In this document: piece by piece, positions 1 through 50,751 of the stretch
Layout: the number at the start of each line of letters is the position of its first letter
How positions within the stretch are numbered: position 1 is the stretch's first letter
Source of the DNA: Escherichia phage P817
Strand: one strand, 5' to 3'
Sequence record: MZ826699.1
DNA: 50,751 bases
Translations under genes and position numbers: made by a program
The notes under the pieces: model-generated
Database searches by the model: none
Told to the model about the DNA's origin: nothing
What the model saw: the letters and a program-made list of their open reading frames with translations, nothing else

Positions 1-80
1 CCTGCCGTACCTTCACCCTTAAACGTCTTGTTGTAAGAGTCGGTCTTAACGCTTTTTTTACTCATCTGTTTTTCTCCCAA
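1..80 (-). CDS. portal protein, 5' fragment (duplicate of 49385..49464; truncated by window start)
   Basis: Positions 1-1367 match 49385-50751; region corresponds to the first ~26 codons of the portal ORF 48187..49464. Confidence 0.6.
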   Translation of the reverse strand, partial: MGEKQMSKKSVKTDSYNKTFKGEGTA

Positions 81-87
81 TAAAAAA

Positions 88-108
88 GGCTAGGTTGTTA
101 GCCTAGCC
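88..108 (-). terminator. stem-loop GGCTAGG-N7-CCTAGCC with T-run between terL stop and portal start (second copy about 49472..49492)
   Basis: Perfect 7-bp inverted repeat; rc of A6 at 82-87 gives a U-tract on the minus strand. Confidence 0.35.
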
Positions 109-116
109 ATTATACA

Positions 117-1703
117 TTATTTGCGCATTCCCGCTAATCGTTTCATTCGTGCTACCGGATCATCAAGCAAGTTCATTTCGAAGTTGCCAGCATCAACAAC
201 GTTATCCACGATGTCGTCGTGAGGATGGCTATCGTCAAAGGTGAAGCCGACCAGTTCCGCTTCCATTTCAGTAAGCATTGGGTGTGATTCAGGAAACACG
301 ATTCGCCCTGCTTTCATGATTGGTGCTGCGTCCATTGCACGCGTAACTTTATCGGTATCTCGCTGCACTGGCGTGATGTCAATCGGAAGCTTCTTGTTGA
401 TTGACTGAATCAGGCCCGTACCGCTCGCCTTGTCTTCAATGTAAACCTTGCGTAGTGACGTCTTGTTCTCCTTCGCCCACTTGAAGCAGTTTCCGTAAAA
501 GTTAAGAGCCATCGTTTCAAGGTCCGGCGCTTCCCACTTACCGCGAATGCCGTCTATGAAATATACGCGATCCTTATACTTGCCCCACAAAACAAAGACG
601 CTGTAGTCGTGTATTTCCTCTGCCTTCTGCGCTGTATCCGCAGTGGTGAACAGGTATTCGAAGCGATCCGGTTTTGGCATGTTGGCTTTTTCGCCGTCGC
701 CGTAATACTGGAACCAGTCAGACTTAAACGCGTTACCACCAAGCGCGATGGGCTTCTGCTGATACTGTGATTCAAACGTGTAAAGGTCAGCTTCGCGCAA
801 CGCCAGCAGGCTCTCCGCGCTCTCCTTTGCAGGCCAGAAAGAGAAGTGCTCAACCCCGTCAATCATTACAGATGGAGAGGATAGCACGTCTCTGTCAAAT
901 TCCTCTTTCAACCAGTCAGGAAGCGTGTCTCTGTATTCCTCAGTTACCAGCGCCGGAATGATTACCTGCTCAAACTTCATGCCACCCATACCGCCATTCA
1001 TCAGGAACCACGTCGAGTCGTTAACGTGCAGTCGCTGCTGCACAACAACGCATGGCGTTCTGTCAGTCATACGACGTGATCGCACGGTGTTTTTTAGCAG
1101 TGTATGAGCCGCCTTGCGCTTAACGGACGAATACATGTCTTTCGGTTTGTCGGGGTCATCAAGCGTTAACATTCCGGTAAAGCTCCAGGGTTTACTGGGG
1201 TCTTCCATGTACCCGCCACGCTTACCAGTTACCTGGCCGCCGATCGCACGTGATGTTAACGTCAGCCACGCCTTATCGTTATCGTTAAGTGCGGTAATAT
1301 CGCCACCGGACGCCTTAGCAAGTTTGGTAGGCCATAGCTCCTGGAACTCATCGCAACCGATAATCTCACGCGTCCTGATCCCGTTATCCTTCACCAGACT
1401 GTCAGAGAACGAAAGGTTAAGATTTCGAACCTTCGGACTCTTTAACATTCCGTAAACTGGCATGTGGATAGAGAAGATCTCAGTCTTACCGGAGCCTGGC
1501 GTGATGTTGAATATCACGTTCTGCGCCTCGCCTTTGATGATCTGCTCAACCTTCCAGCAAAGGTAAGTGAAGTGCCAGTTGCTTTGGAACTTCTGAGCCT
1601 GCCCGATCTGGAACCAGATTCTCAACATCTTTTCGAATGACTGCTCAGATAGCGCCTTTATTGCCTGCTTTCTTGCAAGGTCGAGATCTTCCCACTGGAT
1701 CAT
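117..1703 (-). CDS. terL: terminase large subunit
   Basis: 528-aa ORF; P-loop-like NITPGSGKTE; sits between a small-terminase-sized ORF and the portal at the head of the structural operon. Confidence 0.8.
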   Translation of the reverse strand: MIQWEDLDLARKQAIKALSEQSFEKMLRIWFQIGQAQKFQSNWHFTYLCWKVEQIIKGEAQNVIFNITPGSGKTEIFSIHMPVYGMLKSPKVRNLNLSFSDSLVKDNGIRTREIIGCDEFQELWPTKLAKASGGDITALNDNDKAWLTLTSRAIGGQVTGKRGGYMEDPSKPWSFTGMLTLDDPDKPKDMYSSVKRKAAHTLLKNTVRSRRMTDRTPCVVVQQRLHVNDSTWFLMNGGMGGMKFEQVIIPALVTEEYRDTLPDWLKEEFDRDVLSSPSVMIDGVEHFSFWPAKESAESLLALREADLYTFESQYQQKPIALGGNAFKSDWFQYYGDGEKANMPKPDRFEYLFTTADTAQKAEEIHDYSVFVLWGKYKDRVYFIDGIRGKWEAPDLETMALNFYGNCFKWAKENKTSLRKVYIEDKASGTGLIQSINKKLPIDITPVQRDTDKVTRAMDAAPIMKAGRIVFPESHPMLTEMEAELVGFTFDDSHPHDDIVDNVVDAGNFEMNLLDDPVARMKRLAGMRK

Positions 1704-2236
1704 AATTCCCCCAAAATATCCTTGACGGCTTCTTTAAATTCATCAGTAGTTACTGACACCGCGCCAGCCGATACGTTGTTCTGCACGTTGACTTCTGCTG
1801 CCTTGTCGATACCAATGTCTTTACCTACGAATCCAGCATTGATAAGGTTGGACGCAGCAAGCTGATATTTCTGTTCAATGATTACTGAGTCAATGAACTC
1901 CATTACCTCAGAGAATCCAGGTGACGCGCGCCAGCTTTGGATCGCACCGGAGGTAACGCCGCAATAAAGCTGGAATCCGTTGAGCGTGAACACTCGCGGC
2001 TTATGCACTAAGTTCTCGGTGACAACACCCTGGAAGCTCGCCGTTTCGATTGCCTTGATTGCCTGGTCCTCGGCCCATGAGAAATACTTAACCGCCAGGT
2101 TGAATACAGTCTCAGGCGTCATTGGGTGGCGGTGGCTCAGGTTGGCGATATCGCCATACTTTTTATTGTACAGCTCTTTGAAGTTACCAATGCGCACCTT
2201 CTCTTGAGCGGTGCTGGTGAAGTTTTCATCTTTCAT
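1700..2236 (-). CDS. terminase small subunit (putative)
   Basis: 178-aa ORF immediately upstream of terL with 4-bp overlap; first gene after terminator and promoter-like sequence. Confidence 0.5.
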   Translation of the reverse strand: MKDENFTSTAQEKVRIGNFKELYNKKYGDIANLSHRHPMTPETVFNLAVKYFSWAEDQAIKAIETASFQGVVTENLVHKPRVFTLNGFQLYCGVTSGAIQSWRASPGFSEVMEFIDSVIIEQKYQLAASNLINAGFVGKDIGIDKAAEVNVQNNVSAGAVSVTTDEFKEAVKDILGEL

Positions 2237-2265
2237 GGTTTCATCCTCTTGTTGAATAGGAAGGA

Positions 2266-2274
2266 ATTATACCA
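2266..2274 (-). promoter_or_regulatory. candidate late promoter, extended -10 (TGGTATAAT) upstream of terS
   Basis: rc of attatacca; lies between a terminator and the terS start; no good -35. Confidence 0.3.
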
Positions 2275-2285
2275 GATTGCAGGCA

Positions 2286-2309
2286 TAAAAAAAGCACCCC
2301 GAAGGATGC
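2286..2309 (-). terminator. intrinsic terminator (GCATCC-TTCG-GGGTGC + T7) downstream of ORF 2319..2540
   Basis: GC stem-loop followed by U-tract on minus strand. Confidence 0.55.
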
Positions 2310-2318
2310 TTAAATGAA

Positions 2319-2540
2319 TCAATCAACGTATTTGATGGCCCCAGGCTTCCGCCCCGATCGAATGTCGTTAATCTCGTTGAACACAGAGATAAACTTGCCG
2401 GATACGCGCCACTGCTTTTTCTTCTCATCGTATCGAGCTTGAGCGAACTGACCTCGCTTAATTAACTTGGCTACCCATGAGCAAGATAATGAAATGATCA
2501 GGACGGAAGCGAAAATAAAACCATAAATAAACGTCAGCAT
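2319..2540 (-). CDS. hypothetical small membrane protein
   Basis: 73 aa; hydrophobic N-terminal segment FIYGFIFASVLIISL. Confidence 0.4.
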   Translation of the reverse strand: MLTFIYGFIFASVLIISLSCSWVAKLIKRGQFAQARYDEKKKQWRVSGKFISVFNEINDIRSGRKPGAIKYVD

Positions 2541-2731
2541 GAAATACCCCTTACATAATTAACTAAAAATTTATGAGTCGTTGTATCGACTCCGCTCATT
2601 TCCTTCACCTTTGAAACGGCTTCTTCGGCGCTACTGGCCTCAACCTTTGCTTCAAAGTTTTGCTTACAAGATGCGCATGTGCGCCCCATTAGCAAAATAG
2701 TTAGCTTGACCTCAAACATATCAAACCTCAT
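2534..2731 (-). CDS. hypothetical protein
   Basis: 65-aa ORF in minus-strand early gene string. Confidence 0.35.
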   Translation of the reverse strand: MRFDMFEVKLTILLMGRTCASCKQNFEAKVEASSAEEAVSKVKEMSGVDTTTHKFLVNYVRGISC

Positions 2732-2906
2732 TGTTAGGTCCGGTTACGGAGTCCGGCGGGCTTTCACAATGCCCCGATTTTTTTTTGCGACTTACACTTT
2801 GCTTTTGGCGATGCGCTATTTCAATTTGCGGCTTACGAACCGCTCGTTGCCACTTGGTGGCCTCGTCTGTTTACGAGATTAAAGATACCAGTCAGTGAGA
2901 TGGCTG

Positions 2907-3101
2907 TCAATCAACTTTTTTAAAAGTTCCATACGTCGGGCAAACAGGGTAGTCGATCGCGACCTTGTTCCCCTCGTCACTGTAGACGTAAACGTATCCC
3001 TGGGAATCAACTTTTTCCACTGTGTACTCGCAGCCAGTAAAGAACTCATAACCGCGCGCGCCGATACACTTGATCACGTCACCCTTCTTGATCTTACTCA
3101 T
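2907..3101 (-). CDS. hypothetical protein (start adjusted to MSKIKKGD, RBS GGAGAA)
   Basis: ORF-track frame 2907..3164; internal ATG with good RBS. Confidence 0.4.
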   Translation of the reverse strand: MSKIKKGDVIKCIGARGYEFFTGCEYTVEKVDSQGYVYVYSDEGNKVAIDYPVCPTYGTFKKVD

Positions 3102-3333
3102 AGATACTTTCTCCGTTTTCACGTTTGCCAACCAGCCCCTTAAGATAACCAGCAATCCACACAAATTTGTCGCGCGATATAATGGTCGCTACGGCCTCAT
3201 GGTGCTTGGTAATAATTGAGGCAACCATCTTATCATCTTTGCGATCTTTCTTGCTCAGGGTGGCATACGCTGCGTTTAATTGCTTGGCCTTGGCCTTTAC
3301 TGCGTTCATCTGCGGATCGGTTAATCCAAACAT
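3094..3333 (-). CDS. hypothetical protein
   Basis: 79-aa ORF, overlaps neighbours in operon fashion. Confidence 0.4.
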   Translation of the reverse strand: MFGLTDPQMNAVKAKAKQLNAAYATLSKKDRKDDKMVASIITKHHEAVATIISRDKFVWIAGYLKGLVGKRENGESIYE

Positions 3334-3659
3334 TATTCGTAAACCTCATCAATGATTTCGCTGATCTTGTTCATGGTGTCAACCTTGGCGCAATCCCATT
3401 CCGGTGAGCCTGGTTCTTCCCATGGTCCGCCAGGGCCGTGACACGTCATGTTGTCGATAAGTTCCGACACTTCGCTTTCCAGAACATTGCGCATGTGCTC
3501 AATCTGCCAGCATTCAACCGAGTCTTCTGCGTCGCGGTAAGCCTTGAACTCACCGCCGAGAACTTTTTGAGCTGCTTCGGCTGATTCCTTAGTTTCGTGA
3601 ACGGTCCGGCGAATCTCTTTACCGAACTTGCCAACGCCATAAGTGTGAATGTAAATCAT
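3333..3659 (-). CDS. hypothetical protein
   Basis: 108-aa ORF. Confidence 0.45.
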   Translation of the reverse strand: MIYIHTYGVGKFGKEIRRTVHETKESAEAAQKVLGGEFKAYRDAEDSVECWQIEHMRNVLESEVSELIDNMTCHGPGGPWEEPGSPEWDCAKVDTMNKISEIIDEVYE

Positions 3660-3868
3660 TCTTCGATCACCTTATATTCATTTTCGCTAATGCTGATTTC
3701 GTTGCCAACATGCACGAACTCTGTTTCACGGATAGCTTGGATTGAAAGGTCGCCGTCCTTGTATTTACCTGACACTTCGATTACGTCGCCGACTTTAAAG
3801 CCGCAATCTTCCAGAGTAAGAGCATCGTCATCAGTGATATAGTCAACGTCGATAATTTCAATTTTCAT
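3656..3868 (-). CDS. hypothetical acidic protein
   Basis: 70 aa, Asp/Glu-rich; preceded by box/stem-loop/box module and RBS. Confidence 0.45.
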   Translation of the reverse strand: MKIEIIDVDYITDDDALTLEDCGFKVGDVIEVSGKYKDGDLSIQAIRETEFVHVGNEISISENEYKVIEE

Positions 3869-4112
3869 TTCTGCTTCCTCGTTCGTTTCGATGGGGTAAC
3901 TATACAGCTACCCCGATTATGAGTTTTAACAAAAAGTGCTATCGTTGGTGATTTCGTGCAATCTTTTTCAACGCCAACCATATTTTAAAGCTGAAAATTT
4001 CAGGTTTTGTGAATCGTCGCTTCCCGTACTGTCGGCAAAGGCGGCGAACTCGTCGCTTATCAATCCACAGGTCAGTAATTATCTTTTCTGATTTGATTAG
4101 CTTCATGACTAT

Positions 4113-4272
4113 TACCCTTCGTTTTCGTCAAATTGTTGATTGTTGATCTGAGAGCGAACCTCTTTAACCATCTCTGAGAACTCATCGGCTGTGCACTGCA
4201 TAGTCTGAGTGGCCAGTAGTTGCTTAAGGATGACGGCTTGCTTATCTGACAGGTTGATAGTAATCATTTTCC
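4113..4272 (-). CDS. hypothetical small protein (about 52 aa, [10 protein letters not shown]...)
   Basis: Read by eye from reverse complement; below ORF-track cutoff. Confidence 0.25.
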
Positions 4273-4429
4273 AAGCACCCCTTTTGTTTTCAGATTGTGG
4301 CGGTAGAGCTGCATAACATGCCCATTGTGATGATTGCTTGATGGATACTCTTTCATATCGCTTTCCTCTCGTTTGGTGTGAACTAACTATAACAAAACCC
4401 GCCGGAGCGGGTTTAGCAATTCGTGCTAT

Positions 4430-5047
4430 TTACCAAGGAATATCATCGGCCCACTCGTCGATTGCAGGACGGATACCACAGGCGCGAACAACCGCCAGGA
4501 CGCCACCTTCAATATCACCATTCACAAGATGCACGTCATGCTCGTTATATTTCTTGTAATCAGAAAAATGCGATTCCTTTATGCGAATGTAATCACGGCT
4601 ATCTCCCGCGAATGTCTTGCCATCCATGAACAGGCGGACCAGGGTAACATCGTGACCATCTTCAACGAGCCTGATCACTTCATCGGGGAATCCGCCATCA
4701 GTACACACAAAGCTGAATCCTTCATCACACAGTCGGATATGTTCACTCATCAGCTTACCGAATTGCTGATTGCCAAAGAGTGGCTTAACTACCGTCTCGC
4801 TAATCCAGATCATGAACTCACGGCAGGTCTTGCCACCAAGAAAGCTCTGAGGCTGTTCTTTCTGATCTCGGTCATCGTATGCAGTGATGAACTTTGAGAA
4901 ATCTCTGGCACCAAGGATGGATGCTGCAATCTCAAACATCGGACGCTTGAAGCTGGTCGGGATGCAATTGTAATCTGCTGCCAGTGCATTGCCGATCGTG
5001 TCTTTACCTACGGCAGCAGGGCCGTTTAGAATGATAATCTTTGACAT
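4430..5047 (-). CDS. P-loop kinase, polynucleotide 5'-kinase-like
   Basis: Walker A LNGPAAVGKDT at N-terminus (start taken at MSKIIIL with RBS AGGAAT); adjacent to HAD phosphatase gene. Confidence 0.55.
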   Translation of the reverse strand: MSKIIILNGPAAVGKDTIGNALAADYNCIPTSFKRPMFEIAASILGARDFSKFITAYDDRDQKEQPQSFLGGKTCREFMIWISETVVKPLFGNQQFGKLMSEHIRLCDEGFSFVCTDGGFPDEVIRLVEDGHDVTLVRLFMDGKTFAGDSRDYIRIKESHFSDYKKYNEHDVHLVNGDIEGGVLAVVRACGIRPAIDEWADDIPW

Positions 5048-5096
5048 TTTGATATTCCTGAGTAGTGGGCGCAATGTGCGCCCGTTAAGTTTATTT

Positions 5097-5714
5097 TTAT
5101 TTACCGCTTACGAGATTGCATTTTTTGCACTGGCGAACACCATGCGGAGGTAGCGGATCGCTAAATTCGTGCTCGCAAACTTTCTCTACGCCGTGAGACT
5201 TAAGGCCGGAGTGCACGCTGTCTCCATAGTCACACACCTGATAGGTAGTGATGCCGAGGCTTCGGAAGTGCGCGATAACGTTAGGACTATCATCAAAGGC
5301 CGCGGTGATGCGGTGCAAGCCAATGTATCGTAAAAATTCTTCCTTGATGATCGTATCCTTGCGATTGTCATCAGCCTGGCGCATGACAAGAACGTTGTAT
5401 TTAGCGCCAGCATCATACAGCCATTGCGTTGATTCTTCAACAACTGCATCCGATCGACCAGTAAGTACGATGATGAAAGCGCCGGAAGCGAACAGGCCAT
5501 TCATTACGTCAATCGTTTCCTGGAATGGCGTGTCGAACTTGCTAAGAGAGTTAAATTCAAGCCACGACTCGGTGAGGTGTAAATCCTTGGTCGGCAGCTT
5601 ATGCAGGCGGTGAGTTCCGTCTGACAGAGTGCCATCGTAATCAAAGATGTAAACTTTCTTGTTTACTGCTACCGTTTCAAGGTGATGCTTAATCATGGTG
5701 TAAAGCTGGTTCAT
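5097..5714 (-). CDS. HAD-superfamily phosphatase, polynucleotide 3'-phosphatase-like
   Basis: HAD motif I FDYDGTL near N-terminus; 205 aa. Confidence 0.6.
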   Translation of the reverse strand: MNQLYTMIKHHLETVAVNKKVYIFDYDGTLSDGTHRLHKLPTKDLHLTESWLEFNSLSKFDTPFQETIDVMNGLFASGAFIIVLTGRSDAVVEESTQWLYDAGAKYNVLVMRQADDNRKDTIIKEEFLRYIGLHRITAAFDDSPNVIAHFRSLGITTYQVCDYGDSVHSGLKSHGVEKVCEHEFSDPLPPHGVRQCKKCNLVSGK

Positions 5715-5786
5715 TTTTAACTTCCTTTCGTGTGGTTGGTGTGGGGATTATACCAGTCAGGATGAATCCCCTTTTAACAAAAAGTG

Positions 5787-6590
5787 CTATTTGATATAGA
5801 ACTGAGCCACTACGCCACCATCAGGATTTGTGATTGCGTATGCGTCACCGATCGTTGCCTTGGCATTCATAACCTTACCAATTCTCCTGGCATTCCAGCG
5901 ATAATCTCCTTTTAAATCAGAGACGAATGCATCTTGTACGATATTAATAATGCTCGGCTCACACCCTGTCTCACATTCATCAACTTCATACTCATACTCA
6001 CAACCGTTGATAAACATATTTCCGTTAACATGGTAGCAAACAGCCACCTTGCGATCGCGTGCTGATTCACATTCACCAACCGCCCATACGTGATTATCGC
6101 TATAACCGTAACCGCAGCTTCGTGGTTCCATTTTCGCGGTTGACATGTTAAGCGCCTTGCCTTCACCGAAATTGCTACCGAAAGTGAACTTGGCATCTTT
6201 CGTCAGGTAATCAAACTTTGCGCCATCATCTACGACGGTTTTCCCTGGGCCAGCCGCAAGCTCATTCACGAATGCATCGACAGTGCTGTGACACGGATCG
6301 CCATTGTACTTAGGCAAATCCTTGAACAATTGCTCACATGCTTCGTGCACCAGCTTACCTACAGCTTCTTTGATTGCCTGCTCAACATGGTCAGCGATAA
6401 TCGACGGTGCAGAAATTTGATGTTTTTGAGTCGATTCTAAGGCCTTTAAACGTGCCTGTAAGGAATCGATTTCTTTTTTATGCATTGCGTAGGATACCCA
6501 CGCTCCATCGTCGCAGGATTGCATTCCGACGCCGTGAATATTGACGCTGGTTGGCACTGACACAGGGATATAACGGTTGATGCTGTTCAT
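5787..6590 (-). CDS. hypothetical Cys-rich protein
   Basis: 267-aa ORF; C-terminal half rich in Cys/Glu/Tyr (CEYEYEVDECETGCEP). Confidence 0.5.
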   Translation of the reverse strand: MNSINRYIPVSVPTSVNIHGVGMQSCDDGAWVSYAMHKKEIDSLQARLKALESTQKHQISAPSIIADHVEQAIKEAVGKLVHEACEQLFKDLPKYNGDPCHSTVDAFVNELAAGPGKTVVDDGAKFDYLTKDAKFTFGSNFGEGKALNMSTAKMEPRSCGYGYSDNHVWAVGECESARDRKVAVCYHVNGNMFINGCEYEYEVDECETGCEPSIINIVQDAFVSDLKGDYRWNARRIGKVMNAKATIGDAYAITNPDGGVVAQFYIK

Positions 6591-6671
6591 ATGTGATTCC
6601 TCAGTTGGTTTGTGTTCACTTGACAGGAGACACTATAGCTAATGTCTCCGAGCAAGTTTTAACAAAAAGTG

Positions 6672-6890
6672 CTATTCGATGAATCCGGCGCGAATTGCAG
6701 TTTCAAGTGTGACATACTGCTTAGCCGTCAGTGATGAGTGATAGGTAAAGATGCCAGCCTGGATACCCTTTACCAACTGATCCTGCGTAATGCCTGAGAT
6801 ATTAATAATCCCGTATCCGCCACCAGTGCGCAGGACCACATCGCCGACCGCACAAAATTCAATGCCTTTACTGTTAGTGTAGACTTGCAT
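6672..6890 (-). CDS. hypothetical protein
   Basis: 72 aa; stop codon overlaps intergenic box. Confidence 0.4.
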   Translation of the reverse strand: MQVYTNSKGIEFCAVGDVVLRTGGGYGIINISGITQDQLVKGIQAGIFTYHSSLTAKQYVTLETAIRAGFIE

Positions 6891-7255
6891 TTTTTAACCC
6901 CTTAACCTGATATGCCGTTCTTGTGCGAATGGCTGTTACTAAATGAGTTAATACTGACGCCTGGCTTAAAGCCTTAAACCATCGACCTGCGGTTTTTGAA
7001 TAGATGTATCCAGTGCCGCAAACTACGGCAAACCACATGCCATTACGCATAAAAACTATTGGCTTCAACGGGATCATAATCATTGCTCCTTCAAGGCACG
7101 GTAGGCTTTTCTCACCACGCCGTACGCAATGACCAGAGGCCAAGCGGCAGCAATGATGAATAAGTCAGATTGCTTGTTCTCGCTATTGCGTACCTCGTCG
7201 GCAATTGCATAAACCGGAACAGCGCCCAGGATGTAAAGCACGATGCATAAAATAA

Positions 7256-7642
7256 TCATAAGTAACCCTTCCCTACAGTTTCGCCAACTTCACGTGATGC
7301 CTTTAACTTGTTCCAGAAATCGAACGGGCCGACTGGCTCCCATGAGTTTGCAGGGATGTGCGGCTCTGATTCGCGAACAATTCCATTCCACCAACCAAGC
7401 TCAGTATCGCTATTGCGCTTATATCCGCCACCCATATTGAATACACGATCCAGTTCAGTAGCACCGACAACAACCCGATCCTTGAATACATCCTGAATAA
7501 TTTTAGGCTCATTGCTTATATCTTTAATCTCAACAACCACAGGGTAGTTATCAGGGTTAGATACAACCTCAATCTCATGAGGCTTACGACCTGGTTTCAG
7601 TGAATAGATTGACGGGTTGAGTAAACGTACTTTCATTTGCAA
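7256..7642 (-). CDS. hypothetical protein
   Basis: 128-aa ORF. Confidence 0.45.
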   Translation of the reverse strand: MQMKVRLLNPSIYSLKPGRKPHEIEVVSNPDNYPVVVEIKDISNEPKIIQDVFKDRVVVGATELDRVFNMGGGYKRNSDTELGWWNGIVRESEPHIPANSWEPVGPFDFWNKLKASREVGETVGKGYL

Positions 7643-7717
7643 TTCCTCTTATTGGTTGACTTTGCTTCAATAAGGCCACTATATCAAATGGCCTTGCGGA
7701 AGGTTTAACAAAAAGTG

Positions 7718-7906
7718 CTATTCGAATTTTTCGTTGTGGTGAATGACCTCAGCCACGTAAATCTTTCTCAAGAACCACTCCTGCGTTCCAGTGGAAGTAA
7801 TCTTGTGCATCTTCCATACCTGGTGCCAGGGCAGATACTCAATATCCTCAGCCAGTGCCGTGAACGCTTTGCCGCAGTGAGTGTAAATCGTGGTGTAGTT
7901 AGTCAT
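7718..7906 (-). CDS. hypothetical protein
   Basis: 62-aa ORF preceded by conserved leader GGTATACTTCTTTCATACCAAC. Confidence 0.4.
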   Translation of the reverse strand: MTNYTTIYTHCGKAFTALAEDIEYLPWHQVWKMHKITSTGTQEWFLRKIYVAEVIHHNEKFE

Positions 7907-8069
7907 TTAGTATCTCCCTTGTTGGTATGAAAGAAGTATACCAGTCAGGGAGAATATCGTTTTAGCAATTCGTGCTATTTGACCACAACTAGGAAGATTA
8001 TCACCAGGAACAGAAGCGCCCAGGATAACCCAACAAGAAGCAATTGCAGCACGTCAACTAATTTGAACT

Positions 8070-8387
8070 TCATAGCAGTTCAACCTCATCCTCTGCAAAT
8101 GGCCAGTCGCCTGGTGCCATTCCTTTCTTGCTGAGCGCCGGAAGGAAATCAGCGTCAACCATGTATATCGTACCCTCATCACCTTCTTCATATTTCCAGG
8201 CCATCGCCACTACTGGCAGCTTGCTTTTATCAACGCCCTGATACGGAGACTTGATAATGCGAATCTTAATCATTTCTTCATTGTTCATTGTGGCGCTCCA
8301 TGTAGTCAGCCATTTTGATAAGGTGCTCACCCATTGCTCGGACAGTCGCCGGATCTTGCATTGGGAATGCTCCAGAGTCGTCGTCAA
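8070..8387 (-). CDS. hypothetical protein (true start possibly MNNEEM near 8287)
   Basis: 105-aa ORF overlapping 8278..8484. Confidence 0.3.
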   Translation of the reverse strand: MTTTLEHSQCKIRRLSEQWVSTLSKWLTTWSATMNNEEMIKIRIIKSPYQGVDKSKLPVVAMAWKYEEGDEGTIYMVDADFLPALSKKGMAPGDWPFAEDEVELL

Positions 8388-8484
8388 TAACGATTTCGAC
8401 AGTGACGTTATCGCTATTGGTCATCGTGTCAATCCAGCAATCGTCATCGTCCATATCCTGGAAGCGCTTGCGATCGGTAATCAT
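8278..8484 (-). CDS. hypothetical acidic protein
   Basis: 68 aa, Asp-rich. Confidence 0.35.
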   Translation of the reverse strand: MITDRKRFQDMDDDDCWIDTMTNSDNVTVEIVIDDDSGAFPMQDPATVRAMGEHLIKMADYMERHNEQ

Positions 8485-8711
8485 AAAACCCCCTTCTCAG
8501 CGCGGTGGGCCGATTCCATCAGGTGACACGCCAGTTGGCGCGCCTGGTCTGGCGTGTACACCATGTAACTTGATGCGTCAACATACTCTTCAGGATTGAA
8601 GTCAACGCACACCTTGAATGCAAAACCCTGGGCGCTGCTATGCAGTTTCTTTACCATTACCTCGGCCTGTTCGCCTGAGTCGTCAGCGATGCGTACGGCG
8701 GTTGTGCTCAT
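8481..8711 (-). CDS. small protein, paralog family member A
   Basis: 76 aa; shares VRIxD..QAEV..DF(N/D)PE(E/G)Y..Y(T/S)PD.AR.LA..AEK with ORF 9439..9651. Confidence 0.45.
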   Translation of the reverse strand: MSTTAVRIADDSGEQAEVMVKKLHSSAQGFAFKVCVDFNPEEYVDASSYMVYTPDQARQLACHLMESAHRAEKGVL

Positions 8712-8790
8712 AAATTACCCCTTAGTTGATTGTTTCACTTCAATGAGTGCACTATAGCAAATGCACTCACGGCAGTTTTAACAAAAAGTG

Positions 8791-9081
8791 CTATCGTTCA
8801 TCTTCTCTGGAGCATCCCTTGCCGCAACCATGGCGACCAACTTCCACGATCCCGACACCGCTTAAGCCGATGTATTCCTGACCAGTGTCCTTATCGGTGA
8901 TGACGTATATCGCTCTGACGTTCTCATATGCCAGTTCATCCCTGAACTCCTGAATCTTCACAACCTGGACGCGATCGCTGACATTCACTGGCATCTTCTG
9001 CCGAGCTTCTGAATCTACACGGGTGCTTCCGAAATCACATCCAGCCAGAGCCAGTGCTGCTAATAAAATTAGTTTCTTCAT
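8791..9081 (-). CDS. putative lipoprotein
   Basis: Signal peptide plus lipobox MKKLILLAALALAGC. Confidence 0.5.
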   Translation of the reverse strand: MKKLILLAALALAGCDFGSTRVDSEARQKMPVNVSDRVQVVKIQEFRDELAYENVRAIYVITDKDTGQEYIGLSGVGIVEVGRHGCGKGCSREDER

Positions 9082-9278
9082 TCGATAATCCTCACTACTT
9101 TCTCTTTGCGATGCGGTGCGCCGGACTTATGCAGCCAGTAGCGAGCCTGGGAAAGCTGGCTTGCATGGGACACTGTAACCCACCAGAACAAAGCCACCCG
9201 TTTTTGGACGGCATACCACTTGACCGGATGACCGAAGGCGTTTGTTGTTTCAATCAATGTGATCCTGAATTTACTCAT
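9078..9278 (-). CDS. hypothetical protein
   Basis: 66-aa ORF. Confidence 0.3.
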   Translation of the reverse strand: MSKFRITLIETTNAFGHPVKWYAVQKRVALFWWVTVSHASQLSQARYWLHKSGAPHRKEKVVRIIE

Positions 9279-9438
9279 CCGAAATTGTACTCCTTAATTT
9301 TCTTTGCCGCTCTCATTATGTCATCCAGGCACATTTTATCATCAAGCAAGTCAGCTAACGCCGCTCCGTCATCACTGCCTGACTCTAGAATCTCGGCGAT
9401 CCTGATTATCGAGATGCACTCATCGTGAGTTAGCTTAT

Positions 9439-9651
9439 TCATAACTTCTCTGCCTCTTCCGCTGCCAGGATAAGCGCCGCAGCTAATTTGCGGGCCGCAT
9501 CAGGTGAGTATTGCATCAGTGTTTGGCAATCTGCGTAACCCTCAGGATCGAAGTCCAGGTTGACAACATTACCGCGAACTGTTCTCATCGTTACACTGAC
9601 CTCAGCTTGGTCAAAGTTAACATCATCAATACGTACAGTTTCCATAATCAT
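9439..9651 (-). CDS. small protein, paralog family member B
   Basis: 70 aa; paralog of 8481..8711. Confidence 0.45.
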   Translation of the reverse strand: MIMETVRIDDVNFDQAEVSVTMRTVRGNVVNLDFDPEGYADCQTLMQYSPDAARKLAAALILAAEEAEKL

Positions 9652-9715
9652 TTCCTCTTCGTTGTTGATAGGGTAATCATAGCTGACTACCCGATTTATT
9701 GTTTAGCAATTCGTG

Positions 9716-10279
9716 CTATTCACCGTTCAGGAGTGATTTAGCTTTCCGATAAAACTCGACAGCCTTTCTGACCTCATCTGCATCATAGCCATGAATCATG
9801 TCTGAGCTTGCCTGCAATTTGCTATGAGATTTGCGCTCAACCGATCTCCATGGGTCGCACCACTTGTGAATGTCTCTCCCATACATGCCCACCAGGTATG
9901 GATGTGCATATATCTTGTCACCAATAAGGCAAATGATTCCCGCGTCCTGTAGTGATGGTAGGATGTTGTCAATCAGGTTATTCATTACTCCATTACGCTC
10001 GACGAACGGCTGGACCTTTCTGATCGCCTCATATGTTGAGCGAACTCCCACAACGCCTTTTCCATTTGTCGCTTGCTTCCAGATCTTTTCAACCACGACG
10101 CATTGTTCACGATTTAGGTTTGCGCGACGCATAACTTCCACTTCGCACCAGTACTTTTGTGACTGTCGGTATCCGTTAGCATTGATTGCAACTCGTAGTG
10201 GTTCAAGCCCATCTTCCGTAGCAATCTCCATAATCTGCTCATCCGTCAATTTGTCCTCGTTGAAGTCAAACATCCCCAT
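9716..10279 (-). CDS. domain-deleted paralog of the 527-aa P-loop protein (N- and C-terminal segments only)
   Basis: MFDFNEDKL..LRVAINANGYRQSQ and NGKGVVGVRS.YEA.RKV.PF...CLIGDKIY shared with ORF 13772..15355; central P-loop region absent. Confidence 0.55.
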   Translation of the reverse strand: MGMFDFNEDKLTDEQIMEIATEDGLEPLRVAINANGYRQSQKYWCEVEVMRRANLNREQCVVVEKIWKQATNGKGVVGVRSTYEAIRKVQPFVERNGVMNNLIDNILPSLQDAGIICLIGDKIYAHPYLVGMYGRDIHKWCDPWRSVERKSHSKLQASSDMIHGYDADEVRKAVEFYRKAKSLLNGE

Positions 10280-10800
10280 TATTTTGTCTCCTTAATCATT
10301 TCCTGGTACATTTTGATTGCCTTGATGGCCCCTGTAATCTCATCGCCTTCAAACTCAGTCACGGATGGCATCAGCTTGAGTATTTTGACCTTAAAGTCGC
10401 TCACAGCCTTCTCTGCAATCTGGCAGTTTGCCTTCACTCGCTTTCCTGTCTGGATTGCGCCATCAACCAAAGACAGATAAGCACACCGAACCTCGACGTC
10501 ATCACCGAAATCACCATCCTTAATTGAAAGTTTTGCACGAACGTTTGCCTCCTGTATCTCTGGCATCCTGGCTACCGTATTGGCGACATATGACGCCTTC
10601 AGCTTTGCCATACTGTACTTGCCACCTACATCCAGATCCTCACGACTTATGCCTCCTATATCACTAGATGTGAGGCCGTAAACCTGGCGAGCTATTAGAT
10701 GGATTGGGACGTGGTAGCTGCGGTTCTCGGACTTGAGCGCTTGCTCCGCCATGTAGCGGACGACATCGCCCAGGCTTACGCGTTGATTATGATTTGACAT
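10279..10800 (-). CDS. hypothetical protein (first gene of leftward early operon)
   Basis: 173-aa ORF adjacent to AT-rich divergent control region. Confidence 0.5.
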   Translation of the reverse strand: MSNHNQRVSLGDVVRYMAEQALKSENRSYHVPIHLIARQVYGLTSSDIGGISREDLDVGGKYSMAKLKASYVANTVARMPEIQEANVRAKLSIKDGDFGDDVEVRCAYLSLVDGAIQTGKRVKANCQIAEKAVSDFKVKILKLMPSVTEFEGDEITGAIKAIKMYQEMIKETK

Positions 10801-11519
10801 AGATATTACTCCTGATTGGTGGTCTTCGTTAAGATGGGTGCAATACTACCAGCGTGGTTACATGTTATCAAGTGTTATTGATGCAAATGTTCGACTTAGT
10901 TACGTTTTGCGACCTCTCGCCCCAGATATAGCTCAATGTAAAGTCTGCGTATAGTTTGTAGATAAGGATTTTTAGCAAATGGGCCCCTACATGACCTTTT
11001 ATTCCTACAATGTCGTCATATTCCTACAGGTGTAGGAAAATATCATAGAAAACAATCGCAATATCACATATCCACTATCTACATTATCTACATATATATA
11101 TATTAATAATAATAATATAGATAAATGGTTATTATATAAGGATATTTTAATGTAACCATGGCGTAATTCTGCGTGATAAGCGTACACGATTCCTACGGTG
11201 GGCTTCTTCATCTACACGGCGTAACTTTTATAACGCGTATGCGCTAGAAACGTGTGGCGGGAAAATCCTACCAGGCGATCAGGGGATCAGACTTCACCCC
11301 ATCATTCCCCCCATCAATGAATCATTGCTCAATTCGCAACAATCGAAAACATCATTGCATCGGAAGCAATATTGCTGTATGTGCAATAGTCATGATAATC
11401 ATTGCAATAGCTGCAACAATCCATAAATCCAACGAATGGCACTTTTTTCTAATGACCGATCAGTTGTGATTCGCTATTGTTACTCCATCGAAACGAGTGA
11501 AGAGAACTGGAGAAAATAA
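10801..11519. promoter_or_regulatory. AT-rich divergent control region with palindrome TTCCTACAGGTGTAGGAA, direct repeats (ATTCCTACA, ATCTACAT, ATCATTGC x3); candidate early promoters or origin
   Basis: Non-coding, flanked by divergent genes; about 70 bp shares about 80% identity with 30710..30805. Confidence 0.45.
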
Positions 11520-11699
11520 ATGAGCACTGTTAAAATTCATTGCTACGTCGTGATGGCTGAGCCACGCGAGCCGGAATATGACACTCAGGTGCACTGCGTG
11601 TGCCTCAGTGAGCAGATGGCAGAGCAGGTTTGCGAGAAGATGAACGCAACCGACAAGTACAACCAGTACGACTACTACGAAACGGAGCTACAGAAATGA
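11520..11699 (+). CDS. hypothetical small protein (59 aa)
   Basis: Read by eye: RBS GGAGAAAATAA then ATG; ATGA overlap with next ORF. Confidence 0.35.
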   Translation: MSTVKIHCYVVMAEPREPEYDTQVHCVCLSEQMAEQVCEKMNATDKYNQYDYYETELQK

Positions 11700-11905
11700 T
11701 GTTTGACATTGTGCAGTTTATCGGGAGCGGCAACGAGTATCTGATCAGTTGCGATAACTCACAGACCGAAGTGTTCCGCCTGGTTGATGGTTTGCCACTG
11801 CAAACGACCGCGATGGATAGCCAAATCATTGAGTGCGCGTTATTGTCTGGCGGCGCGCGGGTAATTGGTCAGGCGAAAATCACTGTTGAGATTTCACTAA
11901 TTTAA
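11696..11905 (+). CDS. hypothetical protein
   Basis: MMFDIVQF...; in ORF-track frame 11630..11905. Confidence 0.35.
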   Translation: MMFDIVQFIGSGNEYLISCDNSQTEVFRLVDGLPLQTTAMDSQIIECALLSGGARVIGQAKITVEISLI

Positions 11906-11916
11906 GGAATTAACAA

Positions 11917-12153
11917 ATGAGAATTGTTCACGGAGTCATCTACAAGGGCGTAGCGGACGGCAAGACCAGATTCATTACTCCGTCGGGCCGGATGTATGTG
12001 TGGGCCTATGGAGCCTGGCGCTTCTATTATCAGTTCGTCGATTCAACCTATAAACTTATTAGCTCAGCAGTCGGCAAGAAAGGCAGTAAAGTATTCCTGG
12101 CCTCAAGCCGCAAGGTCTTCATGGAAAAAGCGTGTAGCGCTAGATCCGATTGA
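11917..12153 (+). CDS. hypothetical protein
   Basis: 78 aa; RBS AGGAAT upstream. Confidence 0.4.
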   Translation: MRIVHGVIYKGVADGKTRFITPSGRMYVWAYGAWRFYYQFVDSTYKLISSAVGKKGSKVFLASSRKVFMEKACSARSD

Positions 12154-12172
12154 CTACTTTGCCGTTGAGTTC

Positions 12173-12352
12173 ATGGGGAATCGGTTCAGCAAAAGACGGC
12201 TGTTACGCAATGGTGATATTGCCAGGGTTCAGCAAAATGCTGCTGTTGCGTTCGGTAAAGCGGCACGTCAGAACCTGACTGGTTATCAGCCATGCATAAC
12301 GCCGACGCCGTTTTACGTGCATAAGCAGCGACCACCAAAAAGCCGTAAATAG
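12173..12352 (+). CDS. hypothetical basic protein
   Basis: In frame of track ORF 11996..12352; stop TAG lies in intergenic box. Confidence 0.25.
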   Translation: MGNRFSKRRLLRNGDIARVQQNAAVAFGKAARQNLTGYQPCITPTPFYVHKQRPPKSRK

Positions 12353-12430
12353 CACGAATTGCTAAACGAAGCCTCACGGATTGAGGCATAATAATTTCAT
12401 CGAAACGAAGTACACAAAGAGGAAGTAAAA

Positions 12431-12655
12431 ATGTCAGTTAAAGCTCAGAACGTAGTAGCACACATCGAAGCAAAAGGCCGTGCAATCGTCAAGCTGGACC
12501 GCGCCGCAGGCGTAAGCCAAATCACCATTACGCGCCGTGAGTTCGACCGCTACGTTGTTGGCACTCATCCAGGCTCAATCATCCGTAGCCTTACCCGTGC
12601 TGAGATGGTTAAGCTGTTAAACGAAAACTCACTTTATATCAACTCCTGGAGCTAA
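12431..12655 (+). CDS. hypothetical protein
   Basis: 74 aa; strong RBS AGAGGAAG; preceded by box/stem-loop/box module. Confidence 0.5.
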   Translation: MSVKAQNVVAHIEAKGRAIVKLDRAAGVSQITITRREFDRYVVGTHPGSIIRSLTRAEMVKLLNENSLYINSWS

Positions 12656-12657
12656 CA

Positions 12658-12873
12658 GTGCATCAAGATAATTTTCGTGATCGCTATCGTGAAGCTATTG
12701 AGGCCGGACTGAATGAAGATTGGGCGCTCACAGTTTCCTATGGATACGTCGAACTCGACACGGCACTTGGCGAAATGGATATGGACCAGGAAAGCGAAAG
12801 CAACCAGTCAGTAGACGGGATCGGGGATGACTTCGACTACCGCTTAAAATTTGACGACGGAATACCGTTCTAA
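12658..12873 (+). CDS. small acidic protein with SSB-like C-terminal tail (…KFDDGIPF)
   Basis: GTG start 9 nt after GGAG; C-terminus resembles SSB tail DDDIPF. Confidence 0.45.
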   Translation: MHQDNFRDRYREAIEAGLNEDWALTVSYGYVELDTALGEMDMDQESESNQSVDGIGDDFDYRLKFDDGIPF

Positions 12874-12879
12874 GGAATC

Positions 12880-13122
12880 ATGATGAAAATTCGCTGCACT
12901 AACTGCATTACCAGCACTGACAAGAAGGTTCTTACGCCATTCGTAAAAGGCTCTGTATACGACGCTGAGCCGCTAATCATTAACGGTAAGACAATCCCGA
13001 ACGAATGGGTGATTAATGGCGCTGAGCGACCGCACAAGCACGATTCTGGCTGGATTGCTATCGCAGGTTGGAAGGTCGGAATGTTTATCCCTGGAATCGC
13101 AACGTTTGATGAGGTGAAATAA
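12880..13122 (+). CDS. hypothetical protein
   Basis: 80 aa; RBS AGGAATC. Confidence 0.45.
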   Translation: MMKIRCTNCITSTDKKVLTPFVKGSVYDAEPLIINGKTIPNEWVINGAERPHKHDSGWIAIAGWKVGMFIPGIATFDEVK

Positions 13123-13283
13123 TGCTCAAGCCATCTGAGATAAACTACTTCGATCTTGAAGTCATTAGTGCCTATAGCGGAAAGGGATGGCCATGCGGTG
13201 ATTTGTTTAACGAGGATTTGCTTGAGAGCCATGAAACAATGCTCAAAGCGATAGAGAAAGCACGAAATAGCACGAATTGCTAA
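13122..13283 (+). CDS. hypothetical small protein (53 aa)
   Basis: Read by eye; ATGA overlap with previous ORF; stop inside intergenic box. Confidence 0.3.
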   Translation: MLKPSEINYFDLEVISAYSGKGWPCGDLFNEDLLESHETMLKAIEKARNSTNC

Positions 13284-13346
13284 AGCCCTTCGGGGCTTTT
13301 CCTGTATATTGATCTCATCGAAACGAAACACAAAAAGGCAAACAAA

Positions 13347-13700
13347 ATGACAATCACCACTAAAAACTTCGTTACCTCCGACAATCGCCTACTGAAAGCT
13401 CGCGTCAGCAAGAATGGATTTGAACAGGTCAAGATCAATGGAAAGTGGGTCAACCTGGATATCAAAGGCCGTTACATCAAGACTAAAACCCTTTACGTTA
13501 CCAAGGTGAATCACAAATCTTCCGTCAAAAAAGACTTCACCGAAGGCAAGCGCTACCAGGTTTCTCTCCATGCTGGATTGGGAAGCAACGCTGGCTATAT
13601 TTTTGACAACGAGGGTCATGCGTGGCAGTTGTACCGTGACGAGGATGTTGGGTTTGTATCACTGTGTGGAACTTATCGCTGGGAAGCTCAGTACAAATAA
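13347..13700 (+). CDS. hypothetical protein
   Basis: 117 aa; preceded by box/stem-loop/box module. Confidence 0.5.
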   Translation: MTITTKNFVTSDNRLLKARVSKNGFEQVKINGKWVNLDIKGRYIKTKTLYVTKVNHKSSVKKDFTEGKRYQVSLHAGLGSNAGYIFDNEGHAWQLYRDEDVGFVSLCGTYRWEAQYK

Positions 13701-13771
13701 GTAGCATTTTTTGGCAAGCGGTCTTACCATAGGTGCGTTAACATTGGCGCACCAACTAAGGAGTTATTTTA

Positions 13772-15355
13772 ATGTTTGATTTCAACGAAGATAAATTGTC
13801 AATCGATCAGGTCATGGCTGTAGCCGCTGCCGATAACCTGCCACCTCTACGCGTAGCAATCAACGCGAACGGGTACAGGCAAAGCCAGTCATTCTGGAAA
13901 TCCCCAACAGAGATTGACTCAGGCGGTGACAAATATCCGGTAATTTCACTTGGTAACGATTATGATGTCGTTGGTAAACTGTCAAGCAATGCCGCTCGTT
14001 CTGTTCAGTTCCCCGAGTCGTCCGCTTACATGCATTTCCTCGGATGCATATCAGCCGCCATGCTGGGCCGATTTACGGTTGAGTATCACGGAACACAACA
14101 GCCTACCGCGCTGTACGTCGTAACCAGTCAGCCGCCATCGACAGGTAAATCAGCCATCAACTCACTTTCGCTGGCCCCGATGATCGCAGAGACTGAACGA
14201 CTCAACGAGATCCGAAAGCGCGACCGCAAGAAGATTATGGCTAAGCTTTCCGCTCTATCCAAGGAGATGAAGCAGGAGAAATCACCGTCTGATATGGCGG
14301 CTCTGTTTGAGGAGAAAGAGGAGCTTGAAGAAAAACTTGAACGACTCTGTGACATCGTTTTCCCCGTATCCGACACCACGCCGGAAGGTCTTGCGCGAAT
14401 CAACAACCGCCAGGGCAACTTTGCAGTTATCTCGGATGAAGCAACGAGCGTGAACTCACTGTTAGGCATGACCTATGGTGACGGCTCAAAGAAAACGAAC
14501 AGCGAGCTTGTGCTTAAGGCGTGGGATGCTGGTAACGTATCTATCGCCCGTGCGAACGCAGACAATAACATGAGCTTCATTGCGATGGGCTGTATATCTG
14601 TAATTGCACAGGATGAAACAATCAACGCGATCATGAATGCTGGTGCGCGTGGTATCGGTGTGTCAGAACGTTTCTTGCTTGTGCGTGAGAAGTCATTCCT
14701 TGGCGAGCGTGTATTCGTTGACGAAAAAGGCGAATCAACATACGAGCCTATTGATGGCGGACTCAAGGCGGACTACTTTCGTCTGGTCCATGAGATCATG
14801 AGCGAACACGAAGTCAACCTGACAGTGAGCACGTCGGCGATGAAATATCTCAACCGTGCGCGTCAGGATATGGAACCTCACCTTGCGGACGGCGGGAAGT
14901 ATTCACACACAATGCTTCGCGGCGCGCTTGGTAAGTTTGATAAGCAGGCTATCAGGATCGCGGCTGTTCTTCACACTGTGCGTAACTGGTTTAATCCCAA
15001 TGGCGGTAGTCCGAAGAAGTCCAGAGAGATTGAGCTTGATACAATGCAGGAAGCGGTAATTATGTTCCAGGAACTGAGTAAGACTTATCTGTCATCTGCA
15101 AACGCTGCTGGTCATGCTGGCGACCATGCGGAGATGAATAAGCTGATCGATATTCTGATCAAGCAAGGTAAGAACGGGAAAGGCGTTGTAGGTGTCCGAT
15201 CCCTATATGAAGCGGCTCGTAAGGTTAAGCCATTCGAGGGCCAGGCTGGCGTAATGACTCGAATCAAAGACCATCTGATCCCTATGCTTGATGAGAAAAA
15301 CTATACGTGCCTGATTGGTGATAAAATTTACATTAATCCGCGACTGCTGGGGTAA
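13772..15355 (+). CDS. putative replication-associated P-loop NTPase
   Basis: 527 aa; Walker A-like QPPSTGKSA and Walker B-like FAVISDEAT in central region; RBS AAGGAG. Confidence 0.55.
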   Translation: MFDFNEDKLSIDQVMAVAAADNLPPLRVAINANGYRQSQSFWKSPTEIDSGGDKYPVISLGNDYDVVGKLSSNAARSVQFPESSAYMHFLGCISAAMLGRFTVEYHGTQQPTALYVVTSQPPSTGKSAINSLSLAPMIAETERLNEIRKRDRKKIMAKLSALSKEMKQEKSPSDMAALFEEKEELEEKLERLCDIVFPVSDTTPEGLARINNRQGNFAVISDEATSVNSLLGMTYGDGSKKTNSELVLKAWDAGNVSIARANADNNMSFIAMGCISVIAQDETINAIMNAGARGIGVSERFLLVREKSFLGERVFVDEKGESTYEPIDGGLKADYFRLVHEIMSEHEVNLTVSTSAMKYLNRARQDMEPHLADGGKYSHTMLRGALGKFDKQAIRIAAVLHTVRNWFNPNGGSPKKSREIELDTMQEAVIMFQELSKTYLSSANAAGHAGDHAEMNKLIDILIKQGKNGKGVVGVRSLYEAARKVKPFEGQAGVMTRIKDHLIPMLDEKNYTCLIGDKIYINPRLLG

Positions 15356-15358
15356 ATT

Positions 15359-15733
15359 ATGTTTCTTCTGGATCTGTACCGTTTTTGCGAAGGCTATGAA
15401 AAATTCAACCGTCAGCACCTGGCGGTATTCATATACAAGCATAGGGAGTGCGAGCGACTGGCGAAGGCTGCCGGAGTTACGCCTCGCTACTTCGCATCAT
15501 CAGCATCAAAGGAGTTCATCGCAAGATGCATGGGCGAAGGATACCTTGACGGCGTGAACAACTGGTACTGGTCCAAAGGGGCGCAAAAAAGGCCATTTGA
15601 ATTTCATTTCAGGTGCTATGGCGGTGAGAGCGATCGCTATACATGGGAGATGATGAACATAGAGAAGATGAGCGATGAAGAGTTATTCGGAAAGCCAGGT
15701 CGTAATCGACGCGATAATCAGATGCAGTTCTGA
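15359..15733 (+). CDS. hypothetical protein
   Basis: 124-aa ORF. Confidence 0.45.
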   Translation: MFLLDLYRFCEGYEKFNRQHLAVFIYKHRECERLAKAAGVTPRYFASSASKEFIARCMGEGYLDGVNNWYWSKGAQKRPFEFHFRCYGGESDRYTWEMMNIEKMSDEELFGKPGRNRRDNQMQF

Positions 15734-15872
15734 GAATGGCATTAGTGAGGACGGGCTTAACCAAGCCCTTCTCTCAATGCTTAACTCATCCATGCGCGCC
15801 GGACGACGTGATGAGCATACGTTGTGCAATAATGAAGGTGAATTGTTGCTACTGGTGCAAAGATTTGGATAA
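15675..15872 (+). CDS. hypothetical protein
   Basis: 65-aa ORF ending at bidirectional terminator. Confidence 0.3.
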   Translation: MKSYSESQVVIDAIIRCSSENGISEDGLNQALLSMLNSSMRAGRRDEHTLCNNEGELLLLVQRFG

Positions 15873-15906
15873 AAAAAGGGAGCCTTTCGGCTCCTTTTAT
15901 TTTTTG
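15872..15906. terminator. bidirectional intrinsic terminator (GGAGCC-TTTC-GGCTCC flanked by A7 and T-rich tract)
   Basis: Perfect 6-bp GC stem with U-tracts on both strands between convergent genes. Confidence 0.7.
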
Positions 15907-16283
15907 CGTCGTTCCAGCCAAATTGAAAGAGCAATCATCAGAATGCCAATGAACAGGAATACCAGTCCGGCAATCAGATTACCTTTCGAGTCATCGTTCC
16001 TGATCTCAATCTTATCAGCGATGATGGTGTCAGCCTTGATGCTTGAGGTGCTGACAGACTTACCGTTTGACGTATCAACCTTTCCTACCTTTGAATCTTT
16101 GATAGTGGTGTCGTTGTCGTTTGACTTATCCACCTTTCCGGTAACGCCTACCGTTTGCTTCACGTTCTCAGCCCCAGCCTGCGCACTGATTTCTGGCTTG
16201 CTGCCAATTAAACCAGTCAGCGCAGATGTCGCCGAACAACCTGATAACACGAACATCATTAAAATAAATAGCACCTTTTGCAT
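15897..16283 (-). CDS. unimolecular spanin (T1 gp11-like): lipoprotein with C-terminal transmembrane helix
   Basis: Start at MQKV (RBS GAGGA); lipobox FVLSGC; C-terminal TM LIAGLVFLFIGILMIALSIWL; adjacent to lysis genes. Confidence 0.6.
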   Translation of the reverse strand: MQKVLFILMMFVLSGCSATSALTGLIGSKPEISAQAGAENVKQTVGVTGKVDKSNDNDTTIKDSKVGKVDTSNGKSVSTSSIKADTIIADKIEIRNDDSKGNLIAGLVFLFIGILMIALSIWLERRKK

Positions 16284-16341
16284 AAAATCCTCATCTAGTT
16301 TGTGGTATGGTTTGATCACTATACATTGCAAATGGTGAAAA

Positions 16342-16806
16342 ATGAACTGGAATGATATTTTTTATTTAAAAGATGGTGTTTTAATGTGGGGTAAAAAAAC
16401 CTCAAGGAGAGTGTCACTAAATTCACCCGCTGGCAGCATACAAAATAGCGGGTATGTAAGCGTAGGCCTTGACGGTAAAAGATATTACGCACATAGAATA
16501 GTGTGGGAAATGCACAATGGAAAAATACCTGACGGTATGTTCATTGATCACATAAATCACATAAGGCACGACAACAGAATAGAAAACCTCAGATTAGTTT
16601 CAAGATCAGAGAATATGAAAAACCAGAGCTTAAGGATTGATAGCACAAGCGGATTTACTGGAGTAACTTACAGGAAAAGGGATAGTGTATGGATAGCTCA
16701 AGATGACGGATCTCATTTAGGTAGTTTCAATTCATTTGAAGAAGCAGTTAAAGCTAGAGAAAGGTATAATTTAATCAATAACTTTCATGAAAATCACGGG
16801 GCTTGA
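16342..16806 (+). CDS. HNH homing endonuclease with AP2-like DNA-binding domain
   Basis: HNH motif HINHIRHDNRIENLRLVSRSEN; AP2-like GFTGVTYRKRDSVW...FEEAVKARERYN; AT-rich, opposite strand to flanking lysis genes. Confidence 0.75.
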   Translation: MNWNDIFYLKDGVLMWGKKTSRRVSLNSPAGSIQNSGYVSVGLDGKRYYAHRIVWEMHNGKIPDGMFIDHINHIRHDNRIENLRLVSRSENMKNQSLRIDSTSGFTGVTYRKRDSVWIAQDDGSHLGSFNSFEEAVKARERYNLINNFHENHGA

Positions 16807-16817
16807 CGCCCCGATTT

Positions 16818-17312
16818 TTATTTTAGTTCAGCTACACAATATTCATATTCGAACGCCCGTCGATTCTTAAGCCCCTTTGACCGCTCTTTCTTTCCGGTCT
16901 TCGGATTCTTAAAGTAAGTCCAGGACCATAGCTGATTGCAAGCCTCAAGTAGTTTACCCTGGTTAGTAAGTCTCAGCATAGTGGAATTACGGTAAGCACC
17001 AGTGCCAACGTTGAAAGTGAAGCTGTACATTGCCGCACGGAAGTGATCCGGCACGTCAACCTTAATCCGCTTATCAACCTCACGCTTGGCGATGTCGATA
17101 TGCTTATATAGCAATGCGTCGCATTCTCTTTTGGTGTAGGTCTTGCCGAGAATAACGTCAGGTCCAGTGATGCCAGCGCACACCGTCCATACTCCGGCAA
17201 TATCCTTATATGGATTGTACTCAACGCCTTCAATCTTCTCAACAAGTGAAGGAGTTAGCGATAAAGCTACACCAAAAGAAATACTAGCAAGCGTCCTGTT
17301 TACGCTCATCAT
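16818..17312 (-). CDS. endolysin, T4/P21-type lysozyme with N-terminal SAR domain
   Basis: E-x8-D-x5-T catalytic spacing ([16 protein letters not shown]); weakly hydrophobic N-terminal [17 protein letters not shown]. Confidence 0.7.
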
Positions 17313-17539
17313 TATTTACCCCTTAGTTTAAGCGCCGTCGGCAAGTCTCCTGAGTCAAGCGCCTGACGAATGGCTTTGCTATCCTGATATTTCCAGTAAG
17401 CACCCCAAATGCCAAAACAAACGAACAGGATGAACGTCGCACCCGCGATCGCCAGTTGGCCCGTTGCAGCGCCAGCGAAAGATGCCCCGCCAGTGCCAGC
17501 CGTTACAGTGTTTAATACCTCTTTCATGTGATCCACCAT
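17312..17539 (-). CDS. holin
   Basis: 75 aa; hydrophobic segment [19 protein letters not shown]; charged C-terminus; directly upstream of endolysin. Confidence 0.6.
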
Positions 17540-17605
17540 TTATGCAATTGTCAATATCTCAGTTAGTAAAAAACATAATACATTAGCACGGTATAGAAAA
17601 GAAGC

Positions 17606-17632
17606 ACAAAAAAAGGGAGCCTAAAGGCTCCC
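17606..17632 (-). terminator. intrinsic terminator (GGGAGCC-TAAA-GGCTCCC + T8 on minus strand)
   Basis: Perfect 7-bp stem followed by U-tract; separates the helicase/Dam operon from lysis genes. Confidence 0.65.
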
Positions 17633-17659
17633 CGTGCGTAACGTTATGTTTTTATTGCG

Positions 17660-17833
17660 CTAGTCAGCGATAATAAATTCAACCAGCGCACCATCAATCG
17701 GCGCAAAAATCCACGTCATATCGTCGCCGTAAATCTTGTAGTTACCGTCACCTTGATACTCGGCGCTGTACGGATTGTTAACAGTGAAAGGCAGTGTTTT
17801 AGATGTGTTCTTAACGCAAAATAATTTAACCAT
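17660..17833 (-). CDS. hypothetical small protein (57 aa)
   Basis: Read by eye; RBS GAGGA; between metallophosphoesterase gene and terminator. Confidence 0.35.
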   Translation of the reverse strand: MVKLFCVKNTSKTLPFTVNNPYSAEYQGDGNYKIYGDDMTWIFAPIDGALVEFIIAD

Positions 17834-17904
17834 GATTGAATCCTCTGTGAGTGAGGTATGAATATAGCGCCTTCCGGCGCTACAGTGTTAGGCAATTCGT
17901 GCTA

Positions 17905-19047
17905 TCAGATGTCGCTCATTTCAGGACGGTAAACGAAGCGACCGACTTCGCCGAACTCCTTGGAGTAGACAATTACCGCCGCCTGGCGATATGAGCGCCA
18001 ACCGCCGCGCGCCGCATAGGCATCTTTCGCGCCCAACTGACCGTGAACCTCATCAATACCCAGCGTGCCTTCTGTGATCGTCTGGTGATGCCAGTGTCCT
18101 GAGTGAGTGTAAATATATTTGCTCGTCCCGAACTCTTCGCGGAAGTCAGTAGCCATTGCCGCCAGGCGAGTATCAGCTTTTTTCATGGTGTGACCATGAG
18201 TGTACCCAAGCAATGTCTTACCCCACTTGGTACGGTGAAGAATCATAGGAGACGTATCAACCGTTACGCGCACCTCACCTTCAAAGTATGCCGCCATTGC
18301 AGCGCGGAGCCAAATCATACCCGCCTGATCATGGTTCCCTTCAATGATCTGGATTTCGACCTCTTCGTGCTTATCCAGCATTAGCGCTACCGCGCGGCGT
18401 ACGGAACGGATTGCAACGTGAACTAGCTTGGCGTATCGACTATCCTGATCCAGTACGTGACCGCTTGCAGGCGTTACTGCGTCCAGGCCATCAGAGTGAA
18501 GGAAGTCACCGCCGATTAACAGGACTGCTTTCTTAGCCTTCGGAGATACGCCGACAGAATAATCAAAGAAGTTTTTCAGCACTTTCTCTGAGATGTCAGT
18601 GCTGTAGTTCTCACCGCATTCATGCTTGTGTGCCATCGCGCCAATATGAAGATCGAATACCGGATAGAGCGCCAGGAGATTTTCATCGTAGTGAGGTTCG
18701 CCAAGGATAGGCTGAGCTGCCGCGCGTGGTAGTTCATCACAGAATGCTTCAATTGCAGCATCCATCATGGCGGCTAACTTTTCCTTGTCCTGATCGGTCT
18801 TAACCCAGCGCACGACCTCGGAACCGTCAGCGCGAATCATGGTTGACGTGCCTTTAACCTGAAAGCCATCTGGCACGTGTACGCTTACGTGTTTATTCCC
18901 GTGGAACTCACCGCGCTTTGCCAGGCGGCTTGAGCGCTGCTCAACAGTTCGAATGTTCATCCCGTATTCCTGGGCAATCTGGCGGAGTGTTTTACCAGCT
19001 TCGCGCTCAGCAATGAATTGTTCGTCAGTGATTTTTTGAATAGCCAT
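17905..19047 (-). CDS. calcineurin-like metallophosphoesterase with N-terminal HTH
   Basis: Motifs DLHIG, GGDFLH, GNHD, GHxH; N-terminal HTH-like KTLRQIAQEYGMNIRTVEQR. Confidence 0.6.
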   Translation of the reverse strand: MAIQKITDEQFIAEREAGKTLRQIAQEYGMNIRTVEQRSSRLAKRGEFHGNKHVSVHVPDGFQVKGTSTMIRADGSEVVRWVKTDQDKEKLAAMMDAAIEAFCDELPRAAAQPILGEPHYDENLLALYPVFDLHIGAMAHKHECGENYSTDISEKVLKNFFDYSVGVSPKAKKAVLLIGGDFLHSDGLDAVTPASGHVLDQDSRYAKLVHVAIRSVRRAVALMLDKHEEVEIQIIEGNHDQAGMIWLRAAMAAYFEGEVRVTVDTSPMILHRTKWGKTLLGYTHGHTMKKADTRLAAMATDFREEFGTSKYIYTHSGHWHHQTITEGTLGIDEVHGQLGAKDAYAARGGWRSYRQAAVIVYSKEFGEVGRFVYRPEMSDI

Positions 19048-19130
19048 TTTTGTAAATCCTTATCGTGTTAGTAAGTAGATGATAATAAAACCAATTAGCG
19101 GCGGTAATAATACAGGAATTAAGCAGCGCA

Positions 19131-19382
19131 TCAAATCTTTTTCAACCATGTTGTTAAAGTATATGGCTCAACCGCTTCACCTGCCGTCTCTGATTCGCTG
19201 GGGACCATCATACCAGTTGACGGGCTAAAATACATCAGGCGATAACCGCCACCGCGCGAACATGGCACATCTTCGAAGTCCGAAGGCAACCAGTCAGCAA
19301 AATGGATGATTGCGAACGTCTCATTGTTGTTGCTGCAAGTCGGGTATTTGTCAGCGTCAAAATCAAGTCCTGGTAAGTTCAT
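19131..19382 (-). CDS. hypothetical protein
   Basis: 83-aa ORF. Confidence 0.4.
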   Translation of the reverse strand: MNLPGLDFDADKYPTCSNNNETFAIIHFADWLPSDFEDVPCSRGGGYRLMYFSPSTGMMVPSESETAGEAVEPYTLTTWLKKI

Positions 19383-19678
19383 TTATATTTTCTCGCTGAG
19401 TCTTTCGTTGCTTGAATGCAGGCTTTGTAGTCAATCTTCACCGGAGTCGCCGGAACTCTGATCAGTTTACGCGGCCTTTCATGTATATATGTCATCTTTC
19501 CGTTGAATATGACGCATATATCTTTAATATCGAAATTCTTTGCTATAAGCGCAATATCATCACTTATTCCTGCCTCCTTGCAGTGAGTCCAAACAGCCTG
19601 ACGGCCTACCTCAACAGTTACCATAAATGTCAAAGCTCCCTGACATAGCTTGATAATCTGCGATAGGCAAGTGACCAT
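19379..19678 (-). CDS. hypothetical protein (start uncertain, possibly 19624)
   Basis: 99-aa ORF overlapping upstream gene. Confidence 0.35.
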   Translation of the reverse strand: MVTCLSQIIKLCQGALTFMVTVEVGRQAVWTHCKEAGISDDIALIAKNFDIKDICVIFNGKMTYIHERPRKLIRVPATPVKIDYKACIQATKDSARKYK

Positions 19679-19844
19679 AAGCGCCTTTGAGATATGTTAC
19701 CGCGATCACTTCATCAATCCCGCCATCCTTACCAAGCGCCAGAGCTTCACTTGCGCACTCATTAGCCAGGCGAAGCAGGTGCGGCAGTAAAATATTTTTA
19801 CGGTATGCCTGCTGGTTGTAAGTGCTAAAAGGTTGCTTCTTCAT
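19611..19844 (-). CDS. hypothetical protein
   Basis: 77 aa; preceded by conserved leader GGTATACTTCTTTCATACCAAC and RBS GAGGAA. Confidence 0.45.
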   Translation of the reverse strand: MKKQPFSTYNQQAYRKNILLPHLLRLANECASEALALGKDGGIDEVIAVTYLKGAYGHLPIADYQAMSGSFDIYGNC

Positions 19845-19914
19845 GGTGATTCCTCGTCTCGTTGGTATGAAAGAAGTATACCCGCGCGGTGGCGGGTATG
19901 TTTAGCAATTCGTG

Positions 19915-20154
19915 CTATTGGTTAAAATCTTCAGGGCAATCTTGCTTATACTCTAGAAGGTCTTTTTTAATAGACTCTCCCCATGAATTTACCGGATTGC
20001 CTTTAACCTCATCAAACGACATGTCGAGAGATCCGGAGAAATTCCACGCATCACCTTTAAACCCTGCCGCCTTAAGCTTTGTGCAAACAATACCTCTAAA
20101 TAAAAGGAACTGACCATCTTCATTTAAATTAACTTTCTTATTCATATTAAACAC
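19915..20154 (-). CDS. hypothetical protein
   Basis: 79-aa ORF, AT-rich. Confidence 0.4.
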   Translation of the reverse strand: MFNMNKKVNLNEDGQFLLFRGIVCTKLKAAGFKGDAWNFSGSLDMSFDEVKGNPVNSWGESIKKDLLEYKQDCPEDFNQ

Positions 20155-20875
20155 TCCGTTTACGTGGTTTCTTGCGGCTTACACCTGGGCAAATATCGCT
20201 AACTGAAACATAATGAGTTTGCTGGGTTTCGCCTTCTTTAAGTTTTCGCATGATGAAGATTACAGATCCCTTATTATTCCCATCTACAGGCTTTCCGGTC
20301 AGTCCAGATATGAATGCTAGTCGCCCCGTCCGGCAATATTCCTGTCTGTCAATCTCTGTGATGTCAGCCTCAATCCAGATGATTTCAGCCGCGTTGCGTC
20401 GGGCTTCTGCAAACCAAGCCGTTGAGTTATCACCAGGAAGCAACATATCAATCTGATTGTTGTGTTCCATTTGCTCAATCGCTTTCTTAACGAAAGGATC
20501 TGGATGTGAGTACGGCGGATTAAGCCAGATGTGCTTATTGCTACCCCACCAAATTTTTAGGCAGTTCACTTGTTCGCTGTAGAACTTTTCGCACACAGCA
20601 TTGTTAGCGCTGGCGGCGGCGTCAATGTCATACTTACCATAGCGCGACTCCATCCATGAGATCACTTCTCTGTCAGTTGCCCAAAGGTCACGAACTGCGT
20701 CAGGCGTCTTGCTTCCGGCGTATCGGTTTCCAGTTACCCGATAGAATGTGTCCGGCTTTACAGCTTGGTAATGACCGTTCCCAGGAACAAGCGCATTAGT
20801 AACAAAATTTTCACGCTCGATCTGCTCAAAGCTAACGAATGCGTCATGAGTATACTTGTCGTTTGAGTCGATCAT
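20147..20875 (-). CDS. dam: DNA N6-adenine methyltransferase (Dam-like)
   Basis: NPPY catalytic motif (HIWLNPPYSHPD); 242 aa. Confidence 0.7.
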   Translation of the reverse strand: MIDSNDKYTHDAFVSFEQIERENFVTNALVPGNGHYQAVKPDTFYRVTGNRYAGSKTPDAVRDLWATDREVISWMESRYGKYDIDAAASANNAVCEKFYSEQVNCLKIWWGSNKHIWLNPPYSHPDPFVKKAIEQMEHNNQIDMLLPGDNSTAWFAEARRNAAEIIWIEADITEIDRQEYCRTGRLAFISGLTGKPVDGNNKGSVIFIMRKLKEGETQQTHYVSVSDICPGVSRKKPRKRSV

Positions 20876-20876
20876 C

Positions 20877-21149
20877 TTATTTAACCTCGGTAACTTTGCA
20901 GTTATTAACAGCGACGAACCCGCCTACGCTAACTTTTACCTGACTTTCAGTCACGTTGTAAACCGCCTTCCCCAAGAAAGTTTGCAGTTCATAGTGATCG
21001 CCTTCACGCTCAATAACAACGCCCTTGTCTGAAACAATCTGCGACTTGGTTACTGTGAAGGATTCCTTACCGCAATCGTAAAACTTGGTATCTTCTGCAC
21101 AACCTGCCATTGCCACAACTGCCAGTAGAGCGATGATTGACTTTTTCAT
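20877..21149 (-). CDS. putative lipoprotein
   Basis: MKKSIIALLAVVAMAGC signal peptide plus lipobox. Confidence 0.5.
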   Translation of the reverse strand: MKKSIIALLAVVAMAGCAEDTKFYDCGKESFTVTKSQIVSDKGVVIEREGDHYELQTFLGKAVYNVTESQVKVSVGGFVAVNNCKVTEVK

Positions 21150-21215
21150 TTTGTTTTCCTTGGTTGGTTACTTCGTTTCGATGAGGTGATAATACACCAC
21201 CTCACTGATTCGTCT

Positions 21216-21644
21216 TTAGCAATTCGTGCTATTCAGCATATCAGCAACTGCTTTCTTGTATTCCTCCTGGCCGTACGCCACCGCCGCGAACCCGCCACGC
21301 TCTCGGACACGCCGGAGGAACTCTTTCTGCTCCTTGCTGACTGGTTTTGCCTTTCCTTTCCCGCTCTTATTTACTCGCTTCAATTCTATGGCCCCGAACG
21401 GGTATTTACCGAACGGGCCGAGAAGAAATACAAAATCACTAACACCCTTCAATAACCCGCTCTGAGAGTCAACAAGTGCTGAATGCATCGTCTTTACCCC
21501 CTCATTAACGGTGTGCCAGAATAATAGCTCTCCATGCCTAACTTTAGTCCAGGTCACGCAATCGACCTGGTGCTTGTTCTCTGTCCATGTATCCGATTTG
21601 TCTGGAGTGTAATATTCCAGGTAGTCGCCTTTGTCTGTGATCAT
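21216..21644 (-). CDS. VRR-NUC domain nuclease (PD-(D/E)xK)
   Basis: GVSDFVFLLGPFGKYPFGAIELKRVNKSGK...SKEQKEFLRRV pattern; immediately downstream of helicase. Confidence 0.55.
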   Translation of the reverse strand: MITDKGDYLEYYTPDKSDTWTENKHQVDCVTWTKVRHGELLFWHTVNEGVKTMHSALVDSQSGLLKGVSDFVFLLGPFGKYPFGAIELKRVNKSGKGKAKPVSKEQKEFLRRVRERGGFAAVAYGQEEYKKAVADMLNSTNC

Positions 21645-23743
21645 AAGTTACCGTCCAATCCAAAATCCTTACGTGAGATAATATCCTCACCCTTTGCATT
21701 CTTGCGGTGAGTTACCCGCACCGGATGCGCTATGTGGTGAGCATTGTTTAAAATCATTTTCGCACTTCTGTAAGCCGCCATTAATTTCGCGACCTTACTG
21801 TCATGCACATGAGGCAATACCCCTTTTTGTTTCCATATCGTGTGACATACCTGCGCCGTTGATTGAGGGAAAAACTTCTCATACGCGATGAAGTTAACTC
21901 CCACTGAGTCTGTCAGGTCGTACCGATAAAGAATACCAGTCTGATTACGTGTCAGAGTTACTTCAAAGCTGTTAACTGTGCACCAGTCGTTTTTGGTGTA
22001 AGCCTTACCAGTCAGGTTATCATTTGGATCTTTCAGGCTAACGTCGCAGCAACGGCATATTCTCGCCACTACGTCATTCTCAGCGCCACACCCCTTAACG
22101 ATAACCTCGCCAGTGCGATCATCAATTTGGTCTTCGCAGATACGAGACTTCCAGAAATACTCACAACGATTGCCATTTTCGTCTCTGTGAATGCAGCGGC
22201 GGGCGTAAAAACTGTTCTCTGTTCCGCACAGTTCACATTTTTTCGGTTCTTCCTTACCATCAAATCGGCGCTGGTACTGAGCCTCTTCAAGAATAGGATC
22301 GAAGTAAAGCTGACCAAGCTCATCCATAGTGCCAGCGAAATCCCATACCAGGTGATCTTTCTTCACCATTCCCATCGCTTTTTGCCACGGCTTAAGCAAT
22401 CGCATACCTCTACCAAGCAACTGTATTAGAAGGGTAAGCGAGCCGATCTTGCGAAGTATTACCGAAAAATCCCAAAACGGAACGTTAACGCCAGTGGTTA
22501 GCGCTACCACCTGGAATATGTATTTGATCTCGCCACGGTTCGCCGCCTCCAGTATCGCTTGTCGTTTTTTGGTGTTCGTCTTCTCCGTGATGATCTCATA
22601 GGTAGCGTCAGGTGGCAGATAGCTCGCCGCCTCTTTGCAATGGCGCTGGCCTGCGCACGTAATCAGTACGCCATTTCGCTTTTTCGCTTCCTCTACGACC
22701 ATCCCCATAATTCGCTTTGTCATGCTGGCGTTGTCATGGATTTTCTTTTCCATCGCCTTCATTTCTTTCTGGCTAAAATCTGCCGTCCCGTCCTGGCCTG
22801 ATGCCTTGAACTCATCCAGATCATATCCAGCGTCACCGACACTTCCGAAAATGGTTGGGACAACAGAGCCGAACTCAATAAGGTAGCTGGTGTCGATGTT
22901 AGTAACCTGCTCACGCCAGAACCCGGGTAACTTAGGGTTATCGACAACAATCGGAGTTGTGCCTCTGAACTCAGAACCAGTCATGCCGAAGATTCGCAAT
23001 TCCTTCCCGTTCTTCTCTTTGCAGCGGCGCATCAATTCAGTGATAATGATCGTGTACTGGCTTCGTTTGGTTCCAAGAACAGGCTCGCCAGTCTTCCGGC
23101 TTATCAGTAATTGCTTATCCATAACCTGAACGCCAACCTCTACGCCATCAAGGTATCCATTGACATAGCCCTCGCTGTTTTTCGGGTAGTCAACGAATAC
23201 ACGCTCATCCTTTTCAGTGAGCATCATCTCAATCGTTTCTTCGTTGTCGATGGCGGCGGCAAGGTCTTCCCAATCCACCTGGTGACATTCATCAATCCCA
23301 AGCACCATGGGCGTAAAGTCACCAAGCGCCTTAAACAGACCGTTTGCAACCGAACCTTCCGATCCAACAACGATGGGGAAGTAAGCTGATTTTGTGTTCA
23401 GGCCAGCACAGTAAACTGAGTTAGGAACGCCGAAGTTTGAGATTTCTTCACTATCCTGAGCAACAATGTCGCCCTGGCGTGCAAGAATCATCATCGATAA
23501 GCCCATCTCTTTGACGCGCGATGCGATCATGGCAAAGCCGATTGTCTTACCTGCCGACACTGACGCCTTAACGATGAATGGATGCTTATAGCGAGCAATG
23601 CGCTTGCCGATCTCGTCATACATTACGCACTGATATTCATAAGGAACCATGTCACCGAACGTGAATTTATCCTGAATCTCTTTAATCTTCTGCGGTCCGA
23701 GTTCTTCTATCTGTTTTTTAATGGATTTAATGCGCATAGCCAT
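21641..23743 (-). CDS. superfamily 2 DEAD/DExH-box helicase with C-terminal Cys-rich zinc-ribbon-like region
   Basis: Walker A SVSAGKT, motif II GIDECH; C-terminal CELCGT...CIHRDENGNRCEYFW. Confidence 0.8.
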   Translation of the reverse strand: MAMRIKSIKKQIEELGPQKIKEIQDKFTFGDMVPYEYQCVMYDEIGKRIARYKHPFIVKASVSAGKTIGFAMIASRVKEMGLSMMILARQGDIVAQDSEEISNFGVPNSVYCAGLNTKSAYFPIVVGSEGSVANGLFKALGDFTPMVLGIDECHQVDWEDLAAAIDNEETIEMMLTEKDERVFVDYPKNSEGYVNGYLDGVEVGVQVMDKQLLISRKTGEPVLGTKRSQYTIIITELMRRCKEKNGKELRIFGMTGSEFRGTTPIVVDNPKLPGFWREQVTNIDTSYLIEFGSVVPTIFGSVGDAGYDLDEFKASGQDGTADFSQKEMKAMEKKIHDNASMTKRIMGMVVEEAKKRNGVLITCAGQRHCKEAASYLPPDATYEIITEKTNTKKRQAILEAANRGEIKYIFQVVALTTGVNVPFWDFSVILRKIGSLTLLIQLLGRGMRLLKPWQKAMGMVKKDHLVWDFAGTMDELGQLYFDPILEEAQYQRRFDGKEEPKKCELCGTENSFYARRCIHRDENGNRCEYFWKSRICEDQIDDRTGEVIVKGCGAENDVVARICRCCDVSLKDPNDNLTGKAYTKNDWCTVNSFEVTLTRNQTGILYRYDLTDSVGVNFIAYEKFFPQSTAQVCHTIWKQKGVLPHVHDSKVAKLMAAYRSAKMILNNAHHIAHPVRVTHRKNAKGEDIISRKDFGLDGNL

Positions 23744-23827
23744 AGTATTAAATGCCTTTCATGTTCGTTCGATTGACGTTATAATAACAACCATCGAAAC
23801 CAATGTTTAACAAAAAGTGCTATTGAG

Positions 23828-24310
23828 GTGATGAAAATGAATGCAAATGATAAGCGTACTCTTAACGGTAACAACGGAACTATCCGCACGGAAGATAAGA
23901 AGCAGCGCAAACGACCGTCAGGTTACTATGTTCTCAAGGATGAAGTAAAGGCCGGATTAAGAGCGCGACTTGATATTGTGTTTGAGTTCTACGGCAGCAA
24001 GGCGAACATGGCGAAACAATTAAAAGTTACTCGCCAGGCCGTTGAGGAATGGTTTAAGCGTGGGATGATGTCGGCCCGTGGCGCTCAATTGGCGCACAAC
24101 CGATACAAGCGAACTGGCGAAGGGTTCCGCGCTACATTCTGCCGACCGGATCTCCAATTCGATGGAAATGGAAAGCCGCTGACACTCCGGTGCAAAAAAC
24201 GTCACATGCTGCGCGTTGTTACTGAGGCTGAATTAGCTACTAAGCCAGAATGTCGATCGTGGCGCAAGATTAAGGCCGCTAACGAAGCAGCACGGAAAGC
24301 TAAAGAATAA
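23828..24310 (+). CDS. putative HTH DNA-binding protein
   Basis: Candidate HTH ANMAKQLKVTRQAVEEWFKRG; basic protein; first gene of a rightward unit. Confidence 0.4.
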   Translation: MMKMNANDKRTLNGNNGTIRTEDKKQRKRPSGYYVLKDEVKAGLRARLDIVFEFYGSKANMAKQLKVTRQAVEEWFKRGMMSARGAQLAHNRYKRTGEGFRATFCRPDLQFDGNGKPLTLRCKKRHMLRVVTEAELATKPECRSWRKIKAANEAARKAKE

Positions 24311-24315
24311 CAATC

Positions 24316-24350
24316 AAGGTTGTGCCATAATTGGTGCAACCTTTTTTATT
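24316..24350 (+). terminator. intrinsic terminator (GGTTGTGCC-ATAATT-GGTGCAACC + T6)
   Basis: 9-bp stem with two G-U pairs followed by TTTTTTATT. Confidence 0.5.
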
Positions 24351-24362
24351 GGAGTAAATACA

Positions 24363-25304
24363 TTGAACGAGATGTTCCAGAAAGAAGAAGTGCTGCCGTA
24401 CATGAAGGGATTATGGCGTGAGGCGTTACAATCCATTTGTGGCTTGCAATCCGGCGTGTTCAATAAGAAGCACCAGCCATGCCCACACTGTGGCGGCACT
24501 GATCGCTTCCGTTGGACTGATAACATTAACTCACCTGGTGATGGTGGCGCTGTATGTAACCAGTGCGGGAGCGACTCCGGAGTTGGCTGGATGATGAGGC
24601 TGACTGGTGAGCCTTACAGTGAGGTTATTAACATTCTTGGTCGATTCCTTGGTAAAGTTCCGCAGGATTACAAAGCTAAGGCTTACCGCAGGGCGTCTCG
24701 CGTACCGGAGAAAGGCCTTGGCAAGATGGCGGATCATGAGTCGTGCGTATCTGTAATGGAGCGCACAGAAAAGCGCGAGAGCACCGATTTAAGCGTGTAT
24801 GAGTGCCTAACCGAAGATTCATATGATGTTGGCGTAAAAGTGCGTCAGGATGGCACTGAGGAGCTAATACACGCATTACCGTGCTACATGGTCCACCATG
24901 ACGGAATTGATGAGGATATGTGTAACGTCATGTTTGCTTATGATAATGGCGAATACACTTTCCTTGCGCGTGATTATTCTCGCGGCTCAGTGGTTAAGCT
25001 GGGGAGTGGCGAGGATGATGCAGCTATATATATGACAAGCGATCTGATTGATGGTTATCGTGTGAAGATGGCGACCAGTCAGGAAGTGTGGGTGACTTTC
25101 TCCCCTGAGAATCTTGAGATTGTTGCTTATCGGTATCGAGGAGATCGAGAGTTGCGCGTTGCGTGTCCGGCTGATGATTTGCGAACGCTTTACATGGCAG
25201 ATGAACGTGATTTAAAAGTTGTAGTGCCGAACGGCGGAAACTTCAAAATGGGCCTTGAGAGAAAGTTATATACGCCGCAGGATCTGATAGATAAGTATTC
25301 ATGA
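24363..25304 (+). CDS. putative DNA primase (N-terminal zinc ribbon)
   Basis: CPHCGGTDRF...CNQCG zinc-ribbon pattern as in primase-helicase zinc-binding domains; TTG start after GGAG. Confidence 0.45.
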   Translation: MNEMFQKEEVLPYMKGLWREALQSICGLQSGVFNKKHQPCPHCGGTDRFRWTDNINSPGDGGAVCNQCGSDSGVGWMMRLTGEPYSEVINILGRFLGKVPQDYKAKAYRRASRVPEKGLGKMADHESCVSVMERTEKRESTDLSVYECLTEDSYDVGVKVRQDGTEELIHALPCYMVHHDGIDEDMCNVMFAYDNGEYTFLARDYSRGSVVKLGSGEDDAAIYMTSDLIDGYRVKMATSQEVWVTFSPENLEIVAYRYRGDRELRVACPADDLRTLYMADERDLKVVVPNGGNFKMGLERKLYTPQDLIDKYS

Positions 25305-25399
25305 CAATTACCCGCTACGGAGGGTTTTTTTATGCCTTACGTAATGCTATACTGCACTTTAGCAATTCGTGCTAAACACCAATATAGGAGTTGATTATT

Positions 25400-27901
25400 A
25401 TGGCAATTTATGACTTAGGAACTGCGTCGCTAGCCGCAAATGGCGAGGTGACTGGTATCGGTACAACATGGAAAGCACCTCTTACACTGATTCGAGTTGG
25501 TGCTACCATTGTTTTCAAAACTGAACCAGTACAGATTTACACCATCTCAGAAATTATCAGCGACACTCAGATTAATGTTTACAATCCAAATTCTGAAACT
25601 GTTCCTGCCGGGACTGGTTACGCGATTCTTGCTCACGATGGAATTACCGTTCAGGGGTTGGCTCAGGATGTTGCAGAAACCCTTCGTTACTATCAGTCGA
25701 GTGAGACAGAAGTTGCAGATGCTGTTGATGCATTTAACAATTTTGACTCTGCTGATTTTGAATCAAAGGTAACGCAGGTAAACACGCAGTACGGTGATGT
25801 TGTTACGATTGCAGAACAGGTAAACACGAAGTACGGTGATATTGTTACGATTGCAGAACAGGTTTCAAGTGATGCATCATCATCACAAATTAACGCCACC
25901 AATGCATCATCTTCCGCCGATAGAGCAGAGGCGGCGGCAAACTCTGTGTCTGGAACATTAACTTTAAGCTTCTCCGATGGAGGAACGGTAGAGTCTAAAA
26001 GACAACAGGTTTTATACATCAATGGAAATGAGGTTAAATCTTATGTCTGGACTGGATCATTACCAAAGACTTTTCCAGTCGGTTCAACTCCTGAAACTTC
26101 CGGTGGTGTTGGTTTAGGTGCGTGGGTTATTGTTGGCGACGCATCGCTGCGCAGTGACTTAGCAAAAACAAATGGTGCAGGATTAATCGGAGGTTTATCA
26201 AAACCGATTACGTTCTGGGGTGCTGTAGGTGATGGTGTTACAAATAACACATCAGCATTCAATTCTGCTGAGGATTCACAGTTTAATGATATATACATAC
26301 CTGAAGGCAACTTTAAGGTTGATAATATTACCTTTAATAAACGATATTGGGGTCCAGGGATTGTGGTAATCGATCACAAATCTGATTTCACTGGCGTGGG
26401 AATTAACGACATGACCGTGTCAGGAATATACAATGGACAGCAAGATCTAAATGCAATTGTAAGAATAAAGGAAGCTTCAAATCCTGATAAGCTTGAATTC
26501 AGTACAGACAATGGAGTTACATGGCATGACACGATAGACGTGTACAATCCAATCGATGACAGTGTATCTCCGCAACCAATCGTAATACTTGCAGGCGGGG
26601 TGGATTTTTTCGTAAGTGGATTGAAGATAAGCTTTTCTTCAACCACTGGACATACAGCAAATGACTCATGGTCATTTTTAATTCCTTCCAATCCATCAGT
26701 AATAAACACAGGAAGTGGTAGCATCGTTAAATCAGGAAGCATTATTTTTAATGTTAGTGGAAACAATGACACTAATACTTCCGCTGGAAAAGACTCATTA
26801 GGCGGTGGAAACGTAGGAGCTAACAATACCGCATATGGGTGGAAGTGCTTATACTCAAACACTACAGGATACGCAAATACCGCGTCTGGGATTCAGTCTA
26901 TGGAAAACAATAAGACTGGTAAAAACAACTGTGCATACGGTGCTGATTCTCTAAGAACTAACGTATCTGGTTCTGATAACGTAGCTGTTGGGGTCTTTGC
27001 GTCAGGAGCAAACACAACAGGGTACGGTAACACTGGACTTGGTAACGATGCCAATAGGTACAATGAAACAGGATTCGGAAATACCGCAGCGGGTGTGCAG
27101 GCACTGTACCACAACAAGGCCGGTAATGAGAACACAGCTTTCGGTGAATACGCATTACGCGGCGGAAGTTCCAGTATGCCTACGGGAACATCTGTTCAGT
27201 ATTTCGTGGCTGTAGGGGCTAAAGCTGGTTTCAACGCGTTAGGTAATAACAACACTGCTATCGGATACGAGGCGCTATATGCGGCCTCAGGTGCAAATAA
27301 CGTTGGAGTTGGGTTTGACGCAGGATTCAAAGTTACCGACGGGTCTTTCAATATATTTTTAGGGGCATCGTCAGGCAACGTTACTGGGCAGGCCGAGCAC
27401 GTCCATAACTGTGTTCTTCTTGGTGATAGTACGAAATCAACGGGGAGTAACGCGGTTGCTATCGGTAGCGGGGTAACTGCGGCGCAAAACACGATCGCAA
27501 TCGGCAACAGCTATCACACAGACATTTTCCATTACGGAAATTTAAAGCCGCAATTAGATAACACCTTTAGTATAGGAAGTTCTTCTGCAAGGTACACACA
27601 AGTTTACGCGACCAACGGCACCATTAATACATCTGACGAGCGGTTAAAAACACCACTCGATTTCGACCTGTTAGATGCTGAAAAAAGAGCCGCCGCTGAG
27701 ATAAAAAAACATATCGGTAAATTCAGGTGGTTAGACCATGTTGGTAGTAAAGTGCATTTTGGTGTTGGCGCTCAGGCAGTGGAGCGAATACTAACTAAAA
27801 ATGGACTTAACAGTAACGACTACGCTTTCCTTGTAAAAGAAAATGGTTCTTATGGTATTAACTACGGGGAGTTGGCTATGTTTATATTAATGGCGATTTA
27901 A
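25400..27901 (+). CDS. tail fiber with C-terminal intramolecular chaperone (S74-type) domain
   Basis: N-terminus MAIYDLGTASLAANGEVTGIGTTW; Gly/Asn-rich repeats; C-terminal SDERLK...FGVGAQAVERIL motif; start ATG after AGGAG. Confidence 0.7.
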   Translation: MAIYDLGTASLAANGEVTGIGTTWKAPLTLIRVGATIVFKTEPVQIYTISEIISDTQINVYNPNSETVPAGTGYAILAHDGITVQGLAQDVAETLRYYQSSETEVADAVDAFNNFDSADFESKVTQVNTQYGDVVTIAEQVNTKYGDIVTIAEQVSSDASSSQINATNASSSADRAEAAANSVSGTLTLSFSDGGTVESKRQQVLYINGNEVKSYVWTGSLPKTFPVGSTPETSGGVGLGAWVIVGDASLRSDLAKTNGAGLIGGLSKPITFWGAVGDGVTNNTSAFNSAEDSQFNDIYIPEGNFKVDNITFNKRYWGPGIVVIDHKSDFTGVGINDMTVSGIYNGQQDLNAIVRIKEASNPDKLEFSTDNGVTWHDTIDVYNPIDDSVSPQPIVILAGGVDFFVSGLKISFSSTTGHTANDSWSFLIPSNPSVINTGSGSIVKSGSIIFNVSGNNDTNTSAGKDSLGGGNVGANNTAYGWKCLYSNTTGYANTASGIQSMENNKTGKNNCAYGADSLRTNVSGSDNVAVGVFASGANTTGYGNTGLGNDANRYNETGFGNTAAGVQALYHNKAGNENTAFGEYALRGGSSSMPTGTSVQYFVAVGAKAGFNALGNNNTAIGYEALYAASGANNVGVGFDAGFKVTDGSFNIFLGASSGNVTGQAEHVHNCVLLGDSTKSTGSNAVAIGSGVTAAQNTIAIGNSYHTDIFHYGNLKPQLDNTFSIGSSSARYTQVYATNGTINTSDERLKTPLDFDLLDAEKRAAAEIKKHIGKFRWLDHVGSKVHFGVGAQAVERILTKNGLNSNDYAFLVKENGSYGINYGELAMFILMAI
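25778..25861 (+). repeat. 42-bp tandem duplication inside tail fiber gene (VNTQYGDVVTIAEQ / VNTKYGDIVTIAEQ)
   Basis: Two adjacent near-identical 42-bp units. Confidence 0.8.
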
Positions 27902-28138
27902 AAAACCTACTGAAAAAGTGTTAATCACACTGACAATAACGTGCATCGTAATTGATGCACGTTAAACCTACCTGATAGTTATTATGCCTTCATGACGGTT
28001 CCATGCTCTGAAAAAGCATCTCAACAAGTCAGTTGTCAGTTTTTTCTTTGCGAGTAATTTGAGTTAAGAAGCAGTCAACCTTACTTTCTATTTGGGAGAC
28101 AACATTTGTTTCATTAACTAATTCAACATAATTTTGAC

Positions 28139-28170
28139 ACCCCACTAGCTTCAGTGGGGTTATTTTTATC
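28139..28170 (+). terminator. intrinsic terminator (CCCCACT-AGCTTC-AGTGGGG + TTATTTTTAT)
   Basis: Perfect 7-bp GC stem followed by U-tract. Confidence 0.65.
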
Positions 28171-28171
28171 A

Positions 28172-28618
28172 TCAGAATGGAATGTCATCATCGAATTGGT
28201 TTTGCTGATTCGGCTGCTGCTGACTTTGCTTTTGCTGTTGAGGCTGCTGCCGCTTCTGATTTTGACTCTGCTGCTGCGCTGGTTCGCGCTGGCTGAATTG
28301 CAACTGAGGTCGGATCATTTCGGCGGTTACATAAACAGTGCCGTCATTACCCTGGCGTGACGCCAAGTGAAGCGTGTCGGCAGAAATTGATACAACCTTA
28401 CCTTCCTGGAACGCTTCATCATACCACTGCATAACGTTTTCTTTTGCGAAGAACGTAGCTCGGTAGTTACTGTAAACCGTCTCATCCTCGCCCTGCTGAT
28501 TGCGAATCTTCATGCGTTCTGAAAGTTCAACGGCGTACATTTTCCAACGACCGTTGTTGTTGCTGCCTTCTTTGGTGTATGGCGCTTTGCGGATCTGACC
28601 AGTGATTACGTGTGGCAT
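28172..28618 (-). CDS. ssb: single-stranded DNA-binding protein
   Basis: Gln-rich linker and canonical acidic tail FDDDIPF. Confidence 0.85.
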   Translation of the reverse strand: MPHVITGQIRKAPYTKEGSNNNGRWKMYAVELSERMKIRNQQGEDETVYSNYRATFFAKENVMQWYDEAFQEGKVVSISADTLHLASRQGNDGTVYVTAEMIRPQLQFSQREPAQQQSQNQKRQQPQQQKQSQQQPNQQNQFDDDIPF

Positions 28619-28656
28619 TGTATTTTCCTTTTTGGATGGGGCCGAAGCCCCGTTAA

Positions 28657-29313
28657 TTAGAATTGTTCGATGGATTCAGATTGTACAGGTTCGGACGGTG
28701 CATTTGCAACCTTGTCTTCAACCTTTTGAGTATCGGCCTTTTTTGCTGGCTGGAAACCGCGAGCTCTACCGATGATCAATTCAGCCTTGCGCTTCTGCAA
28801 GTGGTCTTCTGCAATCTTCCACTCAGCCGCGCCGAGTGAACCTTTAGCGCTCTTATAGATTACCTGGAGGTCTTCCAGTTTTTCACAGTTGGTGATCAGT
28901 TTTTTGTAGTCTGCTGCCGTGCGCTTCGCGATTTCTGCGTCGTCATCGCTCTGAGTGATTCCAAGCGCCGCGCACAATGCGTAACGGCGACCGTATGATG
29001 TTGTTGAGCCGTAAGCCTGGGCACTAATCTTCTCGATCGGCATGTTGTACTGGAACGCAAGCCACTCGCCAGAACTGTGAAGTATGAGCGTCTCAATGTG
29101 CATTACCTTTTCGGTTGACGTGTCCAGGTTTGACTGGATAACCATAAGGTCATGCTCTTTTAGCGCTGGTTCAACGGCCTCCAGAACGTCCGTCAGGTTT
29201 GAGTAATGGTTTTTCAGGTGAGTGTTAAATCCTGATTTTTTTGCGATAGCAAACTGCTTTTTAGCTGCAATTAGAGCGGATGAAACATTCGAAAACTTCT
29301 CTGATGTACGCAT
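28657..29313 (-). CDS. Erf-like single-strand annealing protein (putative)
   Basis: 218 aa; located between exonuclease and SSB. Confidence 0.45.
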   Translation of the reverse strand: MRTSEKFSNVSSALIAAKKQFAIAKKSGFNTHLKNHYSNLTDVLEAVEPALKEHDLMVIQSNLDTSTEKVMHIETLILHSSGEWLAFQYNMPIEKISAQAYGSTTSYGRRYALCAALGITQSDDDAEIAKRTAADYKKLITNCEKLEDLQVIYKSAKGSLGAAEWKIAEDHLQKRKAELIIGRARGFQPAKKADTQKVEDKVANAPSEPVQSESIEQF

Positions 29314-29395
29314 TATATATACCTTTGTTTACTTCGTTTGATTTACGGTGATTATAGCAAATCACCGCATTCGTGTTTAGCAAAAAATGCTACGA

Positions 29396-30430
29396 TTAAA
29401 GAATATGCTTAAACTGTTTCATGATCCAGTCAGGGGTCTCAAGCTCTATTTCCGGTTCTCCGTTGTTGTATGAAGGCCACACGTCGTTTTCTTCGCACAT
29501 TGAGAAAGTGTGAATTACGCTCATATACTGCGCACGACCAATCTTAAGCTGATCACCACTCATCCGGTAAGCCATCGGCAGGTAAGGCTCTTTCTTCTCC
29601 TGTGCCAGTAGTCGGACAACTACAGGTCTTGTTTCCTCAAAGCATTTAACGAACAAGTCGCGCTGCAATGCCATCTTGAGATAGTATCCATGATTGAATG
29701 CCAGGCGCGGGAAATCAGTCGGGTTAGCGCTCATTGTCGTTTTGTAATCAGTGATGACGACAATTTCAGGATGAATGTCAGGATCGTAACCCATGCGCCG
29801 GATTGCCTCTGTATCCTTAACGATGTCAACATGGTCAAGTCGCACCTTAACTTTAACGCCACAAATCACGCCAAACAATGAATACTCACGGAATGCAGTC
29901 TCACTGTTCATGCAGGCGTTATGTTCAGGAATCATCTCAAGAACCTGGCGCATACTGACGCAGGCGTCGTAGTCCTCTGCCTTAACCAGCTCCACTCCGT
30001 CTGCCCACGCCTGACATTGTGCGATCATGTCAATCAGCCACATGACGTTAAGGTCTTCACCACAATCAACCATCATTTTAATCAACTCTGGATATTGCTT
30101 GCCGCTTGTACCAGTCAGGCCAAATGATTTTAGTTTCGTTGCCAAGGCCGCTTGGCTTGTGATCACGTTTTCAATCTCGCTTTCTTTCGGTGCGCGGCGA
30201 TACTGGCGTTCAAACAGTGCCTTACTCTCGAAATTGGTATGCGACTGCGTACCGAAGACCAGTGCCTTAGTCGTCGAGTTCATTTCAAACTTCCACGCCG
30301 CAGGGCAAGTACTGTGGATCTTGCTGAGTGACGAGCCTGATACATACTCGGCGGTCCACTCATCTTTGCTGTGGTAAAAGTCGTTGCTCATTTCTTCTGA
30401 CGTGAAGTATTGAAACAGTGGCTTGGTCAT
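29396..30430 (-). CDS. PD-(D/E)xK recombination exonuclease (RecE/YqaJ-like)
   Basis: RLDHVDIV...VVITDYKTT motif typical of RecB-family nucleases; first gene of recombination operon. Confidence 0.5.
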   Translation of the reverse strand: MTKPLFQYFTSEEMSNDFYHSKDEWTAEYVSGSSLSKIHSTCPAAWKFEMNSTTKALVFGTQSHTNFESKALFERQYRRAPKESEIENVITSQAALATKLKSFGLTGTSGKQYPELIKMMVDCGEDLNVMWLIDMIAQCQAWADGVELVKAEDYDACVSMRQVLEMIPEHNACMNSETAFREYSLFGVICGVKVKVRLDHVDIVKDTEAIRRMGYDPDIHPEIVVITDYKTTMSANPTDFPRLAFNHGYYLKMALQRDLFVKCFEETRPVVVRLLAQEKKEPYLPMAYRMSGDQLKIGRAQYMSVIHTFSMCEENDVWPSYNNGEPEIELETPDWIMKQFKHIL

Positions 30431-30970
30431 CTCTTTAATCCTCGTTCGTTGTTGATGCTGGTAACTATACGCGCTTGGTTGCGTTAGTCAAGTGGTTACA
30501 TGTAGATATTTGTAATCACGTGTATGCAATGGCGTCAGTTACATAAAATGGCTATCCAGACCAGCTATAGCTTGATGTAAACGGCGTGTATATCGTGTAT
30601 ACCATTTTTCGCGGAGGGTGCATTGGTGTATGCGTGATTAGATACTGTATGAATATACATATTAGAAATTTATAAGCGGAACACTCTATAGAAGTAGTTA
30701 CACGATATACACAGTAATATATATAATAATAATAATTATAGTAGAAGGTTGATATATATAGATATTTTAATGTAACTATCGCGTAACTAGGCGTAACTGC
30801 GCGTATATCATTTTTCGCGGACGAGATTGCATACATCGAGTTACATCGGTTACGTGTATATAGTTGCATTTTCATACTTGACACCAAAAAGCACGAATTG
30901 CTAAAGCTCAATTAATGGTTAGTGTATAGTTACCTCATCGAAACGAAAAACACTTAATAAGGATTCAAAA
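30431..30970. promoter_or_regulatory. AT-rich divergent control region homologous to 10801..11519
   Basis: Shares TGGTTACATGT and about 70 bp ...AATAATAAT...GATATTTTAATGTAAC... with region 1; internal repeats GCGTAACT x2 and TATATC...ATTTTTCGCGGA x2. Confidence 0.45.
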
Positions 30971-31213
30971 ATGACTAACTTAATCAAACTTTCAATCATC
31001 GCCGCAGCAGCAATCATGATGGTAGGTTGTTCTTCTGGTCCTCGTCCTGATGGTTGGTGTGCAACGCAATCAAACGGAGTGTGCGTGGCTAAATGGAAAA
31101 ATGGTGTGGTTGTTCCAGCTGGTGAAGTTGATGTTCGCTACGCTGGTATTGAATCAAAAGCAGGTGGAGGCTACGGCGGTTCAGTTGCAGATCACGGCTC
31201 TAAGGAGTGGTAA
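30971..31213 (+). CDS. lipoprotein, candidate Cor-like superinfection exclusion protein
   Basis: 80 aa; [20 protein letters not shown] lipobox; next to tail-tip J-like gene region. Confidence 0.45.
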
Positions 31214-31214
31214 G

Positions 31215-32177
31215 ATGGGGCAGGGTATATTGATCGATCTTAACGATGGAAGGCCAGCTATGGAGATAACAGCAGGATTGAGAGCACCTGCCGTGACTGG
31301 TTCGATAAATACTAACGGGCTTTCTACTCCGGCTAACTCATGGGATTTTGGATTATCCATGTCACCTGGCTCAACGGCTTTCTGCCTACCAACAAAGGCG
31401 GTCCACGTTGATGCTTACGATGTAATACCAGAAGTGTATTATATGAACGGATTTCAAAAGGTTAATGATGGTATAGGAAGGATAACGCTCAGTAACTTCA
31501 ACGGTGCCAATGGTCGAATAATTGACTTTGGAGGTAACTGCTTTGAAATACTACCAGCCTCACCCTCATCAAGTCCAGGGATACTAGTTGAAAACTCAAC
31601 TGACTTCCTGGCAATATCAAGCAATTCAAGGCTAATGTCTGCGGCATGGGTTGGTGGGATTCAGGTAAATGGTGCTGCGTCACTTCCTGTCAGCGGAATC
31701 CCTTTCGGTAAGTGGGATAACCCAAACGTGTCGCTTGAAAGTGATGGAAGTACGATATGGTGCAGGGATTCAAACTACGGCGGGATTGATGACGTTGGGG
31801 CTAGCACTTACGTCCAGTTGGTTATATTCAGAAATGAGCCGCCGCCAGCAGGTCCAGGGCTTACAATGTCAAACGGATCTGGTCAGATTGTATTCTCTAG
31901 TGTTCGAAGGCCTTTCGTTCTTGGTGGGTTCATTCAGATTAACAATGGATACCAGTCAATCAATGGTGGATTCTTCCCGCTTCTTAGATGCGGCGCTACG
32001 ACTAGAGTTACAGGTGGGTATAACAACCTTAGGTATAAGGGTGTTTGCATGTCAGGAGGCTCTGTCAGGTCTGTTCCTGGCTCTGTAATAGGTAACTACT
32101 CTACTCAGACTGGCGCACAATTCCCATTCGACACAAACATATCAATGGCACTTCCATTTATTCCTAACTTCTACTAA
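31215..32177 (+). CDS. Gly/Asn/Ser-rich protein, possible receptor-binding or tail-associated protein
   Basis: Start ATG after GGAGTGG; 320 aa; co-transcribed with lipoprotein. Confidence 0.35.
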   Translation: MGQGILIDLNDGRPAMEITAGLRAPAVTGSINTNGLSTPANSWDFGLSMSPGSTAFCLPTKAVHVDAYDVIPEVYYMNGFQKVNDGIGRITLSNFNGANGRIIDFGGNCFEILPASPSSSPGILVENSTDFLAISSNSRLMSAAWVGGIQVNGAASLPVSGIPFGKWDNPNVSLESDGSTIWCRDSNYGGIDDVGASTYVQLVIFRNEPPPAGPGLTMSNGSGQIVFSSVRRPFVLGGFIQINNGYQSINGGFFPLLRCGATTRVTGGYNNLRYKGVCMSGGSVRSVPGSVIGNYSTQTGAQFPFDTNISMALPFIPNFY

Positions 32178-32197
32178 AAAAAGCCCCGAAAGGGGCT
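32175..32197 (-). terminator. intrinsic terminator (GCCCC-TTTCG-GGGC + T7) after J-like gene
   Basis: GC stem plus U-tract on minus strand. Confidence 0.65.
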
Positions 32198-32204
32198 TAA
32201 TCAT

Positions 32205-35200
32205 TTACCACGTACCAACTACTACCCTACCCCCATTTGGCAAGTTAACCGTGATTCCGTTATTGTTTATGACAACAGTATTGTTTGTTCCGTTAAAGGC
32301 GAAGTTACCGTTACTGGCGTACAAACTACCACGAACTGTTGCGTTGTTTAACTCCGCCGCTCCTGACTTATCAATAGCCCACCCCTGACTTCCTTGAACG
32401 TAGTTGTTAGATTGGATCCTGTTACCAATCTTCGCGTTCGTGATTGAACCGTCCTTGATCACAGCGCTCTGGATGAACACCTGGTTGCTCTCAACAACAA
32501 AAGGCAATGCCCACTGACCGGAACCAGATCCAACCCCATTACTGATTGCGAATCTGTTTGCGTCAAAGATGAACTGACTCTTAACACCAGCACCGCTGCC
32601 AACAAGTTCCATGCTCATCCCTGCACTATACTCAACCCCATTGTATTTTAGTCCTAACTTAACGCCGTACTGAGCGCCAGCGGATTCCGCATCCACCCAG
32701 GAATCAAGTTTTTCATTCAGTGCTGCCTGAGTATCTCCAAGCTGAGCACTTAAAGCAGTGTCTGCAGTAGTCCTTGCTTCCGTTTCGGTGGCTAGTGCCG
32801 TCTGAACTTCAGTTATGGAGGCGACAACCTCATCATCAATCTGCGCTTTAAGCTGCGTGAGAGCCTCTACGCGCGCCTGAGTTTCATCAGCAATAAGATT
32901 CACCGCCTGAACGTATTCAGCCTTACGCTTGCCGTTTTCCTTTGTCATTCGTCGCACGTCCGTGTCGTTTGCAATGGCGTTCTCAAGAATTGATTCCGCC
33001 TGCGCCTGAATAGCTCCGTTTGACTCAATGGCGTTCTGCTGTAGGTACTTAAACCCTTCGGAATTCTCAATATCTACCTTAATTTCACCAATGATCGATT
33101 CCACGTCATCACTAGCCATTCCTCGAACAATGTCAGACCAGTCAGAGACGTTCCCGATCCTGTCAACCAATCTCGCCCTGTACCAGTTCACATATCCTGC
33201 TGGTAATGTTGAGTGCCAGTACTCGTACTGAGGGTATGGGATCATTGTTAACAGGCTTGCGTTCTCCTCGCCTGTGTGACCTCCCGCTCCATTATCTGGT
33301 ATCTGCTGCAACTCAGTGTAGGCAGTGTCGCCAGAACCTTCGGGGAAACCCCATTTAACCCGTATCCCAAACACCTGGTCGTCAGATGCAGTTATGACTG
33401 TTGGTTTATCTGGCTTCCCAATCTTACCCGTCAATCCGACGCTGACAACTTCAGACCATGGAGACGTGTTTCCACCGCTTGAGATGCTCCTTACGCGTAC
33501 GTGATAATTACCAGCATAAATCCCTTCAACCTCAACCTCTGAGTTGGCTGTGCGCGGTACGTTCATCCAGTTTCCGTTATCCTTGCGCCATTGCACATCG
33601 TACTTGCTTGCGTACTGAACTTTATCCCATCCTACCACCATTGTTTCTACGCTCATTCCCTGCACAATTCTAGAGTATGATGAAACGACAATGTTTTTAG
33701 GTGGCTGCATGTTGTCAGGATCTACAATACTGGTTGGTCGGTCATCAATATTTACGCCGTAGTCAATCTCGTCGTATTTGTTCGGATCGTATTCAACTGC
33801 CGTAATGCTGTACGTGAACTCATCGTCGCCGTCTCCCTTCGTGATTCCTGTTACAACGTATTGCTGCAAGGCCACATCAGTGCGGTCGATTGCGAACACT
33901 GTGTTGGGTTGAACATCAAAGCCGAATCCAACGTTAAGCTCAATGGTTTTCCCGTCAGCAGACACTTTTGAAATCGTCCGACGCACCGGATTTCCGTCAG
34001 CCTTGTTCACGATAATGAAATCACCAGCGCGCGCATCGACCTTAAAGTGTGTGAACACTTGCAGGCCTGACACTTCCATCACACGACCTGATAACGAAAG
34101 CGTCAGGTTACTTGACCAGAAGTTATCAGCGATTGCTACCACGTCGCCAATCATCGGAATCATACCCTCAAGGCCAGTAGCAAAACTCACCGTCGTGCTG
34201 CGAAGGTTTGTTTTGAGAACCCAACGGCCCCGTCTATTCGCTTCACTGCGTCGAGTGCATCCGATCGCCGTGATGCTTGTCGGGTTATGGCCGAAGCGCA
34301 ATGAAGCGTTAAGGTCGAACACCCCCTCAATGTCTTGGCTGTACATGTTCTGCTCATCGTCGAACGTGACGTTGCATGTTGTGTACATGCTTTTTTCACT
34401 TGCGAACGTATAGGCAAATGAGCCATCAACGACGTTATCGTTAGTAAAAATATACGACGCCTCTCTCGGTCGGTCGATGACAATTGAAAGGCTCTCGCCG
34501 TTCCAGAAGCTCATTCCTCGGAATATTGAGCAAATATCTCGAACCAGATTGTAAGCCTCAACCTGAGACTGGATTACCACGTCGCAAAGGTAGCGAGGCT
34601 CCAAACCTCCGTGACCGTCAGGAACTTTCTGATCGCAGTATTGACCAGCATCATATAGCGACCACTTATCGACCGCGATCCCCAGCTCTCTTTGGTCGAG
34701 TCCGTATCTCTGATTGGTGATCAAATCATAAAGCACCCACGCCGGATTATTTGACCATGCTTTTTTAAAACTCCCATCCCATGTGCCGTTATACTCTCGA
34801 AGCTCTGGATTATAGTTGCTCGGAACGTTAATGAGCTTCCATTTCTTTTTCGTGCTAATGCTTGGGATTTGCGGGAATAGATCGCTGTTAAACTCGACGT
34901 AAACAAGACCAGTCAGAGGGTAACGGAATTTAGCATCAACCACTTCGGCATAAGACTGAATGTTTATCGCATCAACGACGCGCGCATCAGTTGAATCAGC
35001 CGTAACGCGTCGCACACGCAATAGAACCTGACTATTGAACGTTGGGAGGTCGATTCGTTTTGTTTTGTCATATCCGCTAATTGTCTTACCGTCGATTACG
35101 TCTGATAAAACTTCCTGGTAGTTCCCGCCATCAACCGCCATATCTACGGCCCACTTCACGACCACGCCGACCATATCTCCGTTTTCTTTCGTTGTAACGC

Positions 35201-35585
35201 CGCGAGGCATAAGGATTTTTACGCGGACGGCTGATAGCTGTTTATTCGTTACCGAGATCACGTAAGGCGTCGTTGTTTTCAATTCACGGCCTACAGTGAA
35301 CTCAGCCGCCGTGTCGTTGAAGCCTTTGATGTAATCCTGAGTCTGCGTACCAGGTCGGAACTCAGCCGTTACGCCTTCATAGTTAACCTCGCCGGATGGT
35401 GCAATTACAGGAACATCATTAAGATATAAGTCCTTTAATGAGAAATTCGCGTCAACCTCGCCATCACTAACAGCGAGCAAAACCTTAATCTTGTTGATTG
35501 AGATCAGGTTGTCTTCCATCTCCTGTGGGGTATGAGGTTTGCTGCTCCCACCCTTTCGGCCCGTCACTACACTATTTTTAATCAT
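32205..35585 (-). CDS. central tail fiber / host specificity protein (lambda J-like)
   Basis: 1126 aa; N-terminus GRKGGSSKPHTPQEMEDNLISINKIK resembles lambda J N-terminus; follows I/K/L/M-like genes. Confidence 0.8.
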   Translation of the reverse strand: MIKNSVVTGRKGGSSKPHTPQEMEDNLISINKIKVLLAVSDGEVDANFSLKDLYLNDVPVIAPSGEVNYEGVTAEFRPGTQTQDYIKGFNDTAAEFTVGRELKTTTPYVISVTNKQLSAVRVKILMPRGVTTKENGDMVGVVVKWAVDMAVDGGNYQEVLSDVIDGKTISGYDKTKRIDLPTFNSQVLLRVRRVTADSTDARVVDAINIQSYAEVVDAKFRYPLTGLVYVEFNSDLFPQIPSISTKKKWKLINVPSNYNPELREYNGTWDGSFKKAWSNNPAWVLYDLITNQRYGLDQRELGIAVDKWSLYDAGQYCDQKVPDGHGGLEPRYLCDVVIQSQVEAYNLVRDICSIFRGMSFWNGESLSIVIDRPREASYIFTNDNVVDGSFAYTFASEKSMYTTCNVTFDDEQNMYSQDIEGVFDLNASLRFGHNPTSITAIGCTRRSEANRRGRWVLKTNLRSTTVSFATGLEGMIPMIGDVVAIADNFWSSNLTLSLSGRVMEVSGLQVFTHFKVDARAGDFIIVNKADGNPVRRTISKVSADGKTIELNVGFGFDVQPNTVFAIDRTDVALQQYVVTGITKGDGDDEFTYSITAVEYDPNKYDEIDYGVNIDDRPTSIVDPDNMQPPKNIVVSSYSRIVQGMSVETMVVGWDKVQYASKYDVQWRKDNGNWMNVPRTANSEVEVEGIYAGNYHVRVRSISSGGNTSPWSEVVSVGLTGKIGKPDKPTVITASDDQVFGIRVKWGFPEGSGDTAYTELQQIPDNGAGGHTGEENASLLTMIPYPQYEYWHSTLPAGYVNWYRARLVDRIGNVSDWSDIVRGMASDDVESIIGEIKVDIENSEGFKYLQQNAIESNGAIQAQAESILENAIANDTDVRRMTKENGKRKAEYVQAVNLIADETQARVEALTQLKAQIDDEVVASITEVQTALATETEARTTADTALSAQLGDTQAALNEKLDSWVDAESAGAQYGVKLGLKYNGVEYSAGMSMELVGSGAGVKSQFIFDANRFAISNGVGSGSGQWALPFVVESNQVFIQSAVIKDGSITNAKIGNRIQSNNYVQGSQGWAIDKSGAAELNNATVRGSLYASNGNFAFNGTNNTVVINNNGITVNLPNGGRVVVGTW

Positions 35586-35633
35586 GATGTTTAGCCTTTC
35601 GTGCGATTTATAGAAGATTCATTATACAGGCGT

Positions 35634-35656
35634 AAAAAAACCCGCGCAAGGCGGGT
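35634..35656 (-). terminator. stem-loop with T7 between I-like and J-like genes
   Basis: CCCGC-GCAAG-GCGGG with U-tract on minus strand. Confidence 0.4.
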
Positions 35657-35662
35657 CTTAAG

Positions 35663-36256
35663 TTATGCCATATCTTCGGCGACGCTATAGGCGGAGAATG
35701 TCGCCCCACCTACAGTTCGATACCCATAAGGTACAGGGATCGGGTTTCCGGCTGCTGTCGTGTTTACTGCGCCGCCGAAGGCGTATGATGGTTTGTTTTT
35801 GCTGCTTTGAACCTCCATCTTTGAGCCGCCTTGCTGTGGTGAAATCATTTGCATTACCCCACCTAGCACCATTGCTCCGCCCATCATAAATGCTGACGTT
35901 GCGAACGTACCCATTAGCGCCAGTGATGCACCGCCTGTGTAGAATGCCGCAACCATCATTACAGCGCCAACAACAATCTGGAACATCCCGCCGTTTTTTG
36001 ATCCAGTAGGGATCGGAATAATGCGGACCTCTTTAGCACAAACGAATGCCGCCTCGTCATGCTGGCCTACATTCTTTCCGTCAACGAATACTGCGAAGTG
36101 CATACGTGAGCCGATCTCACTCTGCATGAACTCCTTAAACCCTTCCACCTGGGATGATAACGCCCGAATTGCTTCAGGGTATGAGTCAACATCATATTTG
36201 TGGAAGACGCCGAACCTACGACCGAGAGAACCTGATAGCTTTATTGTTTTTAACAT
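35663..36256 (-). CDS. tail assembly protein (lambda I-like)
   Basis: 197 aa; Gly/Ala/Met-rich hydrophobic C-terminal half; position between K-like and J-like genes. Confidence 0.6.
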   Translation of the reverse strand: MLKTIKLSGSLGRRFGVFHKYDVDSYPEAIRALSSQVEGFKEFMQSEIGSRMHFAVFVDGKNVGQHDEAAFVCAKEVRIIPIPTGSKNGGMFQIVVGAVMMVAAFYTGGASLALMGTFATSAFMMGGAMVLGGVMQMISPQQGGSKMEVQSSKNKPSYAFGGAVNTTAAGNPIPVPYGYRTVGGATFSAYSVAEDMA

Positions 36257-36975
36257 TTACCTAACTCCTTATGCCTACATATCATTACTGTGTGATCCTG
36301 GAACCATCCTGAATAAATGTCTGTCTTTGATAGCTTTCCAAATGCGTGATGTAGGAGTTGATTATTGCCAAGGTAAATCCCCGCGTGGTTCCAAACATCA
36401 GCTTGTAACTTCATGATGATCATATCACCAGGTTCAGGATCTTTTCCGGTTTCAACAAAACCCTCTTTAATGTAGTTGTCCTGGTAGAGATTCTCACCAT
36501 ATTCAGGCTTCCACCACTCGTAAGGCTTTCGGAAGTCATTCAGGATTACGCCGCGCTCTTTGTGCCATGCCATAACCAGTCCCCAGCAATCGAAAGAGCC
36601 AAGCGACCAGGGGCGACCAATCAGAGGCATGGCTTCTGGATGAACGATTCTCATGTCACCTTCTGGCAGACTTACAATCACCCATGGCAATTCCATCTCA
36701 TTCAATACGCACAGGTCGTGAGCGCTTGGTAAAGTGGTCGCCCCGTCTCCAGTGTGGCTATGAACGATGGCGATCGTGGTTAGGTCGGCGTCATCCTCAA
36801 TGCAGGCGTACTGTACAGAATGAAGCTGAAAACCTTTTTCCGGATCTGAGTGAACGTTGTCAATAGGCCAGTATTTTTGAACTCGGCCCTTCTGAGTCAC
36901 CACACCGCAACATTCATTGGGGTAAACTGATTTTGCATGTTCGAAGATTGCCATCTTAATTTTGCCGTTAATCAT
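36250..36975 (-). CDS. tail tip assembly protein (lambda K-like; JAMM/MPN plus NlpC/P60)
   Basis: HSH...SAHD JAMM-like motif; Cys/His-containing C-terminal domain. Confidence 0.7.
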   Translation of the reverse strand: MINGKIKMAIFEHAKSVYPNECCGVVTQKGRVQKYWPIDNVHSDPEKGFQLHSVQYACIEDDADLTTIAIVHSHTGDGATTLPSAHDLCVLNEMELPWVIVSLPEGDMRIVHPEAMPLIGRPWSLGSFDCWGLVMAWHKERGVILNDFRKPYEWWKPEYGENLYQDNYIKEGFVETGKDPEPGDMIIMKLQADVWNHAGIYLGNNQLLHHAFGKLSKTDIYSGWFQDHTVMICRHKELGKC

Positions 36976-37718
36976 TGGTTTTTCCTGTCAAGTGATGCGA
37001 CCGCGCAGCCGCCGAAATCTAATTCATTTTTGTCGCCAAATCGTAATTTGCAGGCAGTTACCGTTCCTGCGCATACGTCCTGTGATGGATCAGTTACTGG
37101 ATTGTTGTCTTTGTCAAACATCCGGCTTCCATTATAACCGCAACCGCGTCCGCTCCGATACCATCCACGCTGCGCCCAAAAGCAAACACTCTGAGTAACT
37201 CGCGGCGGGATCATAATGCCATCCATATCGTATGGTGATGTCAGGTCGAATCGCGCAAGGTTCTGATCCACAAAGTTCGGTCGTTCAACGTAGTAAACGT
37301 ATTTTCGGAAGTCACCAGCCGCAACGTTACCTGTGCTGCCGAGCATTTCGCGTGAGGTTATCCAGATAGTCACCTTGGCCTGCATCATGCCGTTGTAGGA
37401 CCGGATAAGCGCCGACACGCGGCTATCAAGGTTTGACAAAGATAGCTGAGGCTTTCCGGCCTTGCCGTTACCATTTAGGTCAATGCCAGAGATGCCGAAA
37501 GGGCGTGCGCCATATTCATTCCCCTGAAAGGTGATTGTTTTTGGCTTGAGGCTTCCGCCTGGTTGTGTCGCTGCGAGAATCTCTTCCGGAGTGAACTGAA
37601 TGTTCTCGTTGTGGAATCGGTAGACCTGCGCGCCGAACTTCGTTCCGTCAACGTCGATTAGCGTCATTATCTCACCAGGGAATAGCCCCTGCAATACGTT
37701 TTCAAACTTAGGTGTCAT
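36972..37718 (-). CDS. minor tail protein (lambda L-like)
   Basis: 248 aa; position between M-like and K-like; Cys cluster near C-terminus. Confidence 0.6.
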   Translation of the reverse strand: MTPKFENVLQGLFPGEIMTLIDVDGTKFGAQVYRFHNENIQFTPEEILAATQPGGSLKPKTITFQGNEYGARPFGISGIDLNGNGKAGKPQLSLSNLDSRVSALIRSYNGMMQAKVTIWITSREMLGSTGNVAAGDFRKYVYYVERPNFVDQNLARFDLTSPYDMDGIMIPPRVTQSVCFWAQRGWYRSGRGCGYNGSRMFDKDNNPVTDPSQDVCAGTVTACKLRFGDKNELDFGGCAVASLDRKNQ

Positions 37719-37760
37719 GGGATTACCTCCAATAAAAAGCCCCCGTTAGGAGGCTTTATT

Positions 37761-38108
37761 CTACACCGCTGTGAAGGCTTCTACAATGGTGCATTTTACG
37801 ACAAGAAGGCCTCGACCGATTGGCTGAGTATTCAGCGTGTCAGGCTTCAATAGGAAGACTCCGATCTTGTCCTCCGGCGGGGTAAAGGCAAAGGCTTTCA
37901 GTCTGTGCGATCGCAAAAATTCGCGCACCTCCTTCCAGTCCTTGCCAACGTAGCTGATTGCGTACTCTCGTCGCTCAGTGTTATAGCCAGACGATGCAAC
38001 CTGGCGGAATCCATTACCAAACTGCACCTGCCTGTCATTGTTGGTGACGGTCATCACACCGCCACCATCCTGAACCTGTACGCACCACTTGAAAACGTCT
38101 AGGGCCAT
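37761..38108 (-). CDS. minor tail protein (lambda M-like)
   Basis: 115 aa directly downstream of tape measure gene. Confidence 0.6.
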   Translation of the reverse strand: MALDVFKWCVQVQDGGGVMTVTNNDRQVQFGNGFRQVASSGYNTERREYAISYVGKDWKEVREFLRSHRLKAFAFTPPEDKIGVFLLKPDTLNTQPIGRGLLVVKCTIVEAFTAV

Positions 38109-38111
38109 TTA

Positions 38112-41021
38112 TTACGCTCCTGCTTTTCCGTTGATGTAATTGTAAACTTCGCCACCCTGTGAGCATGATTCCTGAATCATTTGCTTGAAAATCATTTTCA
38201 CGCCTTGCTCCATACCCTTCGGATCGCTACCGTTATTGATGCTAACAGGGATGCTTCCAATTGTCACGCCGCCAGCCATGATTGCACCGCTGCCGCCACC
38301 GCTTGAAGTTCCACCAACCATCCCGCCATTCGCATAACCTCGCATCATTCGATAAAGGTTATCGACGCCAATTCGCTTGGTGGCTTCCTTGGTCATGACA
38401 AATTCGCCCTTATGAACTGTGCCTGCTGGCTCATATTTTCCACCGTCTCCGGTATAGCCGCCAGTGGCGAACCAACCTGAGTTAGCGAAGGAGAACCCCT
38501 TGCCGCTGCCTCCGCCCATCATTCCTGATAGTGAGTTAAAGATTACCATCTGCGTGATCATCTTAATGATCTGGCTGATAATGCTTTTTGCAAAGTCTGC
38601 AAAGTTGGCCTGCCCCGTCATCAAGAACTCAGTCATCATGTCTGTCAAACCGTTCAGGGCGTTACTTGCGATATTTTCTACGTTTCCGTACATATCCATA
38701 GCACTCTCGCCGTAGTCCGCAAATGCTTTCTGCGCCCCAGCAAGCCAGTCTCCGCGCTTCTCATCCTCGTTGGCGTAATACTCGTTCTGCTTGTCAATCA
38801 TTTTCTTGAGCGCTTCATCATCCTGACCGCCGCCCTTAGCCATGTACTCCGCTCGGATCTTCTCAAGCTGAATCTGGCGCTCTGCCTCAAGTGTACCCAT
38901 GGCGCGCGTGGCGTTAAGGCTTTTGCTCGCTGCGTCAATCTGCATGATGAACTTCATTGAGTCGTCATTCAGTTTGTTGATCTGCTCCTGCTTAACAATC
39001 TGATCACCAAGCTCTGCCTTTTCCTTCGCCAACGAGAGCACCTTTTGCTGACTGGCAAGCAATGCTTTTTCCTCGTTGGTCAGCTTACGCTTACTCTGTG
39101 CATCCTGGAGGATTGAAATCTGAGCCTCAGTAGCCCACAAAGCACGGCGCTGGCTTGAGATCTTGTCGTTAATCGACTTGTGATCTTCCAAAACTTTAAG
39201 CTGAGCTTTGAGAACGTAAAGTTCTTTATCAAGCTGCTCGGTAGCGCCCTTGGTTACTGCGCCGTTGCTCTTAGTTTTCTTCCGGTTCTTTTCCTCAATT
39301 TCTTTAGCTTCCTTCGCTACGGCTTCCTTTGTTTCCTTGGCGTATTGCTTCTCAAGATCACGTCGGCCCTTAAGCGCATTGATGTAACCCATCTCGCCCT
39401 TTTCGACTCGCGCGTTAATAACATCCAGATCTTTTGCAAGGCTGTCGTAGGTGTCCTTGGAGTTCTTAACGATAGTCTGCTGTTCGTTGAGAATATCCTT
39501 ACCGAAATCACTCATACCTGGCAGGCTTTGCGTGGCCTTGATTGCAGAGGCGATAAAGTTAGAAATGTATTCGTCACCCTTGGCGAGAATCATTTTAACC
39601 TGAATCACCGTGCCGCTAACCACATCAATGATGAGGTTTAGAGCACCAAGCGTATGATCTCCAACCCACCCCCAGGCGTCTGATGACCATTTCTTAATGT
39701 CATTCCACATCTTTTCAAGCGGCGTTGCAGTACCTGCAATCTTGCTCATGCGTTCTTCCATGGTGTCGGCAAACAGCTTGGTCGCCTCCGTCACAGCTTC
39801 GGTTTCGCCCTTGGCTTTAACAATCCCGTTAATGTAGGTCAATTGACCTTTCTCAAGGAAGTTGTATTGCTCGTTCAGCTTCGCCAGTCCTTTTACCGGA
39901 TCATCTGCAATCTTGCCGAAGTCACTGATAATATCGCTCGTCGCTCGACCCGTTGCGGCTGACCATTCAGCGGTAGCGCGGGTAATATTCCTGATTTGGT
40001 CCTGAGTGTACTTACCACTTTTCGCAAGCTCAGTAGCAATTTCTCGCACAGATCCGATAGTCGCGTTGCTGGTATCCGCAATTTTGTTTGCAATCTGGTC
40101 AAGGTCCGCCGCGCTCGCCGCTGCAAATCCGCCAGTCTCAATCAAGGCGTTTTTCATATCTGTGATGGAGCGGTAGGAGTCGTAACCAGCTTTAGCAAGG
40201 CCAGCAAGTGCGATACCCATAGCGCCCATACCAACCGTTACCGGATTAAGGTAAGAAAGCAAAACTTTAAACGTATTCCCAACACCGCCGAACGAATCCT
40301 TGATCTGCCCGCCCTGCTGGATTGCAACCAGCCATACAGGCATACCGGAAGCAAGGGAGGTAACAACGTCAGTGATCTGCATTGGCAAGATGCGCAGCGC
40401 GTTCTTGTACTCGCCAGCGGAAAGGCCAGCCGCATTTGTCGCTACAGTCTGCTTGTTCATCGCTGCAATTAAAGGTGCGGCCTGAGTCGATACGCCAAGC
40501 TGTGCCGCCTTCAATTCGAGAAGCTCAGTCTTGGTCATTGTCGCAGCGTTAGCTTGTTCTTGCAGTGATTTAAGGAACCTGTCAGCGTCCTTTGTTGCCG
40601 CCTCTTTGGCTTTTGAGTTAGCCATAGCCGCACGGCCCTCTTCGGTCAGCGCCATCTTGGATCGGTTAAGCGCATTGATCTGAGTTTCAATCATGCTTGA
40701 CAGATTGAAGAACTCGGCGTCTGGAACGAGGCCTTTACTCCAGAGGTTATCCAGGTCAACGCTCGCCTTCTGCAACTGGCGCATTTTTCCGATTGTAGGA
40801 TCAATGGCTTTCTCTACGTCGGCAAATTCTTTCTTCTGGCGCTTAACCTCGTTGTTGAACTCTTTCATCTTCTGCTTTGCTACTTGCTCAGCATCAATGA
40901 AATTGTCAAAGCTCTTTCCGGCTGTGTTGTTCGCCCTGGATAAGTCATCCAGAGATTTAACCGCCGCATCAACCTGGGATACGTCAACCCCAAGCGATAG
41001 CCCTGCAAATTTATCTGTCAT
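38112..41021 (-). CDS. tail tape measure protein
   Basis: 969 aa, coiled-coil-rich with Gly-rich C-terminal region; follows G/G-T chaperone. Confidence 0.85.
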
Positions 41022-41057
41022 AAAACCCCCATACGAAAAAAGCGCCCGTAGGCGCTA

Positions 41058-41686
41058 TTATTTTTTGTGCATCTGCTTAAGCGCTTCCGCTTCCATCACA
41101 CGCACATCATTTAAGGCCATTTCTTCACAATCTATTTTATAGATTCGAAATAGCATAGGCAAGACATTATAATCAAGCCCGTAGGCTCCGGCTCCGGCAG
41201 ATCTCCATTGCGTTTGCATCGCGGTGAATACTTCCCATGACTGGTATGTTTCCTCGTCGAACTGCAATATCTCCGGCTCTTCGTTGTCGTAGTCTTCACG
41301 GGTTAATCCGTATGCCTCTAGTTCTGCATCTGTGGGCGTTCGCCTGAATAGTAGTTCGACCGCCCGTTTTAGTTTTTTACTCGGTAGCCAGCCAGTGCTT
41401 GAGTGTAGGTTGAGATCAGGCCACCAACAACGGCAGGGTAACTATCAACCAGCTTGTTAATGTTTTCATCATTGAACTCATCCTCAAGCTCCCACCCGCT
41501 AGCCAGGGATTTTACAAACTGAGCACCAGTCTGATTGCTGGCTTCTTTCAGCGTGGCGTTAAGTTCTGATGACGTTAGCGCCTTGACAGTGAATGAAAAC
41601 GAAGCTTCAACGCCGTTCGGCAATACGAATTTAACCGGAAGCGGGAAGTCTGGCAGGCGTTCAGATAGGGTTACTTTAAAGCTCAT
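41058..41686 (-). CDS. tail assembly chaperone G-T fusion produced by -1 frameshift
   Basis: Frame of ORF 41058..41267 stays open back to slippery heptamer A AAA AAC at the 3' end of G ORF. Confidence 0.6.
41369..41686 (-). CDS. tail assembly chaperone (lambda G-like)
   Basis: 105 aa between major tail and tape measure; ends ...RVKN at slippery site. Confidence 0.65.
   Translation of the reverse strand: MSFKVTLSERLPDFPLPVKFVLPNGVEASFSFTVKALTSSELNATLKEASNQTGAQFVKSLASGWELEDEFNDENINKLVDSYPAVVGGLISTYTQALAGYRVKN
41372..41378 (-). promoter_or_regulatory. -1 programmed ribosomal frameshift slippery heptamer A AAA AAC
   Basis: Canonical X XXY YYZ heptamer overlapping last codons of G ORF. Confidence 0.6.
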
Positions 41687-41726
41687 GGTTTTTTCCTCTT
41701 TGTTTGAATTGGTGATATTAAATCAC

Positions 41727-41753
41727 AAATAGAAAAAGGGGGCAATAGCCCCC
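41727..41753 (-). terminator. intrinsic terminator (GGGGGC-TATT-GCCCCC + T5) after major tail gene
   Basis: Perfect 6-bp GC stem plus U-tract. Confidence 0.65.
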
Positions 41754-41758
41754 TTGCA

Positions 41759-42430
41759 TTACTCAGATTCTTTCATGTGCGTGTATTTGCCATCAAGCGA
41801 GATGGTCAGGATGGTCGTTTCATCTTCGTTCATCACCGTGTTAGGGATGTCATCGAAAGATGGCGTGCCAGAGAAGGTGCGAATCGGATAGCTTGCCTTC
41901 GGTACAAACATTCGCATAGCGCGCGTCTTGCCGTCTTCGTCGTAACCAATCAGAAGCTGCGTGATTGGGTTGGAGTAGTCGAAGTCGAACGTATACGCGA
42001 TGGACGTCGCAGATTTAAAGGTCGGGATCTGCTTTTCACGGTCATCTGAAAGGCACTGCTTGGTATAGAACTGCTGCTCGCCACCAGATTTTGCGATGTC
42101 GCTCACGCATGGAATCTCAATCCAGCTTTCGATCTTAACGAAGGTGGAGGCGCCGCCAGCGGGGAACTTGTTAAGGTCAGCCGTGGAAGTGTTCTTGTCT
42201 CCTTCAAGCGTGATTGATGTGTCGCTAACCACTTCTTTTACGCGCATTACGCGGTTTTTAAATGCAGCCCATACGCTTTCAAGCACCAGGACGTAATCGC
42301 CTTTCACAATGCCAGTGGTTGACGCAACAGTCGCCACCGGATTTTCCGCGTTACTCACTGCGGTTGCTTCGATTTCGGTGGCTGCTCGGGTCTGCTCAAT
42401 AAAGATTTGGGAACCGTTAGGAAGTGCCAT
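41759..42430 (-). CDS. major tail (tube) protein
   Basis: 223 aa; directly upstream of chaperone/tape measure; followed by strong terminator. Confidence 0.7.
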   Translation of the reverse strand: MALPNGSQIFIEQTRAATEIEATAVSNAENPVATVASTTGIVKGDYVLVLESVWAAFKNRVMRVKEVVSDTSITLEGDKNTSTADLNKFPAGGASTFVKIESWIEIPCVSDIAKSGGEQQFYTKQCLSDDREKQIPTFKSATSIAYTFDFDYSNPITQLLIGYDEDGKTRAMRMFVPKASYPIRTFSGTPSFDDIPNTVMNEDETTILTISLDGKYTHMKESE

Positions 42431-42443
42431 AGTTAATGCTCCT

Positions 42444-42863
42444 TTATTCGTCGTATTGTACTGTGAAGCGGATTGGAATTAACCAGCCTCTTTGGGATTT
42501 CTGCACGGGCTTTTGGCTCGCGCCTTCAAAAATAAAACCTACAGAAAGGATTTTACCATCTTCGAAGAAATTAGCAATTTCTTTTGCGAGCTTGCGCGCG
42601 TCGTCCATGCCAGTATCAGGCGAGAACACGATGCCAATCTGTACGAGTCCACGGATCCTGATACACTTCCGGCTCAGAGACTTATACGTCTTCTCTGCCG
42701 GAATGTAATCAAACTTCAACCACGTAGAGCCATCATCAGGCTCGGTGAATGACACGTTCTCATACATGATCGGGAATCGACTACCAAACTCACCATAAAG
42801 CGCCTTGCGCGACGCGACCGCCAGGTCATAATCGTCATAAACCATTTTTATTCCTTGATTCAA
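42444..42863 (-). CDS. putative tail terminator protein
   Basis: Position immediately upstream of major tail gene. Confidence 0.4.
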   Translation of the reverse strand: MNQGIKMVYDDYDLAVASRKALYGEFGSRFPIMYENVSFTEPDDGSTWLKFDYIPAEKTYKSLSRKCIRIRGLVQIGIVFSPDTGMDDARKLAKEIANFFEDGKILSVGFIFEGASQKPVQKSQRGWLIPIRFTVQYDE

Positions 42864-43278
42864 TGATTGCTTCTGCCATGTAAGATCTCAACCGGATAGC
42901 CACTAGACCAAGCACACCAGCGGGAGCTTGCTGTGAATGTCCGTACTCCAGAGCATTTGCATAGATCAGCATGTTAGAAAAATAGATGGTAGTTACCGCG
43001 CCGCCACGACCTAACGGCAATGCGTTAGCAGTTCGTATGCCAGCGGCGATGGTAGCGTTACCGGATTTGTCATACTCATTCAGTGCGTACATTGGAATGT
43101 GATTATAGGTTATCTGCCAGTTGGCTCTAAATCGTCCTGTATCGACTGGAGAGCCTTTAACTAAATCGGCGTGCACAGCCTTGACGAACTCACGAATAAC
43201 GTCATCAAGGCCCGATTTAACCTGCTTAATCCACTTCTCTATATCGCCTTGGAATTTCCTGACGATATAGTTAGCCAT
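42835..43278 (-). CDS. putative neck / tail completion protein (start adjusted to MANYIVRKF)
   Basis: Position in connector gene string. Confidence 0.35.
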   Translation of the reverse strand: MANYIVRKFQGDIEKWIKQVKSGLDDVIREFVKAVHADLVKGSPVDTGRFRANWQITYNHIPMYALNEYDKSGNATIAAGIRTANALPLGRGGAVTTIYFSNMLIYANALEYGHSQQAPAGVLGLVAIRLRSYMAEAIIESRNKNGL

Positions 43279-43651
43279 GTGCCGCCACCTTACGCAAGAT
43301 CGGACGGTATGCGATAACGTGAGATTGAGTCGGGTTAACTGGTCTATTGTCAACGACTCGCCAGTGCTGGCCCTCAAGGATGATAATCATCCCGTTCTCA
43401 ATCGGCGTGACGTTAGAGAAGAATGCGCGCTTGTCTCCCAGCCTGATAGATTCGCCATCAATCATGTGATAACTGATCGCTCGTACAGCGCCGAAAACTT
43501 TGCCGAGAACCTCCGGTACTTTCACCTCTTCACCGTCAACCATTTGGACGCCACCACCAGAGATGATGATGTCGAATCCGACCTCATCGTTTCCAGAGAA
43601 GGCATTAATCCCCTGATCGGTAAGCCTTTGGACTTCGTTATAATCAATCAT
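43271..43651 (-). CDS. putative head closure / head-tail joining protein (start adjusted to MIDYNEV)
   Basis: Position; ATGA overlap with upstream ORF. Confidence 0.35.
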   Translation of the reverse strand: MIDYNEVQRLTDQGINAFSGNDEVGFDIIISGGGVQMVDGEEVKVPEVLGKVFGAVRAISYHMIDGESIRLGDKRAFFSNVTPIENGMIIILEGQHWRVVDNRPVNPTQSHVIAYRPILRKVAAHG

Positions 43652-44061
43652 CGCACACACCCCCGCGCCCGAATACCAGAGATAAGGCCGAAGCCGCCGC
43701 CTTTCTTCTTGTTGAGAACGTCGTACATTTTGCCCCATGGGGTTTGTGTAATCTGACGCCCATCAGTGTTCTGAGTTACAGATCCGTAGCCAGTCGAAAA
43801 TTCACCGCTCAGGGAGAATGACGTTACTCGCCGTGAGTAGTTCTCCAGACTTTCATTCTCTCCCTTCATTGCACCATCCAAAAACATCAAGTGCATGGTG
43901 TACAGGGCCAGTGCTTTGTAATAGTCAGCACCGAATTTATTATTGCACACGAATGACTCAGCCAGCATCATCCAAGCTAGGAAGGTGACGCTATCAACCT
44001 TTCGTAATGCTGGGGCCAGCTGGCACATAAATTCGAACGCCTTAGTCTGATCTTCATTCAT
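43648..44061 (-). CDS. putative head-tail adaptor
   Basis: 137 aa; position after capsid gene. Confidence 0.35.
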   Translation of the reverse strand: MNEDQTKAFEFMCQLAPALRKVDSVTFLAWMMLAESFVCNNKFGADYYKALALYTMHLMFLDGAMKGENESLENYSRRVTSFSLSGEFSTGYGSVTQNTDGRQITQTPWGKMYDVLNKKKGGGFGLISGIRARGCVR

Positions 44062-44110
44062 AGTAGCTTCCTCATGTTAAAAAAAAGGGACGCATCAGCG
44101 CCCCTATAGG

Positions 44111-44383
44111 TTATTTGTATTCCTTGCCAGTTTCAAGATCTTCAATATCTTTCAATTCTTTTTCCGGCTTAACCTTCGCGGCCTTTTTGATTTCAGCGAT
44201 GTACTCACGCGTGCGCTTCGGATCATCGTCAAATTCAATGTTCTTGCGTAAGAATAGGTATTTAAACGCCTGGGATTTGATTTGCTCCTCTGTTACCTCC
44301 AGAGTGTCATCAGGTTTCAAATCTTGCTTTTCGATACGAACCAGACAAGCGCCGATGTTCTTAATGACGTTTTTCTTAGCCAT
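44111..44383 (-). CDS. hypothetical protein (head-associated)
   Basis: 90 aa, Lys/Glu-rich. Confidence 0.4.
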   Translation of the reverse strand: MAKKNVIKNIGACLVRIEKQDLKPDDTLEVTEEQIKSQAFKYLFLRKNIEFDDDPKRTREYIAEIKKAAKVKPEKELKDIEDLETGKEYK

Positions 44384-44458
44384 GTTTATTTCCTTTTGAT
44401 TAGTTTAACGAGTGTATTGCCTAGGTGTTCAATGTAATTGTTTTAATGTTGCATGTCA

Positions 44459-44489
44459 ATAAAAAAAGCCCCTGACGTTAATCAGAGGC
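44459..44489 (-). terminator. intrinsic terminator (GCCTCTGA-TTAACG-TCAGGGGC + T7) after major capsid gene
   Basis: Stem-loop plus U-tract on minus strand. Confidence 0.6.
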
Positions 44490-44495
44490 TCAGTA

Positions 44496-45455
44496 TTACG
44501 CGGTAGCTTTCAGGCCAACCAGCATGATAATCGTCAGCGGACGATATACGATCAGACCAGTGGTCTTGGAGGTGCACGGGACTTTAAAGTGCAAATCCTT
44601 CGCCTGCATCGGCAGCATGTTGAAAGGCTCAGGAATCTCGATGCTCATGTTCATCGGGTCTTTCTCATACGCCAGTACAGCTTTAGTGCCTGCGCCGTCG
44701 ATGTCTTCCAGTTCGGAGATGGAAGAGATGGTGATGCCACCGTTCTGAGACTTGAACCAGTCCAGATAACTCATCGTGGTTTCCGGCATACGCTTAGCGA
44801 GCAATTTACGCTGAGACGGCGGGATAACGATGTCGGTGATCTTGTGCTGACCATTGGTCAGGGTTTCCATCTTCTCGATCAGGTCGGTCAGTTCTTCGCT
44901 TGCTTTCTCTGCATCGCCCCACGCGCCAGCAACAGAAGTCACACGGGTAATGTTCGGATGGTCGAAAACAGAGATGATTTTGTGAGGCTTGGAGCCTTTG
45001 AAAACCAACTGGTTAACAAGTGTTTCGTGACCTTCACGCGCCAGAGTCGCTTTACGATCTGACAAACTTGAACCCAGCGCTTCACCATTTTTGATCTCGT
45101 CGATAGAAATCAGCCACGCGTTACCGAGGCGGTGAACTCGACCAGATTCCAGGCTGTGAGTAGCGTCAACAGTCGGCAGGTCGTCGGTGTAGTCAGCGAT
45201 AATCTTCGCCATGGTCACGCCGTCAAACTTGAGATATTCGAACAGGTTAGCGGTCGGGCTAATCTCAGTAGTTACAGGGAACAGAGCCAGAGCGGAAGTC
45301 TCAGGGTAAGCCGCTTCATACTGGCGCTTAAGCAACTGAGTCATCTGTTTAACGGTCCAGATGCCAAGCTGGTCGGCCTTGTTGCCGCTAACGCCAATCT
45401 GGCGCATACCAGTAGTGATCATGTTCTGTTCGAAAGAGTCGAGTTTCATAGTCAT
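44496..45455 (-). CDS. major capsid protein
   Basis: 319 aa; downstream of scaffold/decoration genes; followed by terminator. Confidence 0.7.
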   Translation of the reverse strand: MTMKLDSFEQNMITTGMRQIGVSGNKADQLGIWTVKQMTQLLKRQYEAAYPETSALALFPVTTEISPTANLFEYLKFDGVTMAKIIADYTDDLPTVDATHSLESGRVHRLGNAWLISIDEIKNGEALGSSLSDRKATLAREGHETLVNQLVFKGSKPHKIISVFDHPNITRVTSVAGAWGDAEKASEELTDLIEKMETLTNGQHKITDIVIPPSQRKLLAKRMPETTMSYLDWFKSQNGGITISSISELEDIDGAGTKAVLAYEKDPMNMSIEIPEPFNMLPMQAKDLHFKVPCTSKTTGLIVYRPLTIIMLVGLKATA

Positions 45456-45545
45456 AATTTGTTCCTTTTGGTTTAGAAAGACGTGATTAAGTTCACGAGT
45501 CTATAATAGCATTTTTTGTTAAGCGCGCAATAGATTTTTATGCAT

Positions 45546-45566
45546 TAAAAAAGGGGCCGAAGCCCC
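45546..45566 (-). terminator. intrinsic terminator (GGGGC-TTCG-GCCCC + T6)
   Basis: Perfect GC stem plus U-tract on minus strand. Confidence 0.6.
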
Positions 45567-45575
45567 GTATTTTAA

Positions 45576-46187
45576 TTAAGCCGCCGCGCCAGGGTCGCCC
45601 TTGTCACCTTTTGGACCTTGAGGACCAGTGTCACCTTTATCGCCTTTCGGACCTTGAGGGCCAGTGTCACCTTTCGCACCTTGAGGACCAACAACGGGAG
45701 CACCAGCAGATTGAAGCAACTGAATCTGAACGAGATCATATGTAGCATTATCAGATGATAACTTCTGACCAGTAAATTTATAACCAGTTGCAATATCGCC
45801 ATCTCGAGCAACTACGCCATCTGAGTTAAACAATACCTGCTTGCCGTAAGAGTAATCGTCATCAAGTAAACCAGCCTTAACGACAGGAACCCATACGCGA
45901 CCATGTGTAAGAACGTTTACAGCAATTCCGTCTTCATATTCACCACTTGCAGAGTATGCGTGACTCATAACTGAAACGCCAATCAATGGTAGAGAACTGT
46001 CAGTAGCAACCTTGACTACTTTGTGCCCGTCAACGGCTTGTACTTCACTCACTGCGAGAAGTCGCCCGACAGGGATTGAACCATCAGCAGCGCAAGCCCC
46101 GTCAACATTGTAAAGGGAGGTGTCTGCGATTTGACCAGCATACGCTTTAGCGCGATGTACGGTGTAAGAAGCTTTGATTAGTGCCAT
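45576..46187 (-). CDS. putative head decoration/cement protein with C-terminal collagen-like (Gly-X-Y)n tail
   Basis: Position between scaffold and capsid genes; C-terminus GPQGAKGDTGPQGPKGDKGDTGPQGPKGDKGDPG. Confidence 0.45.
   Translation of the reverse strand: MALIKASYTVHRAKAYAGQIADTSLYNVDGACAADGSIPVGRLLAVSEVQAVDGHKVVKVATDSSLPLIGVSVMSHAYSASGEYEDGIAVNVLTHGRVWVPVVKAGLLDDDYSYGKQVLFNSDGVVARDGDIATGYKFTGQKLSSDNATYDLVQIQLLQSAGAPVVGPQGAKGDTGPQGPKGDKGDTGPQGPKGDKGDPGAAA
45579..45700 (-). repeat. tandem DNA repeats encoding collagen-like Gly-X-Y triplets
   Basis: Repeated ggaccttgagg/ccagtgtcacc units of about 30 bp. Confidence 0.7.
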
Positions 46188-46240
46188 GATATTTTTCCTT
46201 TTTCACTTAGAGATTAAGCGGCCTTTCGACCGCCATTTTA

Positions 46241-47356
46241 TTACTTACGGAAGCGCGCCTGTGGATCAGGAATCGCATCATCATCTTTGCCGCCTTGAGC
46301 GCCATCAGCTTTGTCGCCGTGCACTTTAATGCGTTGAGCAGCCATCTTATCAGAATCGCGTGCGATTTCATAAGACTGATTGATGTATGCGTCGGATTTT
46401 TCTTTCGCGTCAATGCCGAGAACTTCGTCAATGACTGCCAGCTTGATGGCTTTCTCGTCAAGGCCGTCGCACTTGATACCCATGCCGGAAGCTAATGCGA
46501 TAACAGCGCCAAGCTCGTCAGCTTTTTCTTTTGCTTCTGCCAGGGCCGCTTCGATCTGAGCTGGAATGCCATCAACCTTTGCTTTCAGCGCATCACGCTC
46601 AGCTTGCAGGCCATCGACTTTAGCACCAGCTTGCTCTGCTGCGGTTTGCAGTTTGCCGATGTGTTCAGCTACGTCTTTTGACACTTCCACTTCTGCTGAA
46701 TCAATTTTAATTTTTACGGTCATGTTACTTTCCTCATTGGTTAATTGAACATGCTCATCATATTTAATTTCTTCTGAGCCGTCAAGATTTAATCTGGCAA
46801 CACCAGCTCGACCCTTGCTAACAAGTGCGACGTGATTAACCCTAATTTTTGTCTGTAGAACGTCAAACTCTACCCAGTCATCTGGGATGCTAATATCAGG
46901 CCCAACGTCGTCTTTGAAAATATATTCACCAGATGCATTTGAACCCCAACCTTCCCTGTGAATCTCAATAACTGTGTATCCTACTGACAACTCTCTAGCC
47001 CTGCCGCTCTCAGCAGCAGCAATTGCATCGGAGTCCATTATGGTGATCGGGCACATTACCTTGCCCTCACCTCTATCAGCAAAAGCCTCTCCAGAACAAT
47101 TACCCACAACAACATCTTTTGCGTTATCTGGAGTTACCGTTACGTGCCCAAGTGTTATTGGCTTCCCTCTGTAACTAGTCAGTGAGTCTATATCAAAAAC
47201 CTCACTTCCTGGCCTGAACTCCCTCTGTGTTGAGCCATCTGCTAACGTATACTCCTGTAAGCCAACCCTTGCAACTACTGGGACATCAAAAATAAATCCA
47301 TTCTCATCCTTTATCGCCTTAAATAACAGGTAATCAAACCTTTGCTTAGCTTTCAT
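46241..47356 (-). CDS. prohead protease / scaffolding protein (putative fusion)
   Basis: 371 aa; C-terminal Ala/Lys/Glu-rich coiled-coil-like region; position between head morphogenesis and capsid genes. Confidence 0.5.
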   Translation of the reverse strand: MKAKQRFDYLLFKAIKDENGFIFDVPVVARVGLQEYTLADGSTQREFRPGSEVFDIDSLTSYRGKPITLGHVTVTPDNAKDVVVGNCSGEAFADRGEGKVMCPITIMDSDAIAAAESGRARELSVGYTVIEIHREGWGSNASGEYIFKDDVGPDISIPDDWVEFDVLQTKIRVNHVALVSKGRAGVARLNLDGSEEIKYDEHVQLTNEESNMTVKIKIDSAEVEVSKDVAEHIGKLQTAAEQAGAKVDGLQAERDALKAKVDGIPAQIEAALAEAKEKADELGAVIALASGMGIKCDGLDEKAIKLAVIDEVLGIDAKEKSDAYINQSYEIARDSDKMAAQRIKVHGDKADGAQGGKDDDAIPDPQARFRK

Positions 47357-47410
47357 ATACTAACCCTCTCCAAATCCAGTTAATTTAAACATCCCAATTT
47401 TCCTCATTAA

Positions 47411-48184
47411 TCATGATACTTCCCCGTTTGATGTTGTAAAATCAGGAATTGCCCAACAACGGCAACCGTAAGGCTCGCCAGGGAACGGATGGTCACTTGA
47501 GATCTCAATGCGTTTACCTTCCCATTTAACGTGTTGTAATCGCTCGCGTTCATCCAGTTTACCATGCCAGAAATAGTGAGTTACTCCAGCATCATCAAGT
47601 CGCTGGCGCATCAGTACGCTGTTCCATGTGGACACGATTCCACGTGAGCGATTCACGGTCCAGCCAGTATACACCTTGTAGCGCTGCTTTAAAACTTCAT
47701 CAACCTGCTGACTGGTTTTATTGCGCACGTTTTCGACGCGTAGGTTTTGCGACCAGTCAGAGATGATGTCTCTCGCTAACTTTAAAATACTCGCCTCAGC
47801 CGAACCGCGCCATTGCGATGACTTCTCGCGATACCATGACTCATTGGCATTCGCCCCAAGCGCGCCAAGCAAGATCACAGATTGATTCTTTCCGCCACCT
47901 GCCTTCTTAGCCACGTTGAGGAATTGCTTTGAGTTGAACTTGTATATAGTCAGGGCCAGTGCCGGAAGTGTGGCAACAATTGCTGCGATCATTCCGGCAG
48001 CGTATTCCTCTAGCTCATCCTCTGCATCATTGATTTCTTCGTCCGAAGCGTCGAATCTCATCCCACCAGTAAGCGATCTGGCTTTCTTTGCCATCTCGCC
48101 TGCGAAGGTTGACAATGAGCGGCTAAGTTGCCGCTCGCTTGCTTCGGGGTAACTCCATTGATTTACAATGCCGTTAACCTTCAT
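47411..48184 (-). CDS. head morphogenesis / minor head protein
   Basis: 257 aa immediately downstream of portal. Confidence 0.5.
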   Translation of the reverse strand: MKVNGIVNQWSYPEASERQLSRSLSTFAGEMAKKARSLTGGMRFDASDEEINDAEDELEEYAAGMIAAIVATLPALALTIYKFNSKQFLNVAKKAGGGKNQSVILLGALGANANESWYREKSSQWRGSAEASILKLARDIISDWSQNLRVENVRNKTSQQVDEVLKQRYKVYTGWTVNRSRGIVSTWNSVLMRQRLDDAGVTHYFWHGKLDERERLQHVKWEGKRIEISSDHPFPGEPYGCRCWAIPDFTTSNGEVS

Positions 48185-48186
48185 GA

Positions 48187-49464
48187 TTATTCCTCGTTGT
48201 TCACCTGCGGGTTAATTGGTTCGATTTCTTCAAGCTCCGGCGCTGGGCCTTGCATCTTGATAAAGTCTGCGATTGCCTCAAGTGTATCACGCGCTTCGTC
48301 ACGGTCAATAACCTGATCAGCCAACAGCTTTGAAAGCGATTCAACGTTATTCTTCAACGTCTCGGATTGTTCTTTCTCGCTTGGCATTGATAGTGGCTCG
48401 AATCGAACTGACCATTCCTCTTCCTGCACAATCATAGGAATTAACCACTCCAGAAGCGGCCTGTAATACTCGTTACGCTTGCGGTCAATCATCTTGTAGA
48501 AAGTCTCAAGCGCTGTGTTCTGGCTCGCTGACACGCCGCCTACGTTCTTATTCTTGAGGATGATCTCATGAATCTGCGAGTAGTTGACGATGCGGTCCAT
48601 CTTCTTATCCAGGAAAGCATCAACGCCGCCAATGTCTGAGTTAAGGACGTCGTATTCTTCGTCGGTGGCATCAATGCCAATCGTTCGGCCTACGCCGCTA
48701 TTGTCATCAACCTGAGCTAATCGCAGTCGAGCCGCGTAACGCCCTTCGTCATCGTCGCACAAATCAGCCAGTCCTTTTGCTTTCCATACGCCTTGCTGCT
48801 TACGGCGCAATAGCTGAGTAGCCAGTTCTTCACAGTAGTTGTAGTCCAGGATGGCGTCAATCAAGCCCTTACTCAGCACCGATGCGCCCCAATCGTTATT
48901 CTGCGCGCGAAGTGAGTTAGGTACGCTCTCGCCGCCGTTAACATAGATTCGCGTGTAGTGTACGTCGTATTCCGGTACGCTTCCGCCAGGGTTAATGGTG
49001 TAAATCTTCGGCATACCATAGCGAGGGTTGCGTGCGTTCTTCTCGCGGTCCTTGATGCGGATCTGCTCTTTCTCGTACACTCGGATTGATTCAAGCTGCG
49101 CACCTTCCTTGATTGGTGATGTCAGGAGTCGGTTGTCACGGACGACGGCAACGATAGCGGAACCACCATAAAGCCGCTCCCATGAGAACGCCTCGACAAT
49201 CTGCTTGTTCAGCTTCATGCCATCCCACAAAGATTTGAACGCCTTCTCATCCTTCACCCCGTCCAGGCCGAATCCAGGGAAAACCATTTCCTCTGGAATA
49301 ACATCGACAATTTTCTTAGCCATAGGATCATCAATGTAAAACTGCGTCACATACATCTGATCGTATAGCGATGCAAGCGCGCCGCCTGCCGTACCTTCAC
49401 CCTTAAACGTCTTGTTGTAAGAGTCGGTCTTAACGCTTTTTTTACTCATCTGTTTTTCTCCCAA
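48187..49464 (-). CDS. portal protein (likely ATG start at 49449, MSKKSVK)
   Basis: 425 aa immediately downstream of terL. Confidence 0.7.
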   Translation of the reverse strand: MGEKQMSKKSVKTDSYNKTFKGEGTAGGALASLYDQMYVTQFYIDDPMAKKIVDVIPEEMVFPGFGLDGVKDEKAFKSLWDGMKLNKQIVEAFSWERLYGGSAIVAVVRDNRLLTSPIKEGAQLESIRVYEKEQIRIKDREKNARNPRYGMPKIYTINPGGSVPEYDVHYTRIYVNGGESVPNSLRAQNNDWGASVLSKGLIDAILDYNYCEELATQLLRRKQQGVWKAKGLADLCDDDEGRYAARLRLAQVDDNSGVGRTIGIDATDEEYDVLNSDIGGVDAFLDKKMDRIVNYSQIHEIILKNKNVGGVSASQNTALETFYKMIDRKRNEYYRPLLEWLIPMIVQEEEWSVRFEPLSMPSEKEQSETLKNNVESLSKLLADQVIDRDEARDTLEAIADFIKMQGPAPELEEIEPINPQVNNEE

Positions 49465-50751
49465 TAAAAAAGGCTAGGTTGTTAGCCTAGCCATTATACA
49501 TTATTTGCGCATTCCCGCTAATCGTTTCATTCGTGCTACCGGATCATCAAGCAAGTTCATTTCGAAGTTGCCAGCATCAACAACGTTATCCACGATGTCG
49601 TCGTGAGGATGGCTATCGTCAAAGGTGAAGCCGACCAGTTCCGCTTCCATTTCAGTAAGCATTGGGTGTGATTCAGGAAACACGATTCGCCCTGCTTTCA
49701 TGATTGGTGCTGCGTCCATTGCACGCGTAACTTTATCGGTATCTCGCTGCACTGGCGTGATGTCAATCGGAAGCTTCTTGTTGATTGACTGAATCAGGCC
49801 CGTACCGCTCGCCTTGTCTTCAATGTAAACCTTGCGTAGTGACGTCTTGTTCTCCTTCGCCCACTTGAAGCAGTTTCCGTAAAAGTTAAGAGCCATCGTT
49901 TCAAGGTCCGGCGCTTCCCACTTACCGCGAATGCCGTCTATGAAATATACGCGATCCTTATACTTGCCCCACAAAACAAAGACGCTGTAGTCGTGTATTT
50001 CCTCTGCCTTCTGCGCTGTATCCGCAGTGGTGAACAGGTATTCGAAGCGATCCGGTTTTGGCATGTTGGCTTTTTCGCCGTCGCCGTAATACTGGAACCA
50101 GTCAGACTTAAACGCGTTACCACCAAGCGCGATGGGCTTCTGCTGATACTGTGATTCAAACGTGTAAAGGTCAGCTTCGCGCAACGCCAGCAGGCTCTCC
50201 GCGCTCTCCTTTGCAGGCCAGAAAGAGAAGTGCTCAACCCCGTCAATCATTACAGATGGAGAGGATAGCACGTCTCTGTCAAATTCCTCTTTCAACCAGT
50301 CAGGAAGCGTGTCTCTGTATTCCTCAGTTACCAGCGCCGGAATGATTACCTGCTCAAACTTCATGCCACCCATACCGCCATTCATCAGGAACCACGTCGA
50401 GTCGTTAACGTGCAGTCGCTGCTGCACAACAACGCATGGCGTTCTGTCAGTCATACGACGTGATCGCACGGTGTTTTTTAGCAGTGTATGAGCCGCCTTG
50501 CGCTTAACGGACGAATACATGTCTTTCGGTTTGTCGGGGTCATCAAGCGTTAACATTCCGGTAAAGCTCCAGGGTTTACTGGGGTCTTCCATGTACCCGC
50601 CACGCTTACCAGTTACCTGGCCGCCGATCGCACGTGATGTTAACGTCAGCCACGCCTTATCGTTATCGTTAAGTGCGGTAATATCGCCACCGGACGCCTT
50701 AGCAAGTTTGGTAGGCCATAGCTCCTGGAACTCATCGCAACCGATAATCTC
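49385..50751. repeat. 1367-bp terminal duplication of positions 1..1367
   Basis: Direct sequence identity at both window ends. Confidence 0.85.
49501..50751 (-). CDS. terL: terminase large subunit, second copy, 3' portion (truncated by window end)
   Basis: Identical to 117..1367. Confidence 0.7.
   Translation of the reverse strand, partial: EIIGCDEFQELWPTKLAKASGGDITALNDNDKAWLTLTSRAIGGQVTGKRGGYMEDPSKPWSFTGMLTLDDPDKPKDMYSSVKRKAAHTLLKNTVRSRRMTDRTPCVVVQQRLHVNDSTWFLMNGGMGGMKFEQVIIPALVTEEYRDTLPDWLKEEFDRDVLSSPSVMIDGVEHFSFWPAKESAESLLALREADLYTFESQYQQKPIALGGNAFKSDWFQYYGDGEKANMPKPDRFEYLFTTADTAQKAEEIHDYSVFVLWGKYKDRVYFIDGIRGKWEAPDLETMALNFYGNCFKWAKENKTSLRKVYIEDKASGTGLIQSINKKLPIDITPVQRDTDKVTRAMDAAPIMKAGRIVFPESHPMLTEMEAELVGFTFDDSHPHDDIVDNVVDAGNFEMNLLDDPVARMKRLAGMRK

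Follow-up and report, generated by a model that had tools for sequence, protein, structure and literature searches.

In the SegF-type intronless homing of phage T4, a free-standing homing endonuclease gene (HEG) sits between conserved genes and the adjacent gene ends of the recipient are replaced, much as at the locus of Escherichia phage P817 described here. SegF is a GIY-YIG enzyme, co-oriented with its neighbours, whereas the P817 enzyme is of the HNH type and is encoded on the opposite strand, in a cassette from which the downstream gene takes a new signal peptide. HEGs that pair HNH with AP2 are recognised in phages, and clustering of HEGs at boundaries of genetic exchange is also known (PMC10448857, PMC5714182). 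As cited in these two articles, HNH-AP2 homing endonucleases occur in phages, cyanobacteria and ciliates (Magnani et al., 2004); the phage enzymes are encoded by small free-standing genes, with the HNH domain at the N-terminus and the AP2 domain at the C-terminus, as in P817, where the AP2 domain nevertheless falls below the Pfam cutoff and has a shortened beta2-beta3 hairpin. The IPA-HNH HEGs and "HEG islands" of the vibriophage ICP1 (Barth, Dunham and Seed, 2023; PMC10448857) also combine HNH and AP2, and the features reported for them, namely genetic-exchange boundaries, other HEGs near conserved genes and frameshifted copies, are all seen here (PMC10448857). Membership of the P817 protein in the IPA-HNH group was considered and rejected: IPA-HNH domains are described as too divergent for Pfam HNH_3 (PMC10448857), a domain detected in the P817 protein at E = 5e-24, so that the architecture is common to both and the class is not.

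I-HmuI of Bacillus phage SPO1 (1u3e) has an N-terminal beta-hairpin region and a His-Me finger core in common with the P817 protein, and its D-H...N...N residues align with those of P817 at a sequence identity of only ~17%. It differs in being encoded by a group I intron and in carrying NUMOD/HTH-type modules, whereas the P817 protein is free-standing and of the AP2 type. The HNH genes of T1-like phages (endZ of Tls, and those of Sf12, LPSTLL and XT34) belong to the same protein family, with 41-55% identity to P817, but are different alleles and mostly occupy other genomic sites. The gene of Escherichia phage vB-EcoS-XT34 (XT34; L002, 1844-2335), of a second HNH-AP2 lineage, is found at the same junction and in the same orientation as that of P817, with an equivalent hairpin over its stop codon and 41% identity; this sharing of the site may reflect either shared ancestry or independent capture.

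The window analysed here is the whole 50,751-nucleotide stretch of record MZ826699.1. Phage P817 is a T1-like, Nouzillyvirus-like coliphage of the Drexlerviridae; a literature search for this phage found no relevant paper. We conclude that the open reading frame (ORF) at 16342..16806 is very probably a free-standing HNH_3 (I-HmuI-like) homing endonuclease gene with an AP2 domain, carried on a self-contained cassette of ~577 bp and proposed to home. This interpretation is correct but already known, the gene being so labelled in GenBank, and the element is typical of a class that is very common and recognised; no new kind of system is revealed. Its interest, which is modest, lies in the cassette-encoded signal peptide of the spanin and in a clean population signature of mobility.

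The HNH-AP2 reading frame within the lysis cassette

The lysis cassette of P817 is encoded on the minus strand. Its first gene is that of the holin (17312..17539; PHROG_2877, 2e-34), and genes homologous to it match PF27028 Phage_T1_holin. The endolysin gene (16818..17312) encodes 164 aa with a SAR-type N-terminus (Phage_lysozyme, 2e-34), and the u-spanin gene (15897..16283) encodes 128 aa with a lipoprotein signal peptide, the lipobox LSGC and a C-terminal transmembrane segment (PHROG_1804 "Rz-like spanin", 1e-47). A bidirectional terminator-like hairpin at 15875..15898, shared with convergent plus-strand genes and conserved in the related phage CJ19, ends the lysis cassette.

The HNH-AP2 ORF (16342..16806, plus strand) encodes 154 aa from an ATG with a Shine-Dalgarno-like GGTG 5 nt upstream. 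A first-pass annotation made from the sequence alone had placed it between the minus-strand SAR endolysin and u-spanin, with coordinates and domains that agree with ours. Its product is identical to UAV84690.1 of Escherichia phage P817, which bears the GenBank label "HNH homing endonuclease". The clear HNH motif that the same annotation had noticed in this ORF was borne out by a match to Pfam HNH_3 over aa 48-92 (84 bits, the cutoff being 24.8) and by a match to PHROG_99 "HNH endonuclease" (2e-57). The nuclease core (16483..16617, aa 48-92), of the His-Me finger type, was delimited from Pfam, residue conservation and a profile match to I-HmuI, the family profile matching 1u3e at E = 2.5e-8 over aa 1-99. 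In an alignment of 63 family sequences, D69, H70 and N94 never vary, and conservation is at least 90% at N82 and N91; all five of these catalytic-type residues are present in the P817 protein and align with the active-site region of I-HmuI, the first two together with N82 and N91 lying inside the HNH_3 core and N94 just past it (codon 16621-16623). The beta-beta-alpha-metal core that characterises HNH_3/I-HmuI-like His-Me finger endonucleases (group 2 in PMC5714182) is thus present, and on sequence grounds the P817 protein is a canonical HNH_3 member of the I-HmuI-like class, presumably active as a nuclease. No paralogue of the gene was found by tblastn within the window. An intron- or intein-encoded endonuclease was also considered and rejected: the ORF is intergenic, lies on the strand opposite to both neighbours and has no Rfam intron at E <= 1, and a search for group I introns and other structured RNAs gave no Rfam match near threshold.

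The C-terminal AP2-like domain (16651..16776, aa ~104-145) is predicted to consist of three beta-strands and one helix. Taken alone, the P817 protein scores 15-18 bits against Pfam AP2, below the gathering cutoff of 33.3, with E = 0.03 for the whole protein and 0.003 for its C-terminal part. At the family level, Pfam AP2 is matched by 37 of 63 homologues (best E = 1.3e-8), and the family profile also picks up, over aa 102-150, the AP2 domain of WRI1 (7wq5; E = 0.0017). The structure predicted with AlphaFold (mean pLDDT 92) has three strands and a helix at residues 108-145. Its top Foldseek match is I-HmuI (probability 0.99); AP2 domains are also among its best matches, with AtERF1 (1gcc) at a probability of 0.97 and 2.8 A over 48 columns, along with 7wq5 and 3igm, and no Foldseek match of the P817 model reached E <= 0.001. 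Relative to the family consensus, the beta2-beta3 hairpin of P817 is ~4 residues shorter. The C-terminal AP2-type fold, sub-threshold in the P817 protein alone, is clear at the level of the family and of the modelled structure. The AP2-like domain previously proposed for this ORF thus gains support from the family profile, the homologues and the model, while the Pfam score of the protein itself does not reach the cutoff. Endonucleases of the HNH_3/I-HmuI-like group carry an appended module for sequence-specific DNA binding (NUMOD, HTH or AP2), and the predicted AP2-type domain supplies one here.

Cassette borders and the rebuilt 5' end of the spanin gene

In a pairwise alignment, homology between P817 and CJ19 ends at window position 16255 and restarts at ~16833, so that ~577 bp in P817 (16256..16832) stand in place of ~78 bp of the CJ19-type endolysin/spanin junction. 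This inserted segment, delimited from the CJ19 alignment, carrier divergence and GC content, is absent from the closest relatives. Its composition is deviant, as expected of an acquired HEG: GC content is 36.6% in the ORF and 35.9% across the insert, whereas the genome averages 47.1%, which places the insert among the lowest 0.18% of equal-sized windows (z = -3.6). The ORF had been described beforehand as AT-rich, with local composition suggested as a check, and these values confirm it.

The insertion is not cleanly intergenic, the first ~19 codons of the ancestral spanin gene being in effect replaced. The spanin of P817 starts at an ATG at 16283 within the inserted DNA, and its first codons (16256..16283, minus strand; MQKVLFILM...) provide a new n- and h-region. 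The resulting N-terminus, MQKVLFILMMFV followed by LSGC, is encoded antisense where the cassette is AT-rich, at its left end, and a GAGGA motif precedes the start by 4 nt. Between the spanin and HNH starts lies a divergent spacer of 58 bp (16284..16341) with two Shine-Dalgarno-like motifs, GAGGA for the spanin on the minus strand and GGTG for the HNH gene on the plus strand. This type of spanin N-terminus was found only in genomes with the HNH gene, and none of the 68 loci compared had it at an empty site; the mature spanin, starting at the lipobox cysteine, is conserved throughout. On the other side, the last ~5 codons of the endolysin gene are homologous but diverged (CJ19 ...CAGAAATGA, P817 ...CTAAAATAA), and the gene ends with TAA in P817, as opposed to a TGA overlapping the spanin ATG in CJ19. 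In XT34, the spanin has its own replacement N-terminus, MFLQKMLLCSVIL-LSGC, and the ends of both the spanin and the lysin genes are rebuilt relative to the empty-site relative ETEP102. A selfish gene can thus break into a translationally coupled lysis cassette and still spare the gene downstream. For annotators, this means that the spanin start lies inside inserted DNA, and the element should be masked or accounted for in phylogenies or lysis-cassette engineering of such phages.

Across the Drexlerviridae (window 16210-16255, loci L001-L068), the signal-peptide region of the spanin is hypervariable. The DNA right after the lipobox (CSATSALTGLIGS) is nearly invariant, even among otherwise diverged phages. 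This conserved block adjoins the left border of the cassette and is a candidate recognition site. We found neither a target-site duplication nor a conserved terminal inverted repeat at the cassette ends. A perfect 9-nt inverted repeat made of A and T only (16260-16268/16817-16825) lies a few bases inside each end; it was rejected as a terminal repeat, its right arm being altered in the L006 allele, and is probably due to chance.

Spanin expression downstream of the insert

The insert was said earlier to split the lysis operon, and indeed the start of the spanin gene is located 534 bp downstream of the endolysin stop, past a hairpin and the antisense ORF, compared with the ATGA overlap in CJ19. 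The hairpin (16797..16813; CGGGGC-TTGAC-GCCCCG, with a stem of 6 bp, all G-C) has a loop that contains the stop codon of the HNH gene; on the minus strand, the hairpin is located 4 nt beyond the endolysin stop. It is followed by T-runs on both strands, ATTTTTATTT on the plus strand and TGATTTTCAT on the minus strand, the plus-strand run being the better one, and its folding energies are -16.1 kcal/mol (z -3.8) and -13.5 kcal/mol (z -2.3). It looks terminator-like in both directions, seemingly stronger for the HNH strand, in line with the bidirectional terminator that the first-pass annotation had placed on one side of the gene. In one protein of the P817-type cluster (P0131, 160 aa), the stop codon is lost and translation reads on through the hairpin (...ENHGALRPDFI).

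That the spanin must be expressed either by read-through of the antisense insert or from a promoter of its own, as had been proposed, is a logically sound alternative. Partial read-through of the hairpin toward the spanin is plausible, because only TGATTTTCAT follows it on the minus strand. For neither the HNH gene nor the spanin did a sigma-70 scan reveal a convincing promoter (4 sites, 4.0 expected); two candidates, at 16603-16576 (minus strand, inside the HNH ORF) and 16259-16288 (plus strand), were rejected, both being altered in the L006 allele. An 11-nt inverted repeat (16272-16282/16327-16337) pairs the start-codon region of the spanin with the Shine-Dalgarno motif of the HNH gene. The long-range stem so formed, which would mask the ribosome-binding site of the HNH gene and the spanin start, was likewise rejected: it belongs to the minimum free energy structure in P817 and L006 but does no better than shuffled sequence, with z of only -1.0 and -2.0, and XT34 is without it.

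The cassette may have a further role, as a compact invasion module fit for overlapping junctions, which would bring a portable spanin start, ribosome-binding site and signal peptide and uncouple the spanin from holin and endolysin. We regard this as rather doubtful; if true, the hairpin and antisense transcription would change lysis control in carriers. The 41%-identical allele of XT34, with its like layout, hints at a recurrent solution rather than a by-product of co-conversion.

Distribution and probable mobility of the cassette

Comparison with relatives that lack the insert had been suggested as a check. In CJ19, the flanks are 97.8% identical to those of P817, the 577-bp segment is absent, and the endolysin stop and spanin start overlap by 4 nt (ATGA); the nearest relatives (CJ19 and others) have an empty site between flanks ~97-98% identical to those of P817. 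A search of IMG/VR with the spanin as probe gave 59 relatives, all of them without an insert at the endolysin/spanin junction. Universal presence of the gene with normal composition, which would have told against mobility, was thus not observed: relatives are empty and the GC content is deviant. The closest records of the phage collection are members of Nouzillyvirus (Drexlerviridae), and of the best 14, from 13 distinct phages, XT34 alone carries an HNH gene at the junction. No record in the phage-collection DNA holds a P817-type cassette, the best protein identities there being ~50-55%. The P817-type allele forms a cluster of 14 members at 90% identity or more, the next homologue being at 53%, and the gene was found at the identical junction in all 17 metagenomic carrier loci examined (L005-L009 and L069-L080). 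The locus therefore shows what is typical of a HEG: close relatives either have the gene at a fixed site or have that site intact and empty. In the wider HNH family, homologues occur in 3,629 phage records, usually at other sites; this abundant family is hardly characterised biochemically, and P817 offers a ready system for testing HNH-AP2 homing in T1-like phages.

The carriers also give the cassette a history unlike that of its flanking genes, to which recombination in the flanks could contribute. In 15 of the 17 carriers, the cassette differs from that of P817 by 0.17-1.73%, as against flank divergences of up to 12.8% (spanin, L075) and 10.2%/14.7% (endolysin/holin, L073/L074). Between P817 and L005, for example, 2 of 577 cassette positions differ versus 32 of 839 flank positions (Fisher p = 8e-6). 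The stretch over which carriers hardly differ (~16252-16843) matches the borders that the CJ19 alignment gave independently: flank differences set in at positions 16251-16256 (left) and 16844-16860 (right), within 4-12 nt of these borders. Moreover, the flanks of the HEG-less CJ19 and L010 are closer to P817 than those of most carriers. In most carriers, the cassette thus appears far younger than its flanks, with sharp borders. This contrast could partly stem from frequent recombination of the flanking genes rather than from movement of the cassette; the apparent co-conversion tracts are very short, less than ~25 nt on each side, which is unusual for homing. A frameshifted copy was found in L008 (2832-3297) and L009 (1035-1500), from two independent samples: a G inserted in a GGG run (+1, window ~16459) leaves an ORF of 98 aa (P0126, read on 3 contigs). 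It is probably a decaying copy, of the kind that belongs to the gain/degeneration/loss cycle of HEGs. The first-pass view of the gene as a mobile free-standing homing endonuclease is accordingly strengthened by the empty sites, the deviant GC, the young cassette and the decayed copy. With many metagenomic carriers, sharp borders, much older flanks and empty-site relatives, the P817 cassette is a clean worked example.

From a mechanistic point of view, we propose a course of events in which nuclease activity, target site and homing are inferred from the established behaviour of the family (PMC5714182, PMC10448857). The cassette is self-contained, with a ribosome-binding site, the ORF and a terminator-like hairpin, and lies reversed at the endolysin/u-spanin junction. 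In a mixed infection with a HEG-less relative, the AP2 domain would bind the target DNA and the HNH protein would nick or cut at or near the intact endolysin-spanin junction of the relative; recombinational repair templated by the carrier would then transfer the cassette to the broken genome. The carrier allele would itself escape cleavage, because ~78 bp around the junction are replaced. Since the ancestral genes overlap (ATGA), the original spanin start and signal peptide were lost upon insertion. Read antisense, the AT-rich left end of the cassette provides a replacement ATG along with a Shine-Dalgarno motif and a hydrophobic signal peptide that continues in frame into the conserved lipobox, and the spanin is therefore still intact.

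Selection on the gene can be read in another way. Comparison of the intact ORF with the L006 allele gave a pN/pS of 0.07 at pS = 0.53, and the ORF is therefore under purifying selection, the protein being maintained. In the L006/L007 clade, the cassette has diverged by 13%, roughly like the endolysin, and this level of divergence indicates long vertical residence. Such strong purifying selection, two allele clades 13% apart at one site and the co-option of AP2 domains as regulators elsewhere (PMC10448857) would also suit a resident, domesticated and immobile HNH-AP2 protein that benefits the phage, by exclusion or degradation of co-infecting relatives or as a DNA-binding regulator, and that is inherited vertically with sporadic loss. 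We consider this unlikely, however: all 59 IMG/VR relatives and the closest isolates lack the gene, most carriers hold a sharply bordered cassette that is many-fold younger than the flanking DNA, none of the catalytic residues has been lost, and competitive exclusion would in any case involve the same activity as homing.

It is much less probable that the gene is ancestral at the junction and was deleted in relatives. Decay and loss do happen, as the frameshifted copy in L008/L009 illustrates, but the endolysin and spanin genes overlap or abut without an insert across very diverged Drexlerviridae (spanin identity down to 49%), the GC content of the insert is 11 points under the genome mean, and the cassette-linked spanin N-terminus is found nowhere without the cassette; independent precise deletions, each restoring the ATGA overlap, would be implausible. 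A packaging-associated or other housekeeping HNH gene (of the terminase-partner type), or a transposon/IS-type insertion, is the least credible reading and hardly merits consideration: HNH proteins serve DNA packaging in some phages (PMC5714182), but the terminase large subunit is encoded at 117-1703, ~15 kb off instead of adjacent, the protein is HNH_3/I-HmuI-like with an AP2 domain and not of the packaging group, and the insert has no transposase ORF, target-site duplication or conserved terminal inverted repeat, and no intron or other Rfam RNA.

Other putative accessory genes and the ends of the window

Further HNH_3 genes are variably present in relatives, in the interval from the DUF3987 helicase gene to the spanin gene and beside the exonuclease gene. 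They were located at 1886-2347 and 5709-6194 in L006, 569-1051 and 1386-1847 in L073, 1036-1518 in L075, 4398-4922 in L008, 2824-3300 in L004 and 1035-1313 in L003; none of these extra genes of the helicase-spanin and exonuclease region occurs in the P817 window. The region behaves as a "HEG island" with presence/absence polymorphism, which fits the picture drawn by Barth et al. (PMC10448857).

Elsewhere in the window, two small minus-strand ORFs (11005-11211 and 30552-30911) lie in further low-GC patches, with 30.4% and 34.7% GC, respectively; neither matches a PHROG, and either may be an additional accessory gene acquired by the phage. The window ends are an exact direct repeat of 1,367 bp (1-1367 and 49385-50751), so that the C-terminal part of the terminase large subunit is present twice (full gene 117-1703, fragment ORF 49501-50592). 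This repeat is either the terminal redundancy of headful packaging written into the record or an assembly artefact; without the repeated end, the unique length would be 49,384 bp.

Follow-up and report, generated by a model that had tools for sequence, protein, structure and literature searches.

The lateral tail fibre gene considered here is encoded at 25400..27901 (+) of a 50,751 nt stretch of DNA from Escherichia phage P817 (MZ826699.1), hereafter the window, which by its sequence is that of a T1-like phage of the Drexlerviridae. The open reading frame spans 25391-27901 (+), and initiation at the ATG at 25400, preceded by an AGGAG at 25386-25390, gives an 833 aa precursor of 87.1 kDa. This protein was matched to PHROG tail fibre families in a profile search, and a 98% identical protein (P0001) is present on six contigs of up to 50 kb. 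Immediately upstream, in the same orientation, are a Cro-like helix-turn-helix (HTH) gene (23828-24310) and a primase zinc-ribbon gene (24363-25304); the minus strand carries the tail module (gpJ at 32205-35585, and onward), the nearest point of which is ~4.3 kb downstream of the fibre gene. Strands and coordinates hence agree with a preliminary description of this DNA, in which the gene was placed with the HTH and primase-like genes and apart from the structural operon.

From this position, it had been suggested that host-range determinants were acquired in modular fashion. Comparison of the locus among relatives argues against drawing that conclusion from the location. The same order, regulator-primase-fibre facing ssb-erf-exonuclease, is found in T1, TLS, ESCO41, JulesPiccard and a metagenomic contig (L006), with the slot between the primase and ssb/erf/exonuclease genes occupied by ST26 in T1, stf in TLS, gp48 in ESCO41 and bas03_0037 in JulesPiccard, and the arrangement had already been described as conserved for BASEL phages (Maffei et al. 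2021, S1C Fig, PMC8594841). As the slot is a conserved family layout, position says nothing about recent acquisition. The proposal that the whole gene was recently inserted into the replication region, hence its distance from the tail operon, could draw on its orientation and on the genuinely imported nature of its distal part. It is nevertheless scarcely credible, being already contradicted by synteny: phages spanning several subfamilies keep both position and orientation, so the gene as a whole was not moved there recently, and its 5' 650-730 nt, like both flanks, are backbone sequence. The resemblance to other Drexlerviridae fibre genes extends from the slot, convergent with ssb-erf-exonuclease, to the N-terminal anchor and neck and to the arrangement of upstream terminator, -10 element and repeat. 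The gene is thus best regarded as an ordinary lateral (side) tail fibre gene of a T1-like siphovirus, in the family's usual slot, and a probability of roughly 0.85 is attached to this explanation as a whole, including the domain structure and exchange set out below.

The N-terminus is that expected of a tail fibre, as originally described. Residues 1-183 are matched by the N-terminus of Depo32 and DpK2, depolymerases from T1-like phages of Klebsiella (7vyv, 7lzj; E 2.5e-32), a part described for Depo32 as an anchor plus a helical-bundle domain. This N-terminus, starting MAxYxxGxA, is common to 109 proteins found, and the first 300-740 nt of the gene are 84-92% identical to many Drexlerviridae, with aa 1-110 (25400..25729, +) corresponding to the conserved virion-anchor domain of the family. 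Similar N-terminal parts are also seen in two tailspike or fibre structures in the PDB, 9VVR and 9LNA. The helical neck that follows (aa 111-185; 25730..25954, +) contains the 42 bp (14 aa) tandem duplication noted at the outset, evident as a repeat of period 42 at 25775-25863 (2.1 copies, 95% matches) that encodes VNTQYGDVVTIAEQ/VNTKYGDIVTIAEQ at aa 127-154. Two copies of the unit occur in only three of the 109 T1-type fibres sampled; the P817 fibre has the duplication in common only with ESCO41 gp48 and P0008, other relatives having one copy, and it probably adds two heptads to a coiled coil.

Beyond the neck lies a Tail_spike_N (TSP1/gp66-type) adaptor domain (aa 189-247; 25964..26140, +; PF18668, E 2.9e-16), the last third of which harbours a recombination junction. 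In gene coordinates, homology to ESCO41 stops at nucleotide 730, while that to ST4, an N4/G7C-like podovirus, starts at 659 and that to a 58 kb siphovirus contig (L005) at 648. Between ~26047-26129 and ~28020 a cassette takes the place of sequence homologous to the backbone, such that the acquired part, as judged from these alignments, is the distal three quarters of the fibre gene. The import also includes the 3' flank (27902..28020, +), which is 89% identical to the sequence following the homologous gene on L005 and contains a hairpin at 27938-27963 (12 bp stem, -17.2 kcal/mol, z -7.35); ESCO41-type backbone homology resumes only at ~28166. Among the GenBank phage records searched, none from the Drexlerviridae covers >30% of the fibre gene, and the distal 590 aa differ from every Drexlerviridae fibre: that of T1 ends in Phage_tail_C_2, that of JulesPiccard has a pectate-lyase helix and ESCO41 carries another body.

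The relatives of the cassette are instead found on other types of virion. It is 94% identical at the nucleotide level in ST4 (CDS 37768-39996), in the gp63.1-type tailspike slot of G7C-like N4 relatives, and in addition to the copy on L005 it is found attached to a P22-type head-binding domain in Escherichia coli prophages. The tailspike of the APEC O2-211 prophage (APECO2_RS18925) has ~85% nucleotide identity over the aligned part (75% of the query), and the body is 77-83% identical in amino acid sequence to three P22-type proteins (P0003, P0005 and P0006). The ST4 and APEC O2-211 proteins share the receptor-binding body and chaperone with the P817 fibre, but their anchors differ from the T1-like type, being either a CBA120 TSP1/G7C gp63.1-type N-terminus or a P22 head-binding domain, and the ST4-type and P22-type virions are podoviruses, unlike the T1-like siphovirus in architecture. 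Sequence comparison therefore finds one body on four different virion anchors. This and the near identity to ST4 support modular acquisition of the host-range part of the gene, the portion of the original proposal that survives once position in the genome is set aside.

The body of the fibre begins with a central domain (aa 262-437; 26183..26710, +). Structural models of the body were of monomers and of moderate confidence (pLDDT 72.8 for the body), placing the trimeric shaft beyond their reach, and the extended monomer of the whole body is a poor Foldseek query, the 586 aa model recovering only the S74 part when compared with the PDB; the central domain was therefore modelled separately. Its first part is a beta-helix cap plus first rungs; after these comes a beta-sandwich that contains an Asp-box-like motif (FSTDNGVTW) and the invariant TGH...W. 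This domain might be the catalytic module of an enzymatically active tailspike, either a glycan depolymerase or a deacetylase, as it begins like pectate-lyase-fold tailspikes (PITFWGAVGDGVTNNT), PF12708 is present in the homologue P0021 and others, and relatives' fibres at this locus are often beta-helix enzymes, such as those of JulesPiccard and Depo32; furthermore, the G-H and W residues and the Asp-box-like motif are invariant, and an enzymatic site that escaped detection could lie at such His, Trp and Asp-box residues. Such activity is nevertheless rather unlikely. Similarity to beta-helices is limited to ~90 residues comprising the cap and first rungs (Z <=8.2), the domain is 176 aa in length compared with the ~370 aa and 12 rungs of the Depo32 beta-helix, and it is not a complete right-handed parallel beta-helix with ~10 or more rungs and a catalytic groove. 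In addition, a Pfam search of the protein matched no beta-helix, esterase or sialidase catalytic family, and a repeat shaft of the kind usual in fibres makes up the remainder of the body. A full depolymerase fold is absent from the fibre. An endosialidase (GH58) was also considered, prompted by a PF12219 match and the Asp-box-like motif, and was rejected, since the match involves only the stalk part of the profile and the protein has neither a PF12217 match in Pfam nor a six-bladed beta-propeller in its models.

The Gly/Asn-rich repeats of the preliminary description form a shaft at aa ~451-700 (26750..27499, +), composed of 17-residue units (NTAxGxxALxxNTTGxx). The residues G, N, S, T and A make up 58-70% of each 50 aa block, the autocorrelation of G and N peaks at 17 and 34 residues, and the structural model has short strands every 17 residues (pLDDT 55-85); homologues of the shaft carry the YadA-head repeat family PF05658. 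Overlapping its end is a pre-cleavage beta-stalk (aa 675-744; 27422..27631, +) with homology to endosialidases and T5 pb1, matching profile positions 93-160, the stalk part, of PF12219 (29.6 bits). The mature T5 fibre chains (4uw7, 5aq5) end in ...NGTINT, which aligns with aa 738-744, and the mature C-terminus is accordingly predicted to be T744.

The final 89 residues (aa 745-833, 10.0 kDa; 27632..27898, +) are a Peptidase_S74 intramolecular chaperone of the T5 and endosialidase kind, as had been recognised from the SDERLK motif (aa 745-750; 27632-27649). PF13884 matches aa 745-802 with 25.9 bits against a cut-off of 22, and sequence matches in the PDB include T5 pb1 (4uw8, E 1e-13), K1F (3gw6), 7y5s and 3gud. 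GA-1 gp12 also belongs to this group of chaperone domains. In an AlphaFold2 monomer model the domain has a helix-strand-strand-helix-strand-strand-helix order (pLDDT 65-90), and Foldseek recovered the S74 fold (4uw8, E 6.5e-5; 3gw6 and 3gud, probability 0.99-1.0), bearing out the structural expectation. The Ser/Lys dyad and its context, on which the preliminary identification hinged, are all present: S745 (27632-27634), K750 (27647-27649) and R731 (27590-27592), the last aligning with an endoNF Arg 14 residues before the cleavage Ser. The +5 Ser/Lys spacing and Arg at -14 equal S911, K916 and R897 of endoNF, in which R897 is supplied to the cleavage centre by the upstream beta-stalk, and S745/K750 are equivalent to S587/K592 of MyRF. 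In one alignment of homologues (A1, 11 sequences) conservation is at least 90% at S745 and R731, with Lys750 retained, and in a second (A2) the equivalent Ser and Lys are invariant. Similar ends are found elsewhere at this locus, with eight of the 109 T1-type fibres sampled ending in SDxRxK and an S74 domain also present in TLS stf. A '78 kDa structural protein' of TLS was discounted as evidence of cleavage in a relative: uncleaved TLS stf has a mass of 74.1 kDa, and since the paper numbers its genes ambiguously, the band cannot be assigned.

Of characterised proteins, T5 pb1 (4UW7/4UW8) likewise forms the side fibre of a siphovirus and has an S74 chaperone at its C-terminus; it is nearly identical around the predicted cleavage site (...NGTINT,SD(A/E)RLK, between T and S), but differs in anchor and shaft, with ~105 residues aligning. 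Endosialidase K1F (endoNF, 3GW6) shares the stalk (the C-terminal part of PF12219), the chaperone, the +5 Ser/Lys spacing and the Arg 14 residues upstream, but its GH58 beta-propeller and sialidase catalytic domain are both missing from the P817 fibre. T5 pb1 is 1396 aa long with a 133 aa chaperone, compared with 833 aa and 89 aa here. That shortness, together with a Pfam score just 4 bits over the cut-off, might suggest a decayed remnant, the protein being left uncleaved or dependent on a separate chaperone. This is very unlikely given that homologues of 40-98% identity all retain the dyad, the C-terminal helix and the Arg at -14, that the fold is recovered by Foldseek and that no separate chaperone ORF is found downstream.

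The fibre gene appears, from the signals that flank it, to constitute its own transcription unit, consisting in order of a terminator, an extended -10 element, an inverted repeat, the CDS and a second terminator. Six nucleotides after the primase stop is a terminator-like hairpin followed by a T7 run (25310..25331, +; ACCCGCTACGGAGGGTTTTTTT), with compensatory stem changes across ESCO41, JulesPiccard, L006 and T1 (alignment A4). The hairpin in the window has one mismatch and is weak (-6.3 kcal/mol, z -1.6), and transcription may therefore continue from the primase gene into the fibre gene. It is followed by an extended -10-like element (TGCTATACT; 25345..25353, +), a putative fibre promoter identified through its resemblance to the consensus, and TGnTAnAnT is found at the same place in five T1-like phages, T1 included. 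The presence of both the hairpin and this conserved promoter-like element between the two genes suggests that the fibre gene is not simply part of a primase operon. Downstream, an intrinsic terminator with an 8 bp GC-rich stem and a T-run (28139..28169, +; -13.5 kcal/mol, z -3.95) separates the convergent fibre and ssb genes, and at the corresponding place in T1, terminators are annotated on both strands.

The third upstream element is an inverted copy of a family intergenic repeat (TTAGCAATTCGTGCTA; 25359..25374, +), located 25 nt before the fibre ATG. The repeat corresponds to the 21 nt repeat of TLS, aaATAGCACnnnTTGnTAAAA, a degenerate consensus (PMC11447400), and the motif can form a 7 bp hairpin. 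The window contains eight exact and three near copies, compared with 0.56 expected, and T1 ten copies compared with 0.05 expected. About 10 early or replication-region promoters of the window have the repeat in the direction of transcription, ~22 nt before a -10-like box; the fibre gene, by contrast, has an inverted copy, placed after the -10-like box and before the ribosome-binding site, an orientation and spacing unlike those of the other copies and conserved from T1 to P817. A single phage factor, if it binds all copies, might switch on the early promoters while repressing that of the fibre gene, or do the opposite; a candidate is the Cro-like regulator, whose gene lies two genes upstream. 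That the fibre gene is a separately timed unit controlled by the repeat is a tentative idea, and on balance a doubtful one; if true, it would explain the timely expression of a virion gene among replication genes and give a handle on a question listed as open in the TLS paper.

By sequence and homology, the fibre thus begins with the family-conserved anchor and helical neck (aa 1-185), which would attach the trimer to the tail. The Tail_spike_N adaptor (aa 189-247) doubles as a homologous crossover point for the exchangeable cassette, which runs from this domain to ~120 nt beyond the stop codon, is also found on N4/G7C-type, P22-type and other siphovirus anchors, and ends in the Peptidase_S74 domain with S745, K750 and R731. 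The further steps of assembly can be proposed by analogy with T5 pb1 and endosialidase K1F. Three 87 kDa precursor chains would be set in register by their C-terminal domains, with the repeat shaft and stalk folding from the C-terminal end; the Ser-Lys dyad would then cut between T744 and S745, freeing the 10 kDa chaperone and leaving a 77 kDa mature chain on which the surface that binds the receptor is accessible.

A surface polysaccharide is the most likely ligand of the mature fibre, bound reversibly, and with no complete depolymerase fold, binding without cleavage is favoured. The role of T5 pb1 is similarly taken to be reversible O-antigen binding (PMC8594841). In P817, such binding would make adsorption faster, ahead of the contact between gpJ and the terminal receptor. 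A plausible receptor of the fibre is an O-antigen of avian-type E. coli, possibly O2, the sole basis for the latter being the occurrence of the same body in the APEC O2-211 prophage, which can act as a starting guess.

The fibre gene is a new allele of an already known kind, for which the appropriate annotation is lateral tail fibre with Peptidase_S74 chaperone, and there is nothing anomalous in where it lies. With exact crossover points, one where the Tail_spike_N domain ends and one ~120 nt beyond the stop codon, and with one body occurring on four virion chassis, it offers a clean, natural example of a plug-and-play receptor-binding cassette, of modest practical value but useful for engineering the host range of T1-like phages.

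The fibre gene forms one long frame at 25391-27901 on the plus strand, encoding 833 aa from an ATG at 25400 preceded by AGGAG at 25386-25390, and is co-oriented with genes for a Cro-like HTH protein (23828-24310) and a primase zinc-ribbon protein (24363-25304). Pfam matches were found to Tail_spike_N (aa 189-247), the C-terminal stalk part of End_tail_spike (aa 675-744) and, above the gathering score, Peptidase_S74 (aa 745-802), at the start of which lies SDERLK (aa 745-750). A single tandem array (25775-25863; 2.1 copies, period 42, 95% matches by Tandem Repeats Finder) codes for a 14-residue unit twice, VNTQYGDVVTIAEQ / VNTKYGDIVTIAEQ, and Gly and Asn are enriched at aa ~451-700, with autocorrelation peaks at 17 and 34. 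The preliminary description had reported this frame, the 42-bp duplication, the Gly/Asn repeats, SDERLK and the HTH and primase neighbours, all of which were found; its identification of the product as a tail fibre ending in a putatively self-cleaving chaperone domain is upheld.

The C-terminal 105 residues align with the chaperone-containing crystal structure of T5 pb1 (4uw8, E 1e-13), as well as with the chaperone of endosialidase K1F (3gw6) and others. In the mature T5 fibre (chains 4uw7 and 5aq5) the C-terminus is NGTINT, which aligns with aa 738-744, so cleavage is predicted between T744 and S745; this would divide an 87.1 kDa precursor into a mature chain of 77.2 kDa and a released domain of 10.0 kDa. 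The putative cleavage Ser and its partner Lys, S745 and K750, share the +5 spacing of endoNF S911/K916, and R731, like endoNF R897, is found 14 residues before the Ser; all three residues persist in homologues with as little as about 40% identity. The Ser/Lys context expected of such a domain is thus present, as is the Arg. AlphaFold2 modelling of aa 248-833 (pLDDT 72.8 overall, 65-90 across the last 80 residues) gave a C-terminal helix and strand pattern for which Foldseek returned 4uw8 (E 6.5e-5), together with 3gw6 and 3gud at a probability of about 1. Such an S74 end is not exceptional among Drexlerviridae fibres: the stf gene of TLS, at the same locus, encodes one with SDVRIK at aa 547, and SDxRxK terminates 8 of 109 T1-type fibres, among them P0028, encoded on a syntenic contig.

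At the other end of the protein, aa 1-183 match (E about 1e-32) the N-terminal part of Depo32 and DpK2, depolymerases from T1-like phages of Klebsiella; in the Depo32 paper this part is named the anchor and helical-bundle domain. The 14-residue unit is doubled in only three of the 109 retrieved proteins with this anchor (the P817 fibre cluster P0001, P0008 and ESCO41 gp48), a clade-specific duplication that would extend the helical neck by two heptads. The 17-residue repeats resemble those of YadA-type heads, PF05658 being recorded on homologues, and presumably form the shaft. The central domain (aa 262-437) is far below the length of a catalytic beta-helix, that of Depo32 comprising about 370 aa and 12 rungs, and no enzymatic family was matched in the fibre by Pfam. 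A fibre that binds, rather than depolymerises, is therefore favoured; the invariant G-H, W and Asp-box-like SxDxGxTW residues of this domain could nevertheless mark some other activity, at a lower probability.

By megablast, the 24 kb around the gene match Drexlerviridae (T1-like) coliphages, 60-82% of the query being covered at 87-93% identity; these include GaoY1-9D, vB_EcoM_50EP, BUCT-XGG-1 and ESCO41 (genus Nouzillyvirus). Modular acquisition had been suggested from the position of the gene among replication functions, far from the tail module. However, regulator, primase and fibre genes on one strand, converging on ssb-erf recombinase-exonuclease VIII, were found in five other T1-like genomes: ESCO41, JulesPiccard/Bas03, with the annotation 'lateral tail fiber protein' for the fibre gene, T1 (ST23-ST24-ST26 versus ST27-ST29), TLS, where it is stf, and L006, a 45-kb metagenomic contig. 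Similarly, syntenic and conserved recombination and primase/helicase genes are described as flanking the lateral tail fibre locus of Drexlerviridae, in which conservation of the fibre gene is limited to its 5' end (Maffei et al. 2021, PMC8594841). This placement is thus characteristic of the family, has been known since the sequencing of T1, and gives no sign of recent gain. Nearby, the window has an intact 700-aa helicase gene (21641-23743); the equivalent stretch of ESCO41 (L003 3469-6063) is annotated as three genes, encoding a hypothetical protein, a double zinc ribbon and an HNH endonuclease, which suggests a homing-endonuclease insertion in that relative.

Acquisition of the gene's distal three quarters is nevertheless supported, through the homology of a cassette rather than position. 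The first 730 nt are 92% identical to ESCO41 gp48, beyond which this homology ends, and from nt 659 to the stop codon there is 93.7% identity with a CDS of phage ST4. This 72 kb genome carries the CDS within its structural gene cluster, downstream of terminase, tail and tail-fibre genes and upstream of holin, spanin, portal and coat protein genes, an order we take to be N4-like; the N-terminus of the ST4 protein matches CBA120 TSP1 and G7C gp63.1. L005, a 58-kb siphovirus contig, matches from nt 648 through 119 nt past the stop codon. In protein alignments the body (aa ~247-833) is joined to four different N-termini: the T1-type anchor, the TSP1/gp63.1 type, the P22 head-binding domain (proteins P0003, P0005 and P0006) and the L005 type. 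The left crossover falls within the conserved end of Tail_spike_N (...GSTPETSGGVGLGAWV...), and homology to the ESCO41-type backbone returns only at about 28166. The intervening 3' spacer (27902-28165) is 270 nt long, compared with 35 nt in ESCO41; its first 119 nt are cassette-borne, with 89% identity to L005, where their counterpart overlaps the 3' end of a convergent 842-aa gene, and they are followed by about 145 nt (28021-28165) with no match among the sequences compared. A very stable 12-bp hairpin is found in the spacer at 27938-27963 (z -7.35).

Only two of 5426 complete E. coli genomes contain the fibre body, both from chicken isolates: NZ_CM142764.1 and APEC O2-211 (L008, chromosome 3599003-3601165), the latter having the P22-type version, which is the tailspike in a P22-like prophage located at argW (tRNA-Arg). 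Poultry or APEC hosts are likewise the source of the phages most closely related to the window, and these origins make a surface glycan of avian E. coli, possibly O2, a candidate receptor. No separate receptor-binding-protein gene, as found in many Drexlerviridae, lies directly downstream of the gpJ gene (32205-35585, minus strand), the product of which ends in a Phage_Tail_Tip domain; it is followed, as in L006, by a convergent gene (31050-32177, plus strand) for a DUF6453 protein, a PHROG 'membrane protein'. This arrangement suggests that gpJ itself would bind the terminal receptor, and that the DUF6453 protein may be a candidate for superinfection exclusion.

Between the primase stop and fibre start, an alignment of the window with ESCO41, JulesPiccard, L006 and T1 revealed three elements common to all five phages: a hairpin with a T-run, showing compensatory stem changes among the five, and weak in the window, where it has one mismatch; a TGnTAnAnT element, TGCTATACT (25345-25353); and the 16-mer TTAGCAATTCGTGCTA (25359-25374). 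A good terminator lies 3' of the gene at 28139-28169. The 16-mer, with core TAGCA-N5-TGCTA, has eight exact and three near copies in the window (0.56 expected) and ten in T1. It corresponds to the 21-nt intergenic repeat of TLS, T1, Rtp and Rogue1, for which German, Kropinski, Misra and colleagues gave the consensus aaATAGCACnnnTTGnTAAAA, a placement some 76 nt ahead of the start codon and an orientation with transcription, listing its role as an open question (PMC11447400). In agreement with this description, a -10-like TATAnT is found 21-23 nt downstream of the nine copies away from the fibre gene, at 4413-4428, 7962-7977, 9703-9718, 12350-12365, 13268-13283, 17889-17904, 19902-19917, 21216-21231 and 30889-30904; a doubtful 3-mismatch match at 35591-35606 does not fit it. 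At five repeat-associated promoter-like sites, a second conserved element, TCATCGAAACGAA, separates the -10-like box from the RBS (12397-12409, 13315-13327, 30935-30947 and, on the minus strand, 3882-3894 and 21172-21184; 0.07 matches expected); it may represent an operator or a piece of 5'-UTR common to these sites.

The fibre-gene copy of the 16-mer is inverted relative to all others and, 25 nt before the ATG, occupies the interval from a -10-like box to the RBS, an arrangement kept in T1 (L004 34903-34918), ESCO41, JulesPiccard and L006. These sequence patterns suggest that the fibre gene may form its own transcription unit under its own control. P817 carries a new allele of a familiar type of gene, at the site usual for its family, and just two points are mildly new: a precisely delimited cassette found on four virion types, and an inverted, putatively regulatory repeat.

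Follow-up and report, generated by a model that had tools for sequence, protein, structure and literature searches.

The virulent siphophage SPP1 of Bacillus, which uses pac/headful packaging, has two separated origins, oriL and oriR, in each of which an origin-binding protein of the phage recognises repeated boxes beside an A/T-rich unwinding region. The binder G38P and the origin function were shown experimentally, and oriL is located inside gene 38. Satellite phage P4 has two cis sites, ori and crr, with common short iterons (TGTTCACC), and SaPI origins contain two iteron sets around an A/T-rich segment. The P4 and SaPI iterons are recognised by a primase/helicase-type initiator, and the P4 alpha protein combines primase, helicase and origin-binding domains in a single chain. 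The T7 primary origin and the T4 origins oriF and oriG consist of an early or middle promoter and an A/T-rich unwinding element, with more than one origin per genome; the tract is located downstream of the promoter, the transcript primes synthesis, and transcription aids opening. T1 belongs to the original set of seven T phages; phages like it are frequent in the gut and in phage-therapy collections, and they also commonly contaminate laboratories.

No origin and no iterons were found in Drexlerviridae phages in the latest genome paper on this family, a study of phage TLS that contains no description of the A/T cores or the repeats reported here (PMC11447400), and we found no transcript maps or origin data for the family in the papers searched. 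We analysed the complete genome of an Rtp/ESCO41-like member of the Drexlerviridae, the T1-like coliphage P817 (MZ826699.1), and refer to the whole 50,751-nt stretch as the window. Region R2 (30431–30970) is non-coding. On its left is exoVIII (PDDEXK/DUF3799; 29396–30430, minus strand, start at 30430), in an operon read leftward from R2 that consists of exoVIII, Erf and SSB; on its right are a lipoprotein gene (PF24052, start 30971) and then a DUF6453 membrane protein gene. The borders given in the original prediction, the exoVIII start at 30430 and the lipoprotein gene start at 30971, were correct, and all sequence elements quoted there were found in R2. The features of R2 and of its proposed paralog R1 are as follows.

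30464–30491, minus strand: leftward sigma70-type promoter for exoVIII-Erf-SSB (predicted), with −35 TTGACT at 30486–30491, a 16-nt spacer and −10 TATAGT at 30464–30469
30492–30503, plus strand: 12-mer GTGGTTACATGT, exact in R1 and abutting the leftward −35 hexamer
30561–30581, plus strand: paralogous block CCAGCTATAGCTTGATGTAAA, with its R1 copy at 10922–10942 (z 3.6)
30586–30615, plus strand: tandem GTGTATATC/GTGTATACC and the left copy of the 22-nt repeat (30594–30615)
30686–30862, no strand: conserved non-coding core of ~180 bp, paralogous to R1 11080–11174 and flanks
30697–30701, plus strand: GTTAC copy within AGTTACACGATATACAC, at −41 from the A/T centre and pointing toward the tract
30715–30740, no strand: pure A/T run of 26 nt, TAATATATATAATAATAATAATTATA, a candidate DNA-unwinding element
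30771–30807, minus strand: phased array right of the tract, with ATGTAAC at 30771, GCGTAAC at 30781, GCGTAAC at 30791 and GCGTATA at 30801
30800–30821, plus strand: CGCGTATATCATTTTTCGCGGA, the right-hand copy of the 22-nt repeat
30831–30854, plus strand: tandem GTTAC pair ATACATCGAGTTACATCGGTTACG, at +102 and +111 from the A/T centre, the most conserved stretch of the region
30863–30886, plus strand: lineage-specific insertion of ~25 nt with TTGACA (30878–30883)
30887–30906, plus strand: AAAAGCACGAATTGCTAAAG, a GAA-type copy of the 21-nt direct repeat known from Drexlerviridae
30925–30930, plus strand: rightward −10 hexamer TATAGT; its gap from TTGCTA is 21 nt, compared with 22 nt for most other copies
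30936–30946, plus strand: leader CATCGAAACGA, then ribosome-binding AAGGA at 30959–30963 and ATG at 30971
10801–11519, no strand: R1, whole paralog, with parts in the same order as in R2
10843–10871, minus strand: R1 leftward sigma70 promoter (predicted), preceding block 10922–10942 in the R1 order
11080–11174, no strand: R1 A/T core, paralogous to the R2 core
11333–11456: R1 ATTGCA-repeat insert, which holds the packaging (pac) terminus and has no counterpart in R2
11438–11454: R1 degenerate 21-nt repeat, then TATTGT, then CATCGAAACGA at 11486–11496

R1 and R2 had been proposed to be paralogous divergent control regions, and local alignment and promoter positions confirmed that they are true, collinear paralogs of this kind. 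The Smith-Waterman score of R1 against R2 was 86, whereas dinucleotide shuffles gave 24.5±3.6 and reached 40 at most, and shuffling inside 30-nt blocks gave 23.5±2.9. The objection that the similarity only reflects low-complexity A/T composition failed, as the score with both pure A/T runs masked was 51 versus 21.1±2.5 (z = 11.8). Collinear blocks were found to the left (CCAG.TATAGCT..ATGTAAA, z 3.6) and to the right (TAT.GTTAC..CATCGAAACGA, z 4.7) of the core, and self-BLAST of the genome returned R1 as the sole other match to the R2 core. The paralogy was also detected within Rtp (123 nt, 83%, E 1e-31), T1 (z 8) and TLS (z 10). Orthologs were closer to each other than paralogs, and recent gene conversion between R1 and R2 is therefore ruled out. 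Judged by these alignments, the paralogy is real, old and selected. A related plasmid or host origin was also rejected, as 72,556 plasmids and 5,426 E. coli genomes contained no match.

The elements named as common to both regions were located at 30492–30503 in R2 and 10854–10865 in R1 (GTGGTTACATGT), and at 30715–30777 and 11092–11156 (AATAATAAT...GATATTTTAATGTAAC). The direct repeat quoted as occurring twice is GCGTAAC(T) at 30781 and 30791, and the one about 200 bp apart is the 22-nt CG(T/C)GTATA(C/T)CATTTTTCGCGGA at 30594–30615 and 30800–30821, the copies of which are 206 nt apart and 91% identical. The TTTCCGCGGA version of this repeat has six copies in Rtp, all in R1 and R2, with none elsewhere. 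The stretch GTGTATATCGTGTATACC (30586–30603), described as palindromic, turned out to be a tandem direct repeat of GTGTATATC/GTGTATACC with no palindrome, and the reverse complement of 30586–30599 recurs at 30699–30712, forming a perfect 14-nt inverted repeat. Block 30561–30581, which was also found in R1 and R2 of Rtp and in ESCO41, includes the perfect 10-nt palindrome AGCTATAGCT (30563–30572).

The R2 core is orthologous across Braunvirinae and Rogunavirinae, with identity of about 80% out to Rogunavirinae, and each of the 29 contigs examined had an R2-type core at 304–392 nt upstream of exoVIII, the distance in this phage being 307 nt. Comparison with relatives shows purifying selection on this core, with identities of 74–91% versus 60–70% at third codon (synonymous) positions of the adjoining lipoprotein gene. 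Within 30826–30860, identity among eight relatives was 82.9–97.1%: it was 94–97% in six, all four Rogunavirinae included, and lowest in DTL/L013 (85.7%) and ES/L006 (82.9%). The longest A/T runs genome-wide are those of R1 (28 nt) and R2 (26 nt), the next being 17 nt, and the least stable 40-mer in R2 is 30718–30757. The two cores have the lowest nearest-neighbour duplex stabilities in the genome (z 5.3 and 4.8 versus at most 3.9 elsewhere). They were the two least stable segments in all four complete genomes compared, namely this phage, T1, Rtp and TLS (40- and 100-nt windows; cores z 4.3–5.9, next site at most 3.9). The R1-type core had z of at least 4 and was the least stable 40-mer of its ~20-kb locus in 38 of the 50 IMG/VR contigs whose sequence reached 4 kb or more beyond the upstream side of the helicase gene. 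Low stability also held for the R2-type core in all 29 paired contigs. Both cores thus contain an A/T-rich stretch of the type that serves as the DNA-unwinding element of iteron-type origins.

Other signals were sought in the core and its surroundings. The core gave no hairpin or cruciform signal (DNA folding z −1.3 and −0.3) and contained no good internal promoter, with only weak position-weight-matrix hits and none common to R1 and R2. No ORF in the core was conserved among relatives; the 119-aa TTG ORF (30552–30911, minus strand) and small annotated proteins were rejected, their frame not being conserved. Rfam 15 and ARAGORN gave no gathering-score hit and no tRNA in the whole genome, and the matches in 30300–31100 were no better than chance (E about 0.7). 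Exact LexA boxes (CTGT-N8-ACAG) were absent from this genome, T1, Rtp and TLS, and the closest LexA-like site in R2, CTGTATGAATATACAT (30645–30660), has ACAT in place of ACAG. Inspection by eye for a cluster of DnaA boxes (TTATNCACA) found single 8/9 matches, ATATACACA in R2 (30703) and TTATCTACA in R1, and the T1 and TLS equivalents were unmatched. GC skew gave no origin signal and follows the transcription direction of the genes. An attP-like recombination site was rejected, with no recombinase named in the annotations of T1, Rtp, TLS or close relatives.

Short repeats surround the A/T tract. GTTAC is enriched in R2, with 10 copies against a genome density of 2.6 per kb, and TGTTACA occurs six times in T1, all within R1 and R2. 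The sequence GTTACACGATATACA around the left GTTAC copy is exact in R2 of T1 too. The elements of the phased array at 30771–30807 are spaced 10, 10 and 10 nt, which places inverted GTTAC copies at +34, +45 and +55. The GTTAC copies within TATAGTTACC (30460 and 30924) belong to a promoter consensus and not to the array. In other lineages GAACA, GAAACA, GGGACA, ATAAC or GTAAG occupies the positions and orientations of GTTAC, and the repeat of the TLS lineage is TGTTCAC. In lineage L060/L155, GGGAC was located at −36, −27, +39, +50, +98 and +108 in R1, and at −37, −28, +38, +49 and +98 in R2. In R1 of this phage the layout is only partly kept: TCTAC replaces GTTAC left of the tract, and the pair on the right is inverted. 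For the 51 IMG/VR contigs of the repeat analysis, the layout with an exact 6-mer was found at 9 of 51 loci, compared with 0.81±1.0 for shuffled sequence and 1.9% for randomly placed centres. A motif learned from R1 predicted R2 of the same genome with a score of 1.60 versus 0.48 for unrelated genomes. In these statistics the units are short (5–7 nt), some counts are small, and the contigs are related rather than independent. These comparisons support a common layout in which left copies face the tract, inverted 10-nt-phased copies follow immediately on its right side, and a tandem pair sits ~100 nt to the right of the tract. They also indicate that the layout is kept family-wide while the repeat sequence depends on the lineage, with one motif in both R1 and R2 in the clearest lineages. 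A replicon-specific repeat array beside an unwinding element, which is characteristic of iteron-type origins, is therefore seen here with units of just 5–7 nt.

R1 and R2 each have two predicted promoters: a strong one of sigma70 type that reads leftward, and one of phage type that reads rightward and has the common leader CATCGAAACGA. Besides the R2 leftward start given below, the predicted starts are near 30936 (plus strand) in R2 and near 10836 (minus strand) and 11486 (plus strand) in R1. At the left edge of R2, a near-consensus sigma70 promoter is predicted to read into exoVIII-Erf-SSB from a start near 30457. It has 10 of 12 consensus matches (TTGACT-16-TATAGT), with spacing in the 16–18-nt range of sigma70, is among the top-scoring intergenic sites genome-wide in a position-weight-matrix scan, and is kept in ETEP102 and, as TTGACT-16-TATAAT, in T1. 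Its R1 equivalent (10871) is TTGATA-17-TAGTAT with TG. The TLS counterpart of the R2 leftward promoter is P51 (Table S1), and the TLS authors accept just three sigma70 promoters, namely the equivalents of the R1 and R2 leftward arms and a third that drives the helix-turn-helix gene (PMC11447400).

The original prediction overlooked that the right arm of R2 belongs to a genome-wide promoter family and that R1 carries the pac terminus. The repeat at 30887–30906 belongs to the Drexlerviridae 21-nt class, differing from the published consensus aaATAGCACnnnTTGnTAAAA (PMC11447400) in one departure, AAGCAC for TAGCAC. Repeats of this class are intergenic, oriented with transcription and located about 76 nt before a start codon (PMC11447400); the R2 copy is likewise intergenic, on the plus strand and 84 nt before ATG 30971. 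In most relatives the 30863–30886 insertion is absent, and their core directly adjoins the 21-nt repeat. The genome contains the leader CATCGAAACGA six times exactly and once in near form, always 5–6 nt past a −10 hexamer, and the R2 rightward promoter is one of a genome-wide family of about 19. From this arrangement (21-nt repeat, 21–22-nt gap, TATAGT and CATCGAAACGA), we identify it as a predicted promoter of the phage's own class that reads into the lipoprotein/membrane-protein pair. A sigma54 promoter inside the 21-nt repeat was rejected or left weak by eye, its GG/GC spacing being N8 and not N10. The TLS paper left the function of the repeats open between stoperator, enhancer and UP element (PMC11447400), and their fixed distance of 22 nt from a −10 hexamer turns this question into a testable promoter model.

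The R2 core has the layout of a protein-assembly site around a candidate unwinding element rather than that of a promoter or operator. We propose, with confidence evenly balanced, that R1 and R2 are paired iteron-plus-unwinding-element modules and candidate replication origins inside divergent early control regions. More tentatively, T1-like phages may have a pair of paralogous replication origins, the first next to the pac end and the second upstream of the recombination operon, with iterons that co-evolved with the phage initiator in each lineage. The short repeats would be iterons for a putative phage-encoded, sequence-specific DNA-binding protein that co-evolved with them, and the A/T tract would be the DNA-unwinding element; if both hold, it follows that R1 and R2 would be the two replication origins of the phage, analogous to SPP1 oriL and oriR. 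Opening of the tract would probably be aided by negative supercoiling between the two outward-firing promoters, and the MCM-like DUF3987 helicase and the Zn-ribbon primase might then be loaded at the opened tract. R2 of TLS is not located between divergent genes, and the aid from supercoiling therefore cannot be general. As one of two old and conserved copies, with the genome's most readily melted DNA at its centre and short lineage-specific repeats, proposed to bind protein, around it, R2 is the best origin candidate so far in this phage family.

The phage encodes replication machinery that needs an origin, and its proteins offer candidates for the binder. The DUF3987 helicase (13772–15355) was modelled at pLDDT 89, with MCM2-7 subunits as the top PDB matches, and its C-terminal ~75 residues (about 451–521; helix-strand-helix-helix-strand-strand) can be read as a putative winged helix. 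The primase carries a primase-helicase Zn-ribbon domain, and the annotation of its T1 homolog notes similarity to the replication protein alpha of P4. Beside the primase gene, 23828–24310 encodes a Cro-like helix-turn-helix protein, the recognition helix of which is highly variable across lineages. The candidate binders are this protein and the putative winged helix of the helicase. Neither the recognition helix nor the putative winged helix showed a clean step in co-variation with repeat type, and a PDB sequence search with the helicase and the helix-turn-helix protein gave no match.

The original prediction had suggested coordinated early regulation of both divergent gene sets. The part of it that stands is that the two paralogs each have outward promoters; the shared A/T-plus-repeat core lacks a good promoter, the leftward start is about 250 bp away from it, and its spacing from the rightward promoter varies between R1 and R2, so that coordinated regulation is a live rival but not the best explanation. 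In its specific form, the main rival although less likely than the origin reading, the repeats are operators for a phage regulator, for example the Cro-like protein, that switches the early promoters of R1 and R2 together, possibly by looping, and the A/T tract is a bendable spacer or an upstream promoter element. The strong outward promoters of both regions agree with this, as does GTGGTTACATGT, which abuts or overlaps the leftward promoters, and the three sigma70 promoters accepted in TLS would fit an early cascade (PMC11447400). Lineage-specific repeats common to R1 and R2 fit any phage-encoded binder, operator arrays would give equal lineage-specific co-variation, and the variability of the helix-turn-helix recognition helix between lineages also suits a regulator. 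However, the centre of the conserved array is about 250 bp away from the leftward start, and R1 and R2 differ by about 270 bp in how far the array lies from the rightward promoter. In ESCO41-type phages an extra gene separates the core from the lipoprotein gene. A regulator would also not need the least stable DNA between its sites, and the instability is kept even where the sequence is not.

It is very doubtful that the core is instead an architectural element for H-NS, IHF or Fis, or curved or upstream-promoter DNA, that boosts or insulates the divergent promoters with no phage-specific binder. TpA-rich A/T tracts are typical targets of host nucleoid proteins, and the R2 copies of Rtp type carry TATCAACCTTTTA, which by eye fits the IHF consensus WATCAANNNNTTR, but this match is broken in the present genome (TATCAACCTTCTA). 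A host target motif would not vary by phage lineage at constant position and orientation, the DnaA-box-like matches occur singly and are not kept in T1 or TLS, and the GC-containing invariant block 30831–30854 would be left unexplained. Less probable still is a packaging role, in which R2 is a second terminase recognition or packaging-series site. The pac terminus in R1 prompts this reading, as coordinate 1 of T1 and the starts of the ESCO41 and XT34 records map into R1 at 11416/11417. None of these genome ends maps to R2, the terminus sits in the ATTGCA-repeat stretch (11333–11456), which is wholly absent from R2, and the shared core is 250–300 bp from the cut; public records thus suggest packaging ends at R1 only. 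Least probable is that R2 has no function of its own, as an old duplication in decay, a coincidence of low complexity or a missed small gene or RNA, a reading prompted by the 119-aa TTG ORF and the small hypothetical proteins annotated in some records and already largely refuted by the similarity that outlasts A/T-run masking (z 11.8), a core more conserved than synonymous sites, low-complexity ORFs whose frame and extent vary among relatives, and the lack of an Rfam or tRNA match or a structure signal.

If R1 and R2 are origins, the T1 family would gain its first assigned origins and, with them, a natural set of orthogonal origin-initiator pairs. The A/T cores would then give exact test coordinates in every family member, the conservation of two long intergenic regions would be explained, and the lineages would form a series of sites and binders in which DNA-binding specificity drifts under a fixed assembly geometry. 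Even if the cores are regulatory, the fixed layout with changing motifs points to a conserved protein-DNA complex worth finding.

Among described systems, R1 and R2 resemble the SPP1 origins in being two separated copies with repeats beside an A/T-rich tract in a phage with pac packaging; unlike those of SPP1, both are intergenic candidates and have no sequence similarity to them. Like the P4 sites, R1 and R2 share short repeats, and the T1 primase homolog carries a P4-alpha-like annotation, whereas here the primase, the MCM-like DUF3987 helicase and the helix-turn-helix protein are encoded by separate genes. The TGTTCAC repeat of the TLS lineage resembles the P4 iteron, which may be coincidence. 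As in T7 and T4, an easily melted tract is located near promoters in a virulent coliphage; unlike in those phages, the R2 tract lies between promoters firing away from it, with repeat arrays alongside that T7 and T4 do not have. If the repeats are instead regulator sites, R1 and R2 would resemble the lambdoid PL/PR regions, in which divergent early promoters are combined with repeated sites for a phage regulator. Lambdoid operators, however, overlap their promoters and are palindromes of about 17 bp, whereas the R2 array is 100–250 bp from the promoters, has units of 5–7 nt and encloses the genome's least stable DNA.

The 50,751-nt sequence is a complete phage genome, circularly permuted, and belongs to a virulent siphophage of E. 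coli in the Drexlerviridae (Braunvirinae, Rtp/ESCO41-like). A database search with the region under study, R2, matched 81 phage records, and the closest records aligned with at most 78% of a 24-kb piece of the genome, at about 90% identity. R2 and its paralogous region, R1, have the following setting:

29396-30430, minus strand: exoVIII gene, left neighbour of R2, followed by Erf and SSB
30431-30970: R2, between exoVIII and the lipoprotein gene
30971-31213, plus strand: phage lipoprotein gene (PF24052), right neighbour of R2, followed by a DUF6453 membrane protein
10801-11519: R1, between a minus-strand DUF7174 gene and small plus-strand genes
30491 to 30464, minus strand: left-edge promoter of R2, TTGACT-16-TATAGT, which ranks with the genome's best sigma70 matches in intergenic DNA
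30887-30946, plus strand: right arm of R2, AAAAGCACGAATTGCTAAAG, 21 nt, TATAGT, then the leader CATCGAAACGA

The original prediction held that R1 and R2 are paralogous control regions, and the elements quoted for it were all found where they had been placed. GTGTATATCGTGTATACC, described as a palindrome, is instead a tandem direct repeat, and its reverse complement recurs 99 nt away, so that 30586-30599 and 30699-30712 form an inverted repeat of 14 nt without mismatches. The similarity goes beyond composition: the best local alignment between the regions scored 86, where dinucleotide shuffles averaged 24.5±3.6 and reached 40 at most, and 51 against 21.1±2.5 (z = 11.8) after both pure A/T runs were masked. 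Additional blocks were conserved in order and orientation on the left (CCAG.TATAGCT..ATGTAAA) and right (TAT.GTTAC..CATCGAAACGA), and self-BLAST found R1 as the sole other copy of the R2 core in the genome. The paralogy was also significant inside Rtp (E 1e-31), T1 (z 8) and TLS (z 10); the observation is confirmed and extended to the whole family. Orthologs were closer to each other than paralogs, which rules out recent conversion between R1 and R2 and indicates that the duplication is old and that both copies have been kept by selection.

Both arms of R2 are predicted promoters. The left arm has an R1 equivalent, TTGATA-17-TAGTAT with a TG extension, and TTGACT-16-TATAAT can be read off the T1 sequence upstream of exoVIII. 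Only three sigma70 promoters were accepted in TLS by its authors (PMC11447400), among them P01 and P51, which are the R1 and R2 left arms, while the third drives a helix-turn-helix "transcriptional regulator" gene. The right arm belongs to a family described earlier, the 21-nt repeat (ATAGCACnnnTTGnTAAA), which has 18 intergenic copies in TLS, occurs in T1, Rtp and Rogue1 too, and whose role was left as a question (PMC11447400). About 19 copies of AGCACGAATTGCTAAA or its TTT variant occur in the present genome, all within 3.9-30.9 kb and outside the structural-gene block. Examples of these sites, and elements associated with them, are:

4427, 7976, 9717, 19916, 21230 and 29391, minus strand: 21-nt repeat (sites span 3940-30906)
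12351, 13269 and 30890, plus strand: 21-nt repeat
3893 and 21183, minus strand: CATCGAAACGA
11486, 12398, 13316, 23792 (one mismatch) and 30936, plus strand: CATCGAAACGA
12366-12395, 13285-13305, 19931-19950 and 4400-4412: hairpins in the gap between repeat and -10 hexamer

A good -10 hexamer lies exactly 22 nt after TTGnTA in 13 copies here, 15 in T1 and 18 in Rtp. This spacing is fixed (21-23 nt) in all three phages, with no preferred spacing at random positions, and is our addition to the published repeat. At 22 nt, TTGnTA lies too far away to serve as a -35 element. The GAA-type repeat is a 15-nt palindrome, TAGCA-N5-TGCTA, centred near -42, and we infer that the repeat sits at about -50 to -35 of the promoter, where activators that replace -35 contacts are located. 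These features suggest a class of promoters that is specific to the phage and probably depends on an activator; this would resolve the question posed for TLS.

The 11-mer CATCGAAACGA, with six exact copies and one with a single mismatch, lies 5-6 nt past the -10 hexamer and 25-35 nt ahead of a start codon in each case, as would suit a conserved initial transcribed or leader sequence; its T1 and Rtp variants are CATCGA(A/C)AACGA. GC-rich hairpins in the 22-nt gap of several of these promoters (e.g. GCCCTTCGGGGC, GCCTCACGGATTGAGGC) look like terminators of the upstream gene, so that terminator and promoter would be packed in a single cassette, recalling the promoter-stem-loop cassettes of T4. 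One 21-nt repeat, TTTAGCACGAATTGCTAAAG at 25357-25376, faces the tail-fibre gene (start at 25391, plus strand) head-to-head; neither strand shows a -10 hexamer at the expected distance from it, and the copy may have decayed or serve in a different way. In R2, a stretch of about 25 nt inserted between core and 21-nt repeat (30863-30886), shared with only a few close relatives (PH1062, TH27), carries a perfect TTGACA (30878-30883), which might provide an extra host-type promoter for the lipoprotein gene.

The core of R2 (30686-30862) is non-coding and about 80% conserved out to Rogunavirinae, where a Rha-type regulator gene replaces exoVIII as its left neighbour. Across eight relatives it is 74-91% identical, compared with 60-70% at third codon positions of the adjacent lipoprotein gene, and the block 30826-30860 reaches 94-97% in six of them and 83-86% in the remaining two. 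ORFs in the core showed no frame conservation, Rfam and tRNA searches gave no match to it, its single-strand folding was no better than that of shuffles, and it was not found in plasmids or E. coli chromosomes. A LexA-box-like sequence, CTGTATGAATATACAT at 30645-30660, has no second example in the genome; it is kept as TACTGT(A/G)TAAA..ACAT in Braunvirinae R2 copies, with CTGTATATATAAACAT in R1 of T1. Its last four bases are ACAT where the LexA consensus has ACAG, and it was rejected as a LexA box.

Pure A/T runs reach 28 nt in R1 and 26 nt in the R2 core, and no other run in the genome exceeds 17 nt. Nearest-neighbour energies rank the two cores as the least stable segments of the genome at both 40 nt and 100 nt (z about 5; the next site reaches at most 3.9), and they rank likewise in T1, Rtp and TLS, of which T1 and TLS are barely alignable with this phage. 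GTTAC occurs ten times in R2 (genome average 2.6 per kb), with two copies being part of the promoter consensus TATAGTTACC and the rest arranged around the A/T tract, from whose centre positions are counted:

-41: GTTAC, pointing toward the A/T tract
+34, +45, +55: inverted copies in 10-nt phase (ATGTAAC, GCGTAAC, GCGTAAC, then GCGTATA)
+102, +111: tandem pair within the most conserved block
-200, -243: further copies

The T1 repeat, TGTTACA, has six copies in R1 and R2 together and none elsewhere in 48.8 kb, and the TLS repeat is TGTTC(A/C/T).

For a family-wide comparison, loci were fetched from IMG/VR, 80 surrounding the DUF3987 helicase and 80 surrounding exoVIII. Of the 50 contigs whose upstream sequence was at least 4 kb long, 38 had an R1-type A/T core (z at least 4) as the least stable 40-mer of the ~20-kb locus, located 1.5-5.6 kb upstream of the helicase gene. 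Each of the 29 paired contigs had an R2-type core (z 3.6-5.1) 304-392 nt upstream of the exoVIII start (307 nt here). The flanking repeat varied by lineage, such as GAACA, GAAACA, GGGACA, ATAAC, GTAAG/TTACC and others, and its places and orientations were constant, most clearly in one contig with GGGAC at -36, -27, +39, +50, +98 and +108 in R1 and at -37, -28, +38, +49 and +98 in R2. Among the 51 contigs entering the repeat analysis, which are mutually related and have short repeat units, the layout with an exact 6-mer was found in 9 loci; block shuffling gave 0.81±1.0, and random centres gave 1.9%. Motifs were also learned from R1 and scored in the expected windows of R2, with a mean of 1.60 of 3 within a genome (64% at least 2) and 0.48 between unrelated genomes (10% at least 2). 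The present phage's own R1 keeps the layout only partly.

Because the geometry is fixed and the motif changes with lineage, usually being the same in both copies of a genome, R1 and R2 are probably bound by a phage-encoded sequence-specific protein, which would mean a multi-protomer complex around the A/T tract. Repeats in fixed geometry around what is, in every genome tested, the least stable DNA have the anatomy of an iteron-type origin. The paired A/T cores with lineage-specific repeats, a layout undescribed as far as the searchable literature shows, are therefore best read as candidate replication origins, a reading that we hold at about even confidence and that, like every functional statement on R1 and R2 here, is drawn from sequence.

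The main alternative, that the arrays are operators of a phage regulator coordinating divergent early promoters, was the interpretation of the original prediction. That interpretation is partly supported, in that both arms are predicted promoters, and operators would account equally for lineage-specific motifs. However, no good promoter was found in the interior of the shared core, and operators explain less well the genome's least stable DNA at the centre, an array 100-250 bp away from the promoters, and a difference of ~270 bp between R1 and R2 in the distance to the rightward promoter; we regard this alternative as rather unlikely. That difference aside, R1 alone contains an extra stretch of ATTGCA/TGCAAT repeats (11333-11456) between core and right arm. 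Coordinate 1 of the T1 record (pac end, terminal repeat 1-2800) aligns to 11416/11417, as do the starts of the ESCO41 and XT34 records, at a shared "GATT|GTTGCA", which makes R1 the pac-proximal region and leaves R2 without a pac part; 11333-11456, cut near 11416/11417, is likely where pac cleavage occurs in this phage. Specific evidence speaks against each of the remaining readings of the arrays and cores, namely a host nucleoid-protein site, a packaging site, an overlooked small gene or RNA, and chance.

The candidate origins would be used by the DUF3987 helicase and the Zn-ribbon primase. The model of the helicase (13772-15355; pLDDT 89) has MCM2-7 subunits as its top PDB matches, which would make it a replicative helicase of MCM-like type encoded by a coliphage, and helicase activity of DUF3987 has been demonstrated (PMC11724360). 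The secondary-structure order of its C-terminal ~75 residues (about 451-521) reads as a putative winged helix and thus a candidate origin-binding domain. The primase has a primase-helicase Zn-ribbon, its T1 homolog is annotated P4-alpha-like, and a helix-turn-helix protein is encoded next to its gene; as candidates for the part that binds the repeats, the recognition helix of that protein and the putative winged helix were compared with the repeats, and both vary, with no clean match to motif type. At the candidate origins, the A/T tract would serve as the unwinding element, with initiator sites, inverted and phased, around it, and the outward-firing promoters on either side would, by the twin-domain model, add negative supercoiling, a placement that does not hold for R2 of TLS. 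Unwinding elements with flanking initiator sites have parallels in oriL/oriR of SPP1, ori/crr of P4 and the SaPI origins.

Follow-up and report, generated by a model that had tools for sequence, protein, structure and literature searches.

Frameshifted tail assembly chaperones in lambda and in T1-like phages

The G/GT frameshift is a conserved device of long-tailed phages (PMC5009743). In phage lambda, both the G:GT ratio (30:1) and the binding partners of the two products have been measured (Levin, Hendrix & Casjens 1993; Xu, Hendrix & Duda 2004, 2013, 2014; as summarized in PMC5009743). A frameshift of this kind has also been mentioned for T1-like phages in the genome papers of Citrobacter phage Stevie and Klebsiella phage Skenny. 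These two phages have the heptamer A AAA AAC, the adjacent TAA, the -1 frame, and the gene order all as in Escherichia phage P817, the subject of this analysis. The homologous pair of Stevie (CPT_Stevie15/16) is ∼59% identical to the fused P817 query, and its record, KM236241, carries the joined coding sequence (CDS).

Outside tail assembly, the same A_AAA_AAC heptamer is found in insA-insB' of IS1, an unrelated gene system (transposase), in which slippage on it in E. coli has been proven and yields a -1 fusion at low efficiency, without an established stimulator. The IS1 heptamer is not known to be directly adjoined by a stop codon. The frameshift sites of dnaX and IS911/IS3 have an A-rich heptamer followed after 5 to 9 nt by a hairpin, an arrangement seen likewise, at 6 to 7 nt, in the T1-type relatives of P817. 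However, the heptamer of those sites is A AAA AAG, with efficiencies in the tens of percent, whereas P817 has A AAA AAC, and its predicted hairpin is not clearly supported.

The chaperone locus of phage P817

The window analyzed here is the whole 50,751-nt stretch of P817 DNA (sequence record MZ826699.1). The chaperone region is 96 to 98% identical to that of a set of E. coli phages that belong to the genus Nouzillyvirus, family Drexlerviridae (T1-like), and P817 is a member of this genus. All genes of the region are on the minus strand, in the order tail tube, G, T, tape measure, and the features discussed below are as follows:

41759..42430, minus strand: gene for the major tail (tube) protein, the upstream neighbor (PF08813, E value 7e-48)
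41694..41699, minus strand: Shine-Dalgarno-like AGAGGA, 7 nt 5' of the G start codon, read from the sequence
41369..41686, minus strand: G, tail assembly (tape measure) chaperone, 105 amino acids (aa), by standard decoding; Pfam PF08748 (Phage_TAC_4), phrog_569, and phrog_17368
41372..41378, minus strand: slippery heptamer A AAA AAC, of the form X XXY YYZ in the G register, adjoined by the G stop codon
41334..41365, minus strand: candidate hairpin GGGCG.TCG ... CGA.CGCCC, predicted at -12.8 kcal/mol, beginning 6 nt after the heptamer
41058..41378, minus strand: T segment in the -1 frame, 106 codons plus TAA, from its translation, the PF08809 (DUF1799) match, and its coding signature
41058..41686, minus strand: predicted GT fusion, 209 aa, made of G residues 1 to 103, the junction, and the T segment; homologous joined CDS in Stevie (KM236241)
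38112..41021, minus strand: gene for the tape measure protein, the downstream neighbor (PF06791 and PF09718)

The G gene begins with the ATG at 41686 and ends with the TAA at 41369..41371 on the minus strand. The C terminus of its product reads ...ALAGYRVKN, and translation bears out the reading of its last codons as GTA AAA AAC TAA in the initial annotation. Around the G stop, the -1 frame is free of stop codons over a stretch that begins 70 nt ahead of it and extends 311 nt beyond it. Translated from 41378 on the minus strand, it begins KKLKRAV and reads KKLKRAVELLFRRTPTDAELEAYGL...KQMHKK up to the TAA at 41058..41060, so that the 106 codons of this segment are free of stops, as had been claimed for the stretch from the heptamer through the open reading frame (ORF) 41058..41267. 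The start-codon survey identified a TTG at codon 38 (position 41267) as the first in-frame start codon of the T frame; it falls within the Pfam and PHROG matches of that frame, and the listed ORF 41058..41267 (69 aa, TTG start) is merely the tail part of the T open frame. Joining the two frames gives a product of 209 aa, against the roughly 210 aa estimated initially, and the pair does lie upstream of the tape measure gene, with T ending at 41058 and the tape measure gene occupying 38112..41021. Decoding of AAC before the slip would place Asn at the junction of GT, and decoding after it would place Lys there. The junction peptide ...ALAGYRVKNLKRAVE would correspond to AAC read before the slip (whether in a tandem slip or in a slip during a pause at the stop codon), and ...VKKLKRAVE would correspond to tRNA-Lys slipping alone.

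In its general layout, this locus resembles that of lambda gpG/gpGT. In both phages, the tail tube and tape measure genes are separated by a pair of ORFs, the second of which is in the -1 frame; the slip heptamer is located close to the 3' end of the G gene; and the short and long products share the N-terminal domain. However, the lambda proteins belong to PF06894 and PF06223 and those of P817 belong to PF08748 and PF08809, with an hhalign probability below 1%. The lambda heptamer is G GGA AAG, with the stop located 5 codons further on, whereas that of P817 is A AAA AAC, with the stop adjacent. The product ratio and the binding partners have been measured in lambda, whereas for P817 we infer them.

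Protein families of the two halves

The P817 pair scores above the curated Pfam thresholds for both halves of the T1-type chaperone pair. The G protein matches Phage_TAC_4 (PF08748) over its full length (E value 9.9e-23; 81.1 bits against a cut-off of 21.1), and the T frame matches DUF1799 (PF08809), beginning at profile position 2 (E value 7.9e-14; 52.1 bits against a cut-off of 26). Both also match phrog_17368, a profile of 213 positions, G at positions 4 to 107 (E value 8e-28) and the -1 frame at positions 107 to 211 (E value 1e-47). Given that a single profile spans G and T, this family is one built from fused proteins. The Phage_TAC_4 and DUF1799 matches, the fused PHROG profile, and the joined CDS in Stevie together support the initial assignment of the locus to the tail chaperone arrangement.

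The labels “G” and “T” taken over from the initial annotation hold by position and analogy but do not denote the lambda gpG and gpT families: the Pfam families are different, and profile comparison gave no homology. Pfam gave no hits to PF06894 (gpG) or PF06223 (gpT) at E values up to 0.1, and hhalign with an 8-sequence profile returned probabilities of 0.1% against lambda G and 0.8% against lambda T. A 14-column local alignment to lambda (GLDYNVLPMLF versus GLTYTVLSLFF; E value 0.066) was rejected as not significant. A sequence search of the PDB produced zero matches at E values up to 1, and NCBIfam assigned no family. A single-sequence AlphaFold2 model of GT was unusable (mean pLDDT, 39.9; pTM, 0.30).

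Slippery heptamers elsewhere in the window

The long -1 frame at the G/T heptamer is more than a chance occurrence. In the window ORFs of at least 100 aa, there are 43 in-frame X XXY YYZ heptamers, and the median open length of the -1 frame at these sites is 10 codons. An open length of at least 100 codons is seen at 3 of the 43, and the G/T site is the only one with a heptamer directly abutting the stop codon.

The heptamers of the other two long -1 frames were considered and rejected. The first, T TTG GGG at 1709..1715 on the minus strand, is found two codons ahead of the small terminase stop and represents an ordinary gene overlap: the small terminase ORF (1700..2236, minus strand) and the large terminase ORF (117..1703) overlap by 4 nt, and the latter has its own ATG in the -1 frame. 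The second is another A AAA AAC, at 35993..35999 on the minus strand, located inside the ORF 35663..36256, which encodes a lambda I-like protein (PF06805). Its -1 frame is open for 104 codons. It was discarded as a nonconserved chance case, since the -1 product would be Arg-rich and T1 gp34 has no heptamer at that place.

Conservation of the junction in related phages

A tblastn search with the fused GT sequence matched 1,156 phage records. In 1,012 of these, the query coverage was 80% or more, and the match was almost always split into two parts that lay in different frames. From 131 collected loci, 104 distinct homologous junctions were obtained. Conservation of the heptamer and of the downstream frame among relatives, which the initial annotation had proposed as a check, is evident in this set: at 83 of the 104 junctions, the G stop is immediately preceded by a canonical X XXY YYZ heptamer in the G register, and of the 97 junctions that have a detectable T, 94 have it in the -1 frame. 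The canonical heptamers comprise A AAA AAC (56 junctions), G GGA AAC (19), T TTA AAC (7), and G GGA AAG (1), so that between lineages the letters vary while the slippery form and its register are constant, down to 28% identity in G. T1, Rtp, and the Dhillonvirus EP23 all show A AAA AAC TAA. The G stop, which may be TAA, TGA, or TAG but is never replaced by a sense codon, abuts the heptamer in all 83 canonical cases. Throughout the first set of loci, the -1 frame is open for 299 to 335 nt, the sole exception being an unverified assembly.

At a further 18 of the 104 junctions, the slip site is reduced to a lysine tetramer (A AAA G or A AAG) in the same register, with the stop in the identical register in every one of them. 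These junctions read GCA AAA GTT/GTC TAA in Webervirus, as confirmed in phage NPat, and GCA AAG GTC TAA in another group. Given that the full heptamer is missing in these 18 cases, the tandem-slip form is not strictly required. Whole lineages have the single-tRNA-Lys tetramer (loci L006-L011, L113-L130, and L133 in Webervirus; L109-L112 and L116), and the T1-type hairpin is absent from them.

The remaining 3 of the 104 junctions have a run of five A residues (A5) in place of A6, so that T comes to lie in the +1 frame. The records in question, L048/L051 (Citrobacter phage HCF1), L088, and L123, read GTAAAAACTAA, and that of HCF1 is flagged UNVERIFIED_ASMBLY. The A5 run in these three deposited genomes is probably a homopolymer sequencing error, one worth correcting.

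Homopolymer runs are error-prone, and the differences in run length among these three relatives might be taken to mean that the split itself is an artefact, i.e., that one chaperone gene has been disrupted, either through an error in sequencing or through a mutation of recent date. This explanation is refuted by the two-frame arrangement in about 1,000 independent phage records and in 101 of the 104 distinct junctions, and the probability left to it is negligible. The same observations, a homopolymer of six A residues at the site and a varying run length in three related records, could also be seen as favoring transcriptional slippage, whereby RNA polymerase would add one A to the A6 run and thus bring G and T into one frame. 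Efficient slippage by bacterial RNA polymerase requires runs of about 8 to 9 residues or more. The sites of the relatives (G GGA AAC, T TTA AAC, A AAA G, and A AAG) have no long homopolymer, which makes transcriptional slippage unlikely; moreover, the feature that is conserved is the slippery form in the codon register and not the length of the run. As for the A5 variants, they place T in the +1 frame, which is not the useful one, and the flagged assembly among them points to sequencing error. Slippage during transcription is accordingly a very improbable source of the long product.

That T is translated as a continuation of G is further indicated by the coding signature of the 78 nt directly 3' of the G stop, which were compared in 61 distinct Drexlerviridae sequences. 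The share of single-base codon differences that are synonymous is 79% in the T frame, whereas the two remaining frames give 8.5% and 15%, and the codon entropy of the T frame is 1.37 at the third position versus 0.68 at the first and 0.53 at the second. The survey of start codons found none conserved in the T frame among the relatives; the first one in T1 is at codon 44. The combination of a coding signature with the absence of a start codon from this post-stop stretch in P817 means that the sequence is translated and can be reached only from G.

These data also bear on the way in which T has been annotated so far in the genus Nouzillyvirus, by implication as a separate small gene with its own start (the TTG at 41267 or an ATG at codon 54), next to which the heptamer would be incidental. 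Records of close relatives call a hypothetical protein of 54 to 69 aa or of 82 aa in this region, codon 10 of the T frame is an ATG in phage GaoY1-9D, for which an ORF of 97 aa is annotated, and in P817 the TTG is preceded, 3 nt upstream, by GGAG. However, a spacing of 3 nt is too short for a Shine-Dalgarno sequence, and the 37 codons before the TTG bear the clear T-frame coding signature. That same stretch accounts for the start of the PHROG match at profile position 107 and of the DUF1799 match at position 2. No T-frame start is shared across the relatives, and the slippery form is kept at the exact junction in the large majority of the lineage variants. Independent initiation of T is therefore very improbable.

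The same chaperone pair is also encoded in contigs of 37 to 107 kb (loci L012-L045, e.g., relatives of Pseudomonas phage phiPMW). The pairs from the large genomes, those of ∼100-kb phages that are otherwise unrelated to T1, have G GGA AAC or T TTA AAC with an adjacent stop. The presence of the pair in such phages indicates that this module is widely distributed.

Proposed decoding of G and GT

The arrangement described above is very probably a programmed -1 ribosomal frameshift on A AAA AAC that produces the two forms of a tail assembly chaperone, as judged from the sequence comparisons. Most ribosomes that start at the ATG at 41686 would stop at the TAA at 41371..41369 and release the 105-aa G. 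A small fraction would slip by -1 on A AAA AAC, with tRNA-Lys moving from AAA to AAA and tRNA-Asn moving from AAC to AAA, and would then read CUA AAA CGG and onwards to the TAA at 41060..41058, yielding the 209-aa GT. By analogy with lambda, the shared G part could be expected to bind the tape measure protein, with T recruiting the tail tube protein, while a fixed excess of G over GT would be set by the decoding itself. G and GT are both expected to be required and to be absent from the virion, again as in the lambda model. We infer the slip itself as well as its efficiency, which is probably low; the literature examined contains no protein-level report of GT for T1-like phages, including P817.

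The heptamers used by this chaperone family are weak slip motifs. In E. coli reporters, A_AAA_AAC shifted at 0.16% without a stimulator and at 0.74% with the strong IS3 pseudoknot, and G_GGA_AAC and U_UUA_AAC behaved similarly; the lambda heptamer G_GGA_AAG gave 0.28% without a stimulator and 43% with the IS3 pseudoknot. The tetramers A_AAG and A_AAA, for their part, are among the four that promote -1 shifting in E. coli. Given the weakness of A_AAA_AAC in the reporters, the yield of GT may fall far below the ∼1:30 of lambda unless the local context helps.

Candidate stimulators

The downstream hairpin of P817 (41334..41365) is a lineage-specific candidate stimulator, predicted by folding and not established for this phage. 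Its z score is -1.86 versus dinucleotide shuffles but -0.71 versus synonymous recoding, which is not distinguishable from chance. The hairpin of the T1 type, GGGCGGTTT...AAACCGCCC, begins 6 to 7 nt after the heptamer, and none of 400 synonymous recodings matched its stability (z scores of -3.3 to -4.8); the P817 hairpin is altered relative to it. Two compensatory pairs separate the two versions, both coming from a single lineage. By pair counts, 77% of the cells are paired versus 37 to 50% in slid controls, whereas the covariation score, 0.144, is no better than the 0.138 of one slid control. Several lineages have no such hairpin. RNAalifold found no consensus structure in 50 junction sequences, so that a stimulator fold common to the whole family was rejected. 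On the 5' side of the heptamer, inspection by eye revealed no convincing Shine-Dalgarno-like stimulator; the GCN GGN found there is fixed by the Ala-Gly codons.

The constancy of the stop codon suggests another possible stimulator. The slip might take place after AAC has been decoded, with the stop codon in the empty A site and the tRNAs in the E and P sites, so that the termination pause would be the conserved stimulator, and hairpins would be later additions confined to certain lineages, among them the T1 type. Several observations are compatible with such a pause: the stop adjoins every canonical heptamer and keeps its register in the tetramer variants; in lambda, which has a chaperone of another family, it is 5 codons downstream; the heptamers in use are weak ones that end in AAC; and no downstream structure is conserved across the family. 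However, the stop codon equally serves just to terminate G, and since it overlaps a Leu codon conserved in the T frame, its bases are under constraint for that reason as well, so that its retention needs no role in slippage. Moreover, the hairpin is significantly selected in the T1-type lineages and may be the stimulator there. A stimulatory pause at the stop codon is less likely than not. If true, the G/GT device of this family would be a variant tuned by the stop codon, unlike that of lambda.

The comparison of junctions shows several features of possible interest to the recoding field, namely, the weak AAC-ending heptamer that always abuts the stop, the Webervirus tetramers, and the lineage-specific hairpin.

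Annotation in Nouzillyvirus records

The G/GT feature is real and conserved and belongs to already known biology but is missing from the Nouzillyvirus annotation inspected here. None of the three Nouzillyvirus records that were inspected contains a joined GT CDS; the difference from the Stevie record, which does have one, is not a biological one. The exact G protein is deposited for Escherichia phage P817 under the accession UAV84757.1 and the name “hypothetical protein,” and the exact 69-aa fragment of T is likewise deposited as a hypothetical protein. In the Nouzillyvirus records, G is either called “hypothetical” or mislabeled as “tail length tape measure protein,” whereas T appears as a truncated hypothetical protein of 54 to 69 aa. 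Exact look-up of three Nouzillyvirus GT fusions and of a reconstructed Stevie GT returned no match, which is a weak indication, since the choice of the start and of the junction residue affects such matching.

The initial annotation had argued that the ORF calls in this region should be merged. A joined GT CDS is valid, but it should be added beside G, which stays a CDS of its own. For Nouzillyvirus, the correction would be to keep G and add the joined 209-aa GT CDS. Phage engineering and proteomics both depend on having the right isoforms.

Neighboring features and side observations

Hairpins resembling intrinsic terminators are found on both sides of the chaperone pair, each with a terminator annotated at the equivalent position in T1:

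41736..41755, minus strand: intrinsic-terminator-like hairpin in the interval between the tail tube gene and G
41041..41056, minus strand: intrinsic-terminator-like hairpin in the interval between the T stop and the start of the tape measure gene

Through partial read-through, these two hairpins may set a gradient of expression that decreases from the tube protein to the chaperone and then to the tape measure protein. Rfam at its gathering thresholds found no families in the window, and ARAGORN found no tRNA genes in it.

Elsewhere in the window, the capsid cement (decoration) protein encoded at 45576..46187 on the minus strand (PF22758) has a C-terminal tail of collagen-like Gly-X-Y repeats (GPQGAKGDTGPQGPKGDKGDTGPQGPKGDKGDPG). 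The score of this tail against the Pfam Collagen family is just below the cut-off.

What the first reader, a model, noticed from the sequence alone, without database searches (positions are those of the whole stretch)
45576..46187. Collagen-like Gly-X-Y tail on a putative head decoration protein
The 203-aa ORF between the scaffold/protease and major capsid genes ends with 11 uninterrupted Gly-X-Y triplets (GPQGAKGDTGPQGPKGDKGDTGPQGPKGDKGDPG), encoded by about 30-bp DNA tandem repeats. Collagen-like trimerising tails are unusual on capsid accessory proteins and suggest trimeric spikes or cement at capsid threefold positions. The repeat number is likely to be hypervariable.
Basis: seen in the sequence. 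Interest (0 to 1): 0.5.

Follow-up and report, generated by a model that had tools for sequence, protein, structure and literature searches.

The report
Collagen-tailed capsid cement protein
The gene is real: it is this T1-like coliphage's only capsid "cement" protein, and it carries an optional, length-variable collagen-like tail that probably forms about 140 short bristles on the head, a variant also found in some Klebsiella phages but apparently never studied.

Summary
ORF 45576..46187 (minus strand, 203 aa) ends in 11 uninterrupted Gly-X-Y triplets, the only such run in any frame of the window. The window is the complete genome of Escherichia phage P817 (Drexlerviridae, Nouzillyvirus).

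Residues 1-160 are an orthologue of the phage T1 gp49 cement protein (Pfam PF22758), at the same genome position. Solved T1, FCWL1 and Pam3 capsids show this protein as beta-tulip trimers at the 140 threefold and quasi-threefold sites of a T=7 head. The "trimeric cement at threefold positions" reading is therefore supported by homology.

The collagen tail is an optional C-terminal add-on:
- Most homologues stop right after the last beta-strand.
- Other homologues carry Big2 or unknown domains at the same junction.
- About 9% of Klebsiella Webervirus isolates carry 18-22 triplets on an otherwise 90-98% identical gene.

Repeat number is variable rather than hypervariable. It ranges from 4 to 13 triplets among >90%-identical proteins, always in frame, with a mode of 11, and it is 11 in all three isolates.

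The triple helix and its function (adhesion or trimer clamp) remain inferred. The only published precedent found is SPP1 gp12. I rate this a new variant of a known kind, of moderate interest.

The parts
45576..46187 (-). Complete CDS (203 aa plus stop) of the collagen-tailed capsid cement protein. It is identical to UAV84749.1, 'hypothetical protein [Escherichia phage P817]'.
   Evidence: ORF list; exact-sequence look-up; Pfam PF22758 and PF01391.
46196..46199 (-). Shine-Dalgarno-like AGGA, 8 nt upstream of the ATG.
   Evidence: Read directly from the sequence; conserved in p111, ESCO41 and PH1062.
46086..46187 (-). N-terminal arm, residues 1-34 (MALIKASYTVHRAKAYAGQIADTSLYNVDGACAA). It is the conserved capsid-anchoring segment and lies outside the swapped cassette.
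   Evidence: Identical in the otherwise ~50%-identical tail-less alleles of p111 and TH27. It holds most of the invariant columns of the family alignment. The equivalent N-terminus of T1 gp49 is embedded in the capsid, and the N-loop of Pam3 gp6 makes most of the contacts with the capsid protein.
45717..46175 (-). Cement (beta-tulip) domain, residues 5-157.
   Evidence: PF22758 E 7.9e-25 and 88 bits against a cut-off of 27; phrog_1989 E 2e-48; T1/FCWL1 cement chains E 1e-23; AF2 pLDDT >90 over residues ~30-160; Foldseek top hits 9kmg, 9kzj, 9kmh, then Pam3 8hdt_G and XM1 7kmx_a.
45690..45716 (-). Linker, residues 158-166 (LQSAGAPVV), between the last beta-strand and the collagen repeats. This is the junction where other family members end or carry other C-terminal modules.
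   Evidence: Alignment A1. T1 gp49 ends at the aligned ...VQLHQL. Big2 and other extensions begin at the same point.
45588..45689 (-). Collagen-like tail: 11 Gly-X-Y triplets (residues 167-199) plus the closing Gly200, with five K-G-D junctions. It is followed by AAA (45579..45587) and the stop codon (45576..45578).
   Evidence: Translation; six-frame scan and shuffles; PF01391 26.2 bits against a cut-off of 27.2; collagen peptide hits in the PDB.
45589..45689 (.). DNA tandem repeat underlying the tail: period 36 (2.8 copies), also describable as period 27 or 18.
   Evidence: Tandem Repeats Finder.
45547..45566 (-). Intrinsic-terminator-like hairpin GGGGCTTCGGCCCC followed by TTTTTT, 10 nt after the stop codon. 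It is part of the swapped cassette.
   Evidence: Terminator scan. T1 has annotated terminators at the same position. p111 and ESCO41 carry a different hairpin there.
45523..46085 (-). Approximate extent of the mosaic cassette, from codon ~35 through the terminator. This is the stretch that distinguishes P817, PH1062 and TH21 (collagen allele) from p111, ESCO41, CJ19 and TH27 (170-aa tail-less allele).
   Evidence: Four-way DNA alignment. Megablast of the flanks splits into two pieces around the gene in p111, XT34 and GaoY1-9D, at 94-99% flank identity.
44496..45455 (-). Major capsid protein, the binding partner of the cement protein; 61% identical to T1 gp47.
   Evidence: PF09950 and phrog_264; BLASTP against T1 gp47.
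46241..47356 (-). Head maturation protease / scaffold gene immediately upstream.
   Evidence: DUF2213 and phrog_530; same synteny as T1.

Best explanation
The ORF encodes the single capsid cement protein of Escherichia phage P817. It is the orthologue of T1 gp49 and a member of the Pam3 gp6 / E217 gp24 family.

Shown or strongly inferred by homology:
- Residues ~1-34 form an N-terminal arm that anchors the protein to the major capsid protein.
- Residues ~35-157 form a beta-tulip body that assembles as homotrimers on the ~140 threefold and quasi-threefold sites of a T=7 head and clamps neighbouring capsomers.

Inferred:
- P817 has only this one cement gene, whereas T1 has gp49 plus the Big2-bearing paralogue gp48. 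Every site should therefore be a homotrimer.
- The three C-termini should leave the outer face after a 9-residue linker and zip, from N to C, into a short collagen-like triple helix.
- With 11 triplets at ~0.29 nm per residue, the helix would be about 9-10 nm long. It would be stabilised by five K-G-D interchain salt-bridge motifs and by Pro in 5 of 11 X positions.
- The result would be a head with roughly 140 bare, charged bristles that have no distal globular domain.

Shown: the tail is an optional module.
- It sits at the same junction where relatives end or carry Big2 or other domains.
- It is present or absent on near-identical genes.
- It travels in a recombination cassette that spares the N-arm.
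- Its length drifts by whole triplets, through slippage or unequal recombination among the 9/18/27/36-nt repeats.

Most likely function (speculative, about 35-40%): a dispensable surface appendage that gives weak multivalent adherence to host-envelope or environmental polymers, as proposed for T1 gp48, T4 Hoc and SPP1 gp12. A secondary effect would be to clamp the cement trimer.
For: Identity:
- PF22758 E 7.9e-25.
- T1/FCWL1 cement chains E 1e-23.
- AF2 model with pLDDT >90 in the body, matching 9kmg/9kzj at TM 0.77-0.85.
- Synteny protease, cement, terminator, MCP, as in T1.
- The MCP is 61% identical to T1 gp47.

Trimers at threefold sites: T1 has 80 gp49 homotrimers and 60 gp48:gp49x2 heterotrimers. 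Pam3 has 140 gp6 trimers.

Outward-pointing C-terminus: the gp48 C-terminal domain, which starts at the aligned junction, is an outward protrusion in the T1 map.

Single paralogue: phmmer of the N-domain and of T1 gp48 against all six-frame ORFs of the window finds only this gene.

Selection on the collagen frame:
- Gly periodicity is never broken in any of the 18 listed cluster members or the Webervirus tails.
- Changes are 5 synonymous to 1 conservative.

Optional module:
- 2 of 39 homologue clusters are tailed.
- About 22 of 249 Webervirus records carry the tail on a 90-98% identical N-domain.
- TH21 (tailed) and TH27 (tail-less) have near-identical capsid proteins.
- The cassette boundaries are defined.

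Length variation: 4, 7, 8, 10, 11, 12 and 13 triplets in the P817 lineage. Several variants were seen on 3-7 independent contigs. Webervirus isolates have 18-22.

Precedent: the trimeric collagen-like SPP1 gp12 binds capsids.
Against: - No tool here could model or test a trimer. The AF2 monomer leaves the tail at pLDDT <50, which is uninformative.
- Eleven triplets without hydroxyproline is short for a stable helix at 37 C, and a 4-triplet variant exists (P0045).
- I could not inspect T1 coordinates to verify that the three C-termini lie within reach of the trimer axis.
- The Pfam collagen score is just under its cut-off (26.2 against 27.2).
- There is no virion proteomics for P817.
- The tail has no distal binding domain and no known ligand motif, so the adhesion role is a guess by analogy.
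- SPP1 gp12 itself has no established function.
Confidence: 0.6

Rival explanations
1. The tail forms a triple helix, but its main role is structural. It would act as a trimer clamp that locks the three cement subunits together on top of the beta-tulip body, raising the avidity of the cement for the capsid and head stability. It would not be an adhesin.
For: - The family's known job is capsid reinforcement.
- The tail is a bare rod with no distal domain.
- The arrangement, an N-terminal trimerising domain followed by collagen, is the one that nucleates bacterial collagens such as Scl2 (own knowledge). Local matches to Scl/Lcl adhesin models cover the collagen part only.
Against: - Near-identical phages do without the tail, with the same capsid protein.
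- Length varies from 4 to 22 triplets, which argues against a tuned structural role.
- SPP1 gp12 does not affect capsid stability.
Confidence: 0.25
2. The Gly-X-Y stretch does not form a stable triple helix in the virion. It would be a flexible, disordered, low-complexity C-terminal tail (an entropic brush or a neutral passenger), kept in frame simply because it follows an essential domain.
For: - There are only 11 triplets and no prolyl hydroxylation in E. coli.
- Variants exist with 4-8 triplets.
- Tail-less alleles dominate.
- The AF2 tail has pLDDT <50.
Against: - A C-terminal passenger need not keep Gly at every third position, yet no variant breaks the periodicity.
- Substitutions are synonymous or collagen-friendly.
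- The sequence is rich in K-G-D and G-P-X, features that stabilise non-hydroxylated collagen (own knowledge of host-guest peptide studies).
- The chains are pre-trimerised by the cement body.
Confidence: 0.2
3. It is a tail fibre or minor tail protein, as several database records annotate its homologues, rather than a capsid protein.
For: - Homologues in Klebsiella phages phi731 and HZJ32 are annotated 'tail fiber protein'.
- Many PHROG tail-fibre families hit residues 163-201.
Against: - Those hits cover only the collagen repeats.
- The other 160 residues match solved capsid cement proteins.
- The gene lies between the protease and the major capsid gene.
Confidence: 0.02
4. The collagen reading frame is an artefact of a sequencing or frame error, and the real protein ends near residue 165.
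For: The PH1062 GenBank annotation does not call this ORF. It calls short out-of-frame ORFs instead.
Against: - The PH1062 DNA contains the intact 203-aa ORF, as does TH21.
- Dozens of independent assemblies keep the frame.
- All indels are multiples of 9 nt.
Confidence: 0.01

Closest known systems
Phage T1 gp49 and FCWL1 cement protein II (PDB 9kzj, 9kmg, 9kmh), Drexlerviridae
   Same: - The proteins are homologous and syntenic: 39% identity over residues 1-159 and phmmer E 1e-23.
- The predicted fold is the same.
- The gene position is the same, after the protease and before a terminator and the MCP.
- In T1 it forms beta-tulip trimers on threefold and quasi-threefold axes, with an N-terminus that penetrates the shell.
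   Different: T1 gp49 ends at residue 158, right after the last strand, and has no tail. T1 also encodes a second paralogue, gp48. P817 has one gene and adds 9 linker residues plus 11 Gly-X-Y triplets.
Phage T1 gp48 (IgG/Big2-domain decoration protein)
   Same: It has the same N-terminal cement fold (E 1e-16). Its C-terminal appendage starts at the same junction and protrudes outward from the capsid. It is proposed to aid adsorption.
   Different: The appendage is a globular Big2 domain on one chain of a heterotrimer. In P817 it is a collagen repeat on all three chains of a homotrimer.
Pam3 gp6 / E217 gp24 / XM1 gp53 cement proteins (Pfam PF22758, PF23982)
   Same: P817's protein matches both Pfam models above their cut-offs, and there are structural matches to 8hdt_G and 7kmx_a. 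Pam3 has 140 trimers on a T=7 head, and its N-loop provides most of the capsid contacts.
   Different: These are distant relatives (16-18% identity in the structural alignment), they come from myophages, and they have no collagen tail.
Bacillus phage SPP1 gp12 (collagen-like capsid decoration protein)
   Same: It is the only published capsid accessory protein with a collagen-like motif that I found. It is trimeric, surface-exposed and dispensable for stability.
   Different: - gp12 is a small protein with an N-terminal collagen motif and a helical C-terminal part.
- It binds the centre of hexamers (quasi-sixfold), not threefold sites, and has no beta-tulip domain.
- This is resemblance of principle, not homology. 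I did not compare the sequences.
Collagen-tailed cement alleles of Klebsiella Webervirus phages (Sanco, Sushi, NJR15, VAC4, phi731, Roth71)
   Same: - The architecture and junction are the same.
- The repeat motif is very similar (GPKGDKGD(T/P)GPQ ... GDPG-TPA/TSA).
- The tail DNA is 82-86% identical to P817's.
- They also come from single-cement-gene genomes.
   Different: - The N-domain is only ~47% identical.
- The tails are longer (18-22 triplets) and begin with a GIQ-rich segment.
- All are uncharacterised, and they are annotated variously as hypothetical, head, decoration or tail fibre protein.
Collagen-like segments of phage tail fibres and bacterial collagen-like adhesins (Scl1/Scl2, Lcl)
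   Same: The Gly-X-Y repeat composition is similar. PHROG tail-fibre families and the NCBIfam Scl/Lcl models give local hits to residues 162-202. Some cement alleles even carry the tail-fibre-type interruption SAYQIWLDAGNTGTEAQFLASLKG.
   Different: Scores are far below the family cut-offs (35 bits against 500). There is no distal receptor-binding head and no cell-wall anchor, and the anchoring domain is a capsid cement fold.

Membership tests
PF22758 Phage_cement (E217 gp24 / Pam3 gp6) structural cement proteins | Sequence match to the family HMM above the gathering score. | tested here: met
   88.1 bits against a cut-off of 27, E 7.9e-25, residues 5-157 covering profile positions 2-145 of 146. 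PF23982 also matches, at 45.8 bits against 27.
PF22758 Phage_cement (E217 gp24 / Pam3 gp6) structural cement proteins | Beta-tulip-containing fold like the solved members. | tested here: met
   The AF2 model (pLDDT >90 in the body) matches FCWL1 9kmg and T1 9kzj (E 1e-13, TM 0.77-0.85 on the target), Pam3 8hdt_G (E 1e-6) and XM1 7kmx_a (E 6e-4). This is a predicted structure, not an experimental one.
PF22758 Phage_cement (E217 gp24 / Pam3 gp6) structural cement proteins | [quoted passage not shown] | not testable with these tools
   Inferred from T1 and Pam3, and from the 61% identity of the MCP to T1 gp47.
T1 gp49 orthologue (Drexlerviridae cement protein) | Gene located between the head protease and the major capsid gene, followed by a terminator. 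| tested here: met
   Window gene order compared with the annotated T1 record.
T1 gp49 orthologue (Drexlerviridae cement protein) | Conserved N-terminal arm that anchors in the capsid. | tested here: met
   Residues 1-34 hold most of the invariant columns. They are identical across alleles that otherwise share ~50% identity. The role of the arm is taken from T1 and Pam3.
Collagen triple-helix repeat (PF01391) / collagen-like proteins | Uninterrupted (Gly-X-Y)n with n large enough to be non-random. | tested here: met
   11 triplets plus Gly. The longest run in 100 shuffles of the window was 5.
Collagen triple-helix repeat (PF01391) / collagen-like proteins | Pfam HMM score at or above the gathering threshold. 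| tested here: not met
   26.2 bits against 27.2, a near miss because the repeat is short. The precomputed Pfam marks for cluster representatives P0001 and P0002 do list PF01391.
Collagen triple-helix repeat (PF01391) / collagen-like proteins | Three chains actually form a right-handed triple helix. | not testable with these tools
   Only monomer prediction was available, and the tail has pLDDT <50. This needs CD with melting, collagenase digestion, cryo-EM or multimer modelling.
SPP1 gp12-type collagen-like decoration protein | Small trimeric protein that binds the centre of hexamers through a helical C-terminal part. | not tested
   Known only from the literature. The architecture described there differs from this protein, which I therefore treat as an analogue, not a member.
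Phage tail fibre with collagen-like shaft | Collagen shaft that links a tail or baseplate attachment domain to a distal receptor-binding domain, encoded in the tail module. | tested here: not met
   The N-domain is a capsid cement fold. Nothing follows the collagen except AAA. The gene lies in the head module.

The most novel reading that the evidence does not exclude
The C-terminus of the single-copy Drexlerviridae cement protein is a natural 'plug-in' display socket on the capsid. Collagen cassettes related to tail fibres (plain repeats, or repeats interrupted by the SAYQIW...LASLKG motif), Big2 domains and unknown domains would be swapped in and out there by recombination that spares the capsid-anchoring N-arm. 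Repeat slippage would then tune bristle length. The resulting ~140 collagen bristles per head would measurably change where the phage sticks (capsule, O-antigen, mucus or biofilm matrix), and hence its ecology. That would be a capsid-borne counterpart of tail-fibre modularity.
Probability: 0.25. Interest if true: 0.6.

Novelty: new variant of a known kind. Interest (0 to 1): 0.42.

Why it matters
- Cement proteins are usually treated as pure structural clamps. Here the same clamp exists with and without a collagen tail in otherwise near-identical E. coli and Klebsiella phages, many of which are being developed for therapy.
- These pairs offer natural isogenic-like comparisons for asking what capsid appendages do for adsorption, retention in mucus or biofilm, aggregation and immunogenicity.
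- If the tails form triple helices, this would be a compact, hydroxyproline-free collagen nucleated by a beta-tulip trimer. It would also be a natural precedent for 420-copy C-terminal display on T1-like heads.
- The tail also causes recurrent misannotation. The gene is missed in PH1062 and called 'tail fiber protein' in phi731 and HZJ32, which can mislead receptor-binding-protein predictions.

Tried and rejected
- **Frame-error artefact:** rejected.
- **Tail-fibre identity:** rejected. All tail-fibre PHROG hits are confined to residues ~160-201.
- **A second cement or Big2 paralogue in the window:** none found.
- **Other collagen-like ORFs in the genome,** for example in tail fibres, as a possible donor: none of 4 or more triplets.
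- **DNA similarity of the tail as evidence of horizontal transfer:**
  - The 130-nt tail matches 368 phage records, including Mycobacterium, Weissella and Enterococcus tail-fibre genes, at 72-80% identity.
  - Codon constraint alone therefore gives high identity.
  - I treat only the shared motif and C-terminal cap with Webervirus tails as suggestive of common origin.
- **AF2 monomer prediction of the tail:** uninformative (pLDDT <50).
- **Literature:**
  - No paper combines 'collagen-like' with Drexlerviridae.
  - No paper combines it with cement protein in phages, beyond the decoration-protein review.
  - The Webervirus-plus-collagen hits were irrelevant.
  - The phi24B preprint concerns a tail fibre.
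  - The SPP1 gp12 primary paper is not held, so its details rest on citing papers.
- **Composition profile of the region:** nothing unusual.
Full report
**1. The observation**

The minus-strand ORF 45576..46187 exists as described (203 aa, ATG start, AGGA 8 nt upstream). It lies between a DUF2213/phrog_530 head maturation protease-scaffold gene (46241..47356) and a PF09950/phrog_264 major capsid gene (44496..45455).

Its C-terminus is GPQGAKGDTGPQGPKGDKGDTGPQGPKGDKGDPG-AAA. That is 11 uninterrupted Gly-X-Y triplets plus a closing Gly (residues 167-200; 45588..45689). Tandem Repeats Finder describes the DNA as a period-36 repeat (2.8 copies, 81% matches), with overlapping period-27 and period-18 descriptions, at 45589..45689.

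This is the only Gly-X-Y run of 4 or more triplets in any of the six frames of the window. The longest run in 100 shuffles was 5, against 12 observed when GAA is counted.

An exact-sequence look-up identifies the protein as UAV84749.1, 'hypothetical protein [Escherichia phage P817]', on a 50,751-bp contig. The window is therefore the whole genome of that phage. Its nearest relatives are classified as Drexlerviridae, genus Nouzillyvirus.

**2. It is not a frame artefact**

- Isolates PH1062 and TH21 carry the same 203-aa ORF with 11 triplets.
- Within the tail, the three isolates differ at six codons. Five changes are synonymous and one is Ala->Pro at an X position.
- In the two 90%-identity clusters that hold this protein, member lengths are 182, 191, 194, 200, 203, 204, 206 and 209 aa.
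- All members keep Gly at every third position. The counts are 4, 7, 8, 10, 11, 12 and 13 triplets, and several variants were seen on 3-7 independent contigs.

**3. What the body of the protein is**

- Residues 5-157 match Pfam PF22758 'Structural cement protein (E217 gp24/Pam3 gp6)' at 88 bits against a cut-off of 27. They also match PF23982 (XM1 gp53).
- Against PDB sequences, the best hits are the 158-aa cement protein of T1 and FCWL1 (9kzj, 9kmg, 9kmh; E 1e-23) and the 255-aa Big2-bearing decoration protein (E 1e-16).
- An AF2 model built on 35 homologues has pLDDT >90 over the body and <50 over the tail.
- Foldseek places that model on the FCWL1 and T1 cement chains (TM 0.77-0.85 on the target), then on Pam3 gp6 and XM1 gp53.
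- Gene order matches the annotated T1 record: portal, MuF-like morphogenesis protein, protease, decoration protein gp49, terminator, Ig-domain decoration protein gp48, terminator, MCP. The exception is that P817 lacks a gp48 equivalent.
- phmmer with the N-domain and with T1 gp48 against all six-frame ORFs of the window finds only this one gene.
- The MCP is 61% identical to T1 gp47 over its full length.

**4. What that implies structurally**

- Both proteins have a beta-tulip fold. The gp49 N-terminus is embedded in the shell, and the C-terminal domain of gp48 is a weak outward protrusion.
- In Pam3, 140 gp6 trimers occupy the same sites, and the N-loop makes most of the contacts with the capsid protein.
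- By homology, the P817 protein should form about 140 homotrimers, or 420 copies.
- T1 gp49 ends at ...VQLHQL, which aligns with P817 ...IQLLQ159. The tail therefore starts 7-8 residues beyond the natural C-terminus of the fold.
- That is the same junction from which the gp48 Big2 domain leaves the capsid surface.
- Three identical chains per site is exactly what a homotrimeric collagen helix needs. This is an inference, not a test. I could not inspect coordinates or model a trimer.

**5. The tail is an optional, mobile, length-variable module**

(a) Distribution among homologues.
- Among 39 clusters of close homologues, only two carry the collagen tail. The rest are 158-179 aa.
- An exhaustive HMMER search of 1.84 billion representatives found 60 relatives. 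Most are 145-180 aa.
- One relative (P0060, 221 aa) has 18 triplets. About 15 have one or two Big2-like domains, and four have 180-200-residue C-terminal domains of unknown type. All extensions start at the same junction.

(b) Klebsiella Webervirus phages.
- P0060 represents Klebsiella Webervirus phages. Sushi, phi731 and VAC4 have 18 triplets, NJR15 has 19, Roth71 has 20 and Sanco has 22.
- Megablast with the VAC4 gene finds 249 records that share the N-domain DNA at ~87-100% identity.
- Only 22 of them cover at least 80% of the gene. The others align only to about nt 467-477 and carry a short tail-less end instead, for example TSK1...VLQGAIAPAAATGDAGV*.

(c) A third tail type.
- It has collagen triplets interrupted by SAYQIWLDAGNTGTEAQFLASLKG. 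From my own knowledge, this motif is typical of phage tail-fibre collagen regions (P0120, P0124, P0132).

(d) The mosaic cassette within Nouzillyvirus.
- p111, XT34 and GaoY1-9D share 94-99% identical flanks with P817 but carry a 170-aa tail-less allele. So do CJ19, ESCO41 and TH27.
- The four-way DNA alignment shows divergence from about codon 35 through the gene's own terminator hairpin. Similarity resumes about 45 nt further on.
- The spared residues 1-34 are the most conserved part of the family and correspond to the capsid-anchoring arm of T1 gp49 and Pam3 gp6.
- TH21 (tailed) and TH27 (tail-less) have near-identical capsid proteins. One capsid therefore accepts both alleles.

**6. Mechanism proposed**

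Shown:
- Identity as a cement protein, and its single-copy status.
- The junction position of the tail.
- Strict maintenance of the Gly-X-Y frame.
- Presence or absence of the tail, and its length polymorphism.

Inferred:
- The three C-termini of each homotrimer zip into a short triple helix. At about 0.29 nm rise per residue (textbook value), 33 residues give about 9-10 nm, and 15-19 nm in the Webervirus alleles.
- Stabilising features visible in the sequence are Pro in 5 of 11 X positions and five K-G-D junctions. From my own knowledge of host-guest peptide work, K-G-D/E gives the strongest interchain electrostatic stabilisation in the absence of hydroxyproline.
- Nucleation would come from the pre-assembled N-terminal trimer, as in streptococcal Scl proteins.
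- Nothing follows the repeats except AAA (or TPA/TPAS/TSA in relatives), so the product would be a bare charged rod, not a stalk carrying a receptor-binding head.

Function is the weakest step:
- Near-identical phages lack the tail, and its length is loosely constrained. I therefore favour a dispensable surface role, weak multivalent adherence, over an essential structural one.
- This is the role suggested for T1 gp48 and for Hoc, pb10 and SPP1 gp12.
- A trimer-clamp effect and an unstructured brush remain live alternatives.

**7. Comparison with what is known**

- The protein is a member of the PF22758 cement family and an orthologue of T1 gp49. The HMM, fold, synteny and N-arm features were all tested and met. 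Oligomeric state and capsid position are inferred.
- The collagen-like criterion is met by direct reading and by the shuffle control. The Pfam PF01391 score narrowly misses its cut-off (26.2 against 27.2).
- The only published capsid decoration protein with a collagen-like motif that I could find is SPP1 gp12. It is trimeric but binds hexamer centres, has a different architecture, has no effect on stability, and its function is unknown.
- No held paper links collagen-like sequences with Drexlerviridae or with cement proteins.
- The sequences are in public records but are uncharacterised and inconsistently annotated.

**8. Verdict**

Cement at threefold sites is supported by homology. The tail is rare but recurrent and has a conceptual precedent. 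Repeat number is variable, not hypervariable.
- Novelty: a new variant of a known kind.
- Interest is moderate, at 0.42. It is a tidy, testable case of modular capsid decoration with ready-made natural controls, but not a new principle.

Noticed in passing
L001 (PH1062, OQ680139.1) 2670-3285: The GenBank annotation of PH1062 misses the intact 203-aa cement gene. It calls instead a 231-bp out-of-frame ORF over the collagen repeats and two 93-bp ORFs. The equivalent out-of-frame 79-aa ORF in the window is 45572..45811 on the minus strand.
   Followed up: yes
L009 (Klebsiella phage phi731) 965-1627; Klebsiella phage HZJ32, PQ821643.1, 31348-31461: Collagen-tailed cement homologues are annotated 'tail fiber protein', evidently because of the Gly-X-Y repeats. 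This could mislead predictions of receptor-binding proteins.
   Followed up: partly
window 45547-45566 (terminator) and 45480-45545: An intrinsic-terminator-like hairpin follows the cement gene and belongs to the swapped cassette. p111 and ESCO41 have a different hairpin there. Downstream, a stretch conserved across alleles (TTAACAAAAAATGCTATTATAGAC...) precedes the major capsid gene and may hold its promoter. T1 has annotated terminators, and a promoter, at the equivalent positions.
   Followed up: partly
window 46241-47356 and 44496-44520: P817 looks like a recombinant of two Nouzillyvirus lineages.
- Its cement cassette is of the PH1062/TH21 type.
- The N-terminal ~200 residues of its protease-scaffold (371 aa) are of the p111 type, as is the C-terminal end of its capsid protein (319 aa, ...VGLKATA).
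- PH1062, TH21 and TH27 instead have a 376-aa protease with a different N-half and a 317-aa capsid protein ending ...VGVGK.
   Followed up: no
proteins P0120, P0124, P0132 (Webervirus-type cement homologues): A third tail architecture has a few Gly-X-Y triplets, then SAYQIW(L/I)DAGNTGTE(A/E)(Q/K)FLASLKG, then 7-9 more triplets. The interrupting motif resembles those found beside collagen repeats in phage tail fibres. This suggests that cassettes are exchanged between tail-fibre and capsid-cement genes.
   Followed up: no
proteins P0076, P0085, P0089, P0090 (335-353 aa): Distant members of the cement family carry C-terminal extensions of ~180-200 residues, of unknown type, at the same junction. 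They are neither Big2 nor collagen by eye. I did not scan them against domain libraries.
   Followed up: no
window 1-50751: The window length equals the contig length recorded for Escherichia phage P817 (50,751 bp). The window is therefore a complete phage genome, not a fragment of a larger replicon.
   Followed up: partly
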